This document shows, piece after piece, positions 1-64,000 of a stretch of DNA of 64,000 nucleotides. A program made the position numbers and the translations under genes. The notes beneath the pieces were generated by a model. The model had not been told where the DNA came from. It did no database searches and saw only the letters and a program-made list of their open reading frames with translations. The stretch covers positions 192,001 to 256,000 of the forward strand of contig OZ253555.1 of NCBI GenBank assembly GCA_965262725.1, written 5' to 3'. Source of the DNA: Dehalococcoidia bacterium. GTDB lineage: Bacteria > Chloroflexota > Dehalococcoidia > UBA2979. How positions within the stretch are numbered: position 1 is the first letter of the stretch; each line of letters begins with the position of its first letter.

Positions 1-335
1 GCACCCGCTCGCAGAGGAGACGCTCTCCTCCCTGGAGGGTGCGAGAGGGAGCGGGCCGGCGGACGCGTCTGGGGGGTGAGGGCTGGCCCCGGCGGGGCGG
101 GGCGGAGCGCTTGCAGCCGGCTCGGGGCGCGCCCGGCGCGCCGCGCCCCGGCCGAACACCCGAGGGGGCGGAGATGGTGCCGCTCCGGTCGCAGGCTCGA
201 GCCGCTCCCCGGGTGATACGCAGCGCGGGATACGGGGAGCCTTCCGTGCGCGTGAGGGTTACGCTAGACTAGGTGGCGTTCCGGCGTAGCCTCTCCTTGT
301 GAGGCTTCCGAGCAGCCTGCGCAAGGAGCCGCAGC

Positions 336-2366
336 ATGTCTGCCGCAGCACCCACCCGACCGGCTACGTCACATCAGCCCCGGAGACGGCGCCGGGCGCC
401 GACGCTGGTGCGTCTCTCCGGGCGGGCGTTCCACTACCGCGACCTGATGCTGGCGGCGTCGCTCTCGCTCGCCGCCTCGGGCGTGCTCGTTCTGATCGGG
501 CCGCGCATCGTCGGCATCGCCATCGACACCGGCCTCGCCATCGACGACGAGGGGGGAGTGGCGCGGGGCACCGTCGCCTCCGTCGGCATCGCCTCGGTCG
601 TCCTGATCATCGCCGCCGTGGTGCGTGGCGGCTCCATGTTCGGGCAGACTTATCTCGGCGAGCGCATCTCGCAGTCGGTCGCCTACGACCTGCGCAACGA
701 GATCTACGACCGGTTGCAGCGCCTCTCCTTCGCCTACCACGATCAGGCGCAGATCGGCGACGTCATGTCGCGCGCGACACAGGACGTGGAGGGCGTCCGG
801 TTCTTCGTCTCGATGGGTCTCCTGCGCAGCGCCTACGTACTCGTGCTCGTCGTCGTCGCGGCGGCTTTGATGTTGACGACCCACGTGGGGCTCGCGCTGG
901 TGGCGCTCGCCTTCGTCCCCATCGTCGCCACGCAGTCGATCCTCGTGTCGATGCATCTGCGTTTGGTGTGGCTCCGCGTGCAGCAATTGCAGGGAGACCT
1001 CGGCGTCGTGCTGCAGGAGAATCTCTCCGGGCAGCGCGTCGTGAAGGCGTTCGCGCGCGAACGCTACGAGCAGACGAAGTTCGACGCCGTCGCCCGGAGT
1101 CTCTACGACGAGTCCTACCGCACGAGCCGCATCCAGGCCTTCAACGAGCCGGCGCTGCTCTCGCTGTGGCTCATCTCGCTGGCGGTGGTCTTCTGGATCG
1201 GGGGCCAGGAGATCCTCGCCGGTCGGCTCACCGAGGGGCAGCTCATCGAGTTCCTGCTCTACCTCACGCTGCTGCAGGTCCCCGTGCGCTCCGTCGGCTT
1301 CATCGTGATGATGGCGTCGCGGGCGCGCTCGGCCGGCGAGCGCATCTTCGAGATCGTGGACGCAGAGTCGCCGGTCACGGAGCGCCCCGGCGCGACGGCG
1401 CTCCGCGCCGAGCGCGGCGAGGTGCGCTTGGAGGGGGTCTCGTTCCGCTACGAGGGATTGCTTCCCGGTATCGCTCCGACCGATCCCGGCCCGGCTGGCG
1501 AGGCGCATCCTGAGACCGGCGCCCGCGCGGCGGTGCTGCGCGAGATCGACATCGTCGCGAGGCCCGGCGAGATCGTGGCGCTGCTCGGGCCCACCGGCTC
1601 CGGCAAGAGCTCGATCGTCAACCTCATCCCGCGCTTCTACGACGTGACGGGGGGGCGCGTCACGATCGACGGGCAGGACGTGCGGGACGTGACGCTCACG
1701 TCGCTGCGGGAGGCGATCGGCATCGTCCAGCAGGACCTCTTCCTCTTCGCCGCCACCATCCGCGAGAACATCGCCTACGGTCGCCCGGACGCCACCGACG
1801 AGGAGGTGCGGGCGGCCGCGCGGGCCGCGCACATTCACGAGTTCATCGAGAGTCTTCCCGACGGCTATGACAGCTGGGTCGGCGAGCGCGGCGCGACGCT
1901 CTCCGGCGGCCAGCGCCAGCGCGTGGCGATCGCCCGCACGCTGCTGCTCGACCCGCGCATCCTCGTGCTCGACGATTCGACCTCCTCGGTCGACATGCGC
2001 ACCGAGTTCGAGATCCAGGAGGCTCTCCAGGCGCTGATGCGGGGCCGGACCACCTTCGTCATCGCGCAGCGGCTGCGCACCGTGAGGCAGGCCGACCAGA
2101 TCCTCGTCCTGAATCAGGGCGAGATCGTGCAGCGCGGTCGCCACGAGGAGCTCCTGGCGGAGGGTGGCTTCTACGGCCAGATCTACGACCTGGAACTCCG
2201 CGCGCAGGATGAGGCCGCCGTCCCGGTCGCGGACTCCGGGAACGGGACTGCCAGCAGCGCCGGAAATGGCTCCGGCAGCAGCTCCCCGCAGAGCGGCGGC
2301 GGAGCCCGCTCCGAAGGCGGCGCCGCTCGCGAAGGCGGCCGGCCTGCGGTGCGGGAGGGTCGCTGA
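336..2366 (+). CDS. ABC exporter permease/ATP-binding subunit (degenerate-site half of a heterodimer)
   Basis: TM domain plus NBD: GPTGSGKS, LSGGQ, Walker B LDDS (D for catalytic E), switch AQR (Q for H). Confidence 0.92.
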   Translation: MSAAAPTRPATSHQPRRRRRAPTLVRLSGRAFHYRDLMLAASLSLAASGVLVLIGPRIVGIAIDTGLAIDDEGGVARGTVASVGIASVVLIIAAVVRGGSMFGQTYLGERISQSVAYDLRNEIYDRLQRLSFAYHDQAQIGDVMSRATQDVEGVRFFVSMGLLRSAYVLVLVVVAAALMLTTHVGLALVALAFVPIVATQSILVSMHLRLVWLRVQQLQGDLGVVLQENLSGQRVVKAFARERYEQTKFDAVARSLYDESYRTSRIQAFNEPALLSLWLISLAVVFWIGGQEILAGRLTEGQLIEFLLYLTLLQVPVRSVGFIVMMASRARSAGERIFEIVDAESPVTERPGATALRAERGEVRLEGVSFRYEGLLPGIAPTDPGPAGEAHPETGARAAVLREIDIVARPGEIVALLGPTGSGKSSIVNLIPRFYDVTGGRVTIDGQDVRDVTLTSLREAIGIVQQDLFLFAATIRENIAYGRPDATDEEVRAAARAAHIHEFIESLPDGYDSWVGERGATLSGGQRQRVAIARTLLLDPRILVLDDSTSSVDMRTEFEIQEALQALMRGRTTFVIAQRLRTVRQADQILVLNQGEIVQRGRHEELLAEGGFYGQIYDLELRAQDEAAVPVADSGNGTASSAGNGSGSSSPQSGGGARSEGGAAREGGRPAVREGR

Positions 2367-4342
2367 TGGCGTACTGGGGCGGCGGCGGCGCCGCGGGGTG
2401 GTCCGGGGACTGGATGCGCGGCGGCCGTCACGGGCGCACCGACGGCTGGAACTACGAGGAGCTGGGGAAGGTCTACGACCCCTCGGTCCTCAAGCGGCTG
2501 TGGCCCTACATCGTCGCCTTCCGCTGGCAGGCGCTGACCGCGCTCGGCGGGATGCTGGTGTACTCCGTCACCTCCTACGTGCAGCCGTTCATCATGGGGA
2601 TCGCGGTGGGGCGGCTCGCCGACACGGCGCTCACCCTCACCGAGCGCCGCGAAGCGGTGACCACCGCCGGGCTCCTGCTCGTCGCGCTGGCCGCGATCTC
2701 CTGGGGCGCGCAGTGGTCGCAGCGCATCCTCACCGGCTACATCGGACAGCAGCTGCTCTTCCGCCTGCGGCGCGATCTCTTCGCGCATCTCAACAAGCTC
2801 TCGCTCTCCTTCTACGACCGGCAGGAGGTGGGACGGGTCATGTCGCGCGCCACCTCCGACGTGGTCGTGATGCAGGAGCTCATGACATCGGGCTTCCTCA
2901 ACGTGCTGGCCGATCTCTTCGGGCTCGCATTGATCGTCTTCTTCCTCTTCGCGCTCGATCCCATGCTCGCGGTGGTGTCGCTCTCCGTGATCCCGGTGCT
3001 GATGGTGCTGATGGCGATCTGGCAGCGCCACGCGGCGCTCGCCTTCATCCGCGTGCGGCAGGCGATCGCCGTCGTCAACTCGAGCATCAACGAGAACGTC
3101 TCGGGCGTGCGCGTCGTGCAGTCGCTGGGACGCGAGGAGCACAACCTCGACGAGTTCGACCAGCTGAACGAGCGCAATCGCGACCTCAACCTGAGGGCGG
3201 GGAAGCTTCAGGCCGCGGTGATGCCGCTGGTGGAGCTGCTCTCCGCGGTGGCCACGGCTCTCGTTCTGGTCGTGATCGCGATGCGCCTCTTCGGCGGCAC
3301 CATGTCGCCCGCGCTCGCGCTCGGGCACGCCACCGCTTTCACTCTCTACATCCAGCGCTTCTTCAACCCCGTGCGCGACATCGTGCTGCAGTACACGCAG
3401 CTGCAGCGCGCGATGGCCGGGGCGCACCGTGTCTTCGAGGTCCTGGACACGGAGCCGGAGATCGTTGACGCGCCGGATGCCGTGGACCTCCCCGACGTCG
3501 ACGGGCGCGTCGACTTCGACGGCGTCGGCTTCGAGTACGTGCCCGGCATCCCGGTGCTCGAGGACTTCGAGCTGCACGTCGAGCCCGGCGAGACGATCGC
3601 CTTCGTCGGGCACACCGGCGCGGGCAAGACGACCGTGACGGCGCTGGTCAGCCGCTCCTATGACGTCATCCAGGGCTCGATCACCATCGACGGGATCGAC
3701 CTCCGCCACATCCGCCGCGAGTCGCTTCGCAAGCGGATGGCGGTCGTGCTGCAGGAGCCGTTCCTCTTCTCCGGGACGGTCGCGGAAAATATCCGCTACG
3801 GCCGCCTCGACGCCAGCGATGAGGACGTGCGCCGCGCCGCGGAGGCGGTGGGCGCGGCTCCCTTCATCGAGGCTCTTCCCCTCGGCTACGAGATGGCGCT
3901 GCACGAGCGCGGCCAGAACCTCTCGGTGGGGCAGCGCCAGCTCATCGCCTTCGCTCGCGCCGTCGTCGCGGAGCCGCGCATCCTGGTGCTCGACGAGGCG
4001 ACGGCGAACGTTGACACCCACACCGAGCGGACGATCCAGCAGGCGCTCCAGGTGCTGCTCGCGGGCCGCACATCTTTCGTGATCGCGCACCGCCTCTCCA
4101 CGATTCGCCACGCCGATCGAATCGTCGTGATGGACCAGGGCGAGATCGTCGAGATCGGGAGCCACGAGGAGCTTCTGGAGCAGGGCGGGGTCTACGCCGA
4201 CCTCTACCACATGACCTACGAGCGTCATGCGGGCGATGTCGACGAGGACGGCGTCGATGACGAGGACGGCGATCGCGCGCTCGCCGAGCAATCCACGGAC
4301 TGGGGACTCGGCGCTGCGGTCCTCGGCGGCGGGGGTGGCTGA
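2366..4342 (+). CDS. ABC exporter permease/ATP-binding subunit (consensus half of a heterodimer)
   Basis: GHTGAGKT, LSVGQ, LDEA, AHR; TGATG overlap with upstream partner. Confidence 0.92.
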   Translation: MAYWGGGGAAGWSGDWMRGGRHGRTDGWNYEELGKVYDPSVLKRLWPYIVAFRWQALTALGGMLVYSVTSYVQPFIMGIAVGRLADTALTLTERREAVTTAGLLLVALAAISWGAQWSQRILTGYIGQQLLFRLRRDLFAHLNKLSLSFYDRQEVGRVMSRATSDVVVMQELMTSGFLNVLADLFGLALIVFFLFALDPMLAVVSLSVIPVLMVLMAIWQRHAALAFIRVRQAIAVVNSSINENVSGVRVVQSLGREEHNLDEFDQLNERNRDLNLRAGKLQAAVMPLVELLSAVATALVLVVIAMRLFGGTMSPALALGHATAFTLYIQRFFNPVRDIVLQYTQLQRAMAGAHRVFEVLDTEPEIVDAPDAVDLPDVDGRVDFDGVGFEYVPGIPVLEDFELHVEPGETIAFVGHTGAGKTTVTALVSRSYDVIQGSITIDGIDLRHIRRESLRKRMAVVLQEPFLFSGTVAENIRYGRLDASDEDVRRAAEAVGAAPFIEALPLGYEMALHERGQNLSVGQRQLIAFARAVVAEPRILVLDEATANVDTHTERTIQQALQVLLAGRTSFVIAHRLSTIRHADRIVVMDQGEIVEIGSHEELLEQGGVYADLYHMTYERHAGDVDEDGVDDEDGDRALAEQSTDWGLGAAVLGGGGG

Positions 4343-4450
4343 GCCCCTCTCGCTGGCGGCGGCAAAGCACCCGGGCGTACCATGAAAACGAGCGCAGGCT
4401 AGGGCTCCAAGCCCGCGTACGGCCGGCGACTGCAGAGGTGGGGGAGAATC

Positions 4451-4981
4451 ATGGGCGTTCGATCGATCACCCGTGATCCGGAGAACAGGATGATCGCCGG
4501 CGTCTGTGCCGGGATCGGCGCGGCGTACGACGTCAACTTCATGCTCGTGCGCGTGGCGTTCGTCGCGCTGGCGCTGCTCGGGGGCGTCGGGATCGTGGCC
4601 TACATCGCGCTCTGGCTGCTGCTGCCGGCCGCTGGCCGGCAGGAGGCGGATCGCGGCGAGACGGCCCGCGAGAGCGCGGCCGAGATCGCGGATGCCGCAC
4701 GCGTCGCGTCCGGCCACGCCGTGACGGCATCGCGCACGGCGTCCGGCCACGCCGTGGCCGCATCGCGCACGGCGTCGGTCCACGCCGTGGCCGCATCGCG
4801 TACGGCGTCGGTCCACGCCGTGGCCGTGTCGCGTACGGCGTCGGTCCTGGCCGCGAAGACCGCCCGCTCGGCCGCGGCTGCCGTCAGGCGGCGCACCCGC
4901 GCGTCCACCAACGGGAGCGCCTCCGAGGAGGCCGGTCGCCCGGAGGATGAGAAGAACAGCCCGGCGGGTCCGATCCCGTGA
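4451..4981 (+). CDS. pspC: PspC-domain membrane protein with 11-aa repeat tail
   Basis: N-terminal RDPENRMIAGVCAGIG...YIALWLLLP PspC motif. Confidence 0.85.
   Translation: MGVRSITRDPENRMIAGVCAGIGAAYDVNFMLVRVAFVALALLGGVGIVAYIALWLLLPAAGRQEADRGETARESAAEIADAARVASGHAVTASRTASGHAVAASRTASVHAVAASRTASVHAVAVSRTASVLAAKTARSAAAAVRRRTRASTNGSASEEAGRPEDEKNSPAGPIP
4706..4846 (+). repeat. 33-bp tandem repeat, 4 copies plus partial, encoding AS(G/V)HAV(T/A)(A/V)SRT
   Basis: Units start at 4706, 4739, 4772 and 4805. Confidence 0.92.
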
Positions 4982-5433
4982 GCGACGCGCCCGAGGAGGA
5001 GCACGACGCCGAGCGGGAGCGCCTGCTGGGGCTCGTGCGCGTGGCCGCGGTCCCCTTCTGGGATCACGTCGGCATCACGGCCGATGAGGAGACCGCCCAG
5101 GTCGGGCACGTCCGGCTCCAGATGCCGATGCGCCCGGAGCTGGGGACGCGCTTCACCGACGTGATGCACGGCGGCGCGATCTCCACGCTCATCGACGCCG
5201 CCGCTGCGACGTGCAGCTCGACGCTGCAGCGCGAGGGCGACGAGTGGAGCGGTCTCGTCACGACCGATCTGAACGTGAGCTACCTCAACGCGGCGCGGAG
5301 CGACGTCGTGGCGGAGGCCCGCGCGGTCCGGAGCGGGCGGACCATCGCCTTCATCCAGGTCGACGTCCACGACGCGGCCGGGACGCACGTCGCCAGCGGC
5401 CGCGTCACCTACCTGATCCTGCGTCCGCGCTAG
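4978..5433 (+). CDS. PaaI-family hotdog thioesterase
   Basis: MHGGAISTLID motif; TTDLNVSYL. Confidence 0.88.
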   Translation: MSDAPEEEHDAERERLLGLVRVAAVPFWDHVGITADEETAQVGHVRLQMPMRPELGTRFTDVMHGGAISTLIDAAAATCSSTLQREGDEWSGLVTTDLNVSYLNAARSDVVAEARAVRSGRTIAFIQVDVHDAAGTHVASGRVTYLILRPR

Positions 5434-5458
5434 ATCCCCCGGCGCCGGGTTGCCGCCT

Positions 5459-6580
5459 CTACCCCGGGAGGGGGGCACTCTCCGGGTCCGCCTCCACGTC
5501 CCCGTCGCCGCCGGCGAAGAAGAGCGATGCCTGCGCGGTCATCGCCGCGGTGGCCGTGCCCGGGGCGGGCGGCTGCCACGGCAGGTCGAGGTGCTCGTAG
5601 GCGGCGCGCATCGCGACGCGGCCGCGCGGCGTGCGCGCGAGGAAGCCGAGCTTGAGGAGGTAGGGCTCGTACACGTCCATGATCGTGTCGGACTCCTCGG
5701 AGATCGCGGCGGCGATGGTCTCGAGGCCCACCGGGCCGCCTCCGAAGCGCAGGACGACCGCGCGCAGCAGCTCGCGATCCATCTGATCGAGTCCGAGCTC
5801 GTCGATCTGCATCTGCGCCAGCGCCTCACGCGCGACCGGCGCGGTGATCGTGCCGTCCGCCATCACCTCGGCGTAGTCCCGCACGCGGTGGAGGAGCCGG
5901 TTGGCGACGCGGGCCGTGCCGCGCGCGCGGCGCGCGATCTCGCCGACGCCGCCCTCGTCGATAGAGCAGCCGATCACGCCTGAGGAGCGCCGCACGATAT
6001 GGCTGAGCGCGGCCTCGTCGTAGAAATCGAGGCGGTATGCCGCGCCGAAGCGATCCCGCAGCGGCTGCGAGACGAGGGCGAAGCGGGTCGTGGCGCCAAC
6101 GAGCGTGAAGCGGCTGAGGCGGAGGCGCACGTCCCGCGCCTTCGGACCCTTCCCCAGGATGATGTCGACCGAGTAGTCCTCCATCGCCGGGTAGAGCACT
6201 TCCTCGACCGCCAGCGGGAGCCGGTGGATCTCGTCGATGAAGAGGATGTCGCCCGCCTGCAGGCTGGTGAGCAGCGAGGCGAGGTCGCCCGCGCGCTCGA
6301 TCGCGGGCCCCGACGTGATCCGTATCGAGACGCCCATCTCGGCCGCGACGATCATCGCAAGAGTCGTCTTGCCGAGGCCGGGCGGGCCGTGGAAGAGTAG
6401 GTGGTCGAGCGGCTCGTCACGGCCCTGCGCCGCCGTGATCGCGATGCGCAGACTCTCCTTGACCGTCTCCTGTCCGAAGTAGTCGGGGAGCCGCCGGGGG
6501 CGCAGGGAGATCTCGGCGCCCGAGTCCTCAGCCGTGACCGCGGGCGTGAGCGGGCCGGGGCGTTCGTCGCTGGCGGCCAT
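5459..6580 (-). CDS. ruvB: Holliday junction branch migration helicase RuvB
   Basis: [39 protein letters not shown]. Confidence 0.98.
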
Positions 6581-6591
6581 CGCGTCATGCT

Positions 6592-6609
6592 ACAGAACGC
6601 ACGTTCTGT
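6592..6609. promoter_or_regulatory. LexA SOS box upstream of ruvB
   Basis: ACAGAACgcacGTTCTGT palindrome (AGAAC-N4-GTTCT) abutting a minus-strand -10 TAGCAT at 6587-6592. Confidence 0.85.
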
Positions 6610-6668
6610 GTGCCAGAGGGCGGTCGGGGTCGGCGTCGGAGGCCGCGCTCGCGGGCTGCGACGCCCGG

Positions 6669-7025
6669 CTAGCCGTCCTCGCCCTCGTCGTCCCCCTCCA
6701 CCTCCTCGGCGGGGTCGTGGAGGTAGACGAGGTAGCGGTCGAAGCGCTCCACGAGCAGGACGAGGACGCCCTCCCCGTCGCGCTCGGCGAGGAAGCGCGG
6801 GAGCTCGGCGCCGCGACCCTGGACGAGGAAGGTCTCGCCTCCGTAGTGGAAGCGCTGACCGGCGGCGGTGATGTAGAAGGGGGGCGGACCGACGCGCTCG
6901 TTGAGGGGGAGGACGAAGACCTCGACGCCCTCGTCGGTGATGAGATCCAGATCGTCGAAGCCGACCTCGACGGGCTCGTCGAGATCGCGCTCCGCCTCAG
7001 CCCCCGGCGGCGCCTCCGCCGTCAT
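6669..7025 (-). CDS. Acidic hypothetical protein
   Basis: Host-like codon usage, GGAG RBS and upstream TATGAT -10; no recognised motif. Confidence 0.7.
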   Translation of the reverse strand: MTAEAPPGAEAERDLDEPVEVGFDDLDLITDEGVEVFVLPLNERVGPPPFYITAAGQRFHYGGETFLVQGRGAELPRFLAERDGEGVLVLLVERFDRYLVYLHDPAEEVEGDDEGEDG

Positions 7026-7143
7026 ATCGCGCTCCGTTCAGCCCGTTCGCCAGCGTCGCGCGATCATACGGCGAGAGGGACTCCGCCGCATCCGGGCGAT
7101 TCCCGCCGGGGGAGGTCGGAGGCGGCGCCGTGGCCGGGCGCCC

Positions 7144-7602
7144 CTACGTCGCGGTGCGGCCCCCGCGCCGCAGGTCGACGGCGGCGAGGAGCGCGATCGC
7201 CGTGACCAGGGCCGCCGAGGCCACGCACCAGATGCAGATCGCCTCGATCACGAAGAGTTCGAGGTAGGTGAGGTAGGCCGAGAAGGCGGTACCCGAGAGC
7301 GCCAGGGCGAAACACCACACGCCGAGTACGGGAGGCTCCGCCGCCTGGCCGCCGCGCCAGGGGCCGAGGCGGCGCACCATGCAGAGGGCGGCGAGCGCGG
7401 CGTACATCGCGAGGCCGAGCAGGGCCACCGGGATGCCCGCCAGCTCCGCGTACGCGGAGTCCTGCACGGCACGGCAGTCCCCGACGCCGGAGCACGCCGC
7501 CCCGGTATCCGGGTCGAGCGCGACCCAGCTCAGGTACCCGGCGATCGCAACCCCGAGCAGCGAGAGCGCGATCAGCGCGTCTAGGCGGCGCCTCGGCGTC
7601 AC
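7144..7602 (-). CDS. Vitamin K epoxide reductase (VKOR) family disulfide-bond protein
   Basis: C-x5-C..V..S loop cysteines, TM helices, CIWC motif. Confidence 0.92.
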   Translation of the reverse strand: MTPRRRLDALIALSLLGVAIAGYLSWVALDPDTGAACSGVGDCRAVQDSAYAELAGIPVALLGLAMYAALAALCMVRRLGPWRGGQAAEPPVLGVWCFALALSGTAFSAYLTYLELFVIEAICIWCVASAALVTAIALLAAVDLRRGGRTAT

Positions 7603-7669
7603 GAACCGTATCGCGGCCCCGGTGAGGGGACGGCGCGAAGGCGGCGCCGTCGTCCGGGGTCGGTCCCCG

Positions 7670-8464
7670 TCATCTCTGGGCCAGGGCCTCGCTCACGGCC
7701 TCGCGGTACCTCTCGATCGGGTGCAGGCCCGGTATCAGCTGCGAGCCGATGACCACCGACGGCGTCGACGAAATGCCGGCTGCGCGCGCCTGCCGGTCGA
7801 TGGCCGCGACGTCGCCGCTCTTCTCGCCGGAGTCGAGGCAGGCGTCGAAGCGGGCGAGGTCGAGTCCGCCGACCGCGGCCTCCACTTCGCGCGCGTACTC
7901 CTTGAGTCGGTCCCGCGAGAACGCCCCGGGCGTGTGGGTCGGGCTCTGACGGAGGAAGAGGACGTCGTGCATCTCCCAGAAGCGGCCCTGGTCTTCGGCG
8001 CAGAGCGCGGCCTCGTTTGCGCGCTGGGAGTCGGGGCCGAGCACCATCACGGGCACGTACTCGATCACCGCCTCCCCCGTCTCGATGAACTCGGCGCGCA
8101 GGAGCGGGGCCACCTGCTCGTGGAAGTTGCGGCAGAAGGGGCACTGGAAATCGGAGAATTCGTAGATCCGCACGGGCGCGCCCGGATCGCCCTCGACGCG
8201 CCCCGAGACGGCTCCCCGCTCGAGCGGCTCGTACGGCGCGCCCGAGACTCCGGCCCCGCCGCCCCTCTGGCTGAGGACGACGAGCGCGAGAACGATGATG
8301 ATCGCGCCCGCGATGGAGCCGATCGTCAGAAACCCGCCGAAGGAGTCGACGGTGGCGCGCCAGCCCTGCCGCTGCGCGCCGCCGCGCTGGGGCGCGTCGG
8401 CCGCCGTCGGTCGGCCGGGTGCGCGCCGTCGGCGTCGGCGGCGGCCGGGACCCTCGTGTGCCAT
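7670..8464 (-). CDS. Membrane-anchored DsbA/BdbD-like thiol-disulfide oxidoreductase
   Basis: FSDFQCPFC and STP cis-Pro loop; N-terminal TM; start set at the ATG after a GAGGGGAG RBS. Confidence 0.9.
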   Translation of the reverse strand: MAHEGPGRRRRRRRAPGRPTAADAPQRGGAQRQGWRATVDSFGGFLTIGSIAGAIIIVLALVVLSQRGGGAGVSGAPYEPLERGAVSGRVEGDPGAPVRIYEFSDFQCPFCRNFHEQVAPLLRAEFIETGEAVIEYVPVMVLGPDSQRANEAALCAEDQGRFWEMHDVLFLRQSPTHTPGAFSRDRLKEYAREVEAAVGGLDLARFDACLDSGEKSGDVAAIDRQARAAGISSTPSVVIGSQLIPGLHPIERYREAVSEALAQR

Positions 8465-8699
8465 TGGTCTCCCCTCTTCGTGCGTCTCGCGGACGCCGGG
8501 CCCGCGCGGGCGTTGCCGCCCGGTGCGGTGAGCCTCCTTGCAGCCATCCGCCGGCGCGGCGTCATCGGCGTCGGACGCGCCCGGCGTCGCGGCCTGTGGC
8601 CGCGGGCTCAGGATAGTGTCGGTCGTGATGACGTGGGGGGCACGCGCCGTGCCCCCCCGCGCCGCCCGGATCGGGCTCCGGTCACGCCGGGAGGCGTGC

Positions 8700-11174
8700 C
8701 TAGACCGCCACGCTCTCCTCGACGCCGCCGAGCGTCTCCGCGGCCACGGGGTCGCGGCGCTCCCTGGTGAAGGTGAGCTCTCCCGCCTCGTCCACGTCGA
8801 CGATGGCCAGGTCGCCCGCCTCGAACTCGCCCGCGAGCACGCGCCTCGCCAGGGGGTTCTCCACCAGGCGCTCGATCGTGCGGCGCAGCGGCCGGGCGCC
8901 GAACTCGGGATCGTAGCCACCGGCGACCAGGCTCTCGCGCGCGGCGTCGGTCACGGAGAAGCCGACCTGCCGCTCCCCGAGGCGCTCGCGCAGCTCCTCG
9001 AGCATCAGCTCCGCGATGCGCGCGATCTCGGACTCGGTGAGTGGCTCGAAGACGACCACGTCGTCGAGCCGGTTGAGGAACTCGGGGCGGAAGGTGCGCT
9101 TCAGCGCCCCCTCCACCGACCGCACGAGGCCCTCGCGCTCCGATGCGCTCCGCGTGCGAACCAGACCGATCTCCTGCTGTTTGCCCCTGCCGCCGAGGTT
9201 CGAGGTCAGGATGACCACGGTGTTGCGGAAGCTCACGACGCGTCCGTGCGCGTCCGTGAGCCGCCCGTCGTCCATGATCTGCAGCAGCGCATTGAAGATG
9301 TCCGGGTGCGCCTTCTCGATCTCGTCGAAGAGGATCACGCGGTAGGGCCGGCGCCGGACGGCCTCGGTGAGCTGCCCGGCCTGCTCGAATCCGACGTAGC
9401 CGGGCGGCGCTCCGACGAGCCGCGAGACCGTGTGTCGCTCCTGGAACTCCGACATGTCGAGGCGCAGCAGAGCGTCCTCGTCGTCGAAGAGGTAGCCCGC
9501 GAGCGCCTTCGCGAGGTGCGTCTTCCCGACGCCGGTGGGCCCGACGAAGATGAACGATCCTATGGGGCGGCGCGGGTCCTTGAGGCCGGAGCGGGCGCGG
9601 CGGATGGCGTCGGCGAGGGCCGCGATCGCGGAGTCCTGTCCCACCACGCGCTGGTGGAGCGCCTCCTCCATGTGGAGCAGCCTCTCCGCCTCGTCCTTGA
9701 GGAGCTGGTCGACGGGGATGCCGGTCACCTGCGCGAGAATCGCGGCGATGTCCTCCTCGCCGACCTCCTCGCGTGGCTCGGCGCCCTCGCCGAGATCCGC
9801 CGTCAGCTGCTCGTAGCGCTCCTGCACCGCGATCACCTGCTGCTTGATACGGGCGGCGGCCTCGTAGTCCTCCCTGGCAGCGGCCGCGTCGAGGCGCGCG
9901 GCGGCGTCGTCGAGCTCGCGGCGCAGCTCCCGCATCTCGGGGGTCAGCGACTCCGCCGCAATCACGTGCCGCGACGCCGCCTCGTCGACGAGATCGATCG
10001 CCTTGTCGGGGAGCTGGCGCCCGGTTATGTAGCGGTCGGAGAGCCGCGACGCCGCCCCGAGTGCGGTGTCGGTGATGCGCAGCCCGTGGTGTTCCTCGTA
10101 GCGGGCACGGAGGCCACGGAGAATCTCGATCGTCTCCTCGACGGAGGGGGCGTCGACGTAGACGGGGGAGAAGCGCCGCTCCAGCGCGGGGTCCTTCTCC
10201 ACGCCCGTGCGGTACTCGTCCAGGGTCGTCGCGCCGATGACGCGCAGCTCGCCGCGGGCGAGCGCCGGCTTCAGCATGTTCCCGGCGTCAATGGCCCCCT
10301 CGGCGCCACCGGCTCCGACCAGCGTGTGCAGCTCATCCAGAAAGAGCAGCACCTCGCCCGCCGCCTCGCGGACCTCGCGGATCACGGACTGCAACCGCTC
10401 CTCGAACTCGCCGCGGAACTTCGAGCCGGCGAGCATGCCCGGCAGGTCGAGCGCGAGCAGTCGCTTCCCCCGCAGCCGCTCGGGGACGTCGTCTGCGACG
10501 ATTCGCTGCGCGAGTCCCTCCACGACCGCGGTCTTCCCGACGCCGGCCTCTCCGATCAGGACGGGGTTGTTCTTCGTGCGGCGGTTGAGGATCTGCATCA
10601 CGCGCGCGATCTCGCCCTCGCGCCCGACGACCGGGTCCAGCTTGCCCTGCCTCGCGAACTCGGTGAGATCACGGCTGTAGCGCGTGAGTGCCTGGTATCG
10701 CGACTCGGCCGTCGGCGAGTCGACCCGCGCCGTCCCGCGGGTTTCGCGCAGCGCCCGGTAGATGGCTTCCTTGGTGATCCGCTCCTCCTGGAGGAGGCGC
10801 GCGGCCTCGCCCTCTCGCTCGTCCGAGATCGCGACCAGCAGATGCTCGACGCCGACGTAGTCGTCCTGCAGGCGGTCGGCTTCGGCGTTGGCGGCCTCGA
10901 GCATCCGCACGATGCGCGGCGTCGTGTAGATCTGGACGACGTCGTAGGTGAGCTGGGGAGCCTTCGCCAGCTCCGCCACGAGGCGCGCCGTGGCGCGTTC
11001 GCGGTCGACGCCGATGCGGGCGAGGAGGTCCGGTACCAGCCCCTCGGGCTGCTTGAGCAAGGCGAGCAGCACGTGCTCCACGTCCCATTGCGAGTGCCGC
11101 TGCTCGCGCACCATCTGCTGCGACGCCTGGATCACCTGCTGCGCCTGCTCGGTGAAGCGATCCTGCCTCATCAC
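8700..11174 (-). CDS. clpC: ClpB/ClpC-family AAA+ chaperone (short middle domain, ClpC-like length)
   Basis: Clp N domain, [38 protein letters not shown]. Confidence 0.9.
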
Positions 11175-11244
11175 TTGCTCGTGTCCCTTCCAGCCGGCGC
11201 GCCGGCCGCGCCGTGATCGGTGTTCGTCGTCTCGGCGCGTGCGG

Positions 11245-11637
11245 TCACCACGCGGCGCCCCTGCGGAGCCGTTCGATCTCGCGGTGTGCGTTCTCCAGCT
11301 CGCGTGCCTGGCGCTCCAGCGCGACGTGCATCTCCTCGATCTGCGACCGCATGCGAAGCACGACGTCGGCCCCGGCGAGGTTCAGGCCGAGCTCGTCGAC
11401 GAGGCGGATCACCTGCCTCACCCGGTCCACGTCGGCGACGGAGTAGAGCCTGGAGTTCCCGGACGATCGCGCCGGCGTCACGAGGCCGAGCCGCTCGTAG
11501 GAGCGCAGCGTCTGCTGGTGCACGCCGACCATCTCGGCGACCACCGAGATCCGGAACACCGGGTGCTCCGGGTGGAGATGCCCCGGGCCCTGCTCGCGGC
11601 TCCCGGGCGTCCGGCGCGGCTCGCCGCCTGGCGTCAC
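11245..11637 (-). CDS. hspR: MerR-family heat shock repressor HspR
   Basis: ISVVAEMVGVHQQTLRSYER...GLNLAG; located between dnaJ and clp. Confidence 0.9.
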   Translation of the reverse strand: MTPGGEPRRTPGSREQGPGHLHPEHPVFRISVVAEMVGVHQQTLRSYERLGLVTPARSSGNSRLYSVADVDRVRQVIRLVDELGLNLAGADVVLRMRSQIEEMHVALERQARELENAHREIERLRRGAAW

Positions 11638-12692
11638 GGCATCGCTCCCGCCCCGCTCGCCGTCGTTCCGGTGCCGGTACCGGTCGCCTCGTCGCGCAGG
11701 CGGGCGAGCAGGTCACGCTGGAGGTCGGTCAGCTCCTGGGGCAGCGTGAGACGCACGCGCGCGAGCAGGTCCCCGTAGCCCCCGCCCGTCCGCGGCATCC
11801 CCTGTCCCGCGAGCCGGAAGACGCGGCCACCCTCGGTCCCCGCCGGGATCGAGAGGGCCAGGGTCTTCCCCTTGAGGGTCGGGACGCGCGCCTCGCCGCC
11901 GAGCGCTGCGTCCCAGACGGGGACGTCGATCTCCAGCTCCAGCTCGTCGCCGCGGCGAACGAACGTCGGGTGCGGCGCTATCGAGACGCGCAGGTAGAGG
12001 TCGCCGGGCCTCCCGCCGGCCGCACCGGCGCCGCCCTTCCCCGCGAGCCGGACGCGCCCGCCGTCGTGGATGCCGGCCGGGATCGTCACCTCGAGGCGGC
12101 GGGTGGCACGGACACTGCCGGCGCCGCGGCAGGCGTGGCAGGTGGCGCCGGCGACCTGCCCGCTGCCGTCGCAGACGCGGCAGAGACCGCCGTCATCGGT
12201 GATCTCGATCCGACGTGTCGTTCCGCCGGCCGCCTCCTCCAGAGTGATGGGCACCGTGTGTTCGATGTCGCGCCCGCGTTGCCGCCCGGCCCGGCCCCCG
12301 CCGCGATGGAACATCCGTCCGAAGATTCCGCTCTCGCCGCCGCCGAGGATCTCCTCGACATCCGGGCCCGGCCCGGCACCGCGCCCGCCGCCGAACAGGT
12401 CGTTGAGGTTGAAGGATGGGCCCGCCTCGCCGCCGGGGCGCTGGCGGCGCCGCATCTGCTCGATCTCCTCGGCATGCTGCCACTGGTCGCCGTAGCGGTC
12501 GTACTTCTCGCGCGACTGCGTGTCGGAGAGGACCCGGTGCGCCGAGTTGATCTCCTTGAAGCGCTCCTCCGCCTCCGCATCACCCGGGTTGACGTCAGGG
12601 TGATACCTGCGCGCAAGGCGCCGGTAGGCGGCGCGGATCTCCTTCTCCGAGGCGTCGCGATTCACGCCGAGCGTGCGGTAGAGGTCTGCCAT
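11634..12692 (-). CDS. dnaJ: DnaJ-family co-chaperone
   Basis: J domain HPD, G/F region, two CxxCxGxG repeats, C-terminal domain. Confidence 0.92.
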   Translation of the reverse strand: MADLYRTLGVNRDASEKEIRAAYRRLARRYHPDVNPGDAEAEERFKEINSAHRVLSDTQSREKYDRYGDQWQHAEEIEQMRRRQRPGGEAGPSFNLNDLFGGGRGAGPGPDVEEILGGGESGIFGRMFHRGGGRAGRQRGRDIEHTVPITLEEAAGGTTRRIEITDDGGLCRVCDGSGQVAGATCHACRGAGSVRATRRLEVTIPAGIHDGGRVRLAGKGGAGAAGGRPGDLYLRVSIAPHPTFVRRGDELELEIDVPVWDAALGGEARVPTLKGKTLALSIPAGTEGGRVFRLAGQGMPRTGGGYGDLLARVRLTLPQELTDLQRDLLARLRDEATGTGTGTTASGAGAMP

Positions 12693-12698
12693 GGGCGA

Positions 12699-12730
12699 AT
12701 GATAACAGAGTTGAGTGCGCCACTAGCAAG
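12699..12730 (-). promoter_or_regulatory. dnaJ-hspR-clp promoter with HAIR-like operator
   Basis: Minus strand CTTGCTA-N7-ACTCAAC versus HAIR CTTGAGT-N7-ACTCAAG; extended -10 TGtTATCAT 6 nt before the ATG. Confidence 0.7.
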
Positions 12731-12852
12731 TAGAGTCATAGAACAGATATCAGGCGGCGTGAGCGCGTCCTGCCACGTCTGCGCCTCGAGTGCAGGGACC
12801 AGACGCGGCCGGGATCCCGCCGCCCGGCCGAGACGGGCCGGGATGGTTGCCT

Positions 12853-13833
12853 CTACCGGGTGCGGGGAGGGCGCGGCGACGCGCCGCGGCGCCGGTCGGG
12901 CCGCGGCGCGCGCCGACCGTTGCCGCCCGGACGCTGCGGGGGGCCGCTCCCGGGGGAATCGTCGCCCGCGTCGTCGATCAGGGGCGCACCCCTCGCCGAC
13001 TCGGCGCCGCGCGCCGCGGCGCGCCCGCGTCGGACCTCCATCTGCGAGAGCAGCGCCAGCGCCTTGCGCGTATCGGAGGCCACGCGCTCGGGTTCGCCGT
13101 TCTGCACCCGGTACTTCGAGCACCAGTAGGTGAACTCGCGGAGGTCGCCCAGGCTCACGCGGCCTCCCAGTTCGACGCCGGACTCGTGCCGGTAGAGGGC
13201 TCGCAGCTCGTCGAGGGGACGGCCGTAGACACGCTGGTAGGCGAGGACGTCGGCGGCGTGTTCGGCGGCGTGCGAGAGCCGCCCCGCCTTGCGGAGCTCC
13301 TGTTCGGTGGCGAGCAGGAGCGCCTCCTCCACGACCACGCCGTACTGGAAGTTGAGGTGCGCGCGGTGTTTGGCCGGGCCGATGCCCTGTGCGAACGTCT
13401 CCTCGTCCTCGCCGTCGGGCGTGACGCCGAAGCGCAGCAGCGCCTCCCGCTCGCTCCCCGGGACGCGGTCACCCGTCGTGTCCAGCAACCGCTGCGCGAG
13501 CAGGAGCCAGTCGAACGCCTCTCCGCCGATCAGGTAGGCGTAGCGCTCGCCGTCGATCGTCTCGACCGGCGCGACCCAGCGCGCGATCACGTGCAGCAGC
13601 GCCGTGTACCAGGGCTCGCCCGCCTCGAGGCGGGCGAGCAGCGCGCGTTCCGCCTGCTCCGGCGAGAGAGGCCCCTCCTGCGGGATCGCTGCGGCCCGGG
13701 AGCCGGGTCCCGAGCTCGGATCGGCGTTCAGGGTGTCGGCGAAGTGCGCGTCGAAGGCGCCGTTCACGGGCACGCTCTCGCCGACGGGGTCGGCGTGGCT
13801 CGCTCGAGGCGATCGGCGAGTGCTCGGGCTCAT
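12853..13833 (-). CDS. Conserved-looking hypothetical protein
   Basis: Globular core (YLIGGEAFDWLLLAQRL, LNFQYGVVVEEAL, RVASDTRKAL) with host codon bias; -10 TAGGAT 6 nt upstream. Confidence 0.8.
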   Translation of the reverse strand: MSPSTRRSPRASHADPVGESVPVNGAFDAHFADTLNADPSSGPGSRAAAIPQEGPLSPEQAERALLARLEAGEPWYTALLHVIARWVAPVETIDGERYAYLIGGEAFDWLLLAQRLLDTTGDRVPGSEREALLRFGVTPDGEDEETFAQGIGPAKHRAHLNFQYGVVVEEALLLATEQELRKAGRLSHAAEHAADVLAYQRVYGRPLDELRALYRHESGVELGGRVSLGDLREFTYWCSKYRVQNGEPERVASDTRKALALLSQMEVRRGRAAARGAESARGAPLIDDAGDDSPGSGPPQRPGGNGRRAPRPDRRRGASPRPPRTR

Positions 13834-13933
13834 GGAGCGATCCTATAGCGCCTGCGCCGCACGTGGGCGCACGCCGGCGGGCCCGGGCGACGCCCGGCCG
13901 CGGCGCTCCCGCGCAACTCGGCGTCGCGCCGCC

Positions 13934-16558
13934 TCAGGAGGCGAGCGGCGGATTCTGGCCGTGGCATCGCTTGTACTTCTTGCCGGAGCCGCACGGACAC
14001 TGCTGGTTGCGCCCCACTTTCGGGACGGGTGGCGCGGCGGTGGCGGTGGCGGCGCCGGCCGCGCCCTGGCGGGCGGCGCCGTCCTGAGTGCCCCCGATAC
14101 TGCCGCCCGGCTCGCCGGGCCCGCTCTCGCGCGTCGCGCGCGGGCCGGCCGGGCGTGCGCGCGCGGCCTCGGTGAGGCGAGCGTGCAGCGCCTGCCGGGC
14201 CACCACCGAGCGCATCGTGGTGAGCAGTTGCTCCCACATCTCGTGCGCCTCGCGCTTGTAGGCGACCTTCGGATCCACCTGGCCGTAGGCGCGCAGACCG
14301 ATACCCTGGCGCATCTCGTCCATCGAGGTCAGGTGCTGGACCCACAGGGTGTCGATGGTCCGCAGCAGCATCAGCCGCTCGGTGATCCGCTGCACGTCCG
14401 CGCCGACGCCCTCCTCGAGCTCCTCGTAGCGGAGCTCCGCGATCGCGACTGCTTCCTCGAGGACGCCGGCGGGGTCGCGCCCCTCGACGGTGGGGAGCGC
14501 CAGGTCGTCGCGGAGCGGCACGACGGCGTCGAGCGCGAGGCGGAAGGTCGCGACGTCGGGAGGCGTCGCGTGGAGGTAGCTCCGGCCGATCTCCTTGACC
14601 TCCTCGTCGAGCATCCCGAGCACCGTCTCGCGCATCCCCTCCTCGTCGAGCACCTTGTCGCGCTCGCGGTAGATGACGTCGCGGTGCGTGTTCATGACGT
14701 CGTCGTACTCGACGACGTTCTTGCGGATCTCGAAGTTGTAGGTCTCGACGCGCGTTTGCGCGCTCTCGATCGCCTTCGACACCATCCGTGACTCGAGCGG
14801 GGCGTCGTCCTCCATCCCGAGCTTCTCCATCATGCCCGGCAGCCAGTCCGGGGCGAACCGGCGCATCAGTTCGTCCTCGAAGGAAACGAAGAAGCGGCTG
14901 GATCCGGGGTCGCCCTGGCGGCCGGAGCGCCCGCGCAGCTGGTGGTCGATCCGTCGCGACTCGTGGCGCTCCGTCCCGATGACGTGAAGGCCCCCCGCCT
15001 CGCGCACGCCGGCTCCGAGCTTGATGTCGGTCCCGCGCCCGGCCATGTTCGTCGCGATGGTGACGGCGCCGGCCTCCCCCGCGCGTTCGATGATGTGCGC
15101 CTCGCGCTCGTGCTGCTTGGCGTTCAGCACCTCGTGGTCGATGCCGCGCTGGAGCAGCATCTCCGAGAGCAGTTCCGAGCTTTCGATCGCGACCGTGCCG
15201 ACGAGGACGGGCCGCCCGGCCTGATGCTTCTGGACGATGTCGTCGACGACCGCCGCGTACTTCCCCCGGCCGCGCCGGAAAACGAGGTCGGCGAGGTCCG
15301 TGCGTGCGAGGTCGCGGTGCGTCGGGATCACCAGCACCTCGCGGCTGTAGATCTCGGAGAACTCCTCGGCCTCGGTCACGGCGGTGCCGGTCATGCCGGC
15401 GAGCGTCTCGTACATGCGGAAGTAGTTCTGGAGGGTGACCGTCGCGTAGGTGACCGACTCCTGCTGGATCGGAACGCCCTCCTTCGCCTCGACCGCCTGA
15501 TGCAGGCCGTCCGACCAGCGCCGCCCTTCCATCAGACGGCCCGTGAAGGCGTCGACGATCACGACCTGATCGTCTTTCACCACATAGTCCACGTTGCGCT
15601 GGTAGATCACCTCGGCGCGGAGCGCCGCCTCCATGTAGCGCGTGAGGTGGTAGTTCTCGATCGCGTAGATGTTCTCGACGCCGAGCAGACGCTCGGCCAG
15701 CTCGACCCCCTCCTCGGTGAGCGAGACCGTGCGCGTCCTCGCGTCGACCGTGAAGTGCCTGTTCGACGAGAGCTGCGGCACCAGGCGGGCGAAGCGCCGG
15801 TAGACGGAGACGTCCTCCTGCGCCGGCCCCGAGATGATGAGCGGTGTCCGCGCCTCGTCGACGAGCACGGAGTCCGCCTCGTCGACGATCGCGAAGTGGT
15901 GGCCGCGCTGCACCTGCAGCGCGCGGCTGGTCGCCATGTTGTCGCGCAGGTAGTCGAATCCGAACTCGTTGTTGGTGCCGTAGGTGACGTCGGCACGGTA
16001 GGCCTCACGGCGAGTGATCGGGGCTAGGTGCTCCCAGCCGGACCGCTCCGAGACGGCCTCCTCCACGTAGAGATAGGCACCCTCGTGCTGCAGCACGGCG
16101 ACCGAGAGACCGAGCCGCGCGAGCGCCGGCCCGTACCATTGCGCGTCCCTGCGCGCCAGGTAGTCGTTGACGGTGACGAGGTGCGCTCCGCGCCCGGAGA
16201 GGGCGTTGGCGTACAGCGCGAGCGTCGCGACGAGCGTCTTCCCCTCGCCGGTCTTCATCTCCGCGATCGTTCCGCGGTGGAGCGCCCCCGCGCCCACGAT
16301 CTGCACCGTGAAGGCGCGCTCGCCCGTGGTGCGGGCGACCGCCTCACGCGCGACGGCGAGCGACTCCTCCAGCAGGTCGTCGACGCTCTCACCGGCGTCG
16401 AGGCGCGCGCGGAGCGTCACCGTTCGCCCGGTGAGCTCCTCGTCGGAGAGCGCGCGCATCTCGCCGTCGCGGGCGTCGACGCCCGCGGCGAGCTCGCGCA
16501 GCGGCTTGAGCGCACGCTCGTTCGGGTCCCCGAGGATCTTCTGCAGCAGGCGTGGCAT
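13934..16558 (-). CDS. secA: Preprotein translocase ATPase SecA
   Basis: MKTGEGKT, DEAD, ATNMAGRGTDI, C-terminal GRNQQCPCGSGKKYKRCHG. Confidence 0.99.
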   Translation of the reverse strand: MPRLLQKILGDPNERALKPLRELAAGVDARDGEMRALSDEELTGRTVTLRARLDAGESVDDLLEESLAVAREAVARTTGERAFTVQIVGAGALHRGTIAEMKTGEGKTLVATLALYANALSGRGAHLVTVNDYLARRDAQWYGPALARLGLSVAVLQHEGAYLYVEEAVSERSGWEHLAPITRREAYRADVTYGTNNEFGFDYLRDNMATSRALQVQRGHHFAIVDEADSVLVDEARTPLIISGPAQEDVSVYRRFARLVPQLSSNRHFTVDARTRTVSLTEEGVELAERLLGVENIYAIENYHLTRYMEAALRAEVIYQRNVDYVVKDDQVVIVDAFTGRLMEGRRWSDGLHQAVEAKEGVPIQQESVTYATVTLQNYFRMYETLAGMTGTAVTEAEEFSEIYSREVLVIPTHRDLARTDLADLVFRRGRGKYAAVVDDIVQKHQAGRPVLVGTVAIESSELLSEMLLQRGIDHEVLNAKQHEREAHIIERAGEAGAVTIATNMAGRGTDIKLGAGVREAGGLHVIGTERHESRRIDHQLRGRSGRQGDPGSSRFFVSFEDELMRRFAPDWLPGMMEKLGMEDDAPLESRMVSKAIESAQTRVETYNFEIRKNVVEYDDVMNTHRDVIYRERDKVLDEEGMRETVLGMLDEEVKEIGRSYLHATPPDVATFRLALDAVVPLRDDLALPTVEGRDPAGVLEEAVAIAELRYEELEEGVGADVQRITERLMLLRTIDTLWVQHLTSMDEMRQGIGLRAYGQVDPKVAYKREAHEMWEQLLTTMRSVVARQALHARLTEAARARPAGPRATRESGPGEPGGSIGGTQDGAARQGAAGAATATAAPPVPKVGRNQQCPCGSGKKYKRCHGQNPPLAS

Positions 16559-16725
16559 CCGTGCCCGTTCTCCGCTTCGAGAGTGCCGCGCTCAGAGGCG
16601 CTCTAGCTATGGTGCGGCATCGACTCCTATTTTTCGAGTTCGGCAGGAGCCCGGCTCTCGCGGCGCGTCCGCAGATCCGCCCGGGCGAAGCCGCCGCCCC
16701 CCCTCCGGCGAGAGACCCGCGGCGG

Positions 16726-17670
16726 CTAGCTGAAGAGCGCCCCGACGGACTCGCCGGTGTGGATGCGGTGAATCGCGTCCCCGATCAGGGGGGCGATCGA
16801 GAGCACGCGCGCCGGAACACGCTCGAAGGTCCCCTCCGGCACCGGCACGCTGTCGGTGAAGACGATCTCCTCGACGTCCGCCGAGTCGAGCAGCTCGACG
16901 GCGCCCGGCGTGAAGAGCGCGTGGACGCAGGCGAGGTGCACGGAACGAGCACCCCGCTCGCGGAGCAGGTTCGCCGCGACCGCGACCGTGCCGCCCGTCA
17001 GTATCTCGTCGTCCATGACGACGCAGTCCCGCCCCTCGACATTGCCGATCACGGTCGATCCCGTCGGCGACTCCGAGTTGTCGGTGCGCCGCTTGTCGAC
17101 GATAGCCAGGTCGCTGCCGAGCCAGCTCGCCATCTTCGCCGCGTGCTTGGCGCCGCCCACGTCGGTCGCCACCACGACCGGCCGTGAGAGGCTCGCCGTC
17201 CGGAAATACTCGCCGAAGAGCGGGTACGCCGTGAGTTCGTCGAGCGGGATGTTGAAGAAGCCCTGGATCTGACCGGCGTGGAGATCGACGGTCAGCACGC
17301 GGTCCGCCCCCGCGACCTCCAGGAAGTTCGCGATCAGCCGCGCGGAGATCGGAACTCGTGGCTGGTCCTTCTTGTCGGAGCGGCCGTAGGCGTAGTACGG
17401 GATCACGGCGGTGACGCGGCCCGCGGAGGCGCGCTTCGCCGCGTCGATCATGATGAGAAGCTCCATGAGCCGCGTGTTCACGGGAGAGACGATCGGTTGC
17501 ACCAGGAAGACATCCCGCTCGCGGATGTTCTCGCGGAAGCGCACGAAGATGTTCTCGTTTGAGAACTCGAAGACGTCGCAGCCGCCCAGGGGCATCTCAA
17601 GGTGCCGGCACACCGCCTCCGCGAAGGCACGGTGGGCATTGCCGGTAAACACGGCGATCCCGCGATTCAC
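16726..17670 (-). CDS. prs: Ribose-phosphate pyrophosphokinase
   Basis: PYYAYGRSDKK, DLHAGQIQGFF, DDEILTGGT; GTG start after GGAGGAGG. Confidence 0.97.
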   Translation of the reverse strand: MNRGIAVFTGNAHRAFAEAVCRHLEMPLGGCDVFEFSNENIFVRFRENIRERDVFLVQPIVSPVNTRLMELLIMIDAAKRASAGRVTAVIPYYAYGRSDKKDQPRVPISARLIANFLEVAGADRVLTVDLHAGQIQGFFNIPLDELTAYPLFGEYFRTASLSRPVVVATDVGGAKHAAKMASWLGSDLAIVDKRRTDNSESPTGSTVIGNVEGRDCVVMDDEILTGGTVAVAANLLRERGARSVHLACVHALFTPGAVELLDSADVEEIVFTDSVPVPEGTFERVPARVLSIAPLIGDAIHRIHTGESVGALFS

Positions 17671-17911
17671 CGTCCGCCTCCTCCAACGTGTCGTGAGCGG
17701 AACGTCGGCCAGGGGCCGGGGCAGCAATGGTAGCACTGCGGGGAGTTGGGTACCGCCGCGAGTCGGATCCCGCCGGGTGGTAGCGCGCCGCCGGCGGTAA
17801 GCGTGGCGGCGACGGGCTACACTGGCGGCGCCCGTCTCGCGCTCCCCGCGGGGGCGGCGGGAGCGCGACGCCCCGAGGCGTCGGTGTCGGGGCGGAACGT
17901 GGTGGGGGGCG

Positions 17912-19096
17912 ATGAACTTTCACTTCTCCGAGGAGGAGGAGCGCTTCCGTCAGGAGATGCGCGACTTTCTCGCGGGACGCCTGCCGGCCGACTGGAACGA
18001 TCAGAGCTTCCTGCTCGCTCAGGACGCGCCCGAGCGCGACGAGATCGCCGGCGAGCTCGCGCGCGAGCTCGGTGAGAAGCGCTGGCTCGCGCTCGCCTGG
18101 CCGAAGCGCTACGGAGGCGCCGGCGCCTCCTACCTGCAGCAGACCGTCTACAGCGAGGAGATCGCCTACCACGCCGCACCCACCCAGAGCGCCGCCGGCG
18201 TGCAGTGGGTCGGTCCCGCAATCATGCGCTTCGGGGACGAGGCGCAGCGCGAGCGCTACCTCCCGCGCATCGCCGGTGGCGACGAGACCTGGTGCACGCT
18301 CTACTCGGAGCCCGGCGCCGGCTCCGACCTCGCGTCGATTCGAACGCGCGCCGTGCGCGACGGCGACGAGTGGGTGATCAACGGGCAGAAGCTGTGGGCG
18401 GCGGGCGCGGGGCGAGCCACGCTCGGCTGGCTCGCGGCCCGCACCGACCCCGCCGCCCCGAAGCACCGGGGCATCTCCACCTTCGTGCTGCCGATGGACG
18501 CCCCCGGCATCACCATGCGGCCCATCGAGGACATCACTGGAGCGCGGACGCTCAACGAGGTCTACCTAGACAACGTGCGCATCCCCGCCGACCACCTCGT
18601 TGGCGAGGAGAACCGCGGCTGGTACCAGGTCGCGCAGACACTCGACATGGAGCGCTCCGGCGTCGGCACGTTCGCGACGGGTCGGCGCAACGTGGAGAAG
18701 CTGGTCGAGATCGCGAAGGCCCGGCGCGACCTGCTCTCGCAGCGCCCCGCCTCCCGCTACGAGCTCGCTGACCGCTGGATCGAGCTCGAAGTGGGCTACC
18801 AGGTCGCCTACCGCATCCCCTATCTCCAGGAGGGGGGGGCGACCCCGAACTACGAGGCATCCGTCTCCAAGCTCTTCGGCGCGGAGCTGACGCAGCGCAT
18901 TGCACAGACCGGCGTGCAGCTCTTGGGGACGGGCGGCCAGGTAGCGTCCGGAGCCGGTCCGGGGGACGCGGCCGCACCCCTCGGTGGCGCTCTGTCCCGC
19001 AACTACCTCGCCGCGGTCGCCTCTACGATCGCCTCCGGCACGAGCGAGGTGCAGCGGGGCGTGATCGCGCGTCGGGGACTCGGCCTCCCGCGCTGA
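17912..19096 (+). CDS. Acyl-CoA dehydrogenase family protein
   Basis: YSEPGAGSDLAS, INGQKLW, TIASGTSEVQR. Confidence 0.95.
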   Translation: MNFHFSEEEERFRQEMRDFLAGRLPADWNDQSFLLAQDAPERDEIAGELARELGEKRWLALAWPKRYGGAGASYLQQTVYSEEIAYHAAPTQSAAGVQWVGPAIMRFGDEAQRERYLPRIAGGDETWCTLYSEPGAGSDLASIRTRAVRDGDEWVINGQKLWAAGAGRATLGWLAARTDPAAPKHRGISTFVLPMDAPGITMRPIEDITGARTLNEVYLDNVRIPADHLVGEENRGWYQVAQTLDMERSGVGTFATGRRNVEKLVEIAKARRDLLSQRPASRYELADRWIELEVGYQVAYRIPYLQEGGATPNYEASVSKLFGAELTQRIAQTGVQLLGTGGQVASGAGPGDAAAPLGGALSRNYLAAVASTIASGTSEVQRGVIARRGLGLPR

Positions 19097-19120
19097 CGCG
19101 GCCGCCGGGAGGCGGCCGCA

Positions 19121-19645
19121 CTACTCCTGCGACTCCGCGATCGCCCGCGCGAGGTGTTCGTCCTCGATGAAGGGCGCGCCGGCGGCCTCGCGCAGGGCGG
19201 CGGCGCGCAGGAGTATCTCCGCCTCGTCGCATCCCGCCGGGGGCTCCCGGGTCCAGGCCGTCAGTGTGATCAGGACGCCGCTCGGGTCCTCGAGGAAGAC
19301 GAGGCGCTCGTACCCGCGGCGGATCTCCTCCGATGCCTGGACTCCCGCTCGCGCCAGTTCGTGATATGCGGCGTCGAGCTCGGAGCCGGAGACGCGCAGG
19401 CTCAGGTACTGCATGGAGCCGACGCCGATCTGCGCCTCGGCGAGCTTCATCTTCGGGTCGATCGGCCCGACGAGCAGCAGTCTGGTCCCGGAGCCCGCGT
19501 CGAGCAGCGCCTGCACCGACTCGGCGTCGTCTCGATTCGGCTCCATGAAGAGGAGGCGCATGCCGAGCGCACGCTCGTAGAAGGAGATCGTCTCCTCCAT
19601 GTTGCGGCAGATGATAGCGGGATAGCCGATACCCTGAACGCGCAC
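19121..19645 (-). CDS. VOC/glyoxalase-fold protein with C-terminal helical extension
   Basis: FYERALGM...FLEDPSG paired beta-alpha-beta-beta-beta pattern; start codon uncertain. Confidence 0.8.
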   Translation of the reverse strand: MRVQGIGYPAIICRNMEETISFYERALGMRLLFMEPNRDDAESVQALLDAGSGTRLLLVGPIDPKMKLAEAQIGVGSMQYLSLRVSGSELDAAYHELARAGVQASEEIRRGYERLVFLEDPSGVLITLTAWTREPPAGCDEAEILLRAAALREAAGAPFIEDEHLARAIAESQE

Positions 19646-19852
19646 GCCCGCCGCCCCTCCCGCGCCGCCTACGGGCGGCAGCATACGGCAGCACGGTGCC
19701 GGAGCGGCGCAGCGGCCGTTCGGTGCCGTCTCGCGGACAGGCCGCGCTCACGCCCCGGGCAGGCCGCGTGGCGGCCGGATCCCGCCACGCGGGGCTCGTG
19801 CTAGTCTGGCCGCCGCCCGGAGGAGTCGGGCGCAGCACTCTCGGAGAATTCC

Positions 19853-20494
19853 GTGCACAGACTCTACGCCGTCCCGGCCGGCCCACCGGCGCCCCCCCTG
19901 CTCTATGGAGCGCGCGCATGGATGCCGCGCACCGCGGCGTGGCAACTCGCCGTGCTCGCGGTCGTCGCGGGCACCGCTCTGCTCGCCGTGTCGGCGCGCC
20001 TTCGCATCGAGCTCGGCTTCTCGCCGGTGCCGATCACGGGACAGACCTTCGCGGTGCTGCTGATCGGCGCCGTCTACGGGAGCCGGCTCGGCGCGGCCAC
20101 GATCCTCGCCTACCTGGCCGAGGGCATCTCAGGCCTCCCGGTGTTCGCCGGGGGCGCGAGCGGGTGGGCCTACTTCACGGCGACCTCGGGCGGCTACTTT
20201 GTTGGCTTCGTCGTCGCCGCGTACGCGGTCGGCTGGCTCGCCGAGCGTGGCTGGGACCGCTCCGGTCTCACGATGGCGGTCGCGATGGTGGTCGGGAACG
20301 TCCTCATCTACGTGCCCGGCTGGGCGTGGCTGATGAGCGAGCTCGGCGTCTCGGCCGGGCGCGCGTGGGACCTGGGCGTGCAGCCGTTCCTGTGGGGCGA
20401 CGCCCTGAAGATGGGCCTCGCCTCCGGCCTGCTCCCCGCCGCGTGGGCGCTGCGGGAGAAGGTGGCGCCGCGCGGCGGCTCCGCCGGCGGATAG
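19853..20494 (+). CDS. bioY: Biotin transporter BioY
   Basis: PVPITGQTFAVLL, GLPVFAGG, GGYFVGF. Confidence 0.93.
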   Translation: MHRLYAVPAGPPAPPLLYGARAWMPRTAAWQLAVLAVVAGTALLAVSARLRIELGFSPVPITGQTFAVLLIGAVYGSRLGAATILAYLAEGISGLPVFAGGASGWAYFTATSGGYFVGFVVAAYAVGWLAERGWDRSGLTMAVAMVVGNVLIYVPGWAWLMSELGVSAGRAWDLGVQPFLWGDALKMGLASGLLPAAWALREKVAPRGGSAGG

Positions 20495-20776
20495 CCGTCC
20501 CAGTCCGGAGATCGCCGCCAGCGGGCCCGAGGTCTACGCAGCCACGGCGGCGCCACCCACTGGCCGCCGCCGGCTCGACGTTTCTGGCGACCGGCGGTAG
20601 CCTCACCGGCGGGATGTCGATGGGAACGCTGATGGCGGATCCACACCCCGGCGCGGTACGAACGGGCGGCTAGCGGGACCGGGAGCGGCCTCGCGGACGC
20701 CGCGCGCGCCCCGCCACCGGCGGGGCGTTCTCGTATGCGGCCGAGACTGCCGGGCGGAAGCACGAGGGACCGAGCG

Positions 20777-23479
20777 ATGACGGCGACCCCCGAGGCCGAC
20801 GGCGCGCGCGCGGAGTTCGCGATGTCCGCCGCCTACGACCCCTCCGAGGTCGAGGAGCGCATCTACGATGAGTGGGAGCGGGGCGGCCACTTCCGCCCGA
20901 GCGGCGGCGAGCGGCCGTTCACGATCATCATGCCGCCCCCCAACCTCACGGGTGAGCTGCACATGGGGCACGCGCTCACGGTGGCCGTGGAGGACATCCT
21001 TGTCCGCTGGCACCGGATGCGCGGCGACGACACGCTCTGGCTGCCCGGCGTCGATCACGCCGCGATCGCGGTCAACACGCTCGTCGAGCGCGAGCTCGCC
21101 GCCGAGGGGATTTCCCGCCACGACATCGGGCGCGAGCGCTTCCTGGAGCGCGTCTGGGAGTTCGTGACCCGCTCGCGATCCCGCATCTCCGTGCAACACC
21201 GCCGGCTCGGCGCCTCGGCGGACTGGGAGCGCGAGCGATTCACCATGGATGCGGGGCCGCGCCGCGCCGTGCGCCAGACCTTCGTGAACCTCTACCGGGA
21301 CGGGCTCATCTACCGCGGCGAACGCATCATCAACTGGTGCCCGGACTGCGCCACGGCGCTCTCCGACCTGGAGGTCGAACACGCCGACGAGCCGGGGGCG
21401 TTCTGGCACATCCGCTACGAGGTCGCGGACGAGCGGGGTCAGGCGTCGGGCGAGTATCTGGTGATCGCGACGACGCGGCCGGAGACGATTCCCGCGGACA
21501 CCGGCGTCGCCGTGAACCCGGAGGATGAACGCTACGCGCACCTGATCGGGAGGCGCGCGATCGTCCCCGCCGGCGGGCGCCTCGTCCCGATCGTCGGCGA
21601 CGCCGCGGTCGTGGCCGAGGCGGGTACGGGCGTGCTCAAGGTCACGCCGGGCCACGATCCCATCGACTTCGAGATCGGGGAGAGACACGGTCTCCCGATC
21701 CTCTCGATCTTGAGGCCCGACGGCCACCTGAACGAGGAGGCGGGCGAGTACGCGGGCCTCGAACGCTTCGAGGCGCGCGTACGCGTCGTCGCCGACCTGA
21801 CGGCGCGCGGTCTCGTCGGGCTCATCGAGCCGTACACGCACGCGGTGGGCCACTGCCAGCGCTCCGGCACGATCGTCGAGCCCATCGTCTCCGAGCAGTG
21901 GTTCGTGCGCGTGGAGCCGCTCGCCCGCCCCGCGCTCGAAGCCGTCCGGGACGGTCGCATCCGCTTCGTCCCCGCCCGCTTCGCGCGCACCTACGAACAC
22001 TGGATGGAGAACATCCGCGACTGGACGATCAGTCGCCAGATCTGGTGGGGCCACCGCGTTCCGGTCTGGTACTGCGACGACTGCGACCAGGTCACCGTCT
22101 CAGTCGACGATCCCGACCGCTGCGAGGGCTGCTCGGGCGGCGCCATCAGGCAGGACGAGGACACGCTGGACACGTGGTTCTCGTCGGGGCTGTGGCCCCA
22201 CTCCACGCTCGGCTGGCCGGACGAGCACGACCCCGACCTCGGCCGCTTCTACCCGACGCAGGTCATGGAGACCGGCTACGACATCATCTTCTTCTGGGTG
22301 GCGCGGATGGTGATGCTCTCGCTCTACAACATGCGCGGCGAGGTCCCCTTCGAGACGGTCTACTTGCACGGGCTCGTGCGCGCCGAGGACGGGACGAAGA
22401 TGTCGAAGTCCCGCGGCAACGTCGTCGACCCGCTCGCCGTCATAGACCGCTACGGGACGGACGCGCTGCGCTACACCGTCGTCTCCGGCTCCTCGCCCGG
22501 CAACGACCAGCGCCTCTCCGACCAGAGGCTCGAGGCGGGGCGCAACCTCGCGAACAAGCTGTGGAACGCCTCCCGCTTCGTGCTCTCGATGGTCGAGGAC
22601 TCAGACGATCTGACGCCGCCCGGGCCGGATGCCGCCCTCCCGCTCGAGGATCGATGGATCCTCTCGCGCCACGCCCGACTGGTCGCGACGGTCGAGGAAC
22701 TCCTGGAGAAATTCGAGCTCGCCGAGGCGCTCAGGCGGCTCCGGGACTTCTTCTGGGAGGAGTTCGCCGACTGGTACATCGAGTTCTCGAAGGTGCGGGT
22801 CCGCGACGGCGATCGCTCGTCCCTTCCCGTGCTCGTCGGCGTGCTCGACTCCCTGCTGCGCCTCTTCCACCCCTTCATGCCGTTCGTCACCGAGGAGATA
22901 TGGGGGCGGCTCGTCCGCGTGCGTCCCGACGGCGACGGCGCGCCCCTGCTCATCGTCGCCCGCTACCCCGAGGCCGCCCCCAGGGCGCGGTGGCTCGACG
23001 AGGAGGCCGAGCGCGAGTTTCAGGCGGTGCAGGACTTCGTCCGCGCGATCCGCAACGTCCGCTCCGAGAAGCGCGTGGAGGCGGGGCGATGGGTCGAGGC
23101 GTACGTCGTGGGCGCGGAGGCGTGCGCGGCGGCTCAGCGGCTGAAGCCGGCGATCGAGCAACTCGCCCGCGCGCGGCCGCTGCACGTCGTGGAGGCCCCG
23201 GACGATGCCCCGTCGGACGGCGTGGTCGCGACCGTGCTTCCGGTCGGGCGCGTCGTTGTGCCGCTCGGCGGCCTCGTCGATCTCGATGCGGAGCGGCTCC
23301 GGCTCGGCTCGCAGATCGAGCGGCTCTCGCGCGAGATCGACCGCCTCGAGACGAAGCTCGCGAACGAGCAGTTCCGTACCCGAGCGCCCGCCGCGGTGGT
23401 CGCCAAGGAGGAGGAGCGCCTGGCGACCGCGCGCCGTCAGCGAGCGGGCTTCGAGGGATCGATGGCGGAGCTCGTCTGA
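20777..23479 (+). CDS. valS: Valine--tRNA ligase
   Basis: PPPNLTGELHMGHA, KMSKS, C-terminal coiled coil. Confidence 0.98.
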   Translation: MTATPEADGARAEFAMSAAYDPSEVEERIYDEWERGGHFRPSGGERPFTIIMPPPNLTGELHMGHALTVAVEDILVRWHRMRGDDTLWLPGVDHAAIAVNTLVERELAAEGISRHDIGRERFLERVWEFVTRSRSRISVQHRRLGASADWERERFTMDAGPRRAVRQTFVNLYRDGLIYRGERIINWCPDCATALSDLEVEHADEPGAFWHIRYEVADERGQASGEYLVIATTRPETIPADTGVAVNPEDERYAHLIGRRAIVPAGGRLVPIVGDAAVVAEAGTGVLKVTPGHDPIDFEIGERHGLPILSILRPDGHLNEEAGEYAGLERFEARVRVVADLTARGLVGLIEPYTHAVGHCQRSGTIVEPIVSEQWFVRVEPLARPALEAVRDGRIRFVPARFARTYEHWMENIRDWTISRQIWWGHRVPVWYCDDCDQVTVSVDDPDRCEGCSGGAIRQDEDTLDTWFSSGLWPHSTLGWPDEHDPDLGRFYPTQVMETGYDIIFFWVARMVMLSLYNMRGEVPFETVYLHGLVRAEDGTKMSKSRGNVVDPLAVIDRYGTDALRYTVVSGSSPGNDQRLSDQRLEAGRNLANKLWNASRFVLSMVEDSDDLTPPGPDAALPLEDRWILSRHARLVATVEELLEKFELAEALRRLRDFFWEEFADWYIEFSKVRVRDGDRSSLPVLVGVLDSLLRLFHPFMPFVTEEIWGRLVRVRPDGDGAPLLIVARYPEAAPRARWLDEEAEREFQAVQDFVRAIRNVRSEKRVEAGRWVEAYVVGAEACAAAQRLKPAIEQLARARPLHVVEAPDDAPSDGVVATVLPVGRVVVPLGGLVDLDAERLRLGSQIERLSREIDRLETKLANEQFRTRAPAAVVAKEEERLATARRQRAGFEGSMAELV

Positions 23480-23645
23480 CCCCCCCGCGCGGCCGCGCCG
23501 GGGGGCGGTCGAGGGTTGAGTCCAACGTCCCCCGCTGCTAGGGTTCGACGCGCGCCGGGTCCCATACGCCCCCGCACGGCGGGCCCCGGCCCGCGCGGCG
23601 CGGTGACGCTGCGTGTGGTCCCCCCGACGCGGTGGGAGCGCTCCC

Positions 23646-24023
23646 GTGGAACAGTCACTGGATTCCCTCTTCGGCGACTACCTCCCCGTCCTGATCGGCA
23701 CCGTGGTCGGCTTCTTCCTCGTCTTCACGGCGGTCATCGCGACCCGGCTGCTCGCACCCTTCTCCGAGGAGCGTGAGAAGGGCACGACCTACGAGTGCGG
23801 CATGCTGCCGCTTCGGCGCGCGAGCACGAATATCGGCGTGCGCTTCTACCTCTACGCGATCCTCTTCGTCCTCTTCGACGTCGAGGCCATCTTCCTCTTC
23901 CCGTGGATGCTCTCCTTCGTGGATCTGGGACCCGCGGCGTACTACCAGATGCTGCTCTTCATCATGGTGCTGGGCGCAGGCCTGGGCTACGCGTGGAAGA
24001 AAGGAGCCCTCCAGTGGCGATGA
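23646..24023 (+). CDS. nuoA: NADH-quinone oxidoreductase subunit A
   Basis: [23 protein letters not shown]. Confidence 0.96.
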
Positions 24024-24646
24024 CGCCTTCCCGTTCGCCCGGCGCGAGCGGCGGCACCCTCGTCTCGACGCCGGCCGTCCCGGTCGAGCCCGGGATCGCT
24101 CCGCTCCTGCCGCGGGAGCACCCCGCGGAGGAGCTGGCTCTCACCCCCGTGGAGCGGCGGCCCGGCAAGGCCCTCTACAAGACGCTGCTCCCGGGCGTGA
24201 TGCAGGTGCCGGCGGATCTCGTGCTGGCGCTGGGGCGCAAGTCGTCCCTGTGGCCGATGACCTTCGGCCTCGCCTGCTGTGCCATCGAGATGATCGCGAC
24301 CTACATGGCGCACTACGATCTCGATCGCTTCGGCATCGTCCCGTGGCCGTCGCCGCGGCAGTCGGACGTGATGATCGTGGCCGGCACCGTGACGAAGAAG
24401 ATGGCGCCGGCCGTGAAGCTCCTCTACGAGCAGATGCCGAACCCGAAGTGGGTGATATCGATGGGCGCCTGCGCGACCAACGGCGGTCCCTACACGCGCT
24501 ATGACCGCGTGCTCCAGGGCGTGGACAAGATCGTCCCCGTCGACGTCTATGTCCCCGGCTGCCCGCCGCGGCCGGAGGCCCTGATCGACGCGCTGATCTC
24601 ACTCCAGGAGAAGATCATGGAGGAGCGGAAGGCGCTCGGCGCGTGA
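24020..24646 (+). CDS. nuoB: NADH-quinone oxidoreductase subunit B
   Basis: [18 protein letters not shown]. Confidence 0.97.
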
Positions 24647-25218
24647 CGACGGAGGATGGCACCCCGGCTCCGGACAGCGCTCCCGGCGACGCCGCGCGCG
24701 ACTACCTGGCCACCACGAACTGGGCGCTCGTCGATGAGGCGCTGTCCGGCATCACGGCGACGCCGGTGACCGACGAGGCGGAGCGCAGCGTGATCGATCT
24801 CATCGTGCGCGTCCCTCCGCGGGAGGTTCTCTCGGCCCTCCGCGCGCTGCGGAACGCGGAGGGCGCGAGCTTCGACTACCTGCGTTCGCTCACGGCCGTC
24901 GACCTCGAGGAGGAAGGGGTGGACATCGTCTACCATCTCTACTCGATCGCCACGAAGCACAACGTGACCGTGAAGTGCCGGCTCCCCGCCGATCGACTCG
25001 CGGTGGAGAGCGCCACCCCGGTGTGGCGGGCCGCGAACTGGTACGAGCGCGAGGTGGGCGAGATGTTCGGCGTGCGCTTCGAGGGCCATCCGGACCCCCG
25101 CAACCTGCTCCTCCCCGAGGACATGACCGACGTCTTCCCGCTCCGGAAGTCCCACCCGCTCGCCGAGATCGAGCTGCTGCAGGGCGAGGGGATCGCCTAC
25201 GAGGAGGGGGAGCTCTAG
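24643..25218 (+). CDS. nuoC: NADH-quinone oxidoreductase subunit C
   Basis: [26 protein letters not shown]. Confidence 0.96.
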
Positions 25219-26346
25219 GTGGTCGCGCATATCCCCGACCAGGAATTCGAGACCCAGGAGCTCCTGATCAACATGGGGCCGCAGCACCCCTCCACGCACG
25301 GCGTCTTCCGCATGGTGCTGGGAGTCGACGGCGAGGTCGTGACCGAGGTCGTTCCCTACATCGGCTACATGCACAGAGGCGCCGAGAAGCTCTGCGAGAC
25401 GATGGACTTCCGGCAGGGCATCGGCTACATGGACCGCACCGAGTACCTCGCCAACTTCAACGCCGAGCTCTCCTACGTGCTCGCGGTCGAGGGGCTCGCC
25501 GGGATCGACGTGCCCGAGCGGGCACAGTGGATCCGCATGATCCTCTGCGAGCTGAACAGGCTGTCGAGCCATTTCATGTTCACGGGGGCCTTCGGCACCG
25601 ACGTCGGCGTCTTCGGCACGGCCTTCGTCTACTCCTTCCGCGAGCGTGAGGTCATCCTGGATCTCTTCGAGGAGGTCACGGGCGACCGGTTGATGTACGC
25701 CTACTTCCGGCCCGGCGGGCTCGCCTGGGAGGTGCCCGACAACTTCGAGAGCCGCGTGAACGAGGTCCTGCTCTCCGCCGAGCGCGGGATCCGGGATATG
25801 GATGGCCTGCTCACGCAGAACGAGATCTTCCTCGCCCGCACCAAGGGCGTGGGCGTGATCTCCCCCGCCGACGCCATCGACTGGGGGATGAGCGGCCCCT
25901 CGCTCCGCGCCTCCGGCGTCCCGTTGGACCTCAGGCGCGACGATCCCTACCTCTACTACCCGGAGGTGAAGTTCGACGTGATCACCGGCGAGGCTGGCGA
26001 TGTCTTCGACCGCTACCACGTGCGTCTGCGGGAGATGCGCGAGTCGATTCACATCATCGAGCAGTGCATGGAGCGCCTTCAGGACGGCCCGATCCTGCCG
26101 GCGCGGCTGCCGCGCATGCTGCGCACGCCTCCCGGCGAGATCTACGCGCGCACGGAGGCGCCGCGCGGCGAGTACGGGATCTACCTCGTCTCCAAGGGGG
26201 GGAACCGGCCGTACCGGCTGAAGATCCGCAGCGCCTGTCTCTCCAACCTGCAGGCGCTGCGCGACATGACGATCGGCCACTACGTGGCCGACGCCGTGAT
26301 CATCCTGGGATCGATCGACATCGTGCTCTGCGAGGTCGACCGGTGA
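25219..26346 (+). CDS. nuoD: NADH-quinone oxidoreductase subunit D
   Basis: NMGPQHPSTHGV, GYMHRGAEK, C-terminal EVDR. Confidence 0.97.
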   Translation: MVAHIPDQEFETQELLINMGPQHPSTHGVFRMVLGVDGEVVTEVVPYIGYMHRGAEKLCETMDFRQGIGYMDRTEYLANFNAELSYVLAVEGLAGIDVPERAQWIRMILCELNRLSSHFMFTGAFGTDVGVFGTAFVYSFREREVILDLFEEVTGDRLMYAYFRPGGLAWEVPDNFESRVNEVLLSAERGIRDMDGLLTQNEIFLARTKGVGVISPADAIDWGMSGPSLRASGVPLDLRRDDPYLYYPEVKFDVITGEAGDVFDRYHVRLREMRESIHIIEQCMERLQDGPILPARLPRMLRTPPGEIYARTEAPRGEYGIYLVSKGGNRPYRLKIRSACLSNLQALRDMTIGHYVADAVIILGSIDIVLCEVDR

Positions 26347-27515
26347 ACGGGGAGATCTTCGGCTTCGAGATCAACATCTGGCTGGATGCCGCCGCGCGGA
26401 TCGGTCTCGCCGTCGCGCTGATGACGGTCGCCGCGATGGGGCTCATCTACCTGGAGCGCAAGGTCATCGCCCGGTTCCAGCAGCGGCTGGGACCGACGCG
26501 CACCGGGCCGGCCGGGATCCTCCAGTCGCTCGCCGACGCGCTCAAGCTCCTCGGCAAGGAGGATCTGCGGCCGAGAAACGCCGACCCGTGGGTCTTCGAG
26601 CTCGCGCCCTACGTCGTCTTCATCCCCATCTTCCTCGTCTTCGTGGCGATCCCCTTCGCCTTCGACTGGCAGATCCGCGTCCTCGAGCTGGGGCTCCTCT
26701 ACGTGCTCGCCGTCTCGTCGATCAACATCGTCGGGTGGGTGATGGCCGGCTGGGGCTCCGACAACCGCTACGCGATGCTGGGCGCCCTGCGCGCGGCGGC
26801 GCAGGGCATCTCCTACGAGCTGCCGCTTGTGATCGCGCTCGTCGCGGTGGCGATGGTCGTGAGCCTCCCGGGCGATGTGCGCGGCTCCCTGAACCTGAGC
26901 GAGATCGTCACCGAGCAGGGGCACATCCCCTACATCGTGTGGCAGCCGCTCGCCTTCGCGATCTTCTACATCGCGATGCTGGCCGAGCTGAACCGCACCC
27001 CGTTCGACATCCCCGTCGGCGAGTCCGAGGTGGTCGGCGGCCCGTTCGTCGAGTACTCGGGGATCCGCTGGTCGATGTTCTTCCTCGGGGAGTACACGGC
27101 CCTGCTCCTGCTGTCGCTGCTCGGCTCCGCGGTCTTCCTCGGCGGGTGGGCGTGGCCTCTGGGGGAGGAGATCCGCGAGCAGAACACGATCCTGGGCGTC
27201 CTCTACCAGTTCGGGCTGACGGCCCTCAAGACCGGCTTCCTCATCTTCACCGTGTTCTGGGTGCGGTCGACCATGCCCCGCATGCGCGTCGATCAGCTGA
27301 TGGCCTTCTCGTGGAAGGTGCTGCTGCCACTGTCGTTCGCGCAGATCCTCGCCAACGGACTGATCCTCGTCTACGGCTGGCCCGACGTGCTGCTGCTGCT
27401 CTCGAGCGGCGCCGGGCTCGTCATGCTGGGGGTGATCATCGACCGCGCGGTCAAGCGACCGGCGGAGCACCCGGGGCGCCGGTCGGGCGCGCTGGAAGGC
27501 GAGGCGGCGACATGA
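26343..27515 (+). CDS. nuoH: NADH-quinone oxidoreductase subunit H
   Basis: ERKVIARFQQRLGP, AELNRTPFD, PRMRVDQL. Confidence 0.97.
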   Translation: MNGEIFGFEINIWLDAAARIGLAVALMTVAAMGLIYLERKVIARFQQRLGPTRTGPAGILQSLADALKLLGKEDLRPRNADPWVFELAPYVVFIPIFLVFVAIPFAFDWQIRVLELGLLYVLAVSSINIVGWVMAGWGSDNRYAMLGALRAAAQGISYELPLVIALVAVAMVVSLPGDVRGSLNLSEIVTEQGHIPYIVWQPLAFAIFYIAMLAELNRTPFDIPVGESEVVGGPFVEYSGIRWSMFFLGEYTALLLLSLLGSAVFLGGWAWPLGEEIREQNTILGVLYQFGLTALKTGFLIFTVFWVRSTMPRMRVDQLMAFSWKVLLPLSFAQILANGLILVYGWPDVLLLLSSGAGLVMLGVIIDRAVKRPAEHPGRRSGALEGEAAT

Positions 27516-27982
27516 GGGGCATCGTCAGGTCGATGGCAACGACGCTCGGCGCGTTCGTGCGCGGCCCGGTGACGCGCGAGTACCCGGAGCGGCACAAGCC
27601 GATCCCGGAGCGCGACCGCGCGTTTCCGCTCCTGCTGTGGGACTTCGACACGGACGAGCCCTTCTGCACCGGCTGCCACGCGTGCGAGCGCGCGTGCCCC
27701 GTGGAGTGCATGACGGTGCTGATGAAGGACAACCCCGCCCACACCTCCCTCGGCGGCACCTCGAAGCGCCGCAAGATCATCGACAAGTTCTGGATCGACT
27801 ACGCGCGCTGCATGCGCTGCAACATCTGCGTGGAGGTCTGCAACTTCGACGCGATCGCGATGAACAACACCTGGTCAGGGCACGAGACGTCGGTCTACGA
27901 CCGCGCGGACCTCGTGATGGACCTGCCGCAGCTTCTCGCGCAGCACAAGGCCGGCGCCATCGACGAGTGGGTCGCTCCGTGA
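27512..27982 (+). CDS. nuoI: NADH-quinone oxidoreductase subunit I
   Basis: Two CxxCxxCxxxC 4Fe-4S motifs; TREYPE. Confidence 0.95.
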   Translation: MRGIVRSMATTLGAFVRGPVTREYPERHKPIPERDRAFPLLLWDFDTDEPFCTGCHACERACPVECMTVLMKDNPAHTSLGGTSKRRKIIDKFWIDYARCMRCNICVEVCNFDAIAMNNTWSGHETSVYDRADLVMDLPQLLAQHKAGAIDEWVAP

Positions 27983-28028
27983 GCGACGCGGGGAGCCGTT
28001 CTGCCCCGCGGCCTGAGGGAGCCACACT

Positions 28029-28667
28029 GTGATCCGGCGGCTCCCCCTTCCGTCGCAGTTCGATCGCATCATCATGACCGGCGGGCTGGTGGCGAGCATC
28101 GTCCTGGCTCCGCTTCTGCTCGTGCTGGTGGTGCTGCTCGCGACGGACGAGATCAGCGCTCCGGAGTTCGTCTTCTGGATCGTCGCCGCGGTGGTGGTGG
28201 GCGGGGCGCTGGGGACCGTGCTCCTCCCCAACATCGTCTACGCGGCCCTCTCGCTGGTCGCGACGCTGCTCGGGGTGGCCGGCGTCTACCTCCTGCTGGG
28301 CTCGGAGTTCCTCGCGCTGGCGCAGGTGCTCATCTACGGCGGCGGCGTGGTCATCCTGCTGCTCTTCGGACTCATGCTGACGAATGCGACCGACGATCCC
28401 GTGGTCACGGACGGTTCGCAGAAGCCGTTCGCGGCGATAGTGGGGCTGCTCCTCGCCGGCGTGATCGTGGCCGCCGCGTACGACGCGCAGTGGGGAGCGA
28501 CCGAGGTGGCGGCATCCAGCCTGCGCGACTTCGGCGAAAAGCTCTTCGGCGAGTTCATGGTGCCCTTCATCATCATCGCCGTGCTCCTGGACGTGGCGCT
28601 CACCGGCGCCTACGTCAACGCGCGCCGTGACCGCGCCGCGCCCGCCGATGAGGAGGCGCCTCAGTGA
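28029..28667 (+). CDS. nuoJ: NADH-quinone oxidoreductase subunit J
   Basis: EFLALAQVLIYGGG; operon position. Confidence 0.93.
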   Translation: MIRRLPLPSQFDRIIMTGGLVASIVLAPLLLVLVVLLATDEISAPEFVFWIVAAVVVGGALGTVLLPNIVYAALSLVATLLGVAGVYLLLGSEFLALAQVLIYGGGVVILLLFGLMLTNATDDPVVTDGSQKPFAAIVGLLLAGVIVAAAYDAQWGATEVAASSLRDFGEKLFGEFMVPFIIIAVLLDVALTGAYVNARRDRAAPADEEAPQ

Positions 28668-28972
28668 TCCCGCTCGAGAACTTCCTTCTGCTCTCGGCGG
28701 CGCTCTTCGCCATCGGCTTCTACGGCGTGCTGGCGCGCCGCAGCGCGATCCTGATCCTGATGTCGGTGGAGCTCATGCTGGCGGCGGTCTCGATCAATCT
28801 CGTCGCCTTCGCGGCGTACTTGGACGCCGACGGCCTCACCGGCCAGATCTTCGCGATCTTCGTGATCACCGTCGCCGCGGCGGAGGTCGGGCTCGCGCTC
28901 GGCATCGTGCTGAGGCTCTACCGGGAGCGACGCACGGCGAACGTGGACGCCGCAGACGAGTTGAAGTGGTAG
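28664..28972 (+). CDS. nuoK: NADH-quinone oxidoreductase subunit K
   Basis: MSVELML, AAAEVGLAL. Confidence 0.97.
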   Translation: MIPLENFLLLSAALFAIGFYGVLARRSAILILMSVELMLAAVSINLVAFAAYLDADGLTGQIFAIFVITVAAAEVGLALGIVLRLYRERRTANVDAADELKW

Positions 28973-29049
28973 CGCTGAAGCGCTAGGGGCGGCGCCGCCG
29001 GGTCGCCCGTGGGGGACCCGGCACGGCGGCGGCCGGGGAGGGAGCCGCA

Positions 29050-30954
29050 GTGGGCATGGAGCAGGCGTGGCTGTTGCCCGCCATCCCGGCCGCGCTCTTC
29101 GTCGTCGTGGCGCTCTTCGGCCGCGTGATCCCCCGGCAGGGTGACTGGCTGATCATCCTCGGCATGGTCGCCGCGCTCGTGGTCGGCGGCGCGATCATCC
29201 TCGACTTCCAGCAGTTCTTCGAAGGCGGCGTCTTCGTGCCCGGCGGGGAGAATCAGTACGGCTTCGCGTGGGCCGCCATAGCCGACGTGCTCGCCATCGA
29301 CTTCTCGACGCACGTGGACGCGATCACGGTGGTCATGATCACGGTCGTCACCATCGTCGCGTTGATGGTGATGGTCTACTCGGTGGGCTACATGCGCGGC
29401 GAGGCGCGCTACGGCTGGTATTTCGCCCTGCTCTCCTTCTTCACCGCGGCGATGCTGCTCCTGGTCGTCTCCGGGAACCTGCTGCTGCTCTACCTCGCCT
29501 GGGAGGGCGTCGGCCTCGCCTCCTACCTTCTCATCGGCTTCTACTGGGAGCGCCAGAGCGCGGCGGAGGCGGCGAAGAAGGCCTTCATCACCACGCGCAT
29601 CGGCGATGTCGGGCTCCTGATCGGCATCATCCTGCTGTGGCGGGCCTCCGGAACCTTCGACATTCAGGAGATCATCGCGCTCGCGCAGTCCGGCGGCTTC
29701 GACGAGACCTATCTCACCATCGCGATGCTCTTCCTCTTCGCCGGGGCCGCCGGCAAGTCGGCGCAGTTCCCGCTCCACGTCTGGCTGCCGGACGCGATGG
29801 AGGGCCCGACGCCGGTCTCCGCCCTGATCCACGCCGCGACGATGGTGGTCGCCGGCGTCTACCTCGTGGCGCGGATGCTGCCGGTCTTCGACACGGTGCT
29901 CGTGGCGCGCGACGTGGTGCTCTACGTCGGTCTGGTGACGGCGCTGATGGCGGCGACGATGGCACTGGTCGCGAGCGACATCAAGCGCGTCCTCGCCTAC
30001 TCCACCGTCTCACAGCTCGGCTTCATGTTCGTCGCGCTGGGCGCCGGCTCGGTGACGGCGGCGATGTTCCATCTCTTCACGCACGCCTTCTTCAAGTCGC
30101 TGCTCTTCCTCGGCTCCGGGTCGGTCATCCACGCGACGGGGCGGCAGGAGGTGGAGTACCTGGGCGGGCTCTTCCGGAAGATGCGCCTGACCGGTGCGAC
30201 CTTCCTCGTGGGCGGGCTCGCGCTCGCCGGCATCGTCCCGCTCGCCGGGTTCTGGTCGAAGGACGAGATCCTCTACGAGTCGCTCGCCCACGGCTCGACG
30301 GCCGTCTACCTGACGCTCGCGGCGACGGCCGCGCTGACGGCTCTCTACACGACGCGGCTCGTCGTGCTCACCTTCTTCGGGCAGCCGCGCGACGCCGACG
30401 CCTACGGACACGCGCACGAGTCGCCGCGGATCATGACCGCACCGCTGGTGGTGCTGGCGGTGCTCGCGGGCATCTCCGGCTTCGTCGCCTTCGACGGTGT
30501 CGGCGAAGTGCTCGGCTTCGCCGGCGGCATCGGGCACCTCGTCTTCATCGACACGGGGCACGCTTTTGAGTTCCACCCCGATATCGCCGCGACGGCCACG
30601 GTGTCGGCGCTCCTCGCCATCGCCGTCGGCCTCATCTACTGGTGGGCGTCGGCCGAGCGCGCGGAGCGGGCGCGTGCGTGGGCTCCAGAGATCCACCGCC
30701 TGCTCGTGAACCGCTACTACGTCGACGAGCTCTACCAGGGGGCGATCGACCGCGTCGTTCTCGGGGCCGGGAGCGTCGTCTCGTGGTTCGACGACCGCGT
30801 CGTCAATCGCACGGGCGTCGACGGCGGTGCCCAGGGCATCGGGTACGCCGGCCTCCGCCTGAAGTTCCTGCAGACCGGCCGCATCCCGAACTACGCCTTC
30901 GCCATGGCGGTGGGAATCATCACTCTCGCGCTGGTCGCATTCGGGACGAGTTAG
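29050..30954 (+). CDS. nuoL: NADH-quinone oxidoreductase subunit L
   Basis: GKSAQFPLHVWLPDAMEGPTPVSALIHAATMV. Confidence 0.98.
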   Translation: MGMEQAWLLPAIPAALFVVVALFGRVIPRQGDWLIILGMVAALVVGGAIILDFQQFFEGGVFVPGGENQYGFAWAAIADVLAIDFSTHVDAITVVMITVVTIVALMVMVYSVGYMRGEARYGWYFALLSFFTAAMLLLVVSGNLLLLYLAWEGVGLASYLLIGFYWERQSAAEAAKKAFITTRIGDVGLLIGIILLWRASGTFDIQEIIALAQSGGFDETYLTIAMLFLFAGAAGKSAQFPLHVWLPDAMEGPTPVSALIHAATMVVAGVYLVARMLPVFDTVLVARDVVLYVGLVTALMAATMALVASDIKRVLAYSTVSQLGFMFVALGAGSVTAAMFHLFTHAFFKSLLFLGSGSVIHATGRQEVEYLGGLFRKMRLTGATFLVGGLALAGIVPLAGFWSKDEILYESLAHGSTAVYLTLAATAALTALYTTRLVVLTFFGQPRDADAYGHAHESPRIMTAPLVVLAVLAGISGFVAFDGVGEVLGFAGGIGHLVFIDTGHAFEFHPDIAATATVSALLAIAVGLIYWWASAERAERARAWAPEIHRLLVNRYYVDELYQGAIDRVVLGAGSVVSWFDDRVVNRTGVDGGAQGIGYAGLRLKFLQTGRIPNYAFAMAVGIITLALVAFGTS

Positions 30955-31004
30955 CGCGCCGGGAGGGCGCGAGAGACGAAATCGATCGCAGGACGTGAGG
31001 TGCG

Positions 31005-32495
31005 ATGACTGAGAACGACGGGCTGCTCCTGCTGGCGCTGCTGCTGCTGCCGCTCGGGAGCGCGCTGCTGCTGATGGTGGTGCCCTCGCGCGAGCGCTCG
31101 GCGATCATCGGCCTCACCGCCGCCTCGAGCCTGGCGATGTTCCTTCTCTCCGTCTACGTCTTCCTCTCCTACGACTACGGGGATCCGGCGCAGTTCCAGG
31201 GCGTCCGCGCGTGGACTTGGATGGAGAACGTCGGGATCCTCGGCGAGAAGGGGATCCAGCTCAAGGTCGGCGTCGACGGCATCGCCGCCGCGATGGTCCT
31301 GCTGACGGGCATCATCACCATGGCCGGGACCTGGGTCTCGTGGAAGATCCAGCACCGCACGAAGGACTTCTTCATCCTGCTGTACATCCTGGCAGCGGGT
31401 GTCTTCGGCACCTTCGTGATGCTCGACCTCTTCTTCTGGTTCCTCCTCTACGAGACGGCCGTGCTGCCGATGTACCTGCTCATCGCCGTGTGGGGCTCCA
31501 CCCGCAAGGAGTACGGCGCGATGAAGCTGATGATGATGCTCGTGGGGGCGTCGATCCTCATCTTCGCCGCCATCTTCGCCATCTACTCCGAGGCCGGTCT
31601 CGGCACGTTCGACCTCGAGGCGCTCTTCGGGGCCGACTACCCGGTGGGTTTCCAGAAGCTCTTCTTCCCGTTGATCGCTATCGGCTGCGGCACCCTGGGC
31701 GGGCTCTTCCCGTTCCACTCGTGGTCTCCGGACGGGCACGCGGCCGCTCCCACGGCCGTCTCGATGCTGCACGCCGGCGTGCTGATGAAGCTCGGGGCCT
31801 TCGGCATCATCCGGCTCGGCTTCCAGATCCTCCCGGAGGGAGCCGAATTCTGGGCACCGGGCCTGCTCACGCTCGGCATCGTTGCGGCGCTCTACGGCGC
31901 CATCTCGGCGATGCGCCAGACCGACCTGAAGCTCATGACGGGCTTCTCGTCCGTCTCGCACATGGGCTACGTCTTCGTCGGACTGGGGACCTTCAACGCG
32001 ATCGGTATCACCGGCTCCGTGCTGCAGATGTTCGCGCACGGCGTGATGACGGCCCTCTTCTTCCTCCTGATCGGCGCGATGTACGACCAGTCGCACGACC
32101 GCGAGATCCCGCACTTCTCCGGGATGGCGAAGCAGATGCCGATCTGGGCGGCATTCTTCGTGATCGCCGGCCTCGCCTCGCTCGGGCTTCCCGGGCTCTC
32201 GGGCTTCGTCGCCGAGGTTCACATCTTCATCGGCGCGTTCCGCGCCTACCCGATCGTGGGCGGACTCGCCGTGCTGACGGCCGCGATCACCGCGACCTAT
32301 CTGCTGCGGATGTTCGCGCAGTCGTTCTTCGGCGAGATGCACCCGGCGTGGAGCGGGCTGCGTGAGATGACCTGGGCCGAGCGCGCGGGGGCGACCCTGC
32401 TCGCCGGGTCGATCCTGTGGCTCGGGGTCTGGCCCTCGCCCTGGATCGATCGCATCGCGAGCACGGTCGAGGGCCTGCAGGGAGTGGCGCTGTGA
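31005..32495 (+). CDS. nuoM: NADH-quinone oxidoreductase subunit M
   Basis: FPFHSWSPDGHAAAPT, SSVSHMG, LGLPGLSGFVAE. Confidence 0.97.
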   Translation: MTENDGLLLLALLLLPLGSALLLMVVPSRERSAIIGLTAASSLAMFLLSVYVFLSYDYGDPAQFQGVRAWTWMENVGILGEKGIQLKVGVDGIAAAMVLLTGIITMAGTWVSWKIQHRTKDFFILLYILAAGVFGTFVMLDLFFWFLLYETAVLPMYLLIAVWGSTRKEYGAMKLMMMLVGASILIFAAIFAIYSEAGLGTFDLEALFGADYPVGFQKLFFPLIAIGCGTLGGLFPFHSWSPDGHAAAPTAVSMLHAGVLMKLGAFGIIRLGFQILPEGAEFWAPGLLTLGIVAALYGAISAMRQTDLKLMTGFSSVSHMGYVFVGLGTFNAIGITGSVLQMFAHGVMTALFFLLIGAMYDQSHDREIPHFSGMAKQMPIWAAFFVIAGLASLGLPGLSGFVAEVHIFIGAFRAYPIVGGLAVLTAAITATYLLRMFAQSFFGEMHPAWSGLREMTWAERAGATLLAGSILWLGVWPSPWIDRIASTVEGLQGVAL

Positions 32496-33946
32496 ACCCC
32501 GATCTCAACTTCGAGTACGCGCTGCTCGCTCCCGAGCTGATCCTCGCCGGCACGGCCGCGCTCGTGCTCTTCGCCGACGCCTTCCGCGCGGAGCTCGGCG
32601 TGAGCCGGCGCCTGCTGCCGTGGATCGCCGTGCTGGGGGCGCTGATCGCGGGAGTCGTCTCGCTCGCCTACGTGGACATGTCGGAGAACTTCGCCGAGCT
32701 CCTCAGCATCGACGACTTCACGACCTTCTTCCGCGTGCTCTTCACGGCGATCGTCGTGATCCTGATTCTGGTTTCCCACGAGTTCGTGGAGCGGCACGTC
32801 CGCCACGTCGGCGAGTTCTACGCCCTGCTCTTGCTCGCGACGGTGGGCGCCATCTACATGGCGGCGGCCCGCGAGCTGATTACGGCGTACATCGCGATCG
32901 AGCTCCTCTCCTTCTCGCTCTACGTCGCCGTCTCGCTCACGCTCGGCGATCGGCGCTCCGGCGAGGCGAGCCTGAAGTACGTGCTGCTCGGCGGCGTCGC
33001 CTCGGCGATGCTGCTCTACGGCCTCTCGCTCATCTACGGCATCGCCGGGTCGACGAGCTACGCGGAGATCGGCGCGGCCTTCGCGGCCGGCACGGCGAAC
33101 TTCGAGTGGGCGCTGGTGCTCGGGCTGTCGCTCGTGATCGGCGGCCTCGGCTTCAAGGCGTCGGCGGTTCCGTTCCACATGTGGACGCCCGACGCCTACG
33201 AGGGCGCTCCGCTTCCGATCACCGCCTTCCTCTCCGCGACGTCGAAGGCGGCGATCGTGGCGCTGCTGCTGCGGGTCTTCGGCGGCCCCCTGCTCCCGGT
33301 CATCGACGAGTGGCAGTGGATGATGGCGACGCTGGCCGTCCTGACGATGGCGGTCGGCAACCTGATCGCGCTTCAGCAGAGCAACATCAAGCGGCTGCTC
33401 GCCTACTCGTCGATAGGCCAGGTCGGCTACATGCTGATGGCGGTCACGGTCGTCTCGGTGGAGACGTCGAGCGCGCTCCTCTTGCACGTCGCCGGCTACC
33501 TCGTGACGAACCTCGCGGTGTTCGCAGCCGTCATCGCCGTCCACAACCGGACGGGCGACGAGCGCATCGTGGGGTTCCGCGGCCTGGCGGAGACCCAGCC
33601 ATTCCTCGCGCTGGTGCTGACGGCGGGATTTTTCTCGCTCGCCGGGATGCCGCTTCTCGCCGGCTTCGCCACGAAGTTCATTCTCTTCCAGACCGTCGCC
33701 AGCGAGGGATTCCTCTGGCTCTCCGTGGTCGCCGTCATCGCCAGCACCGTGTCGCTCTACTACTACCTGCAGGTGATCCGGCAGATCTATCTCTATCCGC
33801 CGGAGGGTGATGCCCAGCGCTGGCGCCCGTCGTTCACCGGTCTCGCCACCACCGGGGGGCTGCTCGTGGGGGTGGTGGTGATAGGTCTCTACGCCGGACC
33901 GCTCTTCCGGCTCGCCGACGAGGCCGCGACGGCCCTCTTCGTCTAG
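32492..33946 (+). CDS. nuoN: NADH-quinone oxidoreductase subunit N
   Basis: FKASAVPFHMWTPDAYEGAP, KRLLAYSSI. Confidence 0.97.
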   Translation: MNPDLNFEYALLAPELILAGTAALVLFADAFRAELGVSRRLLPWIAVLGALIAGVVSLAYVDMSENFAELLSIDDFTTFFRVLFTAIVVILILVSHEFVERHVRHVGEFYALLLLATVGAIYMAAARELITAYIAIELLSFSLYVAVSLTLGDRRSGEASLKYVLLGGVASAMLLYGLSLIYGIAGSTSYAEIGAAFAAGTANFEWALVLGLSLVIGGLGFKASAVPFHMWTPDAYEGAPLPITAFLSATSKAAIVALLLRVFGGPLLPVIDEWQWMMATLAVLTMAVGNLIALQQSNIKRLLAYSSIGQVGYMLMAVTVVSVETSSALLLHVAGYLVTNLAVFAAVIAVHNRTGDERIVGFRGLAETQPFLALVLTAGFFSLAGMPLLAGFATKFILFQTVASEGFLWLSVVAVIASTVSLYYYLQVIRQIYLYPPEGDAQRWRPSFTGLATTGGLLVGVVVIGLYAGPLFRLADEAATALFV

Positions 33947-34011
33947 CCTGTCGTGTCACCGAGTAATAGGGACAGCTAGAGGCCGTCAGCTCGGACCTCG
34001 CACCGGAGCGC

Positions 34012-34447
34012 TCATCGGCGGGACGAGCCCCGTTCTGAGGACCGGTGTTGCTTGGGAGGATGGTCCTGGTTGAAGGCGCTGGCCTCCCGGATCAGGTCCT
34101 GGAACGCGGGACCATCGACCTCATCCTCGGCCCGAAGATCGATTGCTCGACGGACGGTGCCCGTTAGTCCCGCGTTGAACAGATGGTGGGGGGTCCGCAA
34201 GGAAGGCCCCTTTGGCGAAGGTCAGCTTGACGATCTGCGTGTAGGCCTCACCTGTACACACGATTCCGTCGTGCGACCAAACGGGCGTTCCCCTCCATTT
34301 CCATTCCTCGAGGATGGCCGGGTTGGCCTCGTGGATGAGCCTTCGGACGAGGGCGAGCTTCTCGCCGCGCCAGTCTCCCAGCTCCCGGATCCGTGCCGTG
34401 ATGAACTCGGAGGCGGGCCCGTGCCCCTCACTCGAATCCGACCGCAT
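34012..34447 (-). pseudogene. DUF1801 (YdhG-like) protein, frameshifted
   Basis: LGDWRGE...EEWKWRGTPVWSHDGIVCTGE..FAKGA continues in another frame as HHLFNAGLTGTVRRAID; one extra base in the G6 run at 34188-34193. Confidence 0.8.
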
Positions 34448-34554
34448 GACCACCATCCATGCCGTGTCCGCCAACGAAGCCTACGCCGGCGCACTGTGCT
34501 GTGAACCAGGGCCAGGGATGGCGCACCGCCGGTCAGCGTCGAGGAGACAGCTCG

Positions 34555-34998
34555 TCAGAACCCACGCCAGCCGGGCAGAGCGGCCGCCTGCCGGATCCAC
34601 GTCGCCATCTGGTCCTCTTCCAATTCGCCCTCGTCGATGTCGACCCAGCGCGAGTCCTTGTCCTTGCCCGCGCCGGCCGGGACGGGTCGCAGCGATGCGC
34701 CTTGGAAGAAGGTCACCCTTATGTAGCGGGTGAAGACGTGGCAACTCACGAACCACCCTTCGTCCTCGATGCCATAGAAGGGCGAGTTCCACCTCACCGC
34801 CTTACGCACGTTGGGCACAGTGCGCACGATGAGGTCGTCGAGGCGGCGCCCCACATCGCTCTTCCAGCCCGGCATGGCCGCGATGTAGACCTGCACGGGG
34901 GCGTCGCCGCCCCCCTTCGGAATCTGAGGATTATCGCCTGCGAGGAGGATCGGCTTCGCGCCAGCCTTCTTTGCGGCTTTCGCTGACATCTCAGACAT
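34555..34998 (-). CDS. DUF1801 domain protein
   Basis: NPQIPKGGGDAPVQVYIAAMPGWK...KAVRWNSPFYG. Confidence 0.85.
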   Translation of the reverse strand: MSEMSAKAAKKAGAKPILLAGDNPQIPKGGGDAPVQVYIAAMPGWKSDVGRRLDDLIVRTVPNVRKAVRWNSPFYGIEDEGWFVSCHVFTRYIRVTFFQGASLRPVPAGAGKDKDSRWVDIDEGELEEDQMATWIRQAAALPGWRGF

Positions 34999-35077
34999 AC
35001 TACTGGCCACTGCATTCACTCGAATTCGCGCTTCGCGCGGCTGGATTCTGTCGGGCGAGAATCCGAAGTTCAACTGT

Positions 35078-35140
35078 TGGTGGAGCTGCGGGGACTCGAG
35101 CCGGTGACCTCTACGCTGCTGGGACTCGAACCGGCGACCA
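35078..35140 (-). other. Degenerate tRNA(Ala-like) 3' half with a duplicated T-arm (att-site scar)
   Basis: Minus strand reads ...GGTCACCGGCTCGAGTCCCCGCAGCTCCACCA preceded by GGTCGCCGGTTCGAGTCCCAGCAGC; no 5' half or D-arm. Confidence 0.7.
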
Positions 35141-35274
35141 GGGGCGCACGAGGCCTCTGGTGCCGGCGGCCCTCCGCCGGGCGGGGATTCCGGGTGCTGC
35201 ACGCGAGGCCGGGGGGAGCGTTCCGCGGCGCGGGCGGCTGGGGTACACTGCCCGCCGCAGGGAGGCGCTGCTTG

Positions 35275-35538
35275 ATGAGCCGACGACGCGTGGCCACCGT
35301 CCTTGTCGGCGCGTCCGCGGCGCTCGCTCCGACTCTCGCCGTCGCGCAGGAGAGCCGCGCGCTCGACGCGCCCGACTCCGCGGCGGGCGCGGTGCTCATC
35401 ACCGTCGCGGGCGTTGTCGCCCTCTTCGCGGTGGCGGGCGTCGGGTACCTCTACCTCCGCGCGAGCGGACTCGAATGGAACTTCCAGAAGAAGGAGTTGC
35501 CACCGGAGCCGGGCTCCGGCGGCCACCAGGAGTCCTGA
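35275..35538 (+). CDS. Small membrane protein (signal-like N-terminus plus one TM helix)
   Basis: TACACT -10 at 35244-35249, GGAGG RBS, hydrophobic AVLITVAGVVALFAVAGVGYLYL. Confidence 0.7.
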   Translation: MSRRRVATVLVGASAALAPTLAVAQESRALDAPDSAAGAVLITVAGVVALFAVAGVGYLYLRASGLEWNFQKKELPPEPGSGGHQES

Positions 35539-35580
35539 GCCGCCCCTCGGCGGTCGCAGGCGACGGGAGAGGAGCAGCAC

Positions 35581-36039
35581 GTGTTGCAGGTCGGCGAGAT
35601 GATGCCCGAGTTCAAGCTGCGCCACCGCGACGGCGACGTGACGAATGAGGACTTCGCGGGGAGTCCCACCGTCATGGCCTTCTACGCGGTCGCCTTCACC
35701 GGAGGGTGAGAGCGTGAAATGAAGGCCTTCCAGGAGCTCCTCGGGGAGTTCCAGGAGGCCGGCGCCCGCGTCGTGGGTGTCAGCTCGGATCACGCACCGG
35801 CCAACGGAGTCTTCCAGGACCAGTGCGGCACGGAGTTCCCGCTGCTCGCCGATTGGCCGCGCTACCGGACCCTGGACGCCTTCGGCGTCCGGAACGACCG
35901 GCTTCCGATCGCGGATCGCGTGACGTTCATCTTCGACTCGGGGGGCGTCTGCCGCTTCGTGCTGAAGGACCTCGACGAGGTCGAGTACCATGCGTCGGAG
36001 GCGCTGAACTCGGTGAAGGAGATGGCGGCGGGCGCGTAG
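35581..36039 (+). CDS. Selenocysteine-containing peroxiredoxin (AhpC/TSA, AhpE-like)
   Basis: GTG start after GAGGAG; MLQVGEMMPEFKL...AFYAVAFTGG-TGA(35707-35709)-EREMKAFQ...VVGVSSD...FPLLAD...RVTFIFD; the TGA sits at the peroxidatic TxxC position. Confidence 0.9.
35724..35760 (+). promoter_or_regulatory. Candidate bacterial SECIS hairpin
   Basis: GGCCTTCC-A-GGAGCTCC-TCGG-GGAGTTCC-A-GGAGGCC stem-loop starting 14 nt after the in-frame TGA. Confidence 0.7.
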
Positions 36040-36069
36040 GCGGCGCCCGCGCGCATCGGGCGGTGGGGC

Positions 36070-36537
36070 CTACTCGGCCTGCGCGGAGTAGGCTCCCATC
36101 GCCTCGTCGATCTCGTGGGCGCGCGTCTCGAGGGCAACCAGCCTCTCGCGTAGCTCGCCGCCCATCTCGGTGAGTTGCTGGCTCTTCTGCTCGACGATCT
36201 CGAGCTGGCGCCTGGTGGCGTCGGTCACGAGCTGCACGCGCTCGCGGCGGGCCGGCAGCTCGCGGTCCGGGCGGAACGTCGCGCGGATCTGGGCGCGCAG
36301 CTGCTCAGCGTCGACCATCTCCTTGATCTCGGCGAGGCTCAAACCGAGCAACTCCTGGAGCTTCTTGATCAGCGTGACCCGCTCGATGTCGTTCTCGGAG
36401 TAGAGGCGGAAGCCGCCCTCCAGGCGGTCGGTGGGGGTGATGAGCTCGCGTTCCTCGTAGAAGCGGAGCGTGCGCTGCGTGACGCCCGTGCGCTCAGCGA
36501 CCTCGCCGATCTGAAATCGCTGGCCCGCGTCGTCCAC
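36070..36537 (-). CDS. MerR-family transcriptional regulator
   Basis: FQIGEVAERTGVTQRTLRFYEE...GFRLYS...LGLSLAEIK. Confidence 0.93.
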   Translation of the reverse strand: MDDAGQRFQIGEVAERTGVTQRTLRFYEERELITPTDRLEGGFRLYSENDIERVTLIKKLQELLGLSLAEIKEMVDAEQLRAQIRATFRPDRELPARRERVQLVTDATRRQLEIVEQKSQQLTEMGGELRERLVALETRAHEIDEAMGAYSAQAE

Positions 36538-36680
36538 AATGGCCTCCCGCGCCGGCGTCGCTTGTCGGAGCGCGCGGTGGGGATCGTAGGGAGCCGCGAT
36601 CCGGCACGTCAAGGAAGAGCGGCCCGGGGGGCCGCACGCGGTGCCGAGAGGCCCCGCGAGAGCGGGCCCCGAACTCCCGC

Positions 36681-37436
36681 TCAGTCGTCGTAGTCGTCCT
36701 CATCGGACGCCGCCGCCAGGCTGTAACCCGCTGGCAGCATCGGGGACGCTCGCTCGAGCGCTCGTTCCGTCGGCGGCGGAACCGCCGCGACCGCCGCAAC
36801 CGCCTCGGCGGTGCGGGGCGCGGCGACGACGAGTATCGGCGCGCCGGCGTCGCGCCACGCCGCGATCGTCTCGGGATCGAGTTCTGCCTCGAGGTGGCGC
36901 GCGTCGATCGCCAGGGGAGCGCGAAGCAGCGCCGAGTGGCGGCGCATCGTCGCCAGGGAGCGCGCGCTGAGGCGTCCGCTCCCGGTCGTACCGGGCGGTG
37001 GCTCCATCAGCGCGGCATCGGGCTCAAGCGCCGCCAGCGTTCGCACGGTCGTCTCATCGCAATCGGCGGTGATCAGGGGAACGCGGCCAAGCGCCGGGCG
37101 GCTGAGGGCTGAGGCCTCCGCGAGGAGATCGTCGAAGACGAGGAAGTCGACGCCCGCCTCAAGCAGCGAGGCCGCGTCGGCGCCGGTCGCTGCCGTCAGG
37201 CGGCACCCGATCGGTCGCGAGCCGGCAGCGGAGACGACCGGGGAGGCGCCGCCCGGCGGGCCGGTGTAGAGAAAGGCGACCGCTCCCGCCTCGGCGGCCG
37301 CGTCGGTGTCCTGCGCGTTCTCGACGGAGGCCACCACGACGACAAAGGAATGGGTGGGCTCCACCGCGCGCCCGAAGCCGATGGCCTGCGTGCGCGGCTG
37401 CGCGGCGCGCCGGACCAGCTCCCGCAGCTTGCTCAT
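36681..37436 (-). CDS. Hypothetical protein, possibly TIM-barrel/aldolase-like
   Basis: MSKLRELVRR...IGFGR...AGVDFLVFD; RBS AGGAG; directly downstream of tRNA-Thr. Confidence 0.7.
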   Translation of the reverse strand: MSKLRELVRRAAQPRTQAIGFGRAVEPTHSFVVVVASVENAQDTDAAAEAGAVAFLYTGPPGGASPVVSAAGSRPIGCRLTAATGADAASLLEAGVDFLVFDDLLAEASALSRPALGRVPLITADCDETTVRTLAALEPDAALMEPPPGTTGSGRLSARSLATMRRHSALLRAPLAIDARHLEAELDPETIAAWRDAGAPILVVAAPRTAEAVAAVAAVPPPTERALERASPMLPAGYSLAAASDEDDYDD

Positions 37437-37483
37437 GGTCACTCCTGGGCGCGTCGATGCGGTCAGGCGGAAGACGCGGGCGA

Positions 37484-37558
37484 TGGAGCCGGCGGGGGGA
37501 TTCGAACCCTCGGCCTGCTGTTTACGAAACAGCTGCTCTTCCTCTGAGCTACGCCGGC
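37484..37558 (-). tRNA. tRNA-Thr(CGT)
   Basis: GCCGGCGTAGCTCAGAGGAAGAGCAGCTGTTT-CGT-AAACAGCAGGCCGAGGGTTCGAATCCCCCCGCCGGCTCCA; full cloverleaf with encoded CCA; TAGCAT -10 upstream. Confidence 0.97.
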
Positions 37559-37641
37559 CCGGCTCCATGCTATCACCTGGTGCGGTGGGATCCGGGGCAC
37601 GGTCGGCGTTGCGCGGAGGGGCGCCCGGAGCCCCGTCGGCG

Positions 37642-38361
37642 CTAGAGATCGCGCCGGCGGAAGACGACGAAGGCGGCCGTCAGGCCGAGCGCGGAGACGA
37701 TCCCGTAGCTCATGATCACGCCGATCTCGCGCCACAGGGACGTCTCGCCGCGGAAGGTCGCGGCGAGCTCGTGGAAGACGCCCCAGCCGCTCAGCCAGGG
37801 GAGGCCGACGGCGTAGAACGCGCCGGCCAGGACAAGGGATCCGGCGAGCGCGATCAGGGTGGAGAACAACGAGTTGCGCAGGAGCGTCGAGAGCGCGATC
37901 GCCGGTGCCAGCACCGAGAGCAGCATCGCGGTCACCATCACGAGACCGGCGACCACGCCCGCAGTCGACGTGTCGCGCTCGGAGGAGTAGCGGAGGATCA
38001 GGTTGGCGGAGGGGATCATGACGGCCGCGAGCACCAGGAGGGCCATCGTCATCCGCGAGGTCACCTTCGCGGCGACGTACTCCGTTCGCGTCACCGACCG
38101 GGCGAGGATCGAGTCGGAGGCGATCGCGGCCTCGCCCGAGACGGAGGCTCCGCCGATGACCGCCACGGCCAGAGCCGAGATCGGGGCGAGGGCGGTGGCG
38201 GCGTAGACGGCGAGCGTCTCCGATGCCTTCTCCTCCTGGCTCGCGGCGACGGCGACGAAGAAGAGCCCCGAGAGCGCGAGCACGCTGATCCAGACCCGGA
38301 GCAGCCACGAGTGCGCGAGCTGGACGATGTCGTAGCGGAGGATGGCGAGGTAGGCTTGCAC
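37642..38361 (-). CDS. ABC-2 type transporter permease
   Basis: Six hydrophobic segments, LARSVTRTEYVAAK, C-terminal FRRRDL. Confidence 0.9.
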   Translation of the reverse strand: MQAYLAILRYDIVQLAHSWLLRVWISVLALSGLFFVAVAASQEEKASETLAVYAATALAPISALAVAVIGGASVSGEAAIASDSILARSVTRTEYVAAKVTSRMTMALLVLAAVMIPSANLILRYSSERDTSTAGVVAGLVMVTAMLLSVLAPAIALSTLLRNSLFSTLIALAGSLVLAGAFYAVGLPWLSGWGVFHELAATFRGETSLWREIGVIMSYGIVSALGLTAAFVVFRRRDL

Positions 38362-38523
38362 AAGGGGTCCTCTCGTCGGAAAAGCGCTACGCGGGCCCGC
38401 GGCGTGTCGGCCGGCGGCTCGGTGATCGCCTCACCCCAGCGAGGCGGCGGCCGCCGGGCGCCGGGCGCGCCGTCGGCGACCGGGCGAGGGTCCATCCGAT
38501 TCGCACCGGCGGGGAGATCCCGG

Positions 38524-39600
38524 TCATCCGGGCCGCGCCGAGAGGGGCGGCTCCGCCTCCGGCGGCGCCTCGCGCGAGGGGTGCGAGAGCACGTTCGGAT
38601 CATGGCCGGAGATGTCCTGCGTCCTGGACCAGGCGGCGAGGCGCAGGATGCCGCGCGAGCGGTCCTCCTCGAGCCGGTCGAGGAAGGCGTTCTCGATCTC
38701 GTCCGCCCCGGTGTTCAGGTGGAGCAGCTCGACGCCGGTGCTGGCGACGAGCGCGAGGACGCGCTGGAGGTACTCCTCCAGCGGACGCGCACCGAGGAAG
38801 GTGATGCGGAACTCGTTCCCCGTGCGGTGCCAGCTCAAAGACGAGAACTCATCGAGCGTGGGTACCTGCTCCTCGAAGGCCGCGAGGTTGCCGTCGATCT
38901 CGAGCGAGATCGTCCCCTGCTTGGCGAGACGCCGCATCTCGGACATCGGCCCGGTGTAGATCAGGCGGCCCTCCGAGATGATGCCGACGTCCGTGCAGAC
39001 CCGCTCCACGTCGCCGAGGATGTGCGTCGCGATGATGATCGTGCGGTCGCGGCCGGCGATCTGGCGGATCGACTCGATGATCTGCTTCCGTCCCGAGGGG
39101 TCGAGCCCTGAGGTCGGCTCGTCGAGGATGAGCAGCTCGGGGTCGTTCATGAGGGCGGCGGCGATCCCCACGCGCGTGAGCATCCCCGTGGAGAAGCCCT
39201 CGAGCTGCTGCGAGGCGGCGCTCGTGAGGTCGACCGCCTGCAGTAGCCGCGCGAGCTGGACCTTCGCCCGCTCGCGCGGCATCCCCAGAATGCTGCCGAC
39301 GAACTCGAGGTAGGCGATCGGCGTCAGGTGGCGCGGGAAGGTCGGGTTGGTCGGGAGGAAGCCGATGCGGCGGCGGAGGTCGGCGCGCTCGGGTGTCATG
39401 GTCTCCCCGAGCACGGAGAGCCGGCCGGCGGTCGGCTGCTGCAGCCCCAGCAGGAGGCGGAACGTGGTCGACTTGCCGGCGCCGTTGGGGCCGACCAGTC
39501 CGTAGACCGTCCCCTTCTCCACGCGCAGGTTCAGCGCGTTGAGAACGATGTAGCGCTTCTGGTAGATCTTCGTGAGGTCGGTGGTCTCCACGACCGTCAC
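38524..39600 (-). CDS. ABC-2 type transporter ATP-binding protein
   Basis: GPNGAGKST, FSTGM, LDEPTSGLDP. Confidence 0.94.
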   Translation of the reverse strand: MTVVETTDLTKIYQKRYIVLNALNLRVEKGTVYGLVGPNGAGKSTTFRLLLGLQQPTAGRLSVLGETMTPERADLRRRIGFLPTNPTFPRHLTPIAYLEFVGSILGMPRERAKVQLARLLQAVDLTSAASQQLEGFSTGMLTRVGIAAALMNDPELLILDEPTSGLDPSGRKQIIESIRQIAGRDRTIIIATHILGDVERVCTDVGIISEGRLIYTGPMSEMRRLAKQGTISLEIDGNLAAFEEQVPTLDEFSSLSWHRTGNEFRITFLGARPLEEYLQRVLALVASTGVELLHLNTGADEIENAFLDRLEEDRSRGILRLAAWSRTQDISGHDPNVLSHPSREAPPEAEPPLSARPG

Positions 39601-39703
39601 GGGTTGCCTCCTGGCTGCTTCCGCGGGCCTCTGATTCTAGCAGTGTCCGGCCCCGACTCCAACGGGCACCCGCTTTCGCGGACTCTCGGTACACTTCGGG
39701 CCC

Positions 39704-40444
39704 ATGCAGCGCGTACTCCTCGTCTCAGACAGCGCCGTCCACGTGGCCGTGACGGAGACCGTGCTGCGCGACGAGGGCGTCCTGTTCCGCCACGAGACAT
39801 CGCTCCCCGCGGGGCTCGCGCTCGCGCGCGAGTGGCGCCCGCTCCTGCTGATCCTCGACCTCGCCGTCCCCCTGGAGCGCGACGGCGTGCGCGCGTCGCC
39901 CGTGGCGACCGGCCGCAGCGCCGCGCGCGGCGCCCGGCGGGCGAACCTCACCGCGGGCGGCCTTGAGGCGGTGCTGCGCGATCCGGCTATAGACGGCGCC
40001 ACCCGGGTGCTCGCGATCGCCCAGCCGGAGCAGCTCGGCGTGCTCCGTCCCGATGCGGATATCGAGGACTTCCTGCTCTCCCCGCTCGACGACGAGGAGC
40101 TTCGGGTGCGCGTGCTGCGCGCCCTGGCGCGCGCCGGGGGAGAGGAGGGGAGCGTCCTTCGCCGGGGCGGCGTGGTGGTCGACCTCGAGCGCTACACGGT
40201 GACGGTCGACGGCGCGGTCGTCGACCTCACCTACAAGGAGTACGAGCTCCTGGCGTTCCTAGCGGGGAGCCCCGGGCGGCCCTTCACGCGCGAGGCCCTG
40301 CTCGATCGCGTGTGGGGCTACGATTACTACGGCGGCGCCCGCACCGTGGATGTGCACGTGCGCCGCATTCGTTCGAAGATCGAGGGGCGCCGCCAGTACA
40401 TCGAGACGGTGCGCAACGTCGGTTACCGCTTCGTCGAGCTCTGA
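39704..40444 (+). CDS. glnR: GlnR-like orphan OmpR-family response regulator
   Basis: DLTYKEYELL...VWGYDYYGGARTVDVHVRR winged helix, atypical receiver, adjacent to glnA and GlnR boxes. Confidence 0.82.
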   Translation: MQRVLLVSDSAVHVAVTETVLRDEGVLFRHETSLPAGLALAREWRPLLLILDLAVPLERDGVRASPVATGRSAARGARRANLTAGGLEAVLRDPAIDGATRVLAIAQPEQLGVLRPDADIEDFLLSPLDDEELRVRVLRALARAGGEEGSVLRRGGVVVDLERYTVTVDGAVVDLTYKEYELLAFLAGSPGRPFTREALLDRVWGYDYYGGARTVDVHVRRIRSKIEGRRQYIETVRNVGYRFVEL

Positions 40445-40478
40445 TGGCGGCGGAGTCCCACCCGGGCGCAGGCGCCCG

Positions 40479-40532
40479 GAAACATCGCCGAAACACCAAG
40501 GTAACGCGCGGGAAACGGCCGCCTCCTACCCT
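40479..40532 (+). promoter_or_regulatory. GlnR boxes and -10 element of glnA
   Basis: GAAAC-n6-GAAAC-n6-GTAAC-n6-GAAAC (40479-40516), then TACCCT at 40527-40532. Confidence 0.85.
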
Positions 40533-40630
40533 AGGTGAACCGCGTCCGGGCGGGGCGCTCCTGCTCGCCGCCTGAGCGACGCGATCCCCCGTGAAGCGTG
40601 ACGGGGCGATAGGCAGAAGGAGGAGCGGGC

Positions 40631-42049
40631 GTGGGCTACCAAGAGGTCAAGGCACTGATGGATTCGCGCGGCGTTCGCCGCGTGGAGCTGCGCGTCACGG
40701 ACCTGTTCGGCCGCTGGCAGCAATTCGCTATCCCGGCGGAGTTCTTGACGACCGATCTCCTGGCGAACGGGCAGGGTTTCGACGGATCCTCCCTGCGCGG
40801 GTTCCAGGAGATCCACGAGTCGGACATGCTGCTCATGCCCGACATCGACAGCGCGGTCTATGACCCCATGTCCTCTTCCGAGGTGCCGACGCTCGCGGTG
40901 ATCTGCGACGTGGCCGACCCCATCACGAGGGCCTCGTACTCGCGGGACCCGCGTAACGTCGGCCGCAAGGCCGAGGAGTACCTGCGCTCGACCGGCATCG
41001 CCGACACGGCCTACTTTGGCCCCGAGGCTGAGTTCTTCATCTTCGATGACGTCCGCTACGAGCAGGGCCAAGGCGCGGCCTTCTACTACCTGGATTCGGT
41101 GGAGGCGCACTGGAACAGCGGACGCGACGAGAAGCCGAACCTCGCCTACAAGATTCCCCCCAAGGAGGGATACTCGCCGGTCGCGCCCTTCGACACGCTC
41201 ACCGACATCCGCTGGGAGATGCATGAGGCGATGCACGCCGTGGGGATGAGGACCGAGGTCGGTCACCACGAGGTGGCGACGGCCGGGCAGGGCGAGGTCG
41301 CGACCCGCTTCGACACCCTCACGCGCCGCGGCGACTACAACCAGTGGTACAAGCACATCGTGCGCAACGTGGCGCGCCGCCACGGCAAGGTCGCCACGTT
41401 CATGCCGAAGCCGATCTTCGGCGACAACGGCACCGGGATGCACACTCACATGTCGCTGCGCAAGGACGGCGAGCCGATCTTCTTCGACGCGGATGGCTAC
41501 GGCGGCCTCTCCACGCTCGCGCGCCACTACGTGGGGGGACTGCTCAAGCACGCGCCGGCGGTGCTCGCCTTCGCCGCGCCGACGACGAACTCCTACAAGC
41601 GCCTGGTGCCGGGCTTCGAGGCGCCCGTCAACCTCGTCTACTCGATGCGCAATCGTTCCGCCGCGATCCGGATTCCGACCTACGACATGTCGCCGGGGGC
41701 GAAGCGAATCGAGTTCCGCCCGCCGGACCCCGCGTGCAACGCCTACCTGGCCTTCGCGGCGATGCTGATGGCCGGCCTCGACGGCATCCAGAACCAGATC
41801 GAGCCGGGTGACCCCATCGACCGCAACATCTACGAGCTGTCGCAGGATGAGGCGAGCGCCATCCCGAAGGTGCCGGGCTCGCTGACGGAGGCGATCGCGG
41901 CGCTGGAGGCCGACCACGAGTTCCTGCTCGCCGGAGGCGTCTTCACGACCGACCTGCTGGATCTCTACGTCGACTGGAAGCGGGACGAGATCGGCGAGCA
42001 CGGGCAGCGGCCGACGCCGTACGAGTACGAGATGTACTTCCACGTGTAG
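40631..42049 (+). CDS. glnA: Glutamine synthetase type I (GSI-beta)
   Basis: FDGSS, GPEAEFF, HHEVA, FMPKP..DNGTGMH, NRSAAIRIP, adenylylation-type NIYEL. Confidence 0.97.
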   Translation: MGYQEVKALMDSRGVRRVELRVTDLFGRWQQFAIPAEFLTTDLLANGQGFDGSSLRGFQEIHESDMLLMPDIDSAVYDPMSSSEVPTLAVICDVADPITRASYSRDPRNVGRKAEEYLRSTGIADTAYFGPEAEFFIFDDVRYEQGQGAAFYYLDSVEAHWNSGRDEKPNLAYKIPPKEGYSPVAPFDTLTDIRWEMHEAMHAVGMRTEVGHHEVATAGQGEVATRFDTLTRRGDYNQWYKHIVRNVARRHGKVATFMPKPIFGDNGTGMHTHMSLRKDGEPIFFDADGYGGLSTLARHYVGGLLKHAPAVLAFAAPTTNSYKRLVPGFEAPVNLVYSMRNRSAAIRIPTYDMSPGAKRIEFRPPDPACNAYLAFAAMLMAGLDGIQNQIEPGDPIDRNIYELSQDEASAIPKVPGSLTEAIAALEADHEFLLAGGVFTTDLLDLYVDWKRDEIGEHGQRPTPYEYEMYFHV

Positions 42050-42087
42050 GCCGCCCCGGCGGGGCCGGCACCGCCGGCCGCGGGAGC

Positions 42088-43407
42088 ATGCCGATGGATG
42101 ACCCGGTTTCGCGTCAGCATGTCCTGCAGGCGTGTCGCGATCACGATGTGAAGTTCATCCGCCTCTGGTTCACCGACATCCTGGGGGTGCTCAAGTCGGT
42201 GGCGATCACGGTGGAGGAGCTCGAGCACGCGCTCGCCGACGGCATCGCCTTCGACGGCTCCTCGATCCGCGGCTTCGCGCGGGCGCGGGAGACCGACATG
42301 GTCGCCGTGCCCGACGCGGCGACCTTCCAGCTGCTGCCGTGGCGGCCACGCGAGCAGGCAGTAGCACGTATGTTCTGCAATATCCACAAGCCCGACGGCG
42401 AGCCGTTCGCGGGCGACCCGAGGGCCGTGCTCAAGCGCACCCTCGCGCGCGCGGCCGGCGCCGGCTTCACCTTCTACGTCTCCCCGGAGATCGAGTTCTT
42501 CTACTTCCGCGACGCCCACGGGACCGAGCCGCTCGACGAGGGGGGCTACTTCGATCTCACCGCCTTCGACGCGGCCTCCGACCTGAGGCGTGAGACCGTG
42601 CTGATGCTCGAAGAGCTCGGCATCGGCGTCGCCCTCTCGCACCACGAGGTGGCGCCGAGCCAGCACGAGATGGATCTGCGCTACACCGACGCGCTGACGA
42701 TGGCCGACGCGATCATGACCTACCGGGTCGTGGTGAAGGAGGTGGCGCTCAGGCACGGGGTCCACGCCACCTTCATGCCGAAGCCCTTGACCGAGCACAA
42801 CGGGTCGGGGATGCACCTGCAGCTCTCGCTCTTCCGCGGCGAGAGCAACGCCTTCTACGAACCGTCCGACGAGCTGCGCCTGTCGCCGCTCGCGCGGCAG
42901 TTCGCGGCCGGCCTGCTGCACCACGCGCCAGAGACGCTGCTGGTGACGAACCAGTGGGTCAATTCCTACAAGCGGCTGATGCCGGGCTTCGAGGCCCCCA
43001 CGCACCAGAGTTGGTCGCCGCACAGCCAGTCGGAGCTGGTGCGGGTGCCGGCGCATCGCCCCGGGCAGGAGCTCTCGACGCGCATTGAGTACCGCGCGCC
43101 GGACGCGGCCTGCAACCCCTACCTCGCGCTGGCCGCCGTGCTCGCGGCCGGGCTTGCCGGCATGGAGGGGGGTTACGAGCTTCCGCCCGCGCACGACGCG
43201 ACGCCTGACGGGGAGGCCGCGGAGGCCCCCGCCCTTCCCTCCTCGCTCGGCGAGGCGATCGGGGCGTTCGACGGCTCGGAGCTGATGCGCGAGACGCTCG
43301 GCGATCACGTCTTCGAGACGCTGATCGCGAACAAGCGGGAGGAGTGGGCCCGCTACCGGGTCCAGGTCTCCCAGTACGAGCTCACGCAGTACCTGACGCT
43401 GCTCTAA
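42088..43407 (+). CDS. glnA2: Glutamine synthetase family protein (GSI-alpha-like, divergent)
   Basis: FIRLWFTDILG, FDGSSI, PEIEFF, HHEVAPSQHE, NGSGMH, RIEYR. Confidence 0.9.
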   Translation: MPMDDPVSRQHVLQACRDHDVKFIRLWFTDILGVLKSVAITVEELEHALADGIAFDGSSIRGFARARETDMVAVPDAATFQLLPWRPREQAVARMFCNIHKPDGEPFAGDPRAVLKRTLARAAGAGFTFYVSPEIEFFYFRDAHGTEPLDEGGYFDLTAFDAASDLRRETVLMLEELGIGVALSHHEVAPSQHEMDLRYTDALTMADAIMTYRVVVKEVALRHGVHATFMPKPLTEHNGSGMHLQLSLFRGESNAFYEPSDELRLSPLARQFAAGLLHHAPETLLVTNQWVNSYKRLMPGFEAPTHQSWSPHSQSELVRVPAHRPGQELSTRIEYRAPDAACNPYLALAAVLAAGLAGMEGGYELPPAHDATPDGEAAEAPALPSSLGEAIGAFDGSELMRETLGDHVFETLIANKREEWARYRVQVSQYELTQYLTLL

Positions 43408-43509
43408 CGCGCCGTCTGGTGGCGGGGGCGGCGTGTCGCCGGGGCCTCACACGGAGGCCCCAGTGCTGCTCCCACGCACAGGAGGACGGCTCGGCTACGC
43501 CGCCGCGTG

Positions 43510-44346
43510 CTAGACCCCGGGGTCGTGCAGGAAGGCGCGCACCTCGTCCGCCCAGATGTCGGGTGCCTGCCCGGCGTTGAAGTTCCCCTGGCTCGGGATG
43601 CGGACGCCGCGCGAACGCGGGATCGTGGCGAGGAACTTCTCGTGCGAGCGCCCGAGCTCGCTGGTCGTGCCGTGGATGACGAGAGTCGGCGCCTGGATCT
43701 TGGGCGTGCTCTCCCACATGTCGTGGTGGCACATCGCGTAGGGGCCGGCCCCCTCCCACCCCATGTTCCCGTATGCCGTCTCGCCCTCGTTCACGATCAG
43801 GTTGTTGATGAAGCGCTCGGTGACGCGTCGCATGTCCATTCCCGGTCGGGTTCCGCCGACCTTGTTCCAGAGATCGACGAGGTGGCTCCCGTCGGTCCGG
43901 GCTTCGAAGTAGCGGTGAATGCGCTCGTGGACGGCGCGGCGCGCGGGCGTCCCCCAGTTGAAGACCTCCTCGATCACCAGCTTGTCGACGCGCTCCGGGA
44001 ACTCGGCCGCCGTCACCGCGGCGATCTCCGAGCCGGTGTGCGTGCCGTAGAGGCTGGTGCGCTCGATCCCGAGCCCGTCGAGCAGCCAGGTCACGGCGCG
44101 TGCGAACTCGCGGAGAGTCGTATAGGGCGGATCGGGGCGGTCGGACTGCCCGTAGCCCATCGTCGACATCGCGATCACGCGGAACTCGCCGGCGAGCATC
44201 GGGGCGATATCGCGATAGGCCATGCAGGATGAGGGCGTGGCGTGCAGCATCACGAGGGGCTCGCCCGCTCCGATCTCGAAGTACTCGATATTGCCGTCCG
44301 GGCACTGCGCGAAGCCGCGCCGGAGCGTCGCCGTCGCCTGGGTCAT
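43510..44346 (-). CDS. Alpha/beta hydrolase fold protein
   Basis: [16 protein letters not shown], elbow GTHTG, PTLVIHG; RBS GAGGAGG. Confidence 0.88.
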
Positions 44347-44666
44347 CGACCGCCTCCTCCTCGTCGTCAGCTCGTGGTGACCGGGGAGAGGCCGCCGCCC
44401 CGATCGGGGCGGCGGGCCGCGGGAGTCCGGTCGCTCCGGGGATAGTAGATCAATGGACCGCCGGTGTGGAGGCGCGTGCGCGTGCGCGGGCACGGGATGC
44501 GTGTGTCGCAATGCCGGGGCCGGAGACGCCGCGGGAGACGGCGCCGGCGCGCGCTTCGATGGCGCTCCCTGCGGGCCGGACCTATACTCCTTTCGGCTCT
44601 GTGCGGCCCCCGCGCCTCATGGCGTGTCGGGCTGGGCATGAGACGGCCGAAGAGTGGAGCACGAGC

Positions 44667-44804
44667 GTGCCGAAGCGCACCTGGCAGCCGAAGCGCATCC
44701 CGCGCAAGCGGAAGCACGGCTTCCGCGCGCGGATGGCGACGCGGGGTGGACGCGCGGTGATCCGGCGCCGACGCGGGCGCGGGCGCTCACAACTCGCGGC
44801 CTAG
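44667..44804 (+). CDS. rpmH: 50S ribosomal protein L34
   Basis: (M)[35 protein letters not shown]; too short for the ORF track. Confidence 0.97.
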
Positions 44805-44828
44805 CGGTTTCTGGAGCGCAGAACCGGC

Positions 44829-45173
44829 GTGGCTGCCGCGGCAGACCGTCTGCGCCGGAGCACCGAGATCACTCGGACGTTGCGGGGGGGTAGGCGGGCG
44901 CGGCGGCGGTTGGTGCAGATCGCGGCCCGTCCCAACGGACTTCCGCGCAGCCGCTTCGCGCTCTCTGTGAGTAGGCGGGTCGGATCGGCGGTAACCCGCA
45001 ACCGCGTCAAGCGGCGCCTGCGGGCGATGCTGCGCGAGGGTCCGCCGCGCGGGGGGTACGACATCGTCGTGATCGCCCGCGAAGGGTCGGCATCGGCCGC
45101 GTACGGTGAGCTCAAGCGTGACGTGGAGCGCTGCTTCGGCGGAATCGGGCTCCGGCTCTCGGAGGATGCGTGA
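44829..45173 (+). CDS. rnpA: Ribonuclease P protein component
   Basis: [19 protein letters not shown] (RNR motif). Confidence 0.96.
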
Positions 45174-45424
45174 GTTTCCTGCTCAGGGGTGCCATCCGGA
45201 TCTATCAGGTGACGCTCTCGCCTCTGAGCGGCCCGGCGTGTCGCTACGCGCCGACGTGTTCGAGCTACGCACTCCTGGCGATAGAGCGGCACGGCGCCCT
45301 GCGGGGATCGTGGCTCGCCGCCCGGCGACTCCTCCGGTGCCGGCCGGGATCGCAGGGCGGGTACGATCCGGTCCCGGCGGAGTCGGCGCTGCGTGTCGGG
45401 CCGGGATCCGCGGTCGAGCGTTGA
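45170..45424 (+). CDS. yidD: Membrane protein insertion efficiency factor YidD
   Basis: [10 protein letters not shown]...RLLRC...GGYDPVP. Confidence 0.96.
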
Positions 45425-46551
45425 TGTTTCACGTGAAACACCCACGCCTCCCGCTCGTCGCGGCGGCGCTCGCCGCGCTCGTGCTCGCGACCGGGTGCGT
45501 CGGCGGCAACTTCTCCGAGCCGGTGGGGTGGGCATCCCCGGTCGAAGCCGGTGAGCTCCTGCTCGTGCAGAGCGAGCGCGGACGCCTGGACGCGCTCGAG
45601 TTCACGGCGAGCGGCGGACTGGTGGCGCGCTGGCACTACCCGATCTCCGACGATGAGGTGGAGCTGGATGCGATCTACGCGACGCCGATCGTGGAGGACG
45701 GCGTGATCTACCTCGCCGGCTACTCCGGCGACATCGTCGCGCTCAGCCTCGCGACCGGTCGCCCGTTGCCCGACTGGGGCCGGCCCGTTCGGCTCGATGG
45801 CCATATCGTCGCGACGCCCGCCTTCGACGGGCGGCGACTCTACGTCGCCACCGATCGCGGCCGGGTCACCGAGCTCGACGCGGCGACCGGGCAGGTCGGC
45901 GACGTGGTGCTCGAGGCTGGCGAGAACCACCCGATCTGGGGCGATCCCGTGCTCGCCGCCGGCACGCTCTACATCGCCGACATCGACCACACCGTGCGCG
46001 CGATCGGAGTCGATTCCGGGGCGGTGCGCTGGGTGCAGGTGCTCGACGGCGGCCTGGCGGCGCCGCTGACGCTCGATCGCGAGGTGCTGCTCGCGGGCGC
46101 CCTCGACTCGCGCCTCTACGCGCTCGACGCCGGGGCCGGCGGTGAGCCGCTGTGGAGCTTTCAGGGCGACGGGTGGTTCTGGTCGCGCCCGCTCGTCGCG
46201 GGCGACTCGATCTACGCGCCGACGACAGGCGGCACCGTCTATGCCATCGATCGGTTCTCGGGAGCCGAGCGCTGGAGCTTTGCCAGCGAGGGATCGCAGA
46301 TCCGCACGGCGCTGGTGCTCGTCGACGGCGTGCTCGTCGCCGTCGACCGCGACGGGGCGATCGTCGGGCTGGATCCGTCGAGCGGCGCAGTGCGCTGGCG
46401 CAGCACGATCGACGGCGACGTTCTCGCCGATGGGCTCGTGCGCGGATCGGAGCTCCTCTACGTGACCACCGATGGCGACCTGGTGCGCGTCCATCCGCAG
46501 GACGGCCGCATCGAAGAGCTCTCTCGTCTCTCCGCGTTGCAGGACGGGTAG
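45424..46551 (+). CDS. PQQ-repeat beta-propeller lipoprotein (BamB-like)
   Basis: Lipobox LATG-C, repeated A(L/I)DxxxGxxxW motifs; start may instead be GTG at 45433. Confidence 0.88.
   Translation: MFHVKHPRLPLVAAALAALVLATGCVGGNFSEPVGWASPVEAGELLLVQSERGRLDALEFTASGGLVARWHYPISDDEVELDAIYATPIVEDGVIYLAGYSGDIVALSLATGRPLPDWGRPVRLDGHIVATPAFDGRRLYVATDRGRVTELDAATGQVGDVVLEAGENHPIWGDPVLAAGTLYIADIDHTVRAIGVDSGAVRWVQVLDGGLAAPLTLDREVLLAGALDSRLYALDAGAGGEPLWSFQGDGWFWSRPLVAGDSIYAPTTGGTVYAIDRFSGAERWSFASEGSQIRTALVLVDGVLVAVDRDGAIVGLDPSSGAVRWRSTIDGDVLADGLVRGSELLYVTTDGDLVRVHPQDGRIEELSRLSALQDG
45425..45440. promoter_or_regulatory. parS: parS centromere-like site
   Basis: Exact consensus palindrome TGTTTCACGTGAAACA, about 3.2 kb from parAB. 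Confidence 0.96.
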
Positions 46552-46557
46552 GCGACC

Positions 46558-47541
46558 GTGCCGATTGGCTTCGTCTGGCAGACGTTCCTCGAGACACCGC
46601 TCATCAACGTGATGGTGGCGCTCTCGGCGTTCACCTTCGGCTCGTACGGGCTCGCGATCCTGCTCTTCACCGTCATCTCGCGCGCGGTCACCTTCCCCCT
46701 GACCCTGCGCACGCTGCACTCGATGCGCCACCTGCAGGACGCGCAGCCGCGCATCCAGGAGATCCAGAAGAAGTACTCCGACCCGAAGCGGCGCTCCCAG
46801 GAGACGATGAAGCTCTACAAGGAGCTCGGCGTGAACCCGCTGGGCTGCCTGGGACCGCAGCTCATCCAGCTTCCGGTCTTCATCGCGCTCTACCAGGTCA
46901 TCCGCATCACGCTGGGGACGACGCCCGAGAGCGTGCTCTCGCTCTCCGGGCGCCTCTACGAGATGGACGTCGTGCAGGGGGCGATTCCGCTCTCGACGAG
47001 CTTCGTGCTTCTCGATCTGCGCGAGAACGGGCCGATCTGGATGGTCGCCATCGTCTTTATGGCGATGTGGCTGCAGCAGCGCATCTCCAGCGGCCGCACG
47101 CGTGCGACGGCCGCTCCCAACGCGCAGCAGGCCCAGATGAACCAGATGATGCAGTGGATGATGCCGGCCATGTTCTCGTGGTTCGTCTTCATCGTTCCGG
47201 CGGGGCTCGGACTCTACTGGGCCGCGAGCACGGTTATCGGTATTGTCTTGCAGTGGATTTTCGTGGGGCCCGGGGACTTCACCTGGGGCTCCCTGATTCC
47301 GCCCCGGGCGCGCGAGTCGCTCGGCCTCTCGCGCGCTGGCCCGACGCAGGCGCGCCGGCCCCGCGAGTCGGTCGACGCCACGCGGTCGGGAACCGAGGAG
47401 AAGCAATCCGAAGCGGATGTCGAGACAAGGACGGATGATGGACACAGTGGAGGTCAGCGGAAGGACGGTCGACGAGGCCGTCGACCGAGCGCTCGGTCAG
47501 CTCGGTCTCAGTCGCGATCAGGTCGACGTCGACGTCGTTAG
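46558..47541 (+). CDS. yidC: Membrane protein insertase YidC (short, monoderm type)
   Basis: GVNPLGCL..QLPVFIALY, PAGLGLYW. Confidence 0.96.
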   Translation: MPIGFVWQTFLETPLINVMVALSAFTFGSYGLAILLFTVISRAVTFPLTLRTLHSMRHLQDAQPRIQEIQKKYSDPKRRSQETMKLYKELGVNPLGCLGPQLIQLPVFIALYQVIRITLGTTPESVLSLSGRLYEMDVVQGAIPLSTSFVLLDLRENGPIWMVAIVFMAMWLQQRISSGRTRATAAPNAQQAQMNQMMQWMMPAMFSWFVFIVPAGLGLYWAASTVIGIVLQWIFVGPGDFTWGSLIPPRARESLGLSRAGPTQARRPRESVDATRSGTEEKQSEADVETRTDDGHSGGQRKDGRRGRRPSARSARSQSRSGRRRRR

Positions 47542-48460
47542 CGAGGGTCGCTCCGGCTTCCTCGGTATCGGTTCGGAGGAGGCTGTCGTGCGGGTCACGG
47601 CGCGGGGCTCCTCCGAGGCGGTCGGTTCAGGCGAGGAAGCGGACAGGCCGGCCCGGAGGCGCGGCCGCCGAGGCGGCCGCGGCCGCCGCCGCGACGGGGG
47701 CGCCCGGGCCCAGGCGGACACCGATGAGCCACCCGTGCGAGAGGAAGCCGCCCCGGCCGTCGCCGATCCCGGGGACGACGAGCCGCCGCGGCGGTCGGAG
47801 GTGGAGGGCTGGGGCGACGGTGGTCGTCGCGGTGATCGTGAGCGTCCCGGCGGTCGCGGCCCGGCCGGTCGCTCCCGCGGCGCACGGAGGTTCCGCGGGA
47901 CGCCGCTTGAGGGCGCCCCGCGTATCCCCGGCCAACCGCCGGAGCCGCCCGAGCCGGTGGCGGAGTGGGAGGACGCTGTCGACCTCGCCGGCCGCACGCT
48001 CCGCGACATGCTCAACCTTCTGGGTTTCGCGGAGACGGAGATCCGTGGCCGCGATCCGGAGACGGCCGGCGACGGCGTGGGCAGAACAGAACAAGTGTTC
48101 GATATCGTCGCCCTCGACGACGACACGGCGGATGAGCTCGGCGGGCTGATCGGCCGCCGCGGCCAGACGCTCGTGTCGCTGCAGTACCTCCTCAACGTGA
48201 TCGTCTCCAGGCGCCTCGGGGGCGATCACGTCTTCGCAGTGGATGCCGCCGGCTACCGCCGCCGCCGCGAGGAGTCGCTCGTGGAGATGGCGCGGGAGAT
48301 CGCGGGCGAGGTCCGTGAGACGGGCGACGTGATCACGCTCGAGCCGCTCTCGGCTGCGGAGCGGCGCATTATCCACCTCGCCATCGAGCAGGAGGAGGGC
48401 GTCCGATCCGAGAGCGTCGGCGAGGGGGACGAGCGACAGGTCGAGGTGCTTCCGGAGTAG
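47435..48460 (+). CDS. jag: RNA-binding protein Jag/KhpB (EloR)
   Basis: Jag_N GRTVDEAV...GFLGIG, KH LIGRRGQTL, R3H ERRIIH. Confidence 0.95.
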   Translation: MMDTVEVSGRTVDEAVDRALGQLGLSRDQVDVDVVSEGRSGFLGIGSEEAVVRVTARGSSEAVGSGEEADRPARRRGRRGGRGRRRDGGARAQADTDEPPVREEAAPAVADPGDDEPPRRSEVEGWGDGGRRGDRERPGGRGPAGRSRGARRFRGTPLEGAPRIPGQPPEPPEPVAEWEDAVDLAGRTLRDMLNLLGFAETEIRGRDPETAGDGVGRTEQVFDIVALDDDTADELGGLIGRRGQTLVSLQYLLNVIVSRRLGGDHVFAVDAAGYRRRREESLVEMAREIAGEVRETGDVITLEPLSAAERRIIHLAIEQEEGVRSESVGEGDERQVEVLPE

Positions 48461-48673
48461 CCACGCCCGGGTCGCGGCGCTCCGCGGAGGCCGTGGAGGC
48501 GGTCGATCCGGCGCGCTCTATACTCGCAGGGATCTGAGTGCTCCCCGTCTTGGGACGCCGGGGCCGCGGCCTCGCGGGGCGGCCGGCTTGGGAGTCCGGG
48601 AGCCGGGATCGCATGGCGCGGCGCCCGTCGGGGCTCCGCGGGCGAGGCGCGCGGGTGTCGGGGGCCGGTCGAT

Positions 48674-49477
48674 GTGAGCGTCGTGATCGCGTTCGCCAAC
48701 CAGAAGGGCGGCGTCGGTAAGACGACGACCGCGGTGTCGGTCGCGGCGGGCGCGGCAGGGCGTGGCGTGCGCGTGCTCCTGGTCGACGCGGATCCGCAGG
48801 CGAACTCGACCTCGGCTCTGGGCGCGCGGGCGGGCGAGGGCGGTCTCTACGAGGTGCTCGTCGGCGGCCTTGCGCCGGCGGACGCTGTCCTCGAGACGGG
48901 GACGCCCGGTCTCTCGCTCCTCCCGGCGAGCGGCGATCTCGCCGGCGCCGCGGTGGAGCTCGTCTCGGCGGCGGCGCGCGAGCATCGACTTCGCCTCGCC
49001 CTCGAGGGCGTGCGCAACGACCACGACCTGCTGGTGATCGACTGCCCGCCGTCGCTCGGGCTGCTGACCGTGAATGCGCTGGTGGCCGCCGATCAGGTCA
49101 TCGTGCCGGTGCAGTGCGAGTACTTCGCGCTCGAAGGGCTCGGGCAGCTGGCGCGGACGATCGATCTCGTGCGGGCGAACCTGAACCCGGGACTGCGGCT
49201 CGGCGGCGTGATTCTCACGATGTTCGATGCGAGGACGAAGCTCGGTCGGCAGGTTGAGGAGGAGGTGCGCCGGCACTTCGATGCCACCTTCGAGACGGTG
49301 ATCCCGCGCTCGGTGCGGCTGGCGGAGGCGCCGAGCCATGGGCAGCCGATCCAGATGTACGATCGCCGCTCGCCGGGCGCGCTGGCGTACGAGAGTCTCG
49401 TCAGCGAGATCCTCGCTCGATTGCGCCTGCCGGCGGCGAGGGAACGATGCGCGGAAGGGGCGGATAGTGGCGCGTAG
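48674..49477 (+). CDS. parA: Chromosome partitioning ATPase ParA/Soj
   Basis: NQKGGVGKTT, DCPPSLG, QCEYFALEG, LAEAPSHG. Confidence 0.97.
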   Translation: MSVVIAFANQKGGVGKTTTAVSVAAGAAGRGVRVLLVDADPQANSTSALGARAGEGGLYEVLVGGLAPADAVLETGTPGLSLLPASGDLAGAAVELVSAAAREHRLRLALEGVRNDHDLLVIDCPPSLGLLTVNALVAADQVIVPVQCEYFALEGLGQLARTIDLVRANLNPGLRLGGVILTMFDARTKLGRQVEEEVRRHFDATFETVIPRSVRLAEAPSHGQPIQMYDRRSPGALAYESLVSEILARLRLPAARERCAEGADSGA

Positions 49478-50381
49478 GAGCGGGCTCGGACGGGGGCTCG
49501 AGGCGCTGATCCCGGTGACCCCGGGAGAGACGGATCCCAGGTTGCCCGTGCGCGAGGTCGCGGTCGATCGCATCGCGCCGAATCCGCAGCAGCCCCGCAC
49601 GGCGATGGATCCGGAGGCGCTTTCGGAGCTCACCCGCTCGGTGCGCGAGCACGGCGTGATCCAGCCGCTGCTGGTGTCCGAGCTCGGCCGCTCTGAATTC
49701 GACGACGAGGACCTCGTCGAGGAGCCGCGCTACCAGCTGATCGCGGGCGAGCGCCGGCTGCGGGCGGCGGAGGCGGCCGGCATGGAGCGTGTGCCGGTCG
49801 TCGTGCGTCAGAGCACCCCCCAGCAGCTGCTCGAGCTCGCCATCGTCGAGAACGTGCAGCGCGCGGATCTCAGCCCGCTCGAGGAGGCCGTCGCCTACCA
49901 ACGCCTGGTGGAGGACTTCGGCCTGACGCAGCAGGAGGTCGCGGCCCGGGTCGGCCGCTCGCGCACGGCGGTGGCCAACACGATCCGGCTGATCGAGCTC
50001 CCGGACGCCGTGAGGCGCTCGCTCGCGCTCGGCGAGATCACGGCCGGCCACGCACGCGCCATCCTCGGACTCGCGAGCGGGGAGGCGCGTGTCGCGGCGT
50101 GGCGGCGCGTCGTCGCCGAGGGGATGAACGTACGTCAGGTGGAGAGCATGGTGCGGGCGGCGGTGGCTCCGCCGCCGCCGGAGATCCGTCGCGATCGCCC
50201 CCGCGGGGCCGCCGACGACCAGTCGCGGGCCGTGGTGGAGGCCCTGGAGAGGGCGCTCGGCACGCGCGTGCGCCTGAGGCGCGGCCGGCTGGGGCGGGGC
50301 TCGCTGACGATCCACTTCTACAGCGACGAGGAGCTGGACGGCGTGCTGGAGCGGTTGCTGGAGGGGGAGGAGATCCGATGA
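49467..50381 (+). CDS. parB: Chromosome partitioning protein ParB/Spo0J
   Basis: GLGRGL, NPQQPR, IAGERRLRA, ENVQRADL, HTH. Confidence 0.97.
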   Translation: MARRSGLGRGLEALIPVTPGETDPRLPVREVAVDRIAPNPQQPRTAMDPEALSELTRSVREHGVIQPLLVSELGRSEFDDEDLVEEPRYQLIAGERRLRAAEAAGMERVPVVVRQSTPQQLLELAIVENVQRADLSPLEEAVAYQRLVEDFGLTQQEVAARVGRSRTAVANTIRLIELPDAVRRSLALGEITAGHARAILGLASGEARVAAWRRVVAEGMNVRQVESMVRAAVAPPPPEIRRDRPRGAADDQSRAVVEALERALGTRVRLRRGRLGRGSLTIHFYSDEELDGVLERLLEGEEIR

Positions 50382-50851
50382 GCGTGGCGGAACGCTTCCG
50401 CGAGCTCGGCGTGCCCCTCGGCTCGCCGGCTCGCCCGCTCGCCCTGTACCGTCCCGCGCTGATGTGGGGTGAGTGGCTGCTGGTATCCGGTCAGCTCCCG
50501 ATGCGCGACGGTGTGCTCCTCCATGCCGGCCGCGTGGGGGACGGGGTGGGTCTCGAGGAGGCGCGCGAGGCGGCGAGGCAGTGCGCGCTGAACGGCCTCG
50601 CGGCGGCGGCCGCGGCGCTCGACTCGGAGGCGGCGCTGGAGGGGCTCAGGGTGCTGCGCACCGCGGGCTACGTGGCCGCCGCGCCGGGCTTCGAGCAGCA
50701 GCCCGAGGTGATAGACGGGGCGAGCGAGCTGCTCCGGGAGGCGCTCGGCGAGGAGAACGGCGTGGGTGCTCGCGCCGCCATCGGGGTCGCATCCCTGCCG
50801 CGCGGCGCCTGCGTGGAGATCGAGTTTCTCTTCGCGACCGGGGCGCGGTAG
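50378..50851 (+). CDS. RidA/YjgF family protein
   Basis: VSGQLP, DGASELL, RAAIGVASLP...VEIE. Confidence 0.92.
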   Translation: MSVAERFRELGVPLGSPARPLALYRPALMWGEWLLVSGQLPMRDGVLLHAGRVGDGVGLEEAREAARQCALNGLAAAAAALDSEAALEGLRVLRTAGYVAAAPGFEQQPEVIDGASELLREALGEENGVGARAAIGVASLPRGACVEIEFLFATGAR

Positions 50852-50916
50852 GCTCGCCGGGCACAGATCGGCCGGGCGGCTGGCCGCTCCGGGAGCGGCG
50901 AGCCGGAGGGAGTGGC

Positions 50917-51441
50917 ATGTCGCGCATCGACTTCGTCACGGGCGCGCCGGAGCGCTACATCGGCGAGGTGCGCGCGCTGGCCGCCGTCCCCGATCGCCTG
51001 CGCGAGGTGCTCTCGGGCCAGGCAGTCGAGGATCTGCGTCGTGTTCCGTCGGAGACGGAGTGGCCGCCCGTTCGCGTGCTGGCGCACCTCTTGAGCTACG
51101 CGCGCCACACCGGCGAGTTCATCTACCGCATCGCGTGGATGGAGGAGCCGCTCCTGGTGACCTGGGACGAGGCGGAAGAGGTCGAGCGGGAGGGCTGGGA
51201 GCGCCTGGAGGGTGCGGAGCTGCTCGCGCGGATCCGGGCGGAGATCGAGAACACAGTCGCCCTGCTCTCGGGGACGCCGGACGCATCGTGGGGGCGCCCG
51301 GGGCTTCACCCGGTGTGGGGCCGCCGCTCGCTGCGCCAGCAGGTGCGGACACACGTCCACCACTTCGAGGAGCACATCGCGCAGATCGAGCGAGTGCTCG
51401 CGGCTCGACCAGTGCCCGAGGACGTCGCCGCCCGCCCGTAG
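50917..51441 (+). CDS. DinB/YfiT-family metalloprotein
   Basis: EW...LAHL and HHFEEHIAQI His ligands. Confidence 0.85.
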   Translation: MSRIDFVTGAPERYIGEVRALAAVPDRLREVLSGQAVEDLRRVPSETEWPPVRVLAHLLSYARHTGEFIYRIAWMEEPLLVTWDEAEEVEREGWERLEGAELLARIRAEIENTVALLSGTPDASWGRPGLHPVWGRRSLRQQVRTHVHHFEEHIAQIERVLAARPVPEDVAARP

Positions 51442-51593
51442 CCGGCGGGATCCGGGTCGACGCTTGGCTGCTGCGGGTGGAGGCGAGTGCTCTCGCAACA
51501 CCCATTGTGGCACGACCGCAGCTTCATACCTGCGCTCGTGCAGGGGTGAGAAGGCCACCCTGGTGGGCGGAGTTCGTGACGAGGGGATGCCCG

Positions 51594-53000
51594 TCACTTC
51601 TTCAGGGGAAGACTCACGGTCACGGTTACGCCCTGCCCAAGGCCGCCACTTGTTGCCGTGGTTGTCCCCCCGTGCGCTTCCACTATTGCTCGCGTGATGG
51701 CCAGGCCCAGGCCCGTGCCGCCCCTCCTGCGACTGCGGGACTCGTCAGTACGGTAGAAGCGGTCGAAGACGTGGGGGAGGTCGGCGGCATGGATGCCGAT
51801 CCCGTCATCGACGATCGCGATGGCCAGCGCCTCGTCGCCCTCCAACCCCGCCCTCAGCACGACATTGCCGCCCGCCTCGGTGTAGTGAATCGCGTTGCTC
51901 AGGACGTTTCCCAACGCGCGGCTCATGTGCGCCCGGTCGAGGTCCATGTCCGGGAGGTCAGCGGCTACCTGCAGCGACAATTCAACCTGTCGATTCCGAG
52001 CCTGTGGCTGCCAGCGATCCACCTCCGCGGCGAGGAACTCGTGCATCGAACTTGCCTCAAGCGTGAGACTCAACTCGCCATAGTCGGTCTCCGCCAGGGA
52101 ATTCAGATCAATAGCGAGACCGCGTAGCCTGTCGACCTCCTGGATGATCTGGTCGGACGCGCGGTCAGGCGTCTGAAGTCCGTCGCGCAGCCCTGTGGCC
52201 TCCAGCTGTATGACGCTCAGCGGCGTGTTCAGCTCATGGGAGACATCGTTTATCAGCCGTCGACGCAGGTCGCGCTGAGTCGTCAGCGTGGCCGCCATCC
52301 GGTTGAAGGCCGCACTCATCCGTCCCAACTCATCGGCGGATGTGACCGGGAGCGGGGTAAGGTCCCCCTCCGCAATTGCCTGGGTGGCCTCCGTCAACGC
52401 CGTGACGGGTGCAGTAATACGCCTGGATAGCCAGGCGGCCAGCAGCACGGCGACGCCGATGGTCAGGACTCCGCCAATCAGGGTGATATACAGGAGCGCG
52501 CTGAGGAATCCATGCGACTCGGTCGACAGGAACTCATGGTTTGCATCCACGTAGACGTGACCCACGGGCTGATTCGTGGTCAGGTCGAACACCGTCTCGC
52601 GATACCCGTCCAGGTCTCGTACGGTAGTTCCGGGTACCAGCTCGGATAAGTTGTCCGTCACCACCCGTCCATCGACGCCGGTGATGACGACCCGTACCGG
52701 ATCTTCGTGGAAGAGCTCGAGGGATTCCCCCTCACTCTCGTGAGATTGCTCGCCCTGCGGAACTCCGCCGTAGATGTATCCGCCCTCAGACAGCGGTCTC
52801 TCCACCGTCTGCCAGCCTCCGGCAGTCGTGTACTCCCGACTCAGCCTCTTGGCCAAGTGGCTCGCCTCGTCACCCCCTATCTCGCTCACGAACACGCCCA
52901 GGCGGGACTGCGTGGTCCAGTAGCCGACGGCAACGCTAACCGAGACGGTCAGGGCGATGGCGAGGACGATCGAACCCATGATCCGCCAGCGCAGCGACAT
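51594..53000 (-). CDS. HAMP sensor histidine kinase (BaeS-like)
   Basis: Two TM helices, HAMP, DVSHELNTPL, NAIHY, DDGIGI, GTGLGL. Confidence 0.93.
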   Translation of the reverse strand: MSLRWRIMGSIVLAIALTVSVSVAVGYWTTQSRLGVFVSEIGGDEASHLAKRLSREYTTAGGWQTVERPLSEGGYIYGGVPQGEQSHESEGESLELFHEDPVRVVITGVDGRVVTDNLSELVPGTTVRDLDGYRETVFDLTTNQPVGHVYVDANHEFLSTESHGFLSALLYITLIGGVLTIGVAVLLAAWLSRRITAPVTALTEATQAIAEGDLTPLPVTSADELGRMSAAFNRMAATLTTQRDLRRRLINDVSHELNTPLSVIQLEATGLRDGLQTPDRASDQIIQEVDRLRGLAIDLNSLAETDYGELSLTLEASSMHEFLAAEVDRWQPQARNRQVELSLQVAADLPDMDLDRAHMSRALGNVLSNAIHYTEAGGNVVLRAGLEGDEALAIAIVDDGIGIHAADLPHVFDRFYRTDESRSRRRGGTGLGLAITRAIVEAHGGTTTATSGGLGQGVTVTVSLPLKK

Positions 53001-53324
53001 CACTCGTCCTCGACCACGAACTTGTAGCCCGCACCGTAGACGGTCTGAATGGGCTGGCTGCCATGGCGGCCGATCTGCTTGCGCAGGCGAGCGATCTGGC
53101 TGTCGATGGCGCGGTCGAACCCGGGGAATTGGCGGTCGGAGGTCAGGGAGGTGAGCTGATCGCGGCTGAGCACCTGGTTGGGGTGACGCATGAACGTCGA
53201 GAGCAGAGCGATCTGCGCCTGGCTCAACGTCACGGGTTCGCCATTGACCGTCACGCTCCGCGTGGTCTCGTTGAGGGTGATGTTGTCGCGCGTGAGGACC
53301 TGCTGCACTCTGCCCGTGACGCGG
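53000..53324 (-). pseudogene. OmpR-family response regulator, DNA-binding domain only (receiver lost at the IS21 junction)
   Basis: PNQVLSRDQL...DRAIDSQIARLRKQI...IQTVYGAGYKF; abuts the IS left end. Confidence 0.88.
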
Positions 53325-53450
53325 TGGGAATGATGCTCTGAATTGGCCCCACCTGGAGCCGTTTTGATCCTTTGAATTGGCCCCACCCCCGACCCATCCA
53401 GGACCTACGCTCGGGTGACTGCATGACTCCCGGAGCGAGGGAAGAGGAGT

Positions 53451-55085
53451 GTGTCGAGAGTGGAGCTGTTCGAGTCTATCCGACGGATGGCGAGGGAGGA
53501 GGAGCTGTCGATCCATGAGCTGGGACGCCGGCATGGCGTGCACCGGCGCACGGTGCGGCAGGCTCTTGGGTCGGCGATACCCCCGGAACGCAAGCAGGCG
53601 ACCCGCGTGGCCCCGAAGCTCGGGCCGTACGTCTCGGTCATCCGGGGCTGGCTCGTGGACGACCTCAGCGCGCCGCGCAAGCAGCGGCACACGGCCCGGC
53701 GCATCTGGGAGCGCCTCGTCGACGAACACGGGGCGACGGTGGCCGAGCCCACGGTCCGCGCCTGCGTCGCGCGCCTGCGTCGCGAGATCCAGGGCGGGCG
53801 CGCGGTTGTGACGATCCCGCAGGTCCATCCTCCCGGCGAGGAGGCGGAGGTCGACTTCGGCACGGTGACGGTGTGGCTGGAGGGCGTCGAGACCCGGCTG
53901 GCGATGTTCGTGATGCGGCTCTCGCATTCGGGGCGGGCGGCGCACGTCTGCTTCGTCGGCGAGGGCCAGGAGTCTCTGCTCGAGGGGCACGTGGTCGCCT
54001 TCGAGCGGCTCGGCGGAGTGCCGCGGCGCATCCGCTACGACAATCTGACGGCGGCCGTCACCACCGTGCTGCAGGGACGCGAGCGCCTGCAGACCGAGCG
54101 CTTCATCGCGCTCCGCTCGCATTACGGCTTCGACAGCTTCTTCTGTGAGCCCGGCATCGAGGGCGCGCACGAGAAGGGCGGTGTGGAGGGCGAGGTCGGC
54201 CGCTTCCGCCGGCGGCACTTCGTGCCGGTCCCGAAGGTGGCGACCCTCGGCGAGCTGAACGAACGAGTGCGGGAGGCGGACCGCACCGACGACGCCCGGC
54301 ACATCGAGAGCCGCCTCGCCACCGTCGGCGAGATGGGAGAGAACGAGAAGGCCTCGCTGCGTCCGCTTCCGGCGGAGCGCTTCGACCCGTCAATCCCGCT
54401 GCGCGCGAAGGTCGACCGCAAGGCGCGCATCGCCGTGCGTAGCTCCCGCTACTCGGTCCCGGCGGCCTATGCAGGCCGGAAGCTGGACGTGCGGCTGTCC
54501 GGGAACAGCCTGACCGTGTGGGCCGAGGGGCGTGAAGTCGCCCACCACGAGCGCAGCGCCCGCACCGGAGCAGAGGTCCTGCTGCTCGACCACTATCTGG
54601 AGGTGCTCGCGCGCAAGCCCGGGGCGGTCCCGGGCTCGGTGGCGCTCCAGCAGGCGCGTGCGAAGGGACACGTCACAGCCGAGCATCAGCGCTTCTGGGA
54701 CCGCGCCCGCCGCAAGCTCGGCGACCGCGCGGGCACGCAGGCGTACATCGAGGTCCTGCTCCTGCATCGCCATCTTCCCTTCACGGCGGTGCACGCCGCG
54801 CTCGGGACGGTCAACAGGATCCAGTCGGTGAACCCCGAACTGGTCGCCATCGAGGCGCGCCGTCTCGCCGACCGCAGGCCACCAGACGCCGCCGTCGAGA
54901 GACCGCACCTGGAGCGCTACGACCGACCTGCCCCGCTCCTCGATGGCTACGATGCGCTGCTCTCGGGTGATTCCCGATGGCCCGGCACGTCGCCGGGCGG
55001 GCGCTCCCGCGCTCCGCGGTCTGCCGAGAACGCGTCGCACACCACCACAACCGCCGTCACCGCTGCGGTGTCGACGGCACGCTGA
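53451..55085 (+). CDS. istA: IS21 transposase IstA
   Basis: HTH, KQRHTARRI, EVDFG, YDN, EKGGVE DDE residues. Confidence 0.96.
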   Translation: MSRVELFESIRRMAREEELSIHELGRRHGVHRRTVRQALGSAIPPERKQATRVAPKLGPYVSVIRGWLVDDLSAPRKQRHTARRIWERLVDEHGATVAEPTVRACVARLRREIQGGRAVVTIPQVHPPGEEAEVDFGTVTVWLEGVETRLAMFVMRLSHSGRAAHVCFVGEGQESLLEGHVVAFERLGGVPRRIRYDNLTAAVTTVLQGRERLQTERFIALRSHYGFDSFFCEPGIEGAHEKGGVEGEVGRFRRRHFVPVPKVATLGELNERVREADRTDDARHIESRLATVGEMGENEKASLRPLPAERFDPSIPLRAKVDRKARIAVRSSRYSVPAAYAGRKLDVRLSGNSLTVWAEGREVAHHERSARTGAEVLLLDHYLEVLARKPGAVPGSVALQQARAKGHVTAEHQRFWDRARRKLGDRAGTQAYIEVLLLHRHLPFTAVHAALGTVNRIQSVNPELVAIEARRLADRRPPDAAVERPHLERYDRPAPLLDGYDALLSGDSRWPGTSPGGRSRAPRSAENASHTTTTAVTAAVSTAR

Positions 55086-55101
55086 CCACAGGAGGCACCC
55101 G

Positions 55102-55884
55102 ATGACAGCACCCCTCACCGACCAGGCCGCGGAGCTGACAATCGAGGCGATCTGCCGCGAGCTCCGTCTCCCCACCGTCAGGAAGCAGGCGCTCCCGCTC
55201 GCCGAAGCCGCGGTCCGAGACCGGATCACCCATCTGGGCTATCTCGCCGAAGTGCTGGGAGCCGAACGCGATGACCGTGAGGAGCGGCGCCGTCAGCGCC
55301 GTATCGTCGAGGCGCGGTTCCCGCGTTTCAAGTACCTCGCCGACTTCGACCTCGAGGCGGCGCCGACAGTCGACGCGCCGGCGCTCGCCACGCTGGAGCG
55401 CTGCGACTGGGTCGAAAGGGGCGAGCCCGTCGTCCTGCTCGGTGACAGCGGCACCGGGAAGTCACACCTGCTCATCGGCCTCGGCATGGCCGCCTGCCAC
55501 CTGGGGCTGCGCGTGCGGTACATGACCACGGCCGCCCTGGTGAATGAACTGGCCGAAGCGTCGGATGATCGCGCGCTCTCACGCCTCGTCGCCCGCTACG
55601 GCCGCCTCGACCTGCTCTGCCTGGATGAGTTCGGGTACGTCCACCTCGACCCGCGCGGTGCCGAAATGCTGTTCCAGATCCTGACCGAGCGCGAGGAACG
55701 GGCATCGGTCGCCGTCGCCTCCAACTCCCCGTTCTCCGAGTGGGGCCGCATCTTCACCGACCCTCGTCTCGCCGCGGCCGTCGTTGACCGCCTCACCTAC
55801 CGTGCCCATATCATCGAGACCGGCACCGAGTCCTACCGGCTCCGGGCCTCGACCTCCCCGAGAGGAGGTGCCCCAACGACCTGA
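55102..55884 (+). CDS. istB: IS21 helper ATPase IstB
   Basis: GDSGTGKSH, LDEFGY, AVVDRL, GTESYR; RBS AGGAGG. Confidence 0.96.
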   Translation: MTAPLTDQAAELTIEAICRELRLPTVRKQALPLAEAAVRDRITHLGYLAEVLGAERDDREERRRQRRIVEARFPRFKYLADFDLEAAPTVDAPALATLERCDWVERGEPVVLLGDSGTGKSHLLIGLGMAACHLGLRVRYMTTAALVNELAEASDDRALSRLVARYGRLDLLCLDEFGYVHLDPRGAEMLFQILTEREERASVAVASNSPFSEWGRIFTDPRLAAAVVDRLTYRAHIIETGTESYRLRASTSPRGGAPTT

Positions 55885-55951
55885 TCCCGGTCCCCGGGGG
55901 TGGGGCCAGATCAGAGGATCAAAGTGGGGCCAGATGTAAGCATCATTCCCA

Positions 55952-55975
55952 TACATTGGTGTCGAGGACAAGCAT
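55952..55975 (-). pseudogene. 8-codon stump of a VapC/FitB PIN toxin cut by IS21
   Basis: ATG CTT GTC CTC GAC ACC AAT GTA = MLVLDTNV, 11 nt after the antitoxin stop, ending exactly at the IS right end. Confidence 0.8.
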
Positions 55976-55986
55976 GGATTCAGGCC

Positions 55987-56232
55987 TCAATTGAACCGCG
56001 GGGGCTCGCGCATGGGTTCCCTGGGAGGAATCTCCAATTCCACTCCGCCGAAAGGTCTGAACAGTTCATGTATCGCAGTGCCAAGATTCGTGTTCGGTGC
56101 AGCATCTTCGTCAAGGGCCGCCCGCAGGATGTCCCGGGCCTCCTGTTCCATGGAGCGCCCGTTCTCGGCTGCCCGGATGCGTAGCCGACGCTTGAGCCCG
56201 TCGTCCAGATTGCGCACGGTGATGCTGGCCAC
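55987..56232 (-). CDS. FitA-like ribbon-helix-helix antitoxin
   Basis: MASITVRNLDDGLKRRLRIRAAENGRSMEQEAR...GGVELEIPPR. Confidence 0.92.
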   Translation of the reverse strand: MASITVRNLDDGLKRRLRIRAAENGRSMEQEARDILRAALDEDAAPNTNLGTAIHELFRPFGGVELEIPPREPMREPPRFN

Positions 56233-56261
56233 GGCCGCGCCTCCTTGCTCTAGTGTGCAGG

Positions 56262-56286
56262 ATTATACCGCGATTGCGATGCAATC
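56262..56286 (-). promoter_or_regulatory. TA operon promoter and operator
   Basis: Minus-strand TATAAT (56262-56267) with palindrome GATTGC-N3-GCAATC (56272-56286). Confidence 0.7.
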
Positions 56287-56299
56287 ATCATCAGGGACC

Positions 56300-56670
56300 G
56301 TGAGACCACCGGCAGGACGGCCGAGGTTGTCGACGCACAGCAGCAGCGGATAGTGCCCGAAGGGCTCCTGCAGCCGGAGCCACCTCGCAAGGGTCGGGAC
56401 GTCTTCGGGCAGGAGGCGCCGCAGTCGCTACGATCGCGTCCCCTCCGAGAGTTCTCGAGCGGTCCGCCACATCAGCGCCGACTTGCCGGCTCCCGAGGGT
56501 CCCGCGAGCAGCGCCGAATGCTGTTCGCTCAAAGCGTGCGTGAGCGCTTGAACCTCGGCGTCGCGGGGCAGATCGAGGTCGGCCGCAATGTGGGCGGGCA
56601 GAACGTCGACGCCGGCCAGGAATTCTTCGATGGACAGATCGGCCCGCACGGTCGGCCACACGGCGCTGAG
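56300..56670 (-). pseudogene. Fragment of a P-loop (STAND/NACHT-like) NTPase
   Basis: Walker A LLAGPSGAGKS, in-frame TAG at 56428-56430, same frame continues to Walker B LLLCVDN; boundaries approximate. Confidence 0.65.
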
Positions 56671-57197
56671 TGGCTCACCCCAGGGCAGGGCTTGCACCGG
56701 ATGCGGACAGGCCACCCTACCGCCCTGCTCGCCACGTCAGGACTCCCACCATCGCACTCATGCTGACATCAGAGTGTTCATGAGCGATTACACAATTGAC
56801 AATGCCAGCCTGGAGGCGTACGGTCGTCGTGCCCAGAGTTGCAGGAGAGCGAACGTGGCGGAACTGGACCGTTTCGAAGAGACTTTCGCCGTCGGCGGCT
56901 GGAGCCGCCTACAACTACGCCCGCGGTGGCGCTGCCTCAGACAGCGAAGTCATCGACAAGCTGATGAAGTCCCTAGCGAAGACTCTGCGAGACCAGAGCG
57001 GCGTCCCTGGCCTGCACGAGATGGGTGTCGTGGTTGCGGGTGGGCTCGGCCTTGCACCCGACGAGCCCTTCGCAGCGTTGGACCGCATCGTCCGCGATCA
57101 CCACGGTCACCGCCACACGAAGGTCGCAGCACAGGCCGCAGGTCGGTGCCGGCGGCGGTTCGTGCCACAGTCCGACTCACAAACTCCGGAGGTTTCC

Positions 57198-58427
57198 ATG
57201 CCACAGCACGAGACGCTGGCTATCGACCCTCGCGTACTGGGCCGACGCCTCCAGGAGGCGAGAAAGGCTCGCGGGTTCACGCAGCAAGACGCCGCTGAAT
57301 CGCTCGCGGTAGCTCGCACGACGATCACCGCGCTGGAGAAGGGCGACCGGCAGACCCGTCCGGACGAGCTCATCCGGCTAGCGAGTCTCTACGGCAGGCG
57401 GGTCAGCGATCTCGTCGGCCCGAAAGAGCCCATCGCGGACTTCGCCGCCCAGTTCCGCACGGCTGCCGTTCGCGGCGCCCCCGACGACCTCCAGGAAGAA
57501 ATGAGGCAGGCGCTCCGGGACTTTCAGGATCTGTGCCAGGATTATCTGTACCTCGAACAGTTGAGTGGAGTGTCGCCCGGACCCACATACCCACCCCAGT
57601 ATCCGACGACGGGGACGGCTCCCGAGGAGGCCGCCCAGGATGTCGCCTCATTCGAACGCAACCGGCTCGGGCTCGGCGATGGGCCGATACTGTGTCTGAG
57701 GGAGACGCTTGAACAGGACGTGGGCGTCCGCGTGTTCTCCATGGGGATGCCCTCAAGAGTGGCGGGCATCTTCGCCTACACGGACGAGTTGGGCGGCTGC
57801 ATCGCCGTCAATGCTCGCCATCCGGGGGAACGCCGCCGGTGGTCGCTGGCTCATGAGTATGCCCATTTCCTGACGAGCCGCTACCGCTCGGAAGTCTTCC
57901 TGCTGGGCTCGCACCGCCGCGTCCCCGCCACCGAGCGGTTCGCTGACACCTTTGCCCGCTGTTTCCTCATGCCGGAGTCCGGGCTACGCCGCAGGTTCAA
58001 CGAACTGGTGAGAGCCAGTGGCGGTAACGTCACGGCTGCAGATGTTTGCCGGGTTGCGCACTACTACTTCGTCTCCGTCGAGGCAATGATGCTGCGCCTC
58101 GAGGAACTTGGCGTCCTCCCGGCGGGTACCTGGGAGCGCCTGCGTGACCGGGGGTTCAAGGCCAGGGAAGCTCAGGAGCACCTGGGCTTGCCACCGCATC
58201 CGAGCGATGATCGGCTGCTGCCGTCTCGCTACGAGTTCCTGGCCGCCCGGGCACATGAAGTCGAAAGTCTGACGGAAGGGGAGCTGGCACGGCTCCTGCG
58301 GACCGACCGTGTGTCGGCTAGGCGGACCCTCCAGAGGCTGGGCAGTGCGCTGCATGTGCTCGACGGAGGGGAAGTAGCGTCTCTCCCCATCGAGCTCGCT
58401 GGCAGCGTCACGAAGCCGGACTCCTAG
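57198..58427 (+). CDS. XRE-HTH plus ImmA/IrrE zinc metallopeptidase fusion
   Basis: LGRRLQEARKARGFTQ HTH; RRRWSLAHEYAH (HExxH), ERFADTFA; GGAGG RBS. Confidence 0.93.
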   Translation: MPQHETLAIDPRVLGRRLQEARKARGFTQQDAAESLAVARTTITALEKGDRQTRPDELIRLASLYGRRVSDLVGPKEPIADFAAQFRTAAVRGAPDDLQEEMRQALRDFQDLCQDYLYLEQLSGVSPGPTYPPQYPTTGTAPEEAAQDVASFERNRLGLGDGPILCLRETLEQDVGVRVFSMGMPSRVAGIFAYTDELGGCIAVNARHPGERRRWSLAHEYAHFLTSRYRSEVFLLGSHRRVPATERFADTFARCFLMPESGLRRRFNELVRASGGNVTAADVCRVAHYYFVSVEAMMLRLEELGVLPAGTWERLRDRGFKAREAQEHLGLPPHPSDDRLLPSRYEFLAARAHEVESLTEGELARLLRTDRVSARRTLQRLGSALHVLDGGEVASLPIELAGSVTKPDS

Positions 58428-58439
58428 GGTCGAGCCACT

Positions 58440-59000
58440 GTGGAGCGACGACCAGCGAGCCTCATTCTCGACGCCAGTTGCCTGCTCAACCTCTATGCCA
58501 CTGAACGCTTCGGGGAGATCGCAGCGTCGTTGCGCGAGCAAGTCGCCGTCGCGGACTACGTCCTCGAGGGGGAAGCTCTCTTCATCCGCCGTGAGGCTTC
58601 GGCTGATGGGGAGGACGACCAAATCCTGGTGGACCTGTCTCCGTTTGTGTCCGAGGGCTTGGTCGAAGTGATGCGCCTGGCGAGTCCAAACGAAGAGACC
58701 ACGTTCGTGACTCTTGCCGCCCTGATCGACGACGGTGAGGCGGTGACCGCTGCTCTGGCCGTCCACCGTGGGTGCTCCGTCGCAACCGACGACCGCAAGG
58801 CTCGGCGTGTCATTGCTGAACAGGCCCCGAGGGTCCCGCTCGTCTCCACACTTGACCTCGTAAGCCAGTGGGCGGAGACGATGTCCGTGCCTCGAGGCGA
58901 GCTTCGGACCGCGCTGGCGCGCATGCGCTCCGGCGCTAGCTACGTGCCCGGTCCCCGCGATCCCCGCTACGGGTGGTGGCTGGAGGTCATGCAAGGCTAG
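58440..59000 (+). CDS. PIN-domain protein
   Basis: LILDASCLLN, DDGEA, ATDDRKAR PIN acidic motifs. Confidence 0.85.
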   Translation: MERRPASLILDASCLLNLYATERFGEIAASLREQVAVADYVLEGEALFIRREASADGEDDQILVDLSPFVSEGLVEVMRLASPNEETTFVTLAALIDDGEAVTAALAVHRGCSVATDDRKARRVIAEQAPRVPLVSTLDLVSQWAETMSVPRGELRTALARMRSGASYVPGPRDPRYGWWLEVMQG

Positions 59001-59373
59001 GCCGCGCCTGCCGCGAACAAGGCGCGTGAGCGATTGTTCTACCGCTGGAGCAGGGGTAGAGGAAGCTGCGCTCGTGCGAGAAGGGAGGGCGACAGGTTCA
59101 ACCCGGCGCTCTCGCTCTGAGCGCAGCGGCAGCCTCGCTCCCTCGGTGCCGGGCCACAACCTCGAGCCCAGGCGATGCCGCGTCCATGGCACGCCGGAAT
59201 ATCCCGCTCCGCATGCGCCGGTGAGTCGCGGACTGTCGAGCGTGATGGAGCTTGTGTTCGTCAGCGCGCTCCCCTCCAGCGCCGAAAGCACCGGCGGCGT
59301 TGACCGGCTTCGCAGTACTGCGTCGCGCGGTTCGCCGCTGGGGTCAGTCATCGCCGTTCACTGCCTCTGAGGT

Positions 59374-60597
59374 TCAGAGCACCCTCCACCACGGAGCGGC
59401 CAGCACGTCGGGCGCAAGCCATTCGACGTTGTCGCCAGCGTGCAGCAGGAGTCCCGCGCGGGCCCGGTCGCCGTACTCGGCTCGGAACGCGCGCAGGTGG
59501 ACGATATCGCGGAGCCGTGGCCGCGCCGTTGCCTGGACCTCGATCGGCAGCAGTTGTTCTCCCGCCTCGACCACGAAGTCGACCTCCTGGCCACCCGCTG
59601 TCCGCCAGTGGAAGAGCTCGGCGCGGTCGAGTCGCGCGTCCCGCCAGGTGAGCAGGTCGTGCAACACGACGTTCTCGAGGTGGGCGCCTCGCGGCTCTGG
59701 TTCCTGGGCGAGGTGCAACGCCACCCCGGTGTCGCCCCAGTAGAGTTTCGGGGACTTGATGAGCCGCTTCGTGCGGTTGACTGCGTACGCGGGGAGCCGC
59801 ACGAGCAGGTACGAGGTCTCCAGCAGGTTGAGGTAGCGGTGCACGGTGGGCTGCGACAGCGCGACGTCGCGGCCAAGGTCGGTCTGGTTCACGAGTTGAC
59901 CGATGCGCCGGCTGGAGGCGCGCATCAGGCGCCGGAAGTCGGGCAGCGCCGAGATCGACGAGATGTCCTGCAGGTCGCGCTCGAGGTAGGTCCGCACGTA
60001 GCCGTCGAACCAGATCGCGCGCTCCTGGTCGCCGTCGAGGTGGACGGCCGGCACGGGGAATCCCCCGCGCCGTGCCAGCAGGCGCCAGTCGTCGGCATCG
60101 TCCGGTTCGGCAGTCACGAGGTCGAGCCACGCGTCGTCCGGGCTGCCGAGCAACTGCTCCCAGATGCCACCCTGGCCCCGGCCGAGCTGCTCACGACGGG
60201 TCATGGGCCAGAGGTTGAGGTAACTCGCGCGCCCTGCGAGCGACTCGGAGACGCGGCGCATGAGCAGCAGGTTGGCTGAACCCGTGATGAGGAACTGCCC
60301 GGGCACGCGGCGCCGATCGATGGCCTGCTTTACCGCGTGCAGCAGATCCGGCTCGCGCTGCACCTCGTCGAGGGTGATCGGCCGGCTGCCGCCAAGAAGC
60401 GCCTGCGGGTCGCGGCGCGCGGTGTCGACCACGTCGAGGTCGTCGAGCGAGAGGAAGCGCCGCTCTCCCGGCGTGAGTTCCTGGGCGAGGGTGCTCTTGC
60501 CCGTCTGGCGCGCGCCAGTCAGCACGACGGCAGGCATGACGCGGAGCCGGGTCTCCAGGCTCGGTCCGGCCAAACGGGGAAGTAGCGACTCGCTCAT
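59374..60597 (-). CDS. AAA_14 ATPase with DUF4143 (PD-(D/E)xK-like) C-terminus
   Basis: GARQTGKST, LDEVQ, TGS, ESLAGR, KLYWGDTG, EVDFV..PIEVQ. Confidence 0.92.
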   Translation of the reverse strand: MSESLLPRLAGPSLETRLRVMPAVVLTGARQTGKSTLAQELTPGERRFLSLDDLDVVDTARRDPQALLGGSRPITLDEVQREPDLLHAVKQAIDRRRVPGQFLITGSANLLLMRRVSESLAGRASYLNLWPMTRREQLGRGQGGIWEQLLGSPDDAWLDLVTAEPDDADDWRLLARRGGFPVPAVHLDGDQERAIWFDGYVRTYLERDLQDISSISALPDFRRLMRASSRRIGQLVNQTDLGRDVALSQPTVHRYLNLLETSYLLVRLPAYAVNRTKRLIKSPKLYWGDTGVALHLAQEPEPRGAHLENVVLHDLLTWRDARLDRAELFHWRTAGGQEVDFVVEAGEQLLPIEVQATARPRLRDIVHLRAFRAEYGDRARAGLLLHAGDNVEWLAPDVLAAPWWRVL

Positions 60598-60603
60598 GGT
60601 GTG

Positions 60604-60636
60604 ATGATAGTCATTCTCGACGTGAATGACTATCAT
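60604..60636. promoter_or_regulatory. 13-bp perfect inverted repeat overlapping the AAA gene -10
   Basis: ATGATAGTCATTC-N7-GAATGACTATCAT. Confidence 0.75.
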
Positions 60637-60760
60637 TCGAGATTGGATATCATCGCTCGCAATCGAGGTGACGGGTAGGCGCGCCAGAGCGCGATCCCCA
60701 GCAGACGGCCAGCACCGCCAGCTCGGTACCCGGAGTCGGGCAGCAGCCCCGAGGCGCCTG

Positions 60761-60789
60761 CGAGCCCCAGTCCGCTTGACTGGGGCTCG
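60761..60789. terminator. Perfect 12-bp stem hairpin, possible terminator
   Basis: CGAGCCCCAGTC-cgctt-GACTGGGGCTCG; no U-tract. Confidence 0.45.
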
Positions 60790-61001
60790 GGGGCCGGCAG
60801 GCCGGCATGTCGCGGGCGGCCGCGGAGAGCCGGGCGCCGAGCGCGTGCCCGACCGGGAACCGGGGCCGACCTGGGCGGCCGGCGGCGATCGTCGACGGCG
60901 ACCTGACCGCGCTCGCGGGCTGCCGCGATGTGCCGGCGCTCCAGACGAGATGGTCGCTGAGCCTCATCACCCGCCACCGTGGCGGCGAGTGATGGCACGG
61001 A

Positions 61002-61408
61002 CTACGTCGCCTCGAAGGGATTCAGCACCTCGGCCCCGAGATGCTCGAAGTCGCTCACGTTCCGCGTGACGACCGTCAGCCGGTGGACTGAGGCCGTCGC
61101 CGCAATCATGGCGTCCTCGGCCATAGTCTCCGACCTCCGGTGCATGAGCCGCGCCCATTCCCGGAAGGCGGGCGCGTCCATCGGCACGACACCGTAGGAC
61201 GCGAGGATCTGGTCCAGCCAGGCGTCCAGCTCCGTCGCCTTGTCCTCATCCTGCTCGCGGGGGATCTCGATCCCCGCCTGCATCTCCCCACGGTCACCGA
61301 AGAGACGACGAGTTGCTCGGCCGGCACATCGGCGATCCACTCCAGCACGGCGCGGTGCGGGCGGGGGCGGCGCAGCTCGGAGACCACGTTGGTGTCGAGC
61401 AGGTACAC
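61002..61408 (-). pseudogene. vapC: VapC PIN toxin, frameshifted
   Basis: MYLLDTNVVSEL...SVTVG then EMQAGIE...DAMIAATA...VTRNVSDF in another frame; one base missing in the C run at 61286-61289. Confidence 0.85.
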
Positions 61409-61411
61409 GGG

Positions 61412-61672
61412 CTACTCGACGGACGAAGGCATTCGGCGGCGGTGCCGCTGGCGAGGCGGAGTGAGGTCATCGGTCCGTGCCCCGGGGGCCAGCAGCAACT
61501 GTTTCAGATCCGACCTCGTCATCCGCTCCAGCCTCCGCCACTGCTCGATGGGGAGGAGCACGGCGGTCTCCACGCCGCGCCGGGTGACGACCTGTGGTCC
61601 TTCGGCGAGGGCCCTGTCGAGGAACTCGCTGAACCTCGACTTAGCATCCTGGACCGGCCACGTTGTACTCAT
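61412..61672 (-). CDS. Phd/YefM-family antitoxin
   Basis: WPVQDAKSRFSEFLDRALAEGPQVVTRRG. Confidence 0.92.
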   Translation of the reverse strand: MSTTWPVQDAKSRFSEFLDRALAEGPQVVTRRGVETAVLLPIEQWRRLERMTRSDLKQLLLAPGARTDDLTPPRQRHRRRMPSSVE

Positions 61673-62124
61673 GCGTGACTCCCGATGCTCAGCATGCCGA
61701 CTAGCTACCAGCCTAGGCTGTTCGTCATCGATGTCAAAGAAGGATGCGCGATCTCCCGAGACGGACACGGGTGTGGTTACGTCGCGCGAAGCGCCGATCG
61801 AGTCCACCCGCACCGGTGACAGCCCCGTCATCGGGGGCCCCGCGATCGCCTGTTCGGCCCCCGCCGTCGTCGTCAGCGTCGTCGCCCCGAGGTCTTCGGG
61901 CGGAGCGACAGCGGGCGCTCCACCGTCGCGGAGAACGAGCAGGGACGCGACGGGCGTCGTCTACCGCCACCGGATCGGTGAGCGGCGACAGAACGTGCAG
62001 TGCACTGTGCCCCCATGAGGCAGCAGCGCAGACGCACCCGGCGCCGTCGGGCCGGTGACACGTCGGTTCGCTATCCTCGGCCCGCGCCCCGCGCGACGTA
62101 TCGGGGCGGGATGGAGGACCATAC

Positions 62125-63006
62125 ATGCGCCACTCGACCGCCTTGCGGAGCCGCCTGGACGGGCCGGAGATCATCGTGCTGCCGGGCGCCTACGACGCGC
62201 TCTCGGCCCGGCTCGCGCAGCGCGCCGGCTTCGACGCCCTGTTCACGACCGGGTTTGGCTTCTCGGCGGCCGCACTCGGCGCGCCCGACTACGGGCTCCT
62301 CACGGCCTCCGAGGTGCTCGACCGCGTGCGCCCCATCGTCGCGGCCGTCGACGTGCCGCTCGTGGCGGACATGGACACGGGCTACGGCAACCCGTTGAAC
62401 GTCGTGCGCACCGTCCGCGAGTGCGTGCAGGCGGACGTGGCGGGGATCATCCTGGAGGATCAGGAGTGGCCGAAGAGGTGCGGGCACTTCGAGGGCAAGC
62501 GCGTCATCCCCGCGGCCGAGCACGCCCAGAAGATCCGCGCCGCCGCCGACGCGCGCGGCGACGACGACCTGGTGATCATCGGCCGCACGGACGCGCGCGC
62601 ACCCCTCGGCCTGGACGAGGCGATCCGCCGCGGACGTCTCTACTCTGAGTCGGGCGCCGACGTGGTGTTCGTGGAGGCGCCGCAGTCCCTGGACGAGCTG
62701 AAGGCCGTGCGCGAGGCCATCCCCGACGCGCCGCTGTTCGCGAACATGATCGAGGGCGGCAAGACGCCACTCCTGACGAGCACGGAACTGCAAGACCTCG
62801 GCTACTCGATGGTGGTGTTCCCCCTGGGGGCGCTGTTCAGTGCAGCCCGTGCGATCGGGGAGACGTATCAGGCGCTCTTCGAGGCGAAGACGACGGCGAG
62901 CCGCATCGAGGCCATGGTGGGCTTCCACGAGTTCGAGGAGATCGTCGGCGTACCGGACTGGCGGGAGCTGGAGAGCCGCTACGGCCTCGCCGAGGACACC
63001 GCGTGA
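62125..63006 (+). CDS. Isocitrate lyase/PEP mutase family enzyme (PrpB-like)
   Basis: GAYDALSA, DMDTGYG, EDQ..PKRCGH, RTDA. Confidence 0.92.
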   Translation: MRHSTALRSRLDGPEIIVLPGAYDALSARLAQRAGFDALFTTGFGFSAAALGAPDYGLLTASEVLDRVRPIVAAVDVPLVADMDTGYGNPLNVVRTVRECVQADVAGIILEDQEWPKRCGHFEGKRVIPAAEHAQKIRAAADARGDDDLVIIGRTDARAPLGLDEAIRRGRLYSESGADVVFVEAPQSLDELKAVREAIPDAPLFANMIEGGKTPLLTSTELQDLGYSMVVFPLGALFSAARAIGETYQALFEAKTTASRIEAMVGFHEFEEIVGVPDWRELESRYGLAEDTA

Positions 63007-63130
63007 ACGATGGCGGAGTCCCCATGCCCGCCGTGAGCTGCCTCGGCCGTCTCACGGAATGCTAGCGGGCGTCCTGCCCCGGTAGTGGTGTGCGGCCGCG
63101 ATGTGTCCGGCTCAGTCCGTCGGATGAGAT

Positions 63131-63556
63131 TCAGAGAGGGTTGCGCCAGCGCAGGCCCGGGAATCGGCCGAAGTCCGCGTCGTTGGAGTGCAGTTCGGCC
63201 TGATACTCGATCGTGAGGGCGGCGATATGCGCGTCCGTCACGAGGTTGGCGCCGACGCCCGAGGCTATCAGGAGGCGGCGGAACAGCGTCAGGTGCTCCG
63301 CGCCGGGGTTGAGCGGCGTGACGTGGGGGAAGTCGAACCACTCCCGCACATAGTCAACGGCCTGCTCCGGCGTGCACGGCTCGCTGAGCACGCTGGAGTG
63401 GGTGAGTAGACGGACGAAGCCGGCCGCCACGATCCAGGGAACGCCAACCCGATCCGTACCGTTGAGGAGGTCTTCCCACCAGCGACGGGCGGGGGTGTGC
63501 AACGGCGTGGCGTCGTTGTGGGCGTAGATGAGCAGATTCAGGTCGGGGACGATCAC
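63131..63556 (-). CDS. vapC: VapC PIN toxin (intact)
   Basis: PDLNLLIYA, NLVTDAHIAAL, SNDADFGRFPGLRWRNPL. Confidence 0.93.
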   Translation of the reverse strand: MIVPDLNLLIYAHNDATPLHTPARRWWEDLLNGTDRVGVPWIVAAGFVRLLTHSSVLSEPCTPEQAVDYVREWFDFPHVTPLNPGAEHLTLFRRLLIASGVGANLVTDAHIAALTIEYQAELHSNDADFGRFPGLRWRNPL

Positions 63557-63810
63557 CCCGCGGACCGCTTCGCGAATGCTCCAGCCTCAAGCTCGTCGTT
63601 CAACTGGTTGAGCCGGAGCGGATCGACGCCGGGCTTGAAACCGCTCTGATTCGGGCGGACCCGGTAGGCGGGTCGCCCTTCCTCAACGGCCAGCGACATC
63701 CCCCGACGCAAGGCATCATTGACGACCTGCTTGAACGGCCGGTCCCGGAGACGAGCCTGCTCCCGCAGGGCGGCGGCGACATCGTCGTCGAGCGTCAGCG
63801 TGGTTCTCAT
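63553..63810 (-). CDS. vapB: VapB-type RHH antitoxin
   Basis: MRTTLTLDDDVAAAL...FKQVVNDALRRG; upstream palindrome CACATCATGATGTG (63814-63827). Confidence 0.9.
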   Translation of the reverse strand: MRTTLTLDDDVAAALREQARLRDRPFKQVVNDALRRGMSLAVEEGRPAYRVRPNQSGFKPGVDPLRLNQLNDELEAGAFAKRSAG

Positions 63811-64000
63811 CGGCACATCATGATGTGTGATCAGTACGATGTCTAGATGCCGACACCGGTCTCGAGCTGAGTGGCGAATCCCCCAGAGGATGGCGCTCAC
63901 CAGTCCCCGCCGCCTGATGACGAACGATCTGACAGCTCATGGAACCATCCGGACGCGGCGAGCGTATATCTTGGCAAGGAGGGTACCGGCGCACATCGAC

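Follow-up and report, generated by a model that had tools for sequence, protein, structure and literature searches.

We have found that positions 35581-36039 (+) of the DNA analyzed here, a stretch of 64 kb that we call the window, very probably hold a single gene coding for a 152-residue AhpE/BCP-like peroxiredoxin whose peroxidatic residue is a selenocysteine (Sec), U43. We infer that Sec is inserted at UGA43, that the genome carries selA, selB, selC and selD, that a hairpin in the message binds SelB and that the enzyme works on a peroxide substrate with the help of a reductant. One frame, read directly from the sequence, runs from a GTG at 35581 to a TAG at 36037-36039, and its sole interruption is a TGA at 35707-35709. 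Translated with TGA as U, the full coding sequence (35581..36039, +) gives 152 residues, and those around the recoded codon are ...FYAVAFTGG-U-EREMKAF.... A ribosome binding site, GGGAGAGGAG (35565..35574, +), can be read 6 nt ahead of the GTG. Taken as a stop, the TGA divides the frame into an upstream ORF of 42 aa (35581-35709, +), which has the GTG start and terminates at 35707-35709, and a downstream ORF of 106 aa with an ATG start (35719-36039, +), the truncated piece that the ORF finder reported. The first-pass annotation of this DNA had noticed that the reported ORF starts at 35719 and that its frame can be followed back to a GTG preceded by a ribosome binding site, and all of these elements were confirmed. 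The upstream neighbour is a small membrane-anchored ORF in the same frame and the downstream one a convergent MerR/HspR-like regulator (36070-36612); neither provides a functional link.

The read-through product matched the Pfam family PF00578 (AhpC-TSA) with an E value of 9.1e-26 and 90.7 bits (cutoff 26). The match extended over residues 4-125, across the TGA, and covered profile positions 1-122 of 124. AlphaFold2, with a 60-sequence alignment as input, predicted a single compact domain (pLDDT 97.6, pTM 0.92). Residue 43 is located where helix 41-52 begins, in the first turn of helix alpha2. We compared this model with solved structures by Foldseek and obtained TM scores of 0.82-0.91 for Bcp1, Bcp4, AhpE, BcpB and AhpC, the exception being the Prx1 chain 7e4u_C (0.74). 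By sequence, the best PDB match was AhpE with 71.8 bits, and Bcp-4 gave 59.7 bits. The NCBIfam equivalog cutoffs were not reached for PrxU (NF040737, 25.8 bits against 270), Bcp (NF006960, 48.7 against 140) or PrxQ (NF053650, 42.2 against 260). Since no equivalog cutoff was reached and AhpE is the nearest by sequence, we classify the predicted protein as an AhpE/BCP-like peroxiredoxin and not as a PrxU orthologue. Any choice of subfamily between AhpE and BCP is tentative, because by structure the BCPs equal or surpass AhpE in their fit to the model (TM 0.89-0.91 against 0.82-0.86).

We have examined which residue occupies the column of the TGA in homologous proteins. An exhaustive HMMER search over 1.84 billion representatives returned 5003 matches at E <= 1e-3, and the column was read in the best 150 of them. 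Cys was found in 138, eight had a gap (truncated pieces), two had W (P0022 and P0119), one D and one G. Among these best 150 of the 5003, the nearest full-length Cys form was 49% identical and reads FYPMSFTGGC. When the HMMER alignment to AhpE of Mycobacterium tuberculosis (Rv2238c) is inspected, 'aftggC' stands opposite 'aftgiC', which puts the TGA on the catalytic Cys. The codon at 35707..35709 (+) is accordingly marked as the proposed Sec43, the peroxidatic residue. A peroxiredoxin with Sec for the peroxidatic Cys, in the motif A-x-x-x-T-G-G-U, is what the first-pass annotation had proposed, with an alignment of the read-through product to AhpC/TSA homologues as a way to check it. This alignment, with Cys at the column in 138 of the best 150, speaks for the proposal, as do the Cys column of AhpE and the TGA retained in 6/6 relatives (see below). 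The databases present a different picture of the gene. Every one of the 11 close homologues (72-99% identity) was called as a fragment of 104-107 aa, and the called start was in all 11 the Met located four residues past the TGA column. The N-terminal pieces of 42 aa have records of their own, under the names 'hypothetical protein', 'redoxin domain-containing protein' or 'peroxiredoxin', and the C-terminal pieces of 107 aa of the named cluster members are recorded as 'peroxiredoxin'. Gene finders routinely miss bacterial selenoproteins of this kind.

A genome scan for relatives returned nine loci (L001-L009), of which six were true relatives (L001-L006). The identity was 84-92% for L001-L004 and about 40% for L005 and L006, and all of them come from metagenome-assembled genomes of Chloroflexota/Dehalococcoidia. 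An in-frame TGA was found at the same column, after FTGG, in 6/6 relatives, that is 7/7 counting the window. As to the remaining loci, L007 is a Prx-like UxxC selenoprotein gene (SADW-U-RFC) with a canonical SECIS, while L008, a CxxC redoxin, and L009, a spurious match of 24 residues, were both ruled out as orthologues. Both sides of the TGA are conserved at the protein level. Identity to L005 was 22/42 residues before the TGA against 40/109 after it, and over the 42 upstream codons the ratio of synonymous to non-synonymous differences was 5:2 for L001, 10:7 for L002, 13:6 for L004 and 9:9 for L003. These numbers indicate that the 42 codons ahead of the TGA are under protein-level constraint.

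These same data bear on the simplest objection, namely that we are dealing with a pseudogene or an assembly error in which a nonsense mutation fell on the catalytic codon, so that at most a 106-residue remnant would be made. Gene callers and public records do give two pieces, and the Sec machinery and a canonical SECIS were not found, the former in the window and the latter by our scan (see below). However, the TGA is identical in 7/7 independent assemblies, down to 40% identity; the 42 upstream codons are conserved like those downstream, with synonymous differences equal to or above the non-synonymous ones against each close relative; and the ribosome binding site and the start codon have been retained. 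Besides, decay would not place a stop exactly on the column of the catalytic Cys in several lineages. We consider this explanation very improbable. As for the genetic code, 35 genes of the window were checked and 20 of them end with TGA in its usual role as a stop; therefore the code is standard and TGA is not reassigned. Taken together, these points allow us to rule out with high confidence that the gene is a pseudogene, that the TGA is a sequencing error or that the codon has been reassigned.

The active-site set T40, U43 and R113 is complete in the read-through product. Thr40 (codon ACC, 35698..35700, +) was identified from the sequence, its translation and the alignments to the homologues and to AhpE. 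Arg113 (codon CGC, 35917..35919, +) is invariant in the two alignments used, of 17 and 60 sequences, and pairs with the Arg of 'ANRGTF' in AhpE; the C43 column is conserved at 90% or more in the alignment of 60. The Pro of the motif PxxxTxxC is absent, its site being taken by Ala36 (codon GCG, 35686..35688, +, from the sequence and its translation) in the window and L001-L004, and it is retained in L005 and L006 (FYP-x-AFTGG-U). The replacement had already been pointed out and is real, and V, I or A is found there in several Cys-type homologues too, so that the motif Pro would not be strictly required in this branch. The invariance of two other Cys residues, C82 and C124, is limited to the close relatives, and C124 is missing from L005 and L006.

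The preserved active site also weighs on a second possibility, a naturally split enzyme made of the 42- and 106-residue products, the latter by re-initiation at the ATG at 35719, which would assemble into a peroxiredoxin-like fold devoid of the catalytic Cys or Sec. This ATG is indeed just 9 nt past the TGA and the called ORFs of all 11 close relatives begin at that Met. Yet L005 and L006 have no Met there (...U-T-N-E-F-T/S-G-F...) and keep both the TGA and the two hairpins described below. A split enzyme would, moreover, have lost its peroxidatic residue while retaining Thr40 and Arg113, and the sole purine run resembling a ribosome binding site ahead of 35719 is GAGCGTGAA. We regard such an arrangement as extremely improbable, and a single gene with Sec at position 43 remains our preferred reading.

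Two adjacent hairpins were detected inside the coding sequence downstream of the TGA. Hairpin 1 (35724..35760, +), obtained by folding and by RNAalifold, has a lower stem, a bulged U35729, an A-A mismatch, an upper stem of 8 bp and the loop UCGG at 35741-35744. Hairpin 2 (35761..35781, +), backed by folding, covariation and the recoding test, has a stem of 9 bp and the loop GUC at 35770-35772. The distance from the UGA to the loop is 31 nt for hairpin 1 and 60 nt for hairpin 2. The first of them had been picked out in the first-pass annotation, and it is present and folds as described there. The 91-nt segment had a minimum free energy (MFE) of -45.1 kcal/mol (z = -3.18), a value equalled by 0/200 shuffles. 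Both hairpins are located at identical columns in 7/7 sequences despite the different peptides encoded, KAFQELLGEFQEAGARVVGV in the window versus TGFAEVQDDLGAAGAQVLGI in L005. RNAalifold found the two of them unguided, with compensatory changes at 8 of the 34 predicted pairs. With the two helices as specified, 97.2% of the cells pair, versus 38-50% when the partners are slid, and for hairpin 2 the figure across the seven sequences was 100%. Changes on both sides of the helix appeared at five pairs, three in hairpin 1 and two in hairpin 2, and the covariation score was reached by 0/500 shuffles; this covariation comes in essence from two clades, one formed by the window and L001-L004 and the other by L005 and L006.

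A fold inside a gene may reflect little beyond the peptide and the base composition, and these were assessed separately. We generated 2000 synonymous recodings for each of four lineages (window, L004, L005 and L006), using the codon usage of each genome. The natural 75 nt were outfolded by only 2 of the 2000 recodings in the window, 58 in L004, 154 in L005 and 2 in L006. The 9/9 pairs of hairpin 2 were attained by just 55-78 of 2000 recodings in each of the four lineages. For hairpin 1 in the window lineage, all 9 pairs were kept in 907/2000; in the window's own lineage it is for the most part the peptide and the codon bias that fix this hairpin. We also considered that the peptides of the Sec forms might be unusually prone to form hairpins. 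The peptides of the Cys-type homologues, back-translated with the host codon usage, gave a mean of -27.5 versus -28 to -31 for the Sec forms, and the idea was rejected, the tendency being no stronger than in the 138 Cys forms. In the window, with 70% GC, a hairpin of at least 8 bp at equal spacing was found at 7.9% of 42,580 sampled positions, and hairpins of such size occur at 5-8% of the positions in this GC-rich DNA. A hairpin alone is weak evidence, because such structures are frequent at this GC content. What lifts the present ones above chance is the TGA column shared by 7/7 sequences, the compensatory changes and, in the window and L006, a folding better than that of nearly all the recodings. 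On this comparative evidence, we take both hairpins to be real and conserved.

We have checked how these structures fit the consensus of the bacterial SECIS. The published rules call for a loop of 3-9 nt on an upper stem of 4-16 bp, a G at loop position 1 or 2, a UGA-to-loop distance of 16-37 nt and an MFE <= -7.5 kcal/mol (PMC13188914, legend of Fig. 2, which is also the source of the loop pattern N1-G-U-N-N2). Our scan was our own implementation of the four published constraints and not bSECISearch. Both positive controls passed, fdhF of Escherichia coli with the loop GGUC at a spacing of 18 and L007 with the loop GUC at a spacing of 21. This rule scan detected no canonical SECIS in any of six sequences, those of the window and of L001-L005 (0/6), and L006 had a single match, not shared by the others. 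Hairpin 1 satisfies the rules for loop size, stem length, spacing and energy and fails only that of the G position; having no G as the first or second nucleotide of the loop, it is not a canonical SECIS. The SECIS-like hairpin announced in the first-pass annotation therefore stands as regards its conservation and its distance from the UGA, but not as a canonical element. Hairpin 2 does show the N1-G-U-N-N2 loop but at 60 nt from the UGA, and the invariance of its loop G and U proves nothing, because both also serve as the first two letters of a codon for a conserved Val. A search of 35560-35900 against Rfam with permissive thresholds gave one chance miRNA match only (E 7.3). The lack of a canonical element is no argument against Sec, because 12.6% of the 57,630 entries of BSepDB have no canonical SECIS either (PMC13326102, section 11).

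One tentative way to reconcile the two hairpins, to which we give a rather low probability, is a two-part class of SECIS, in which SelB would bind hairpin 2, with its GUN triloop 60 nt from the UGA, and hairpin 1 would be a folded-out side arm. With the 37 nt of hairpin 1 set aside in this manner, the distance that separates the UGA from the GU loop would come down to 14 + 9 = 23 nt, which is within the working range. If this were true, the Chloroflexota would contain a clade of AhpE-like selenoperoxiredoxins whose SECIS is missed by the finders based on the consensus.

We have searched the window for the Sec machinery and for other selenoprotein genes. No tRNA-Sec was found in the 64 kb; ARAGORN gave only a tRNA-Thr and a 97-nt 'tRNA-Gly(tcc)', and the latter was discarded for having no Rfam support. 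No selA, selB or selD was found by NCBIfam (E <= 1e-10) among 102 ORFs of the window, which were all 101 of at least 200 aa plus the ORF at 36070-36612. This amounts to a mere absence of support, because 64 kb are not expected to contain these genes. The window yielded 365 TGA-bridged frames, and a filter on GC3 left five: the peroxiredoxin itself, the stop of the upstream gene that is in frame with it, and three marginal ones at 58864-60276 (+), 36483-37544 (+) and 56976-57377 (-), with a GC3 of 0.78-0.80 against 0.91-0.94 for real genes. This combination of bridged frames and GC3 filter, in which the three marginal frames were judged on their GC3, revealed no further selenoprotein gene in the window. 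A DsbA-like ORF at 7670-8920 (-) matched a '(seleno)lipoprotein' family but was rejected as a selenoprotein; since its motif reads CPFC, it is the Cys form. The TGA scan of L001-L007 gave, besides the peroxiredoxin and the stop of the upstream gene in L003, two frames unlike real genes, and Pfam revealed no selenium genes among the 19 ORFs of L005-L007.

The last two sets of results, those on the SECIS consensus and on the machinery, bring forward another possibility, that the UGA is read without selenium, either by a near-cognate tRNA as Trp, Cys or Arg or as a sense codon throughout the lineage, with the hairpins slowing the ribosome or being idle. Neither hairpin fits the consensus SECIS, no Sec machinery was found in the 64-kb window, and P0022 and P0119 have a W at the TGA column. 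These two entries can, however, be explained by a gene caller working with a table in which TGA codes for Trp, and a general sense codon is incompatible with the 20/35 window genes that stop at TGA. The column is a redox-active Cys in 138 of the best 150 homologues, the classic Cys/Sec pair, and Trp, Arg or Gly at the peroxidatic site would kill a peroxiredoxin. In addition, compensatory changes maintain both hairpins. We judge a selenium-free reading to be improbable.

In our preferred reading, that of a Sec-containing peroxiredoxin, the UGA at 35707-35709 would be recoded during translation by the bacterial Sec pathway, with SelB carrying GTP and Sec-tRNASec, and the recoding would be directed by the two adjacent hairpins inside the coding sequence, at 35724-35760 and 35761-35781. 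Sec would thereby be placed at the peroxidatic position, beside Thr40 and Arg113, in the motif A36-x-x-x-T40-G-G-U43. The selenolate would reduce the peroxide, become a selenenic acid and be re-reduced by a thiol partner. Either C82 or C124 might act as the resolving residue, or the enzyme could be of the 1-Cys type like AhpE, with an external reductant.

The consequences go beyond one gene. Because the gene and its 11 close relatives are recorded as fragments, a putative peroxide-detoxifying enzyme is missing from the metabolic reconstructions of Dehalococcoidia/Chloroflexota. The selenium dependence of these genomes would be under-counted by the same fragment annotation. An AhpE/BCP-like branch would also be added to the conversions of Cys to Sec known in peroxiredoxins. 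Three features make the case noteworthy: this systematic mis-annotation, an Ala where the motif has Pro, and a conserved tandem of hairpins that departs from the SECIS consensus. The gene also offers a small and well-defined test case for recognition by SelB where this consensus fails.

There is prior evidence of related genes. The TxxU peroxiredoxins are an established family, for which 12 members and 5 independent conversions of Cys to Sec were described, and as early as 2006 Chloroflexi were listed as having the Sec trait, with a total of three selenoproteins (both in PMC1794560). 'Peroxiredoxin (Prx) PF00578 TxxU' is among the selenoproteins listed in PMC13188914, and the ten bacteria richest in selenoprotein genes in BSepDB include two Dehalococcoidia metagenome-assembled genomes, which have 49 and 46 of them (PMC13326102, section 11). 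In the literature searched we found no Sec peroxiredoxin of the AhpE type or from Dehalococcoidia; the entries of BSepDB and the supplements of the papers, which were outside the search, may list the gene. We conclude that this gene is a further member of the known TxxU family, one that belongs to an AhpE/BCP-like branch and comes from Dehalococcoidia.

The likeness to the T/SxxU Sec peroxiredoxins includes the AhpC/TSA fold, Sec for the peroxidatic Cys in TxxU, a structured mRNA within the coding sequence after the UGA and Cys-type homologues that are far commoner. They differ in that the window gene has Ala for the motif Pro and an RNA downstream of the UGA that is off the consensus SECIS. 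PrxU of Eubacterium acidaminophilum (from the work of Sohling in 2001) was reportedly the first Sec peroxiredoxin of the T/SxxU family. The window protein has 152 aa, fewer than the 233 of the PrxU profile, and is nearest to AhpE, not to the AhpC/Prx1 type. With the 1-Cys enzyme AhpE (Rv2238c) of M. tuberculosis it shares the size, a match over residues 2-127 (E 5.9e-19, 71.8 bits), the string FTG-x-C, the stretches FPLL(S/A)D-(F)WP and R-x-TF and a similar fold (TM 0.82-0.86), but the identity is about 31-33%, AhpE has a Cys where the window gene has the TGA, and the window protein carries C82 and C124, both invariant among its close relatives. The UxxC selenoproteins, Prx-like thiol:disulfide oxidoreductases represented here by L007, belong to the same Pfam family, whereas the window protein is TxxU, has neither UxxC nor CxxC and is only 33% identical to L007. 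Finally, as in the fdhF SECIS of E. coli, the UGA is followed closely on its 3' side by a stem-loop that is part of the coding sequence; however, fdhF passes all four rules, while in the window gene the place of its element is taken by conserved tandem hairpins, neither of which passes them all.

Among the best 150 protein homologues of the read-through peroxiredoxin (35581-36039, +) recovered with HMMER, two, P0022 and P0119, have a Trp precisely at the column of the proposed Sec codon, which is occupied by Cys in most of the others. The contexts are FTGG-W-TNEL and TPG-W-RKEG, respectively. In both cases a gene-calling program set to another code table might have read a TGA as Trp, and if so both proteins would be additional Sec forms. 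Five more representatives of this set (P0024, P0033, P0064, P0121 and P0136), with 36-49% identity and a length of 105-108 amino acids, begin 1-4 residues past the same column. These starts just beyond the Sec position suggest, from the protein sequences, a Sec-bearing clade extending far beyond the seven sequences studied as DNA (the window and the six related Chloroflexota/Dehalococcoidia loci with the same TGA).

At the RNA level, RNAalifold indicated that the codons of the F-T-G-G motif (35695-35710, +) pair with the UGA itself, UUCACC with GG-UGA-G, forming a small hairpin that encloses the Sec codon. The six pairs were present in all seven sequences. This pairing is largely a consequence of the conserved amino acids. 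Just upstream, in the same frame and 42 nt before the GTG of the peroxiredoxin, there is a small signal- or TM-like ORF (35077-35538, +) ending in GSGGHQES-TGA, an arrangement that also appears in L003, one of the related loci. Its TGA was considered as a second recoding site and rejected, being judged a normal stop.

We also examined a DsbA-like ORF (7670-8920, -) that aligned with positions 83-245 of the 247 in the NCBIfam profile NF041057, "Rcas_1661 family thioredoxin-like (seleno)lipoprotein", at E 3.3e-36. With CPFC at the active site it is a Cys form, which rules it out as a second selenoprotein. The real start of the protein is probably well within this 416-aa ORF. As for tRNA genes, ARAGORN called a 97-nt "tRNA-Gly(tcc)" at 38522-38618 (+), which is not a tRNA-Sec. 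The Rfam search gave no support to the call, which overlaps an ABC-ATPase ORF on the opposite strand (38524-39600) and is probably a false positive.

Elsewhere in the window there are two glutamine synthetase genes in tandem (40631-43407) and a run of rpmH, BamB-like, yidC, jag, parA and parB (44100-50381, +), a set usually located near the bacterial replication origin. A mobile element of the IS21 family (53451-55884, +), with transposase and IstB helper ATPase (E 4.6e-71 and 6.4e-74), was found inserted adjacent to a histidine-kinase gene.

The locus search also retrieved an AhpC/TSA-family redoxin from an unrelated MAG (L007), with a TGA at 196-198 in the context SADW-U-RFC, i.e. a UxxC motif. 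This TGA is followed, up to approximately position 230, by a canonical SECIS in which a 7-bp stem carries the loop GUC at a spacing of 21 nt to the UGA, and the Cys counterpart of this redoxin, with WCPYC, is found in Kordiimonas (L008).
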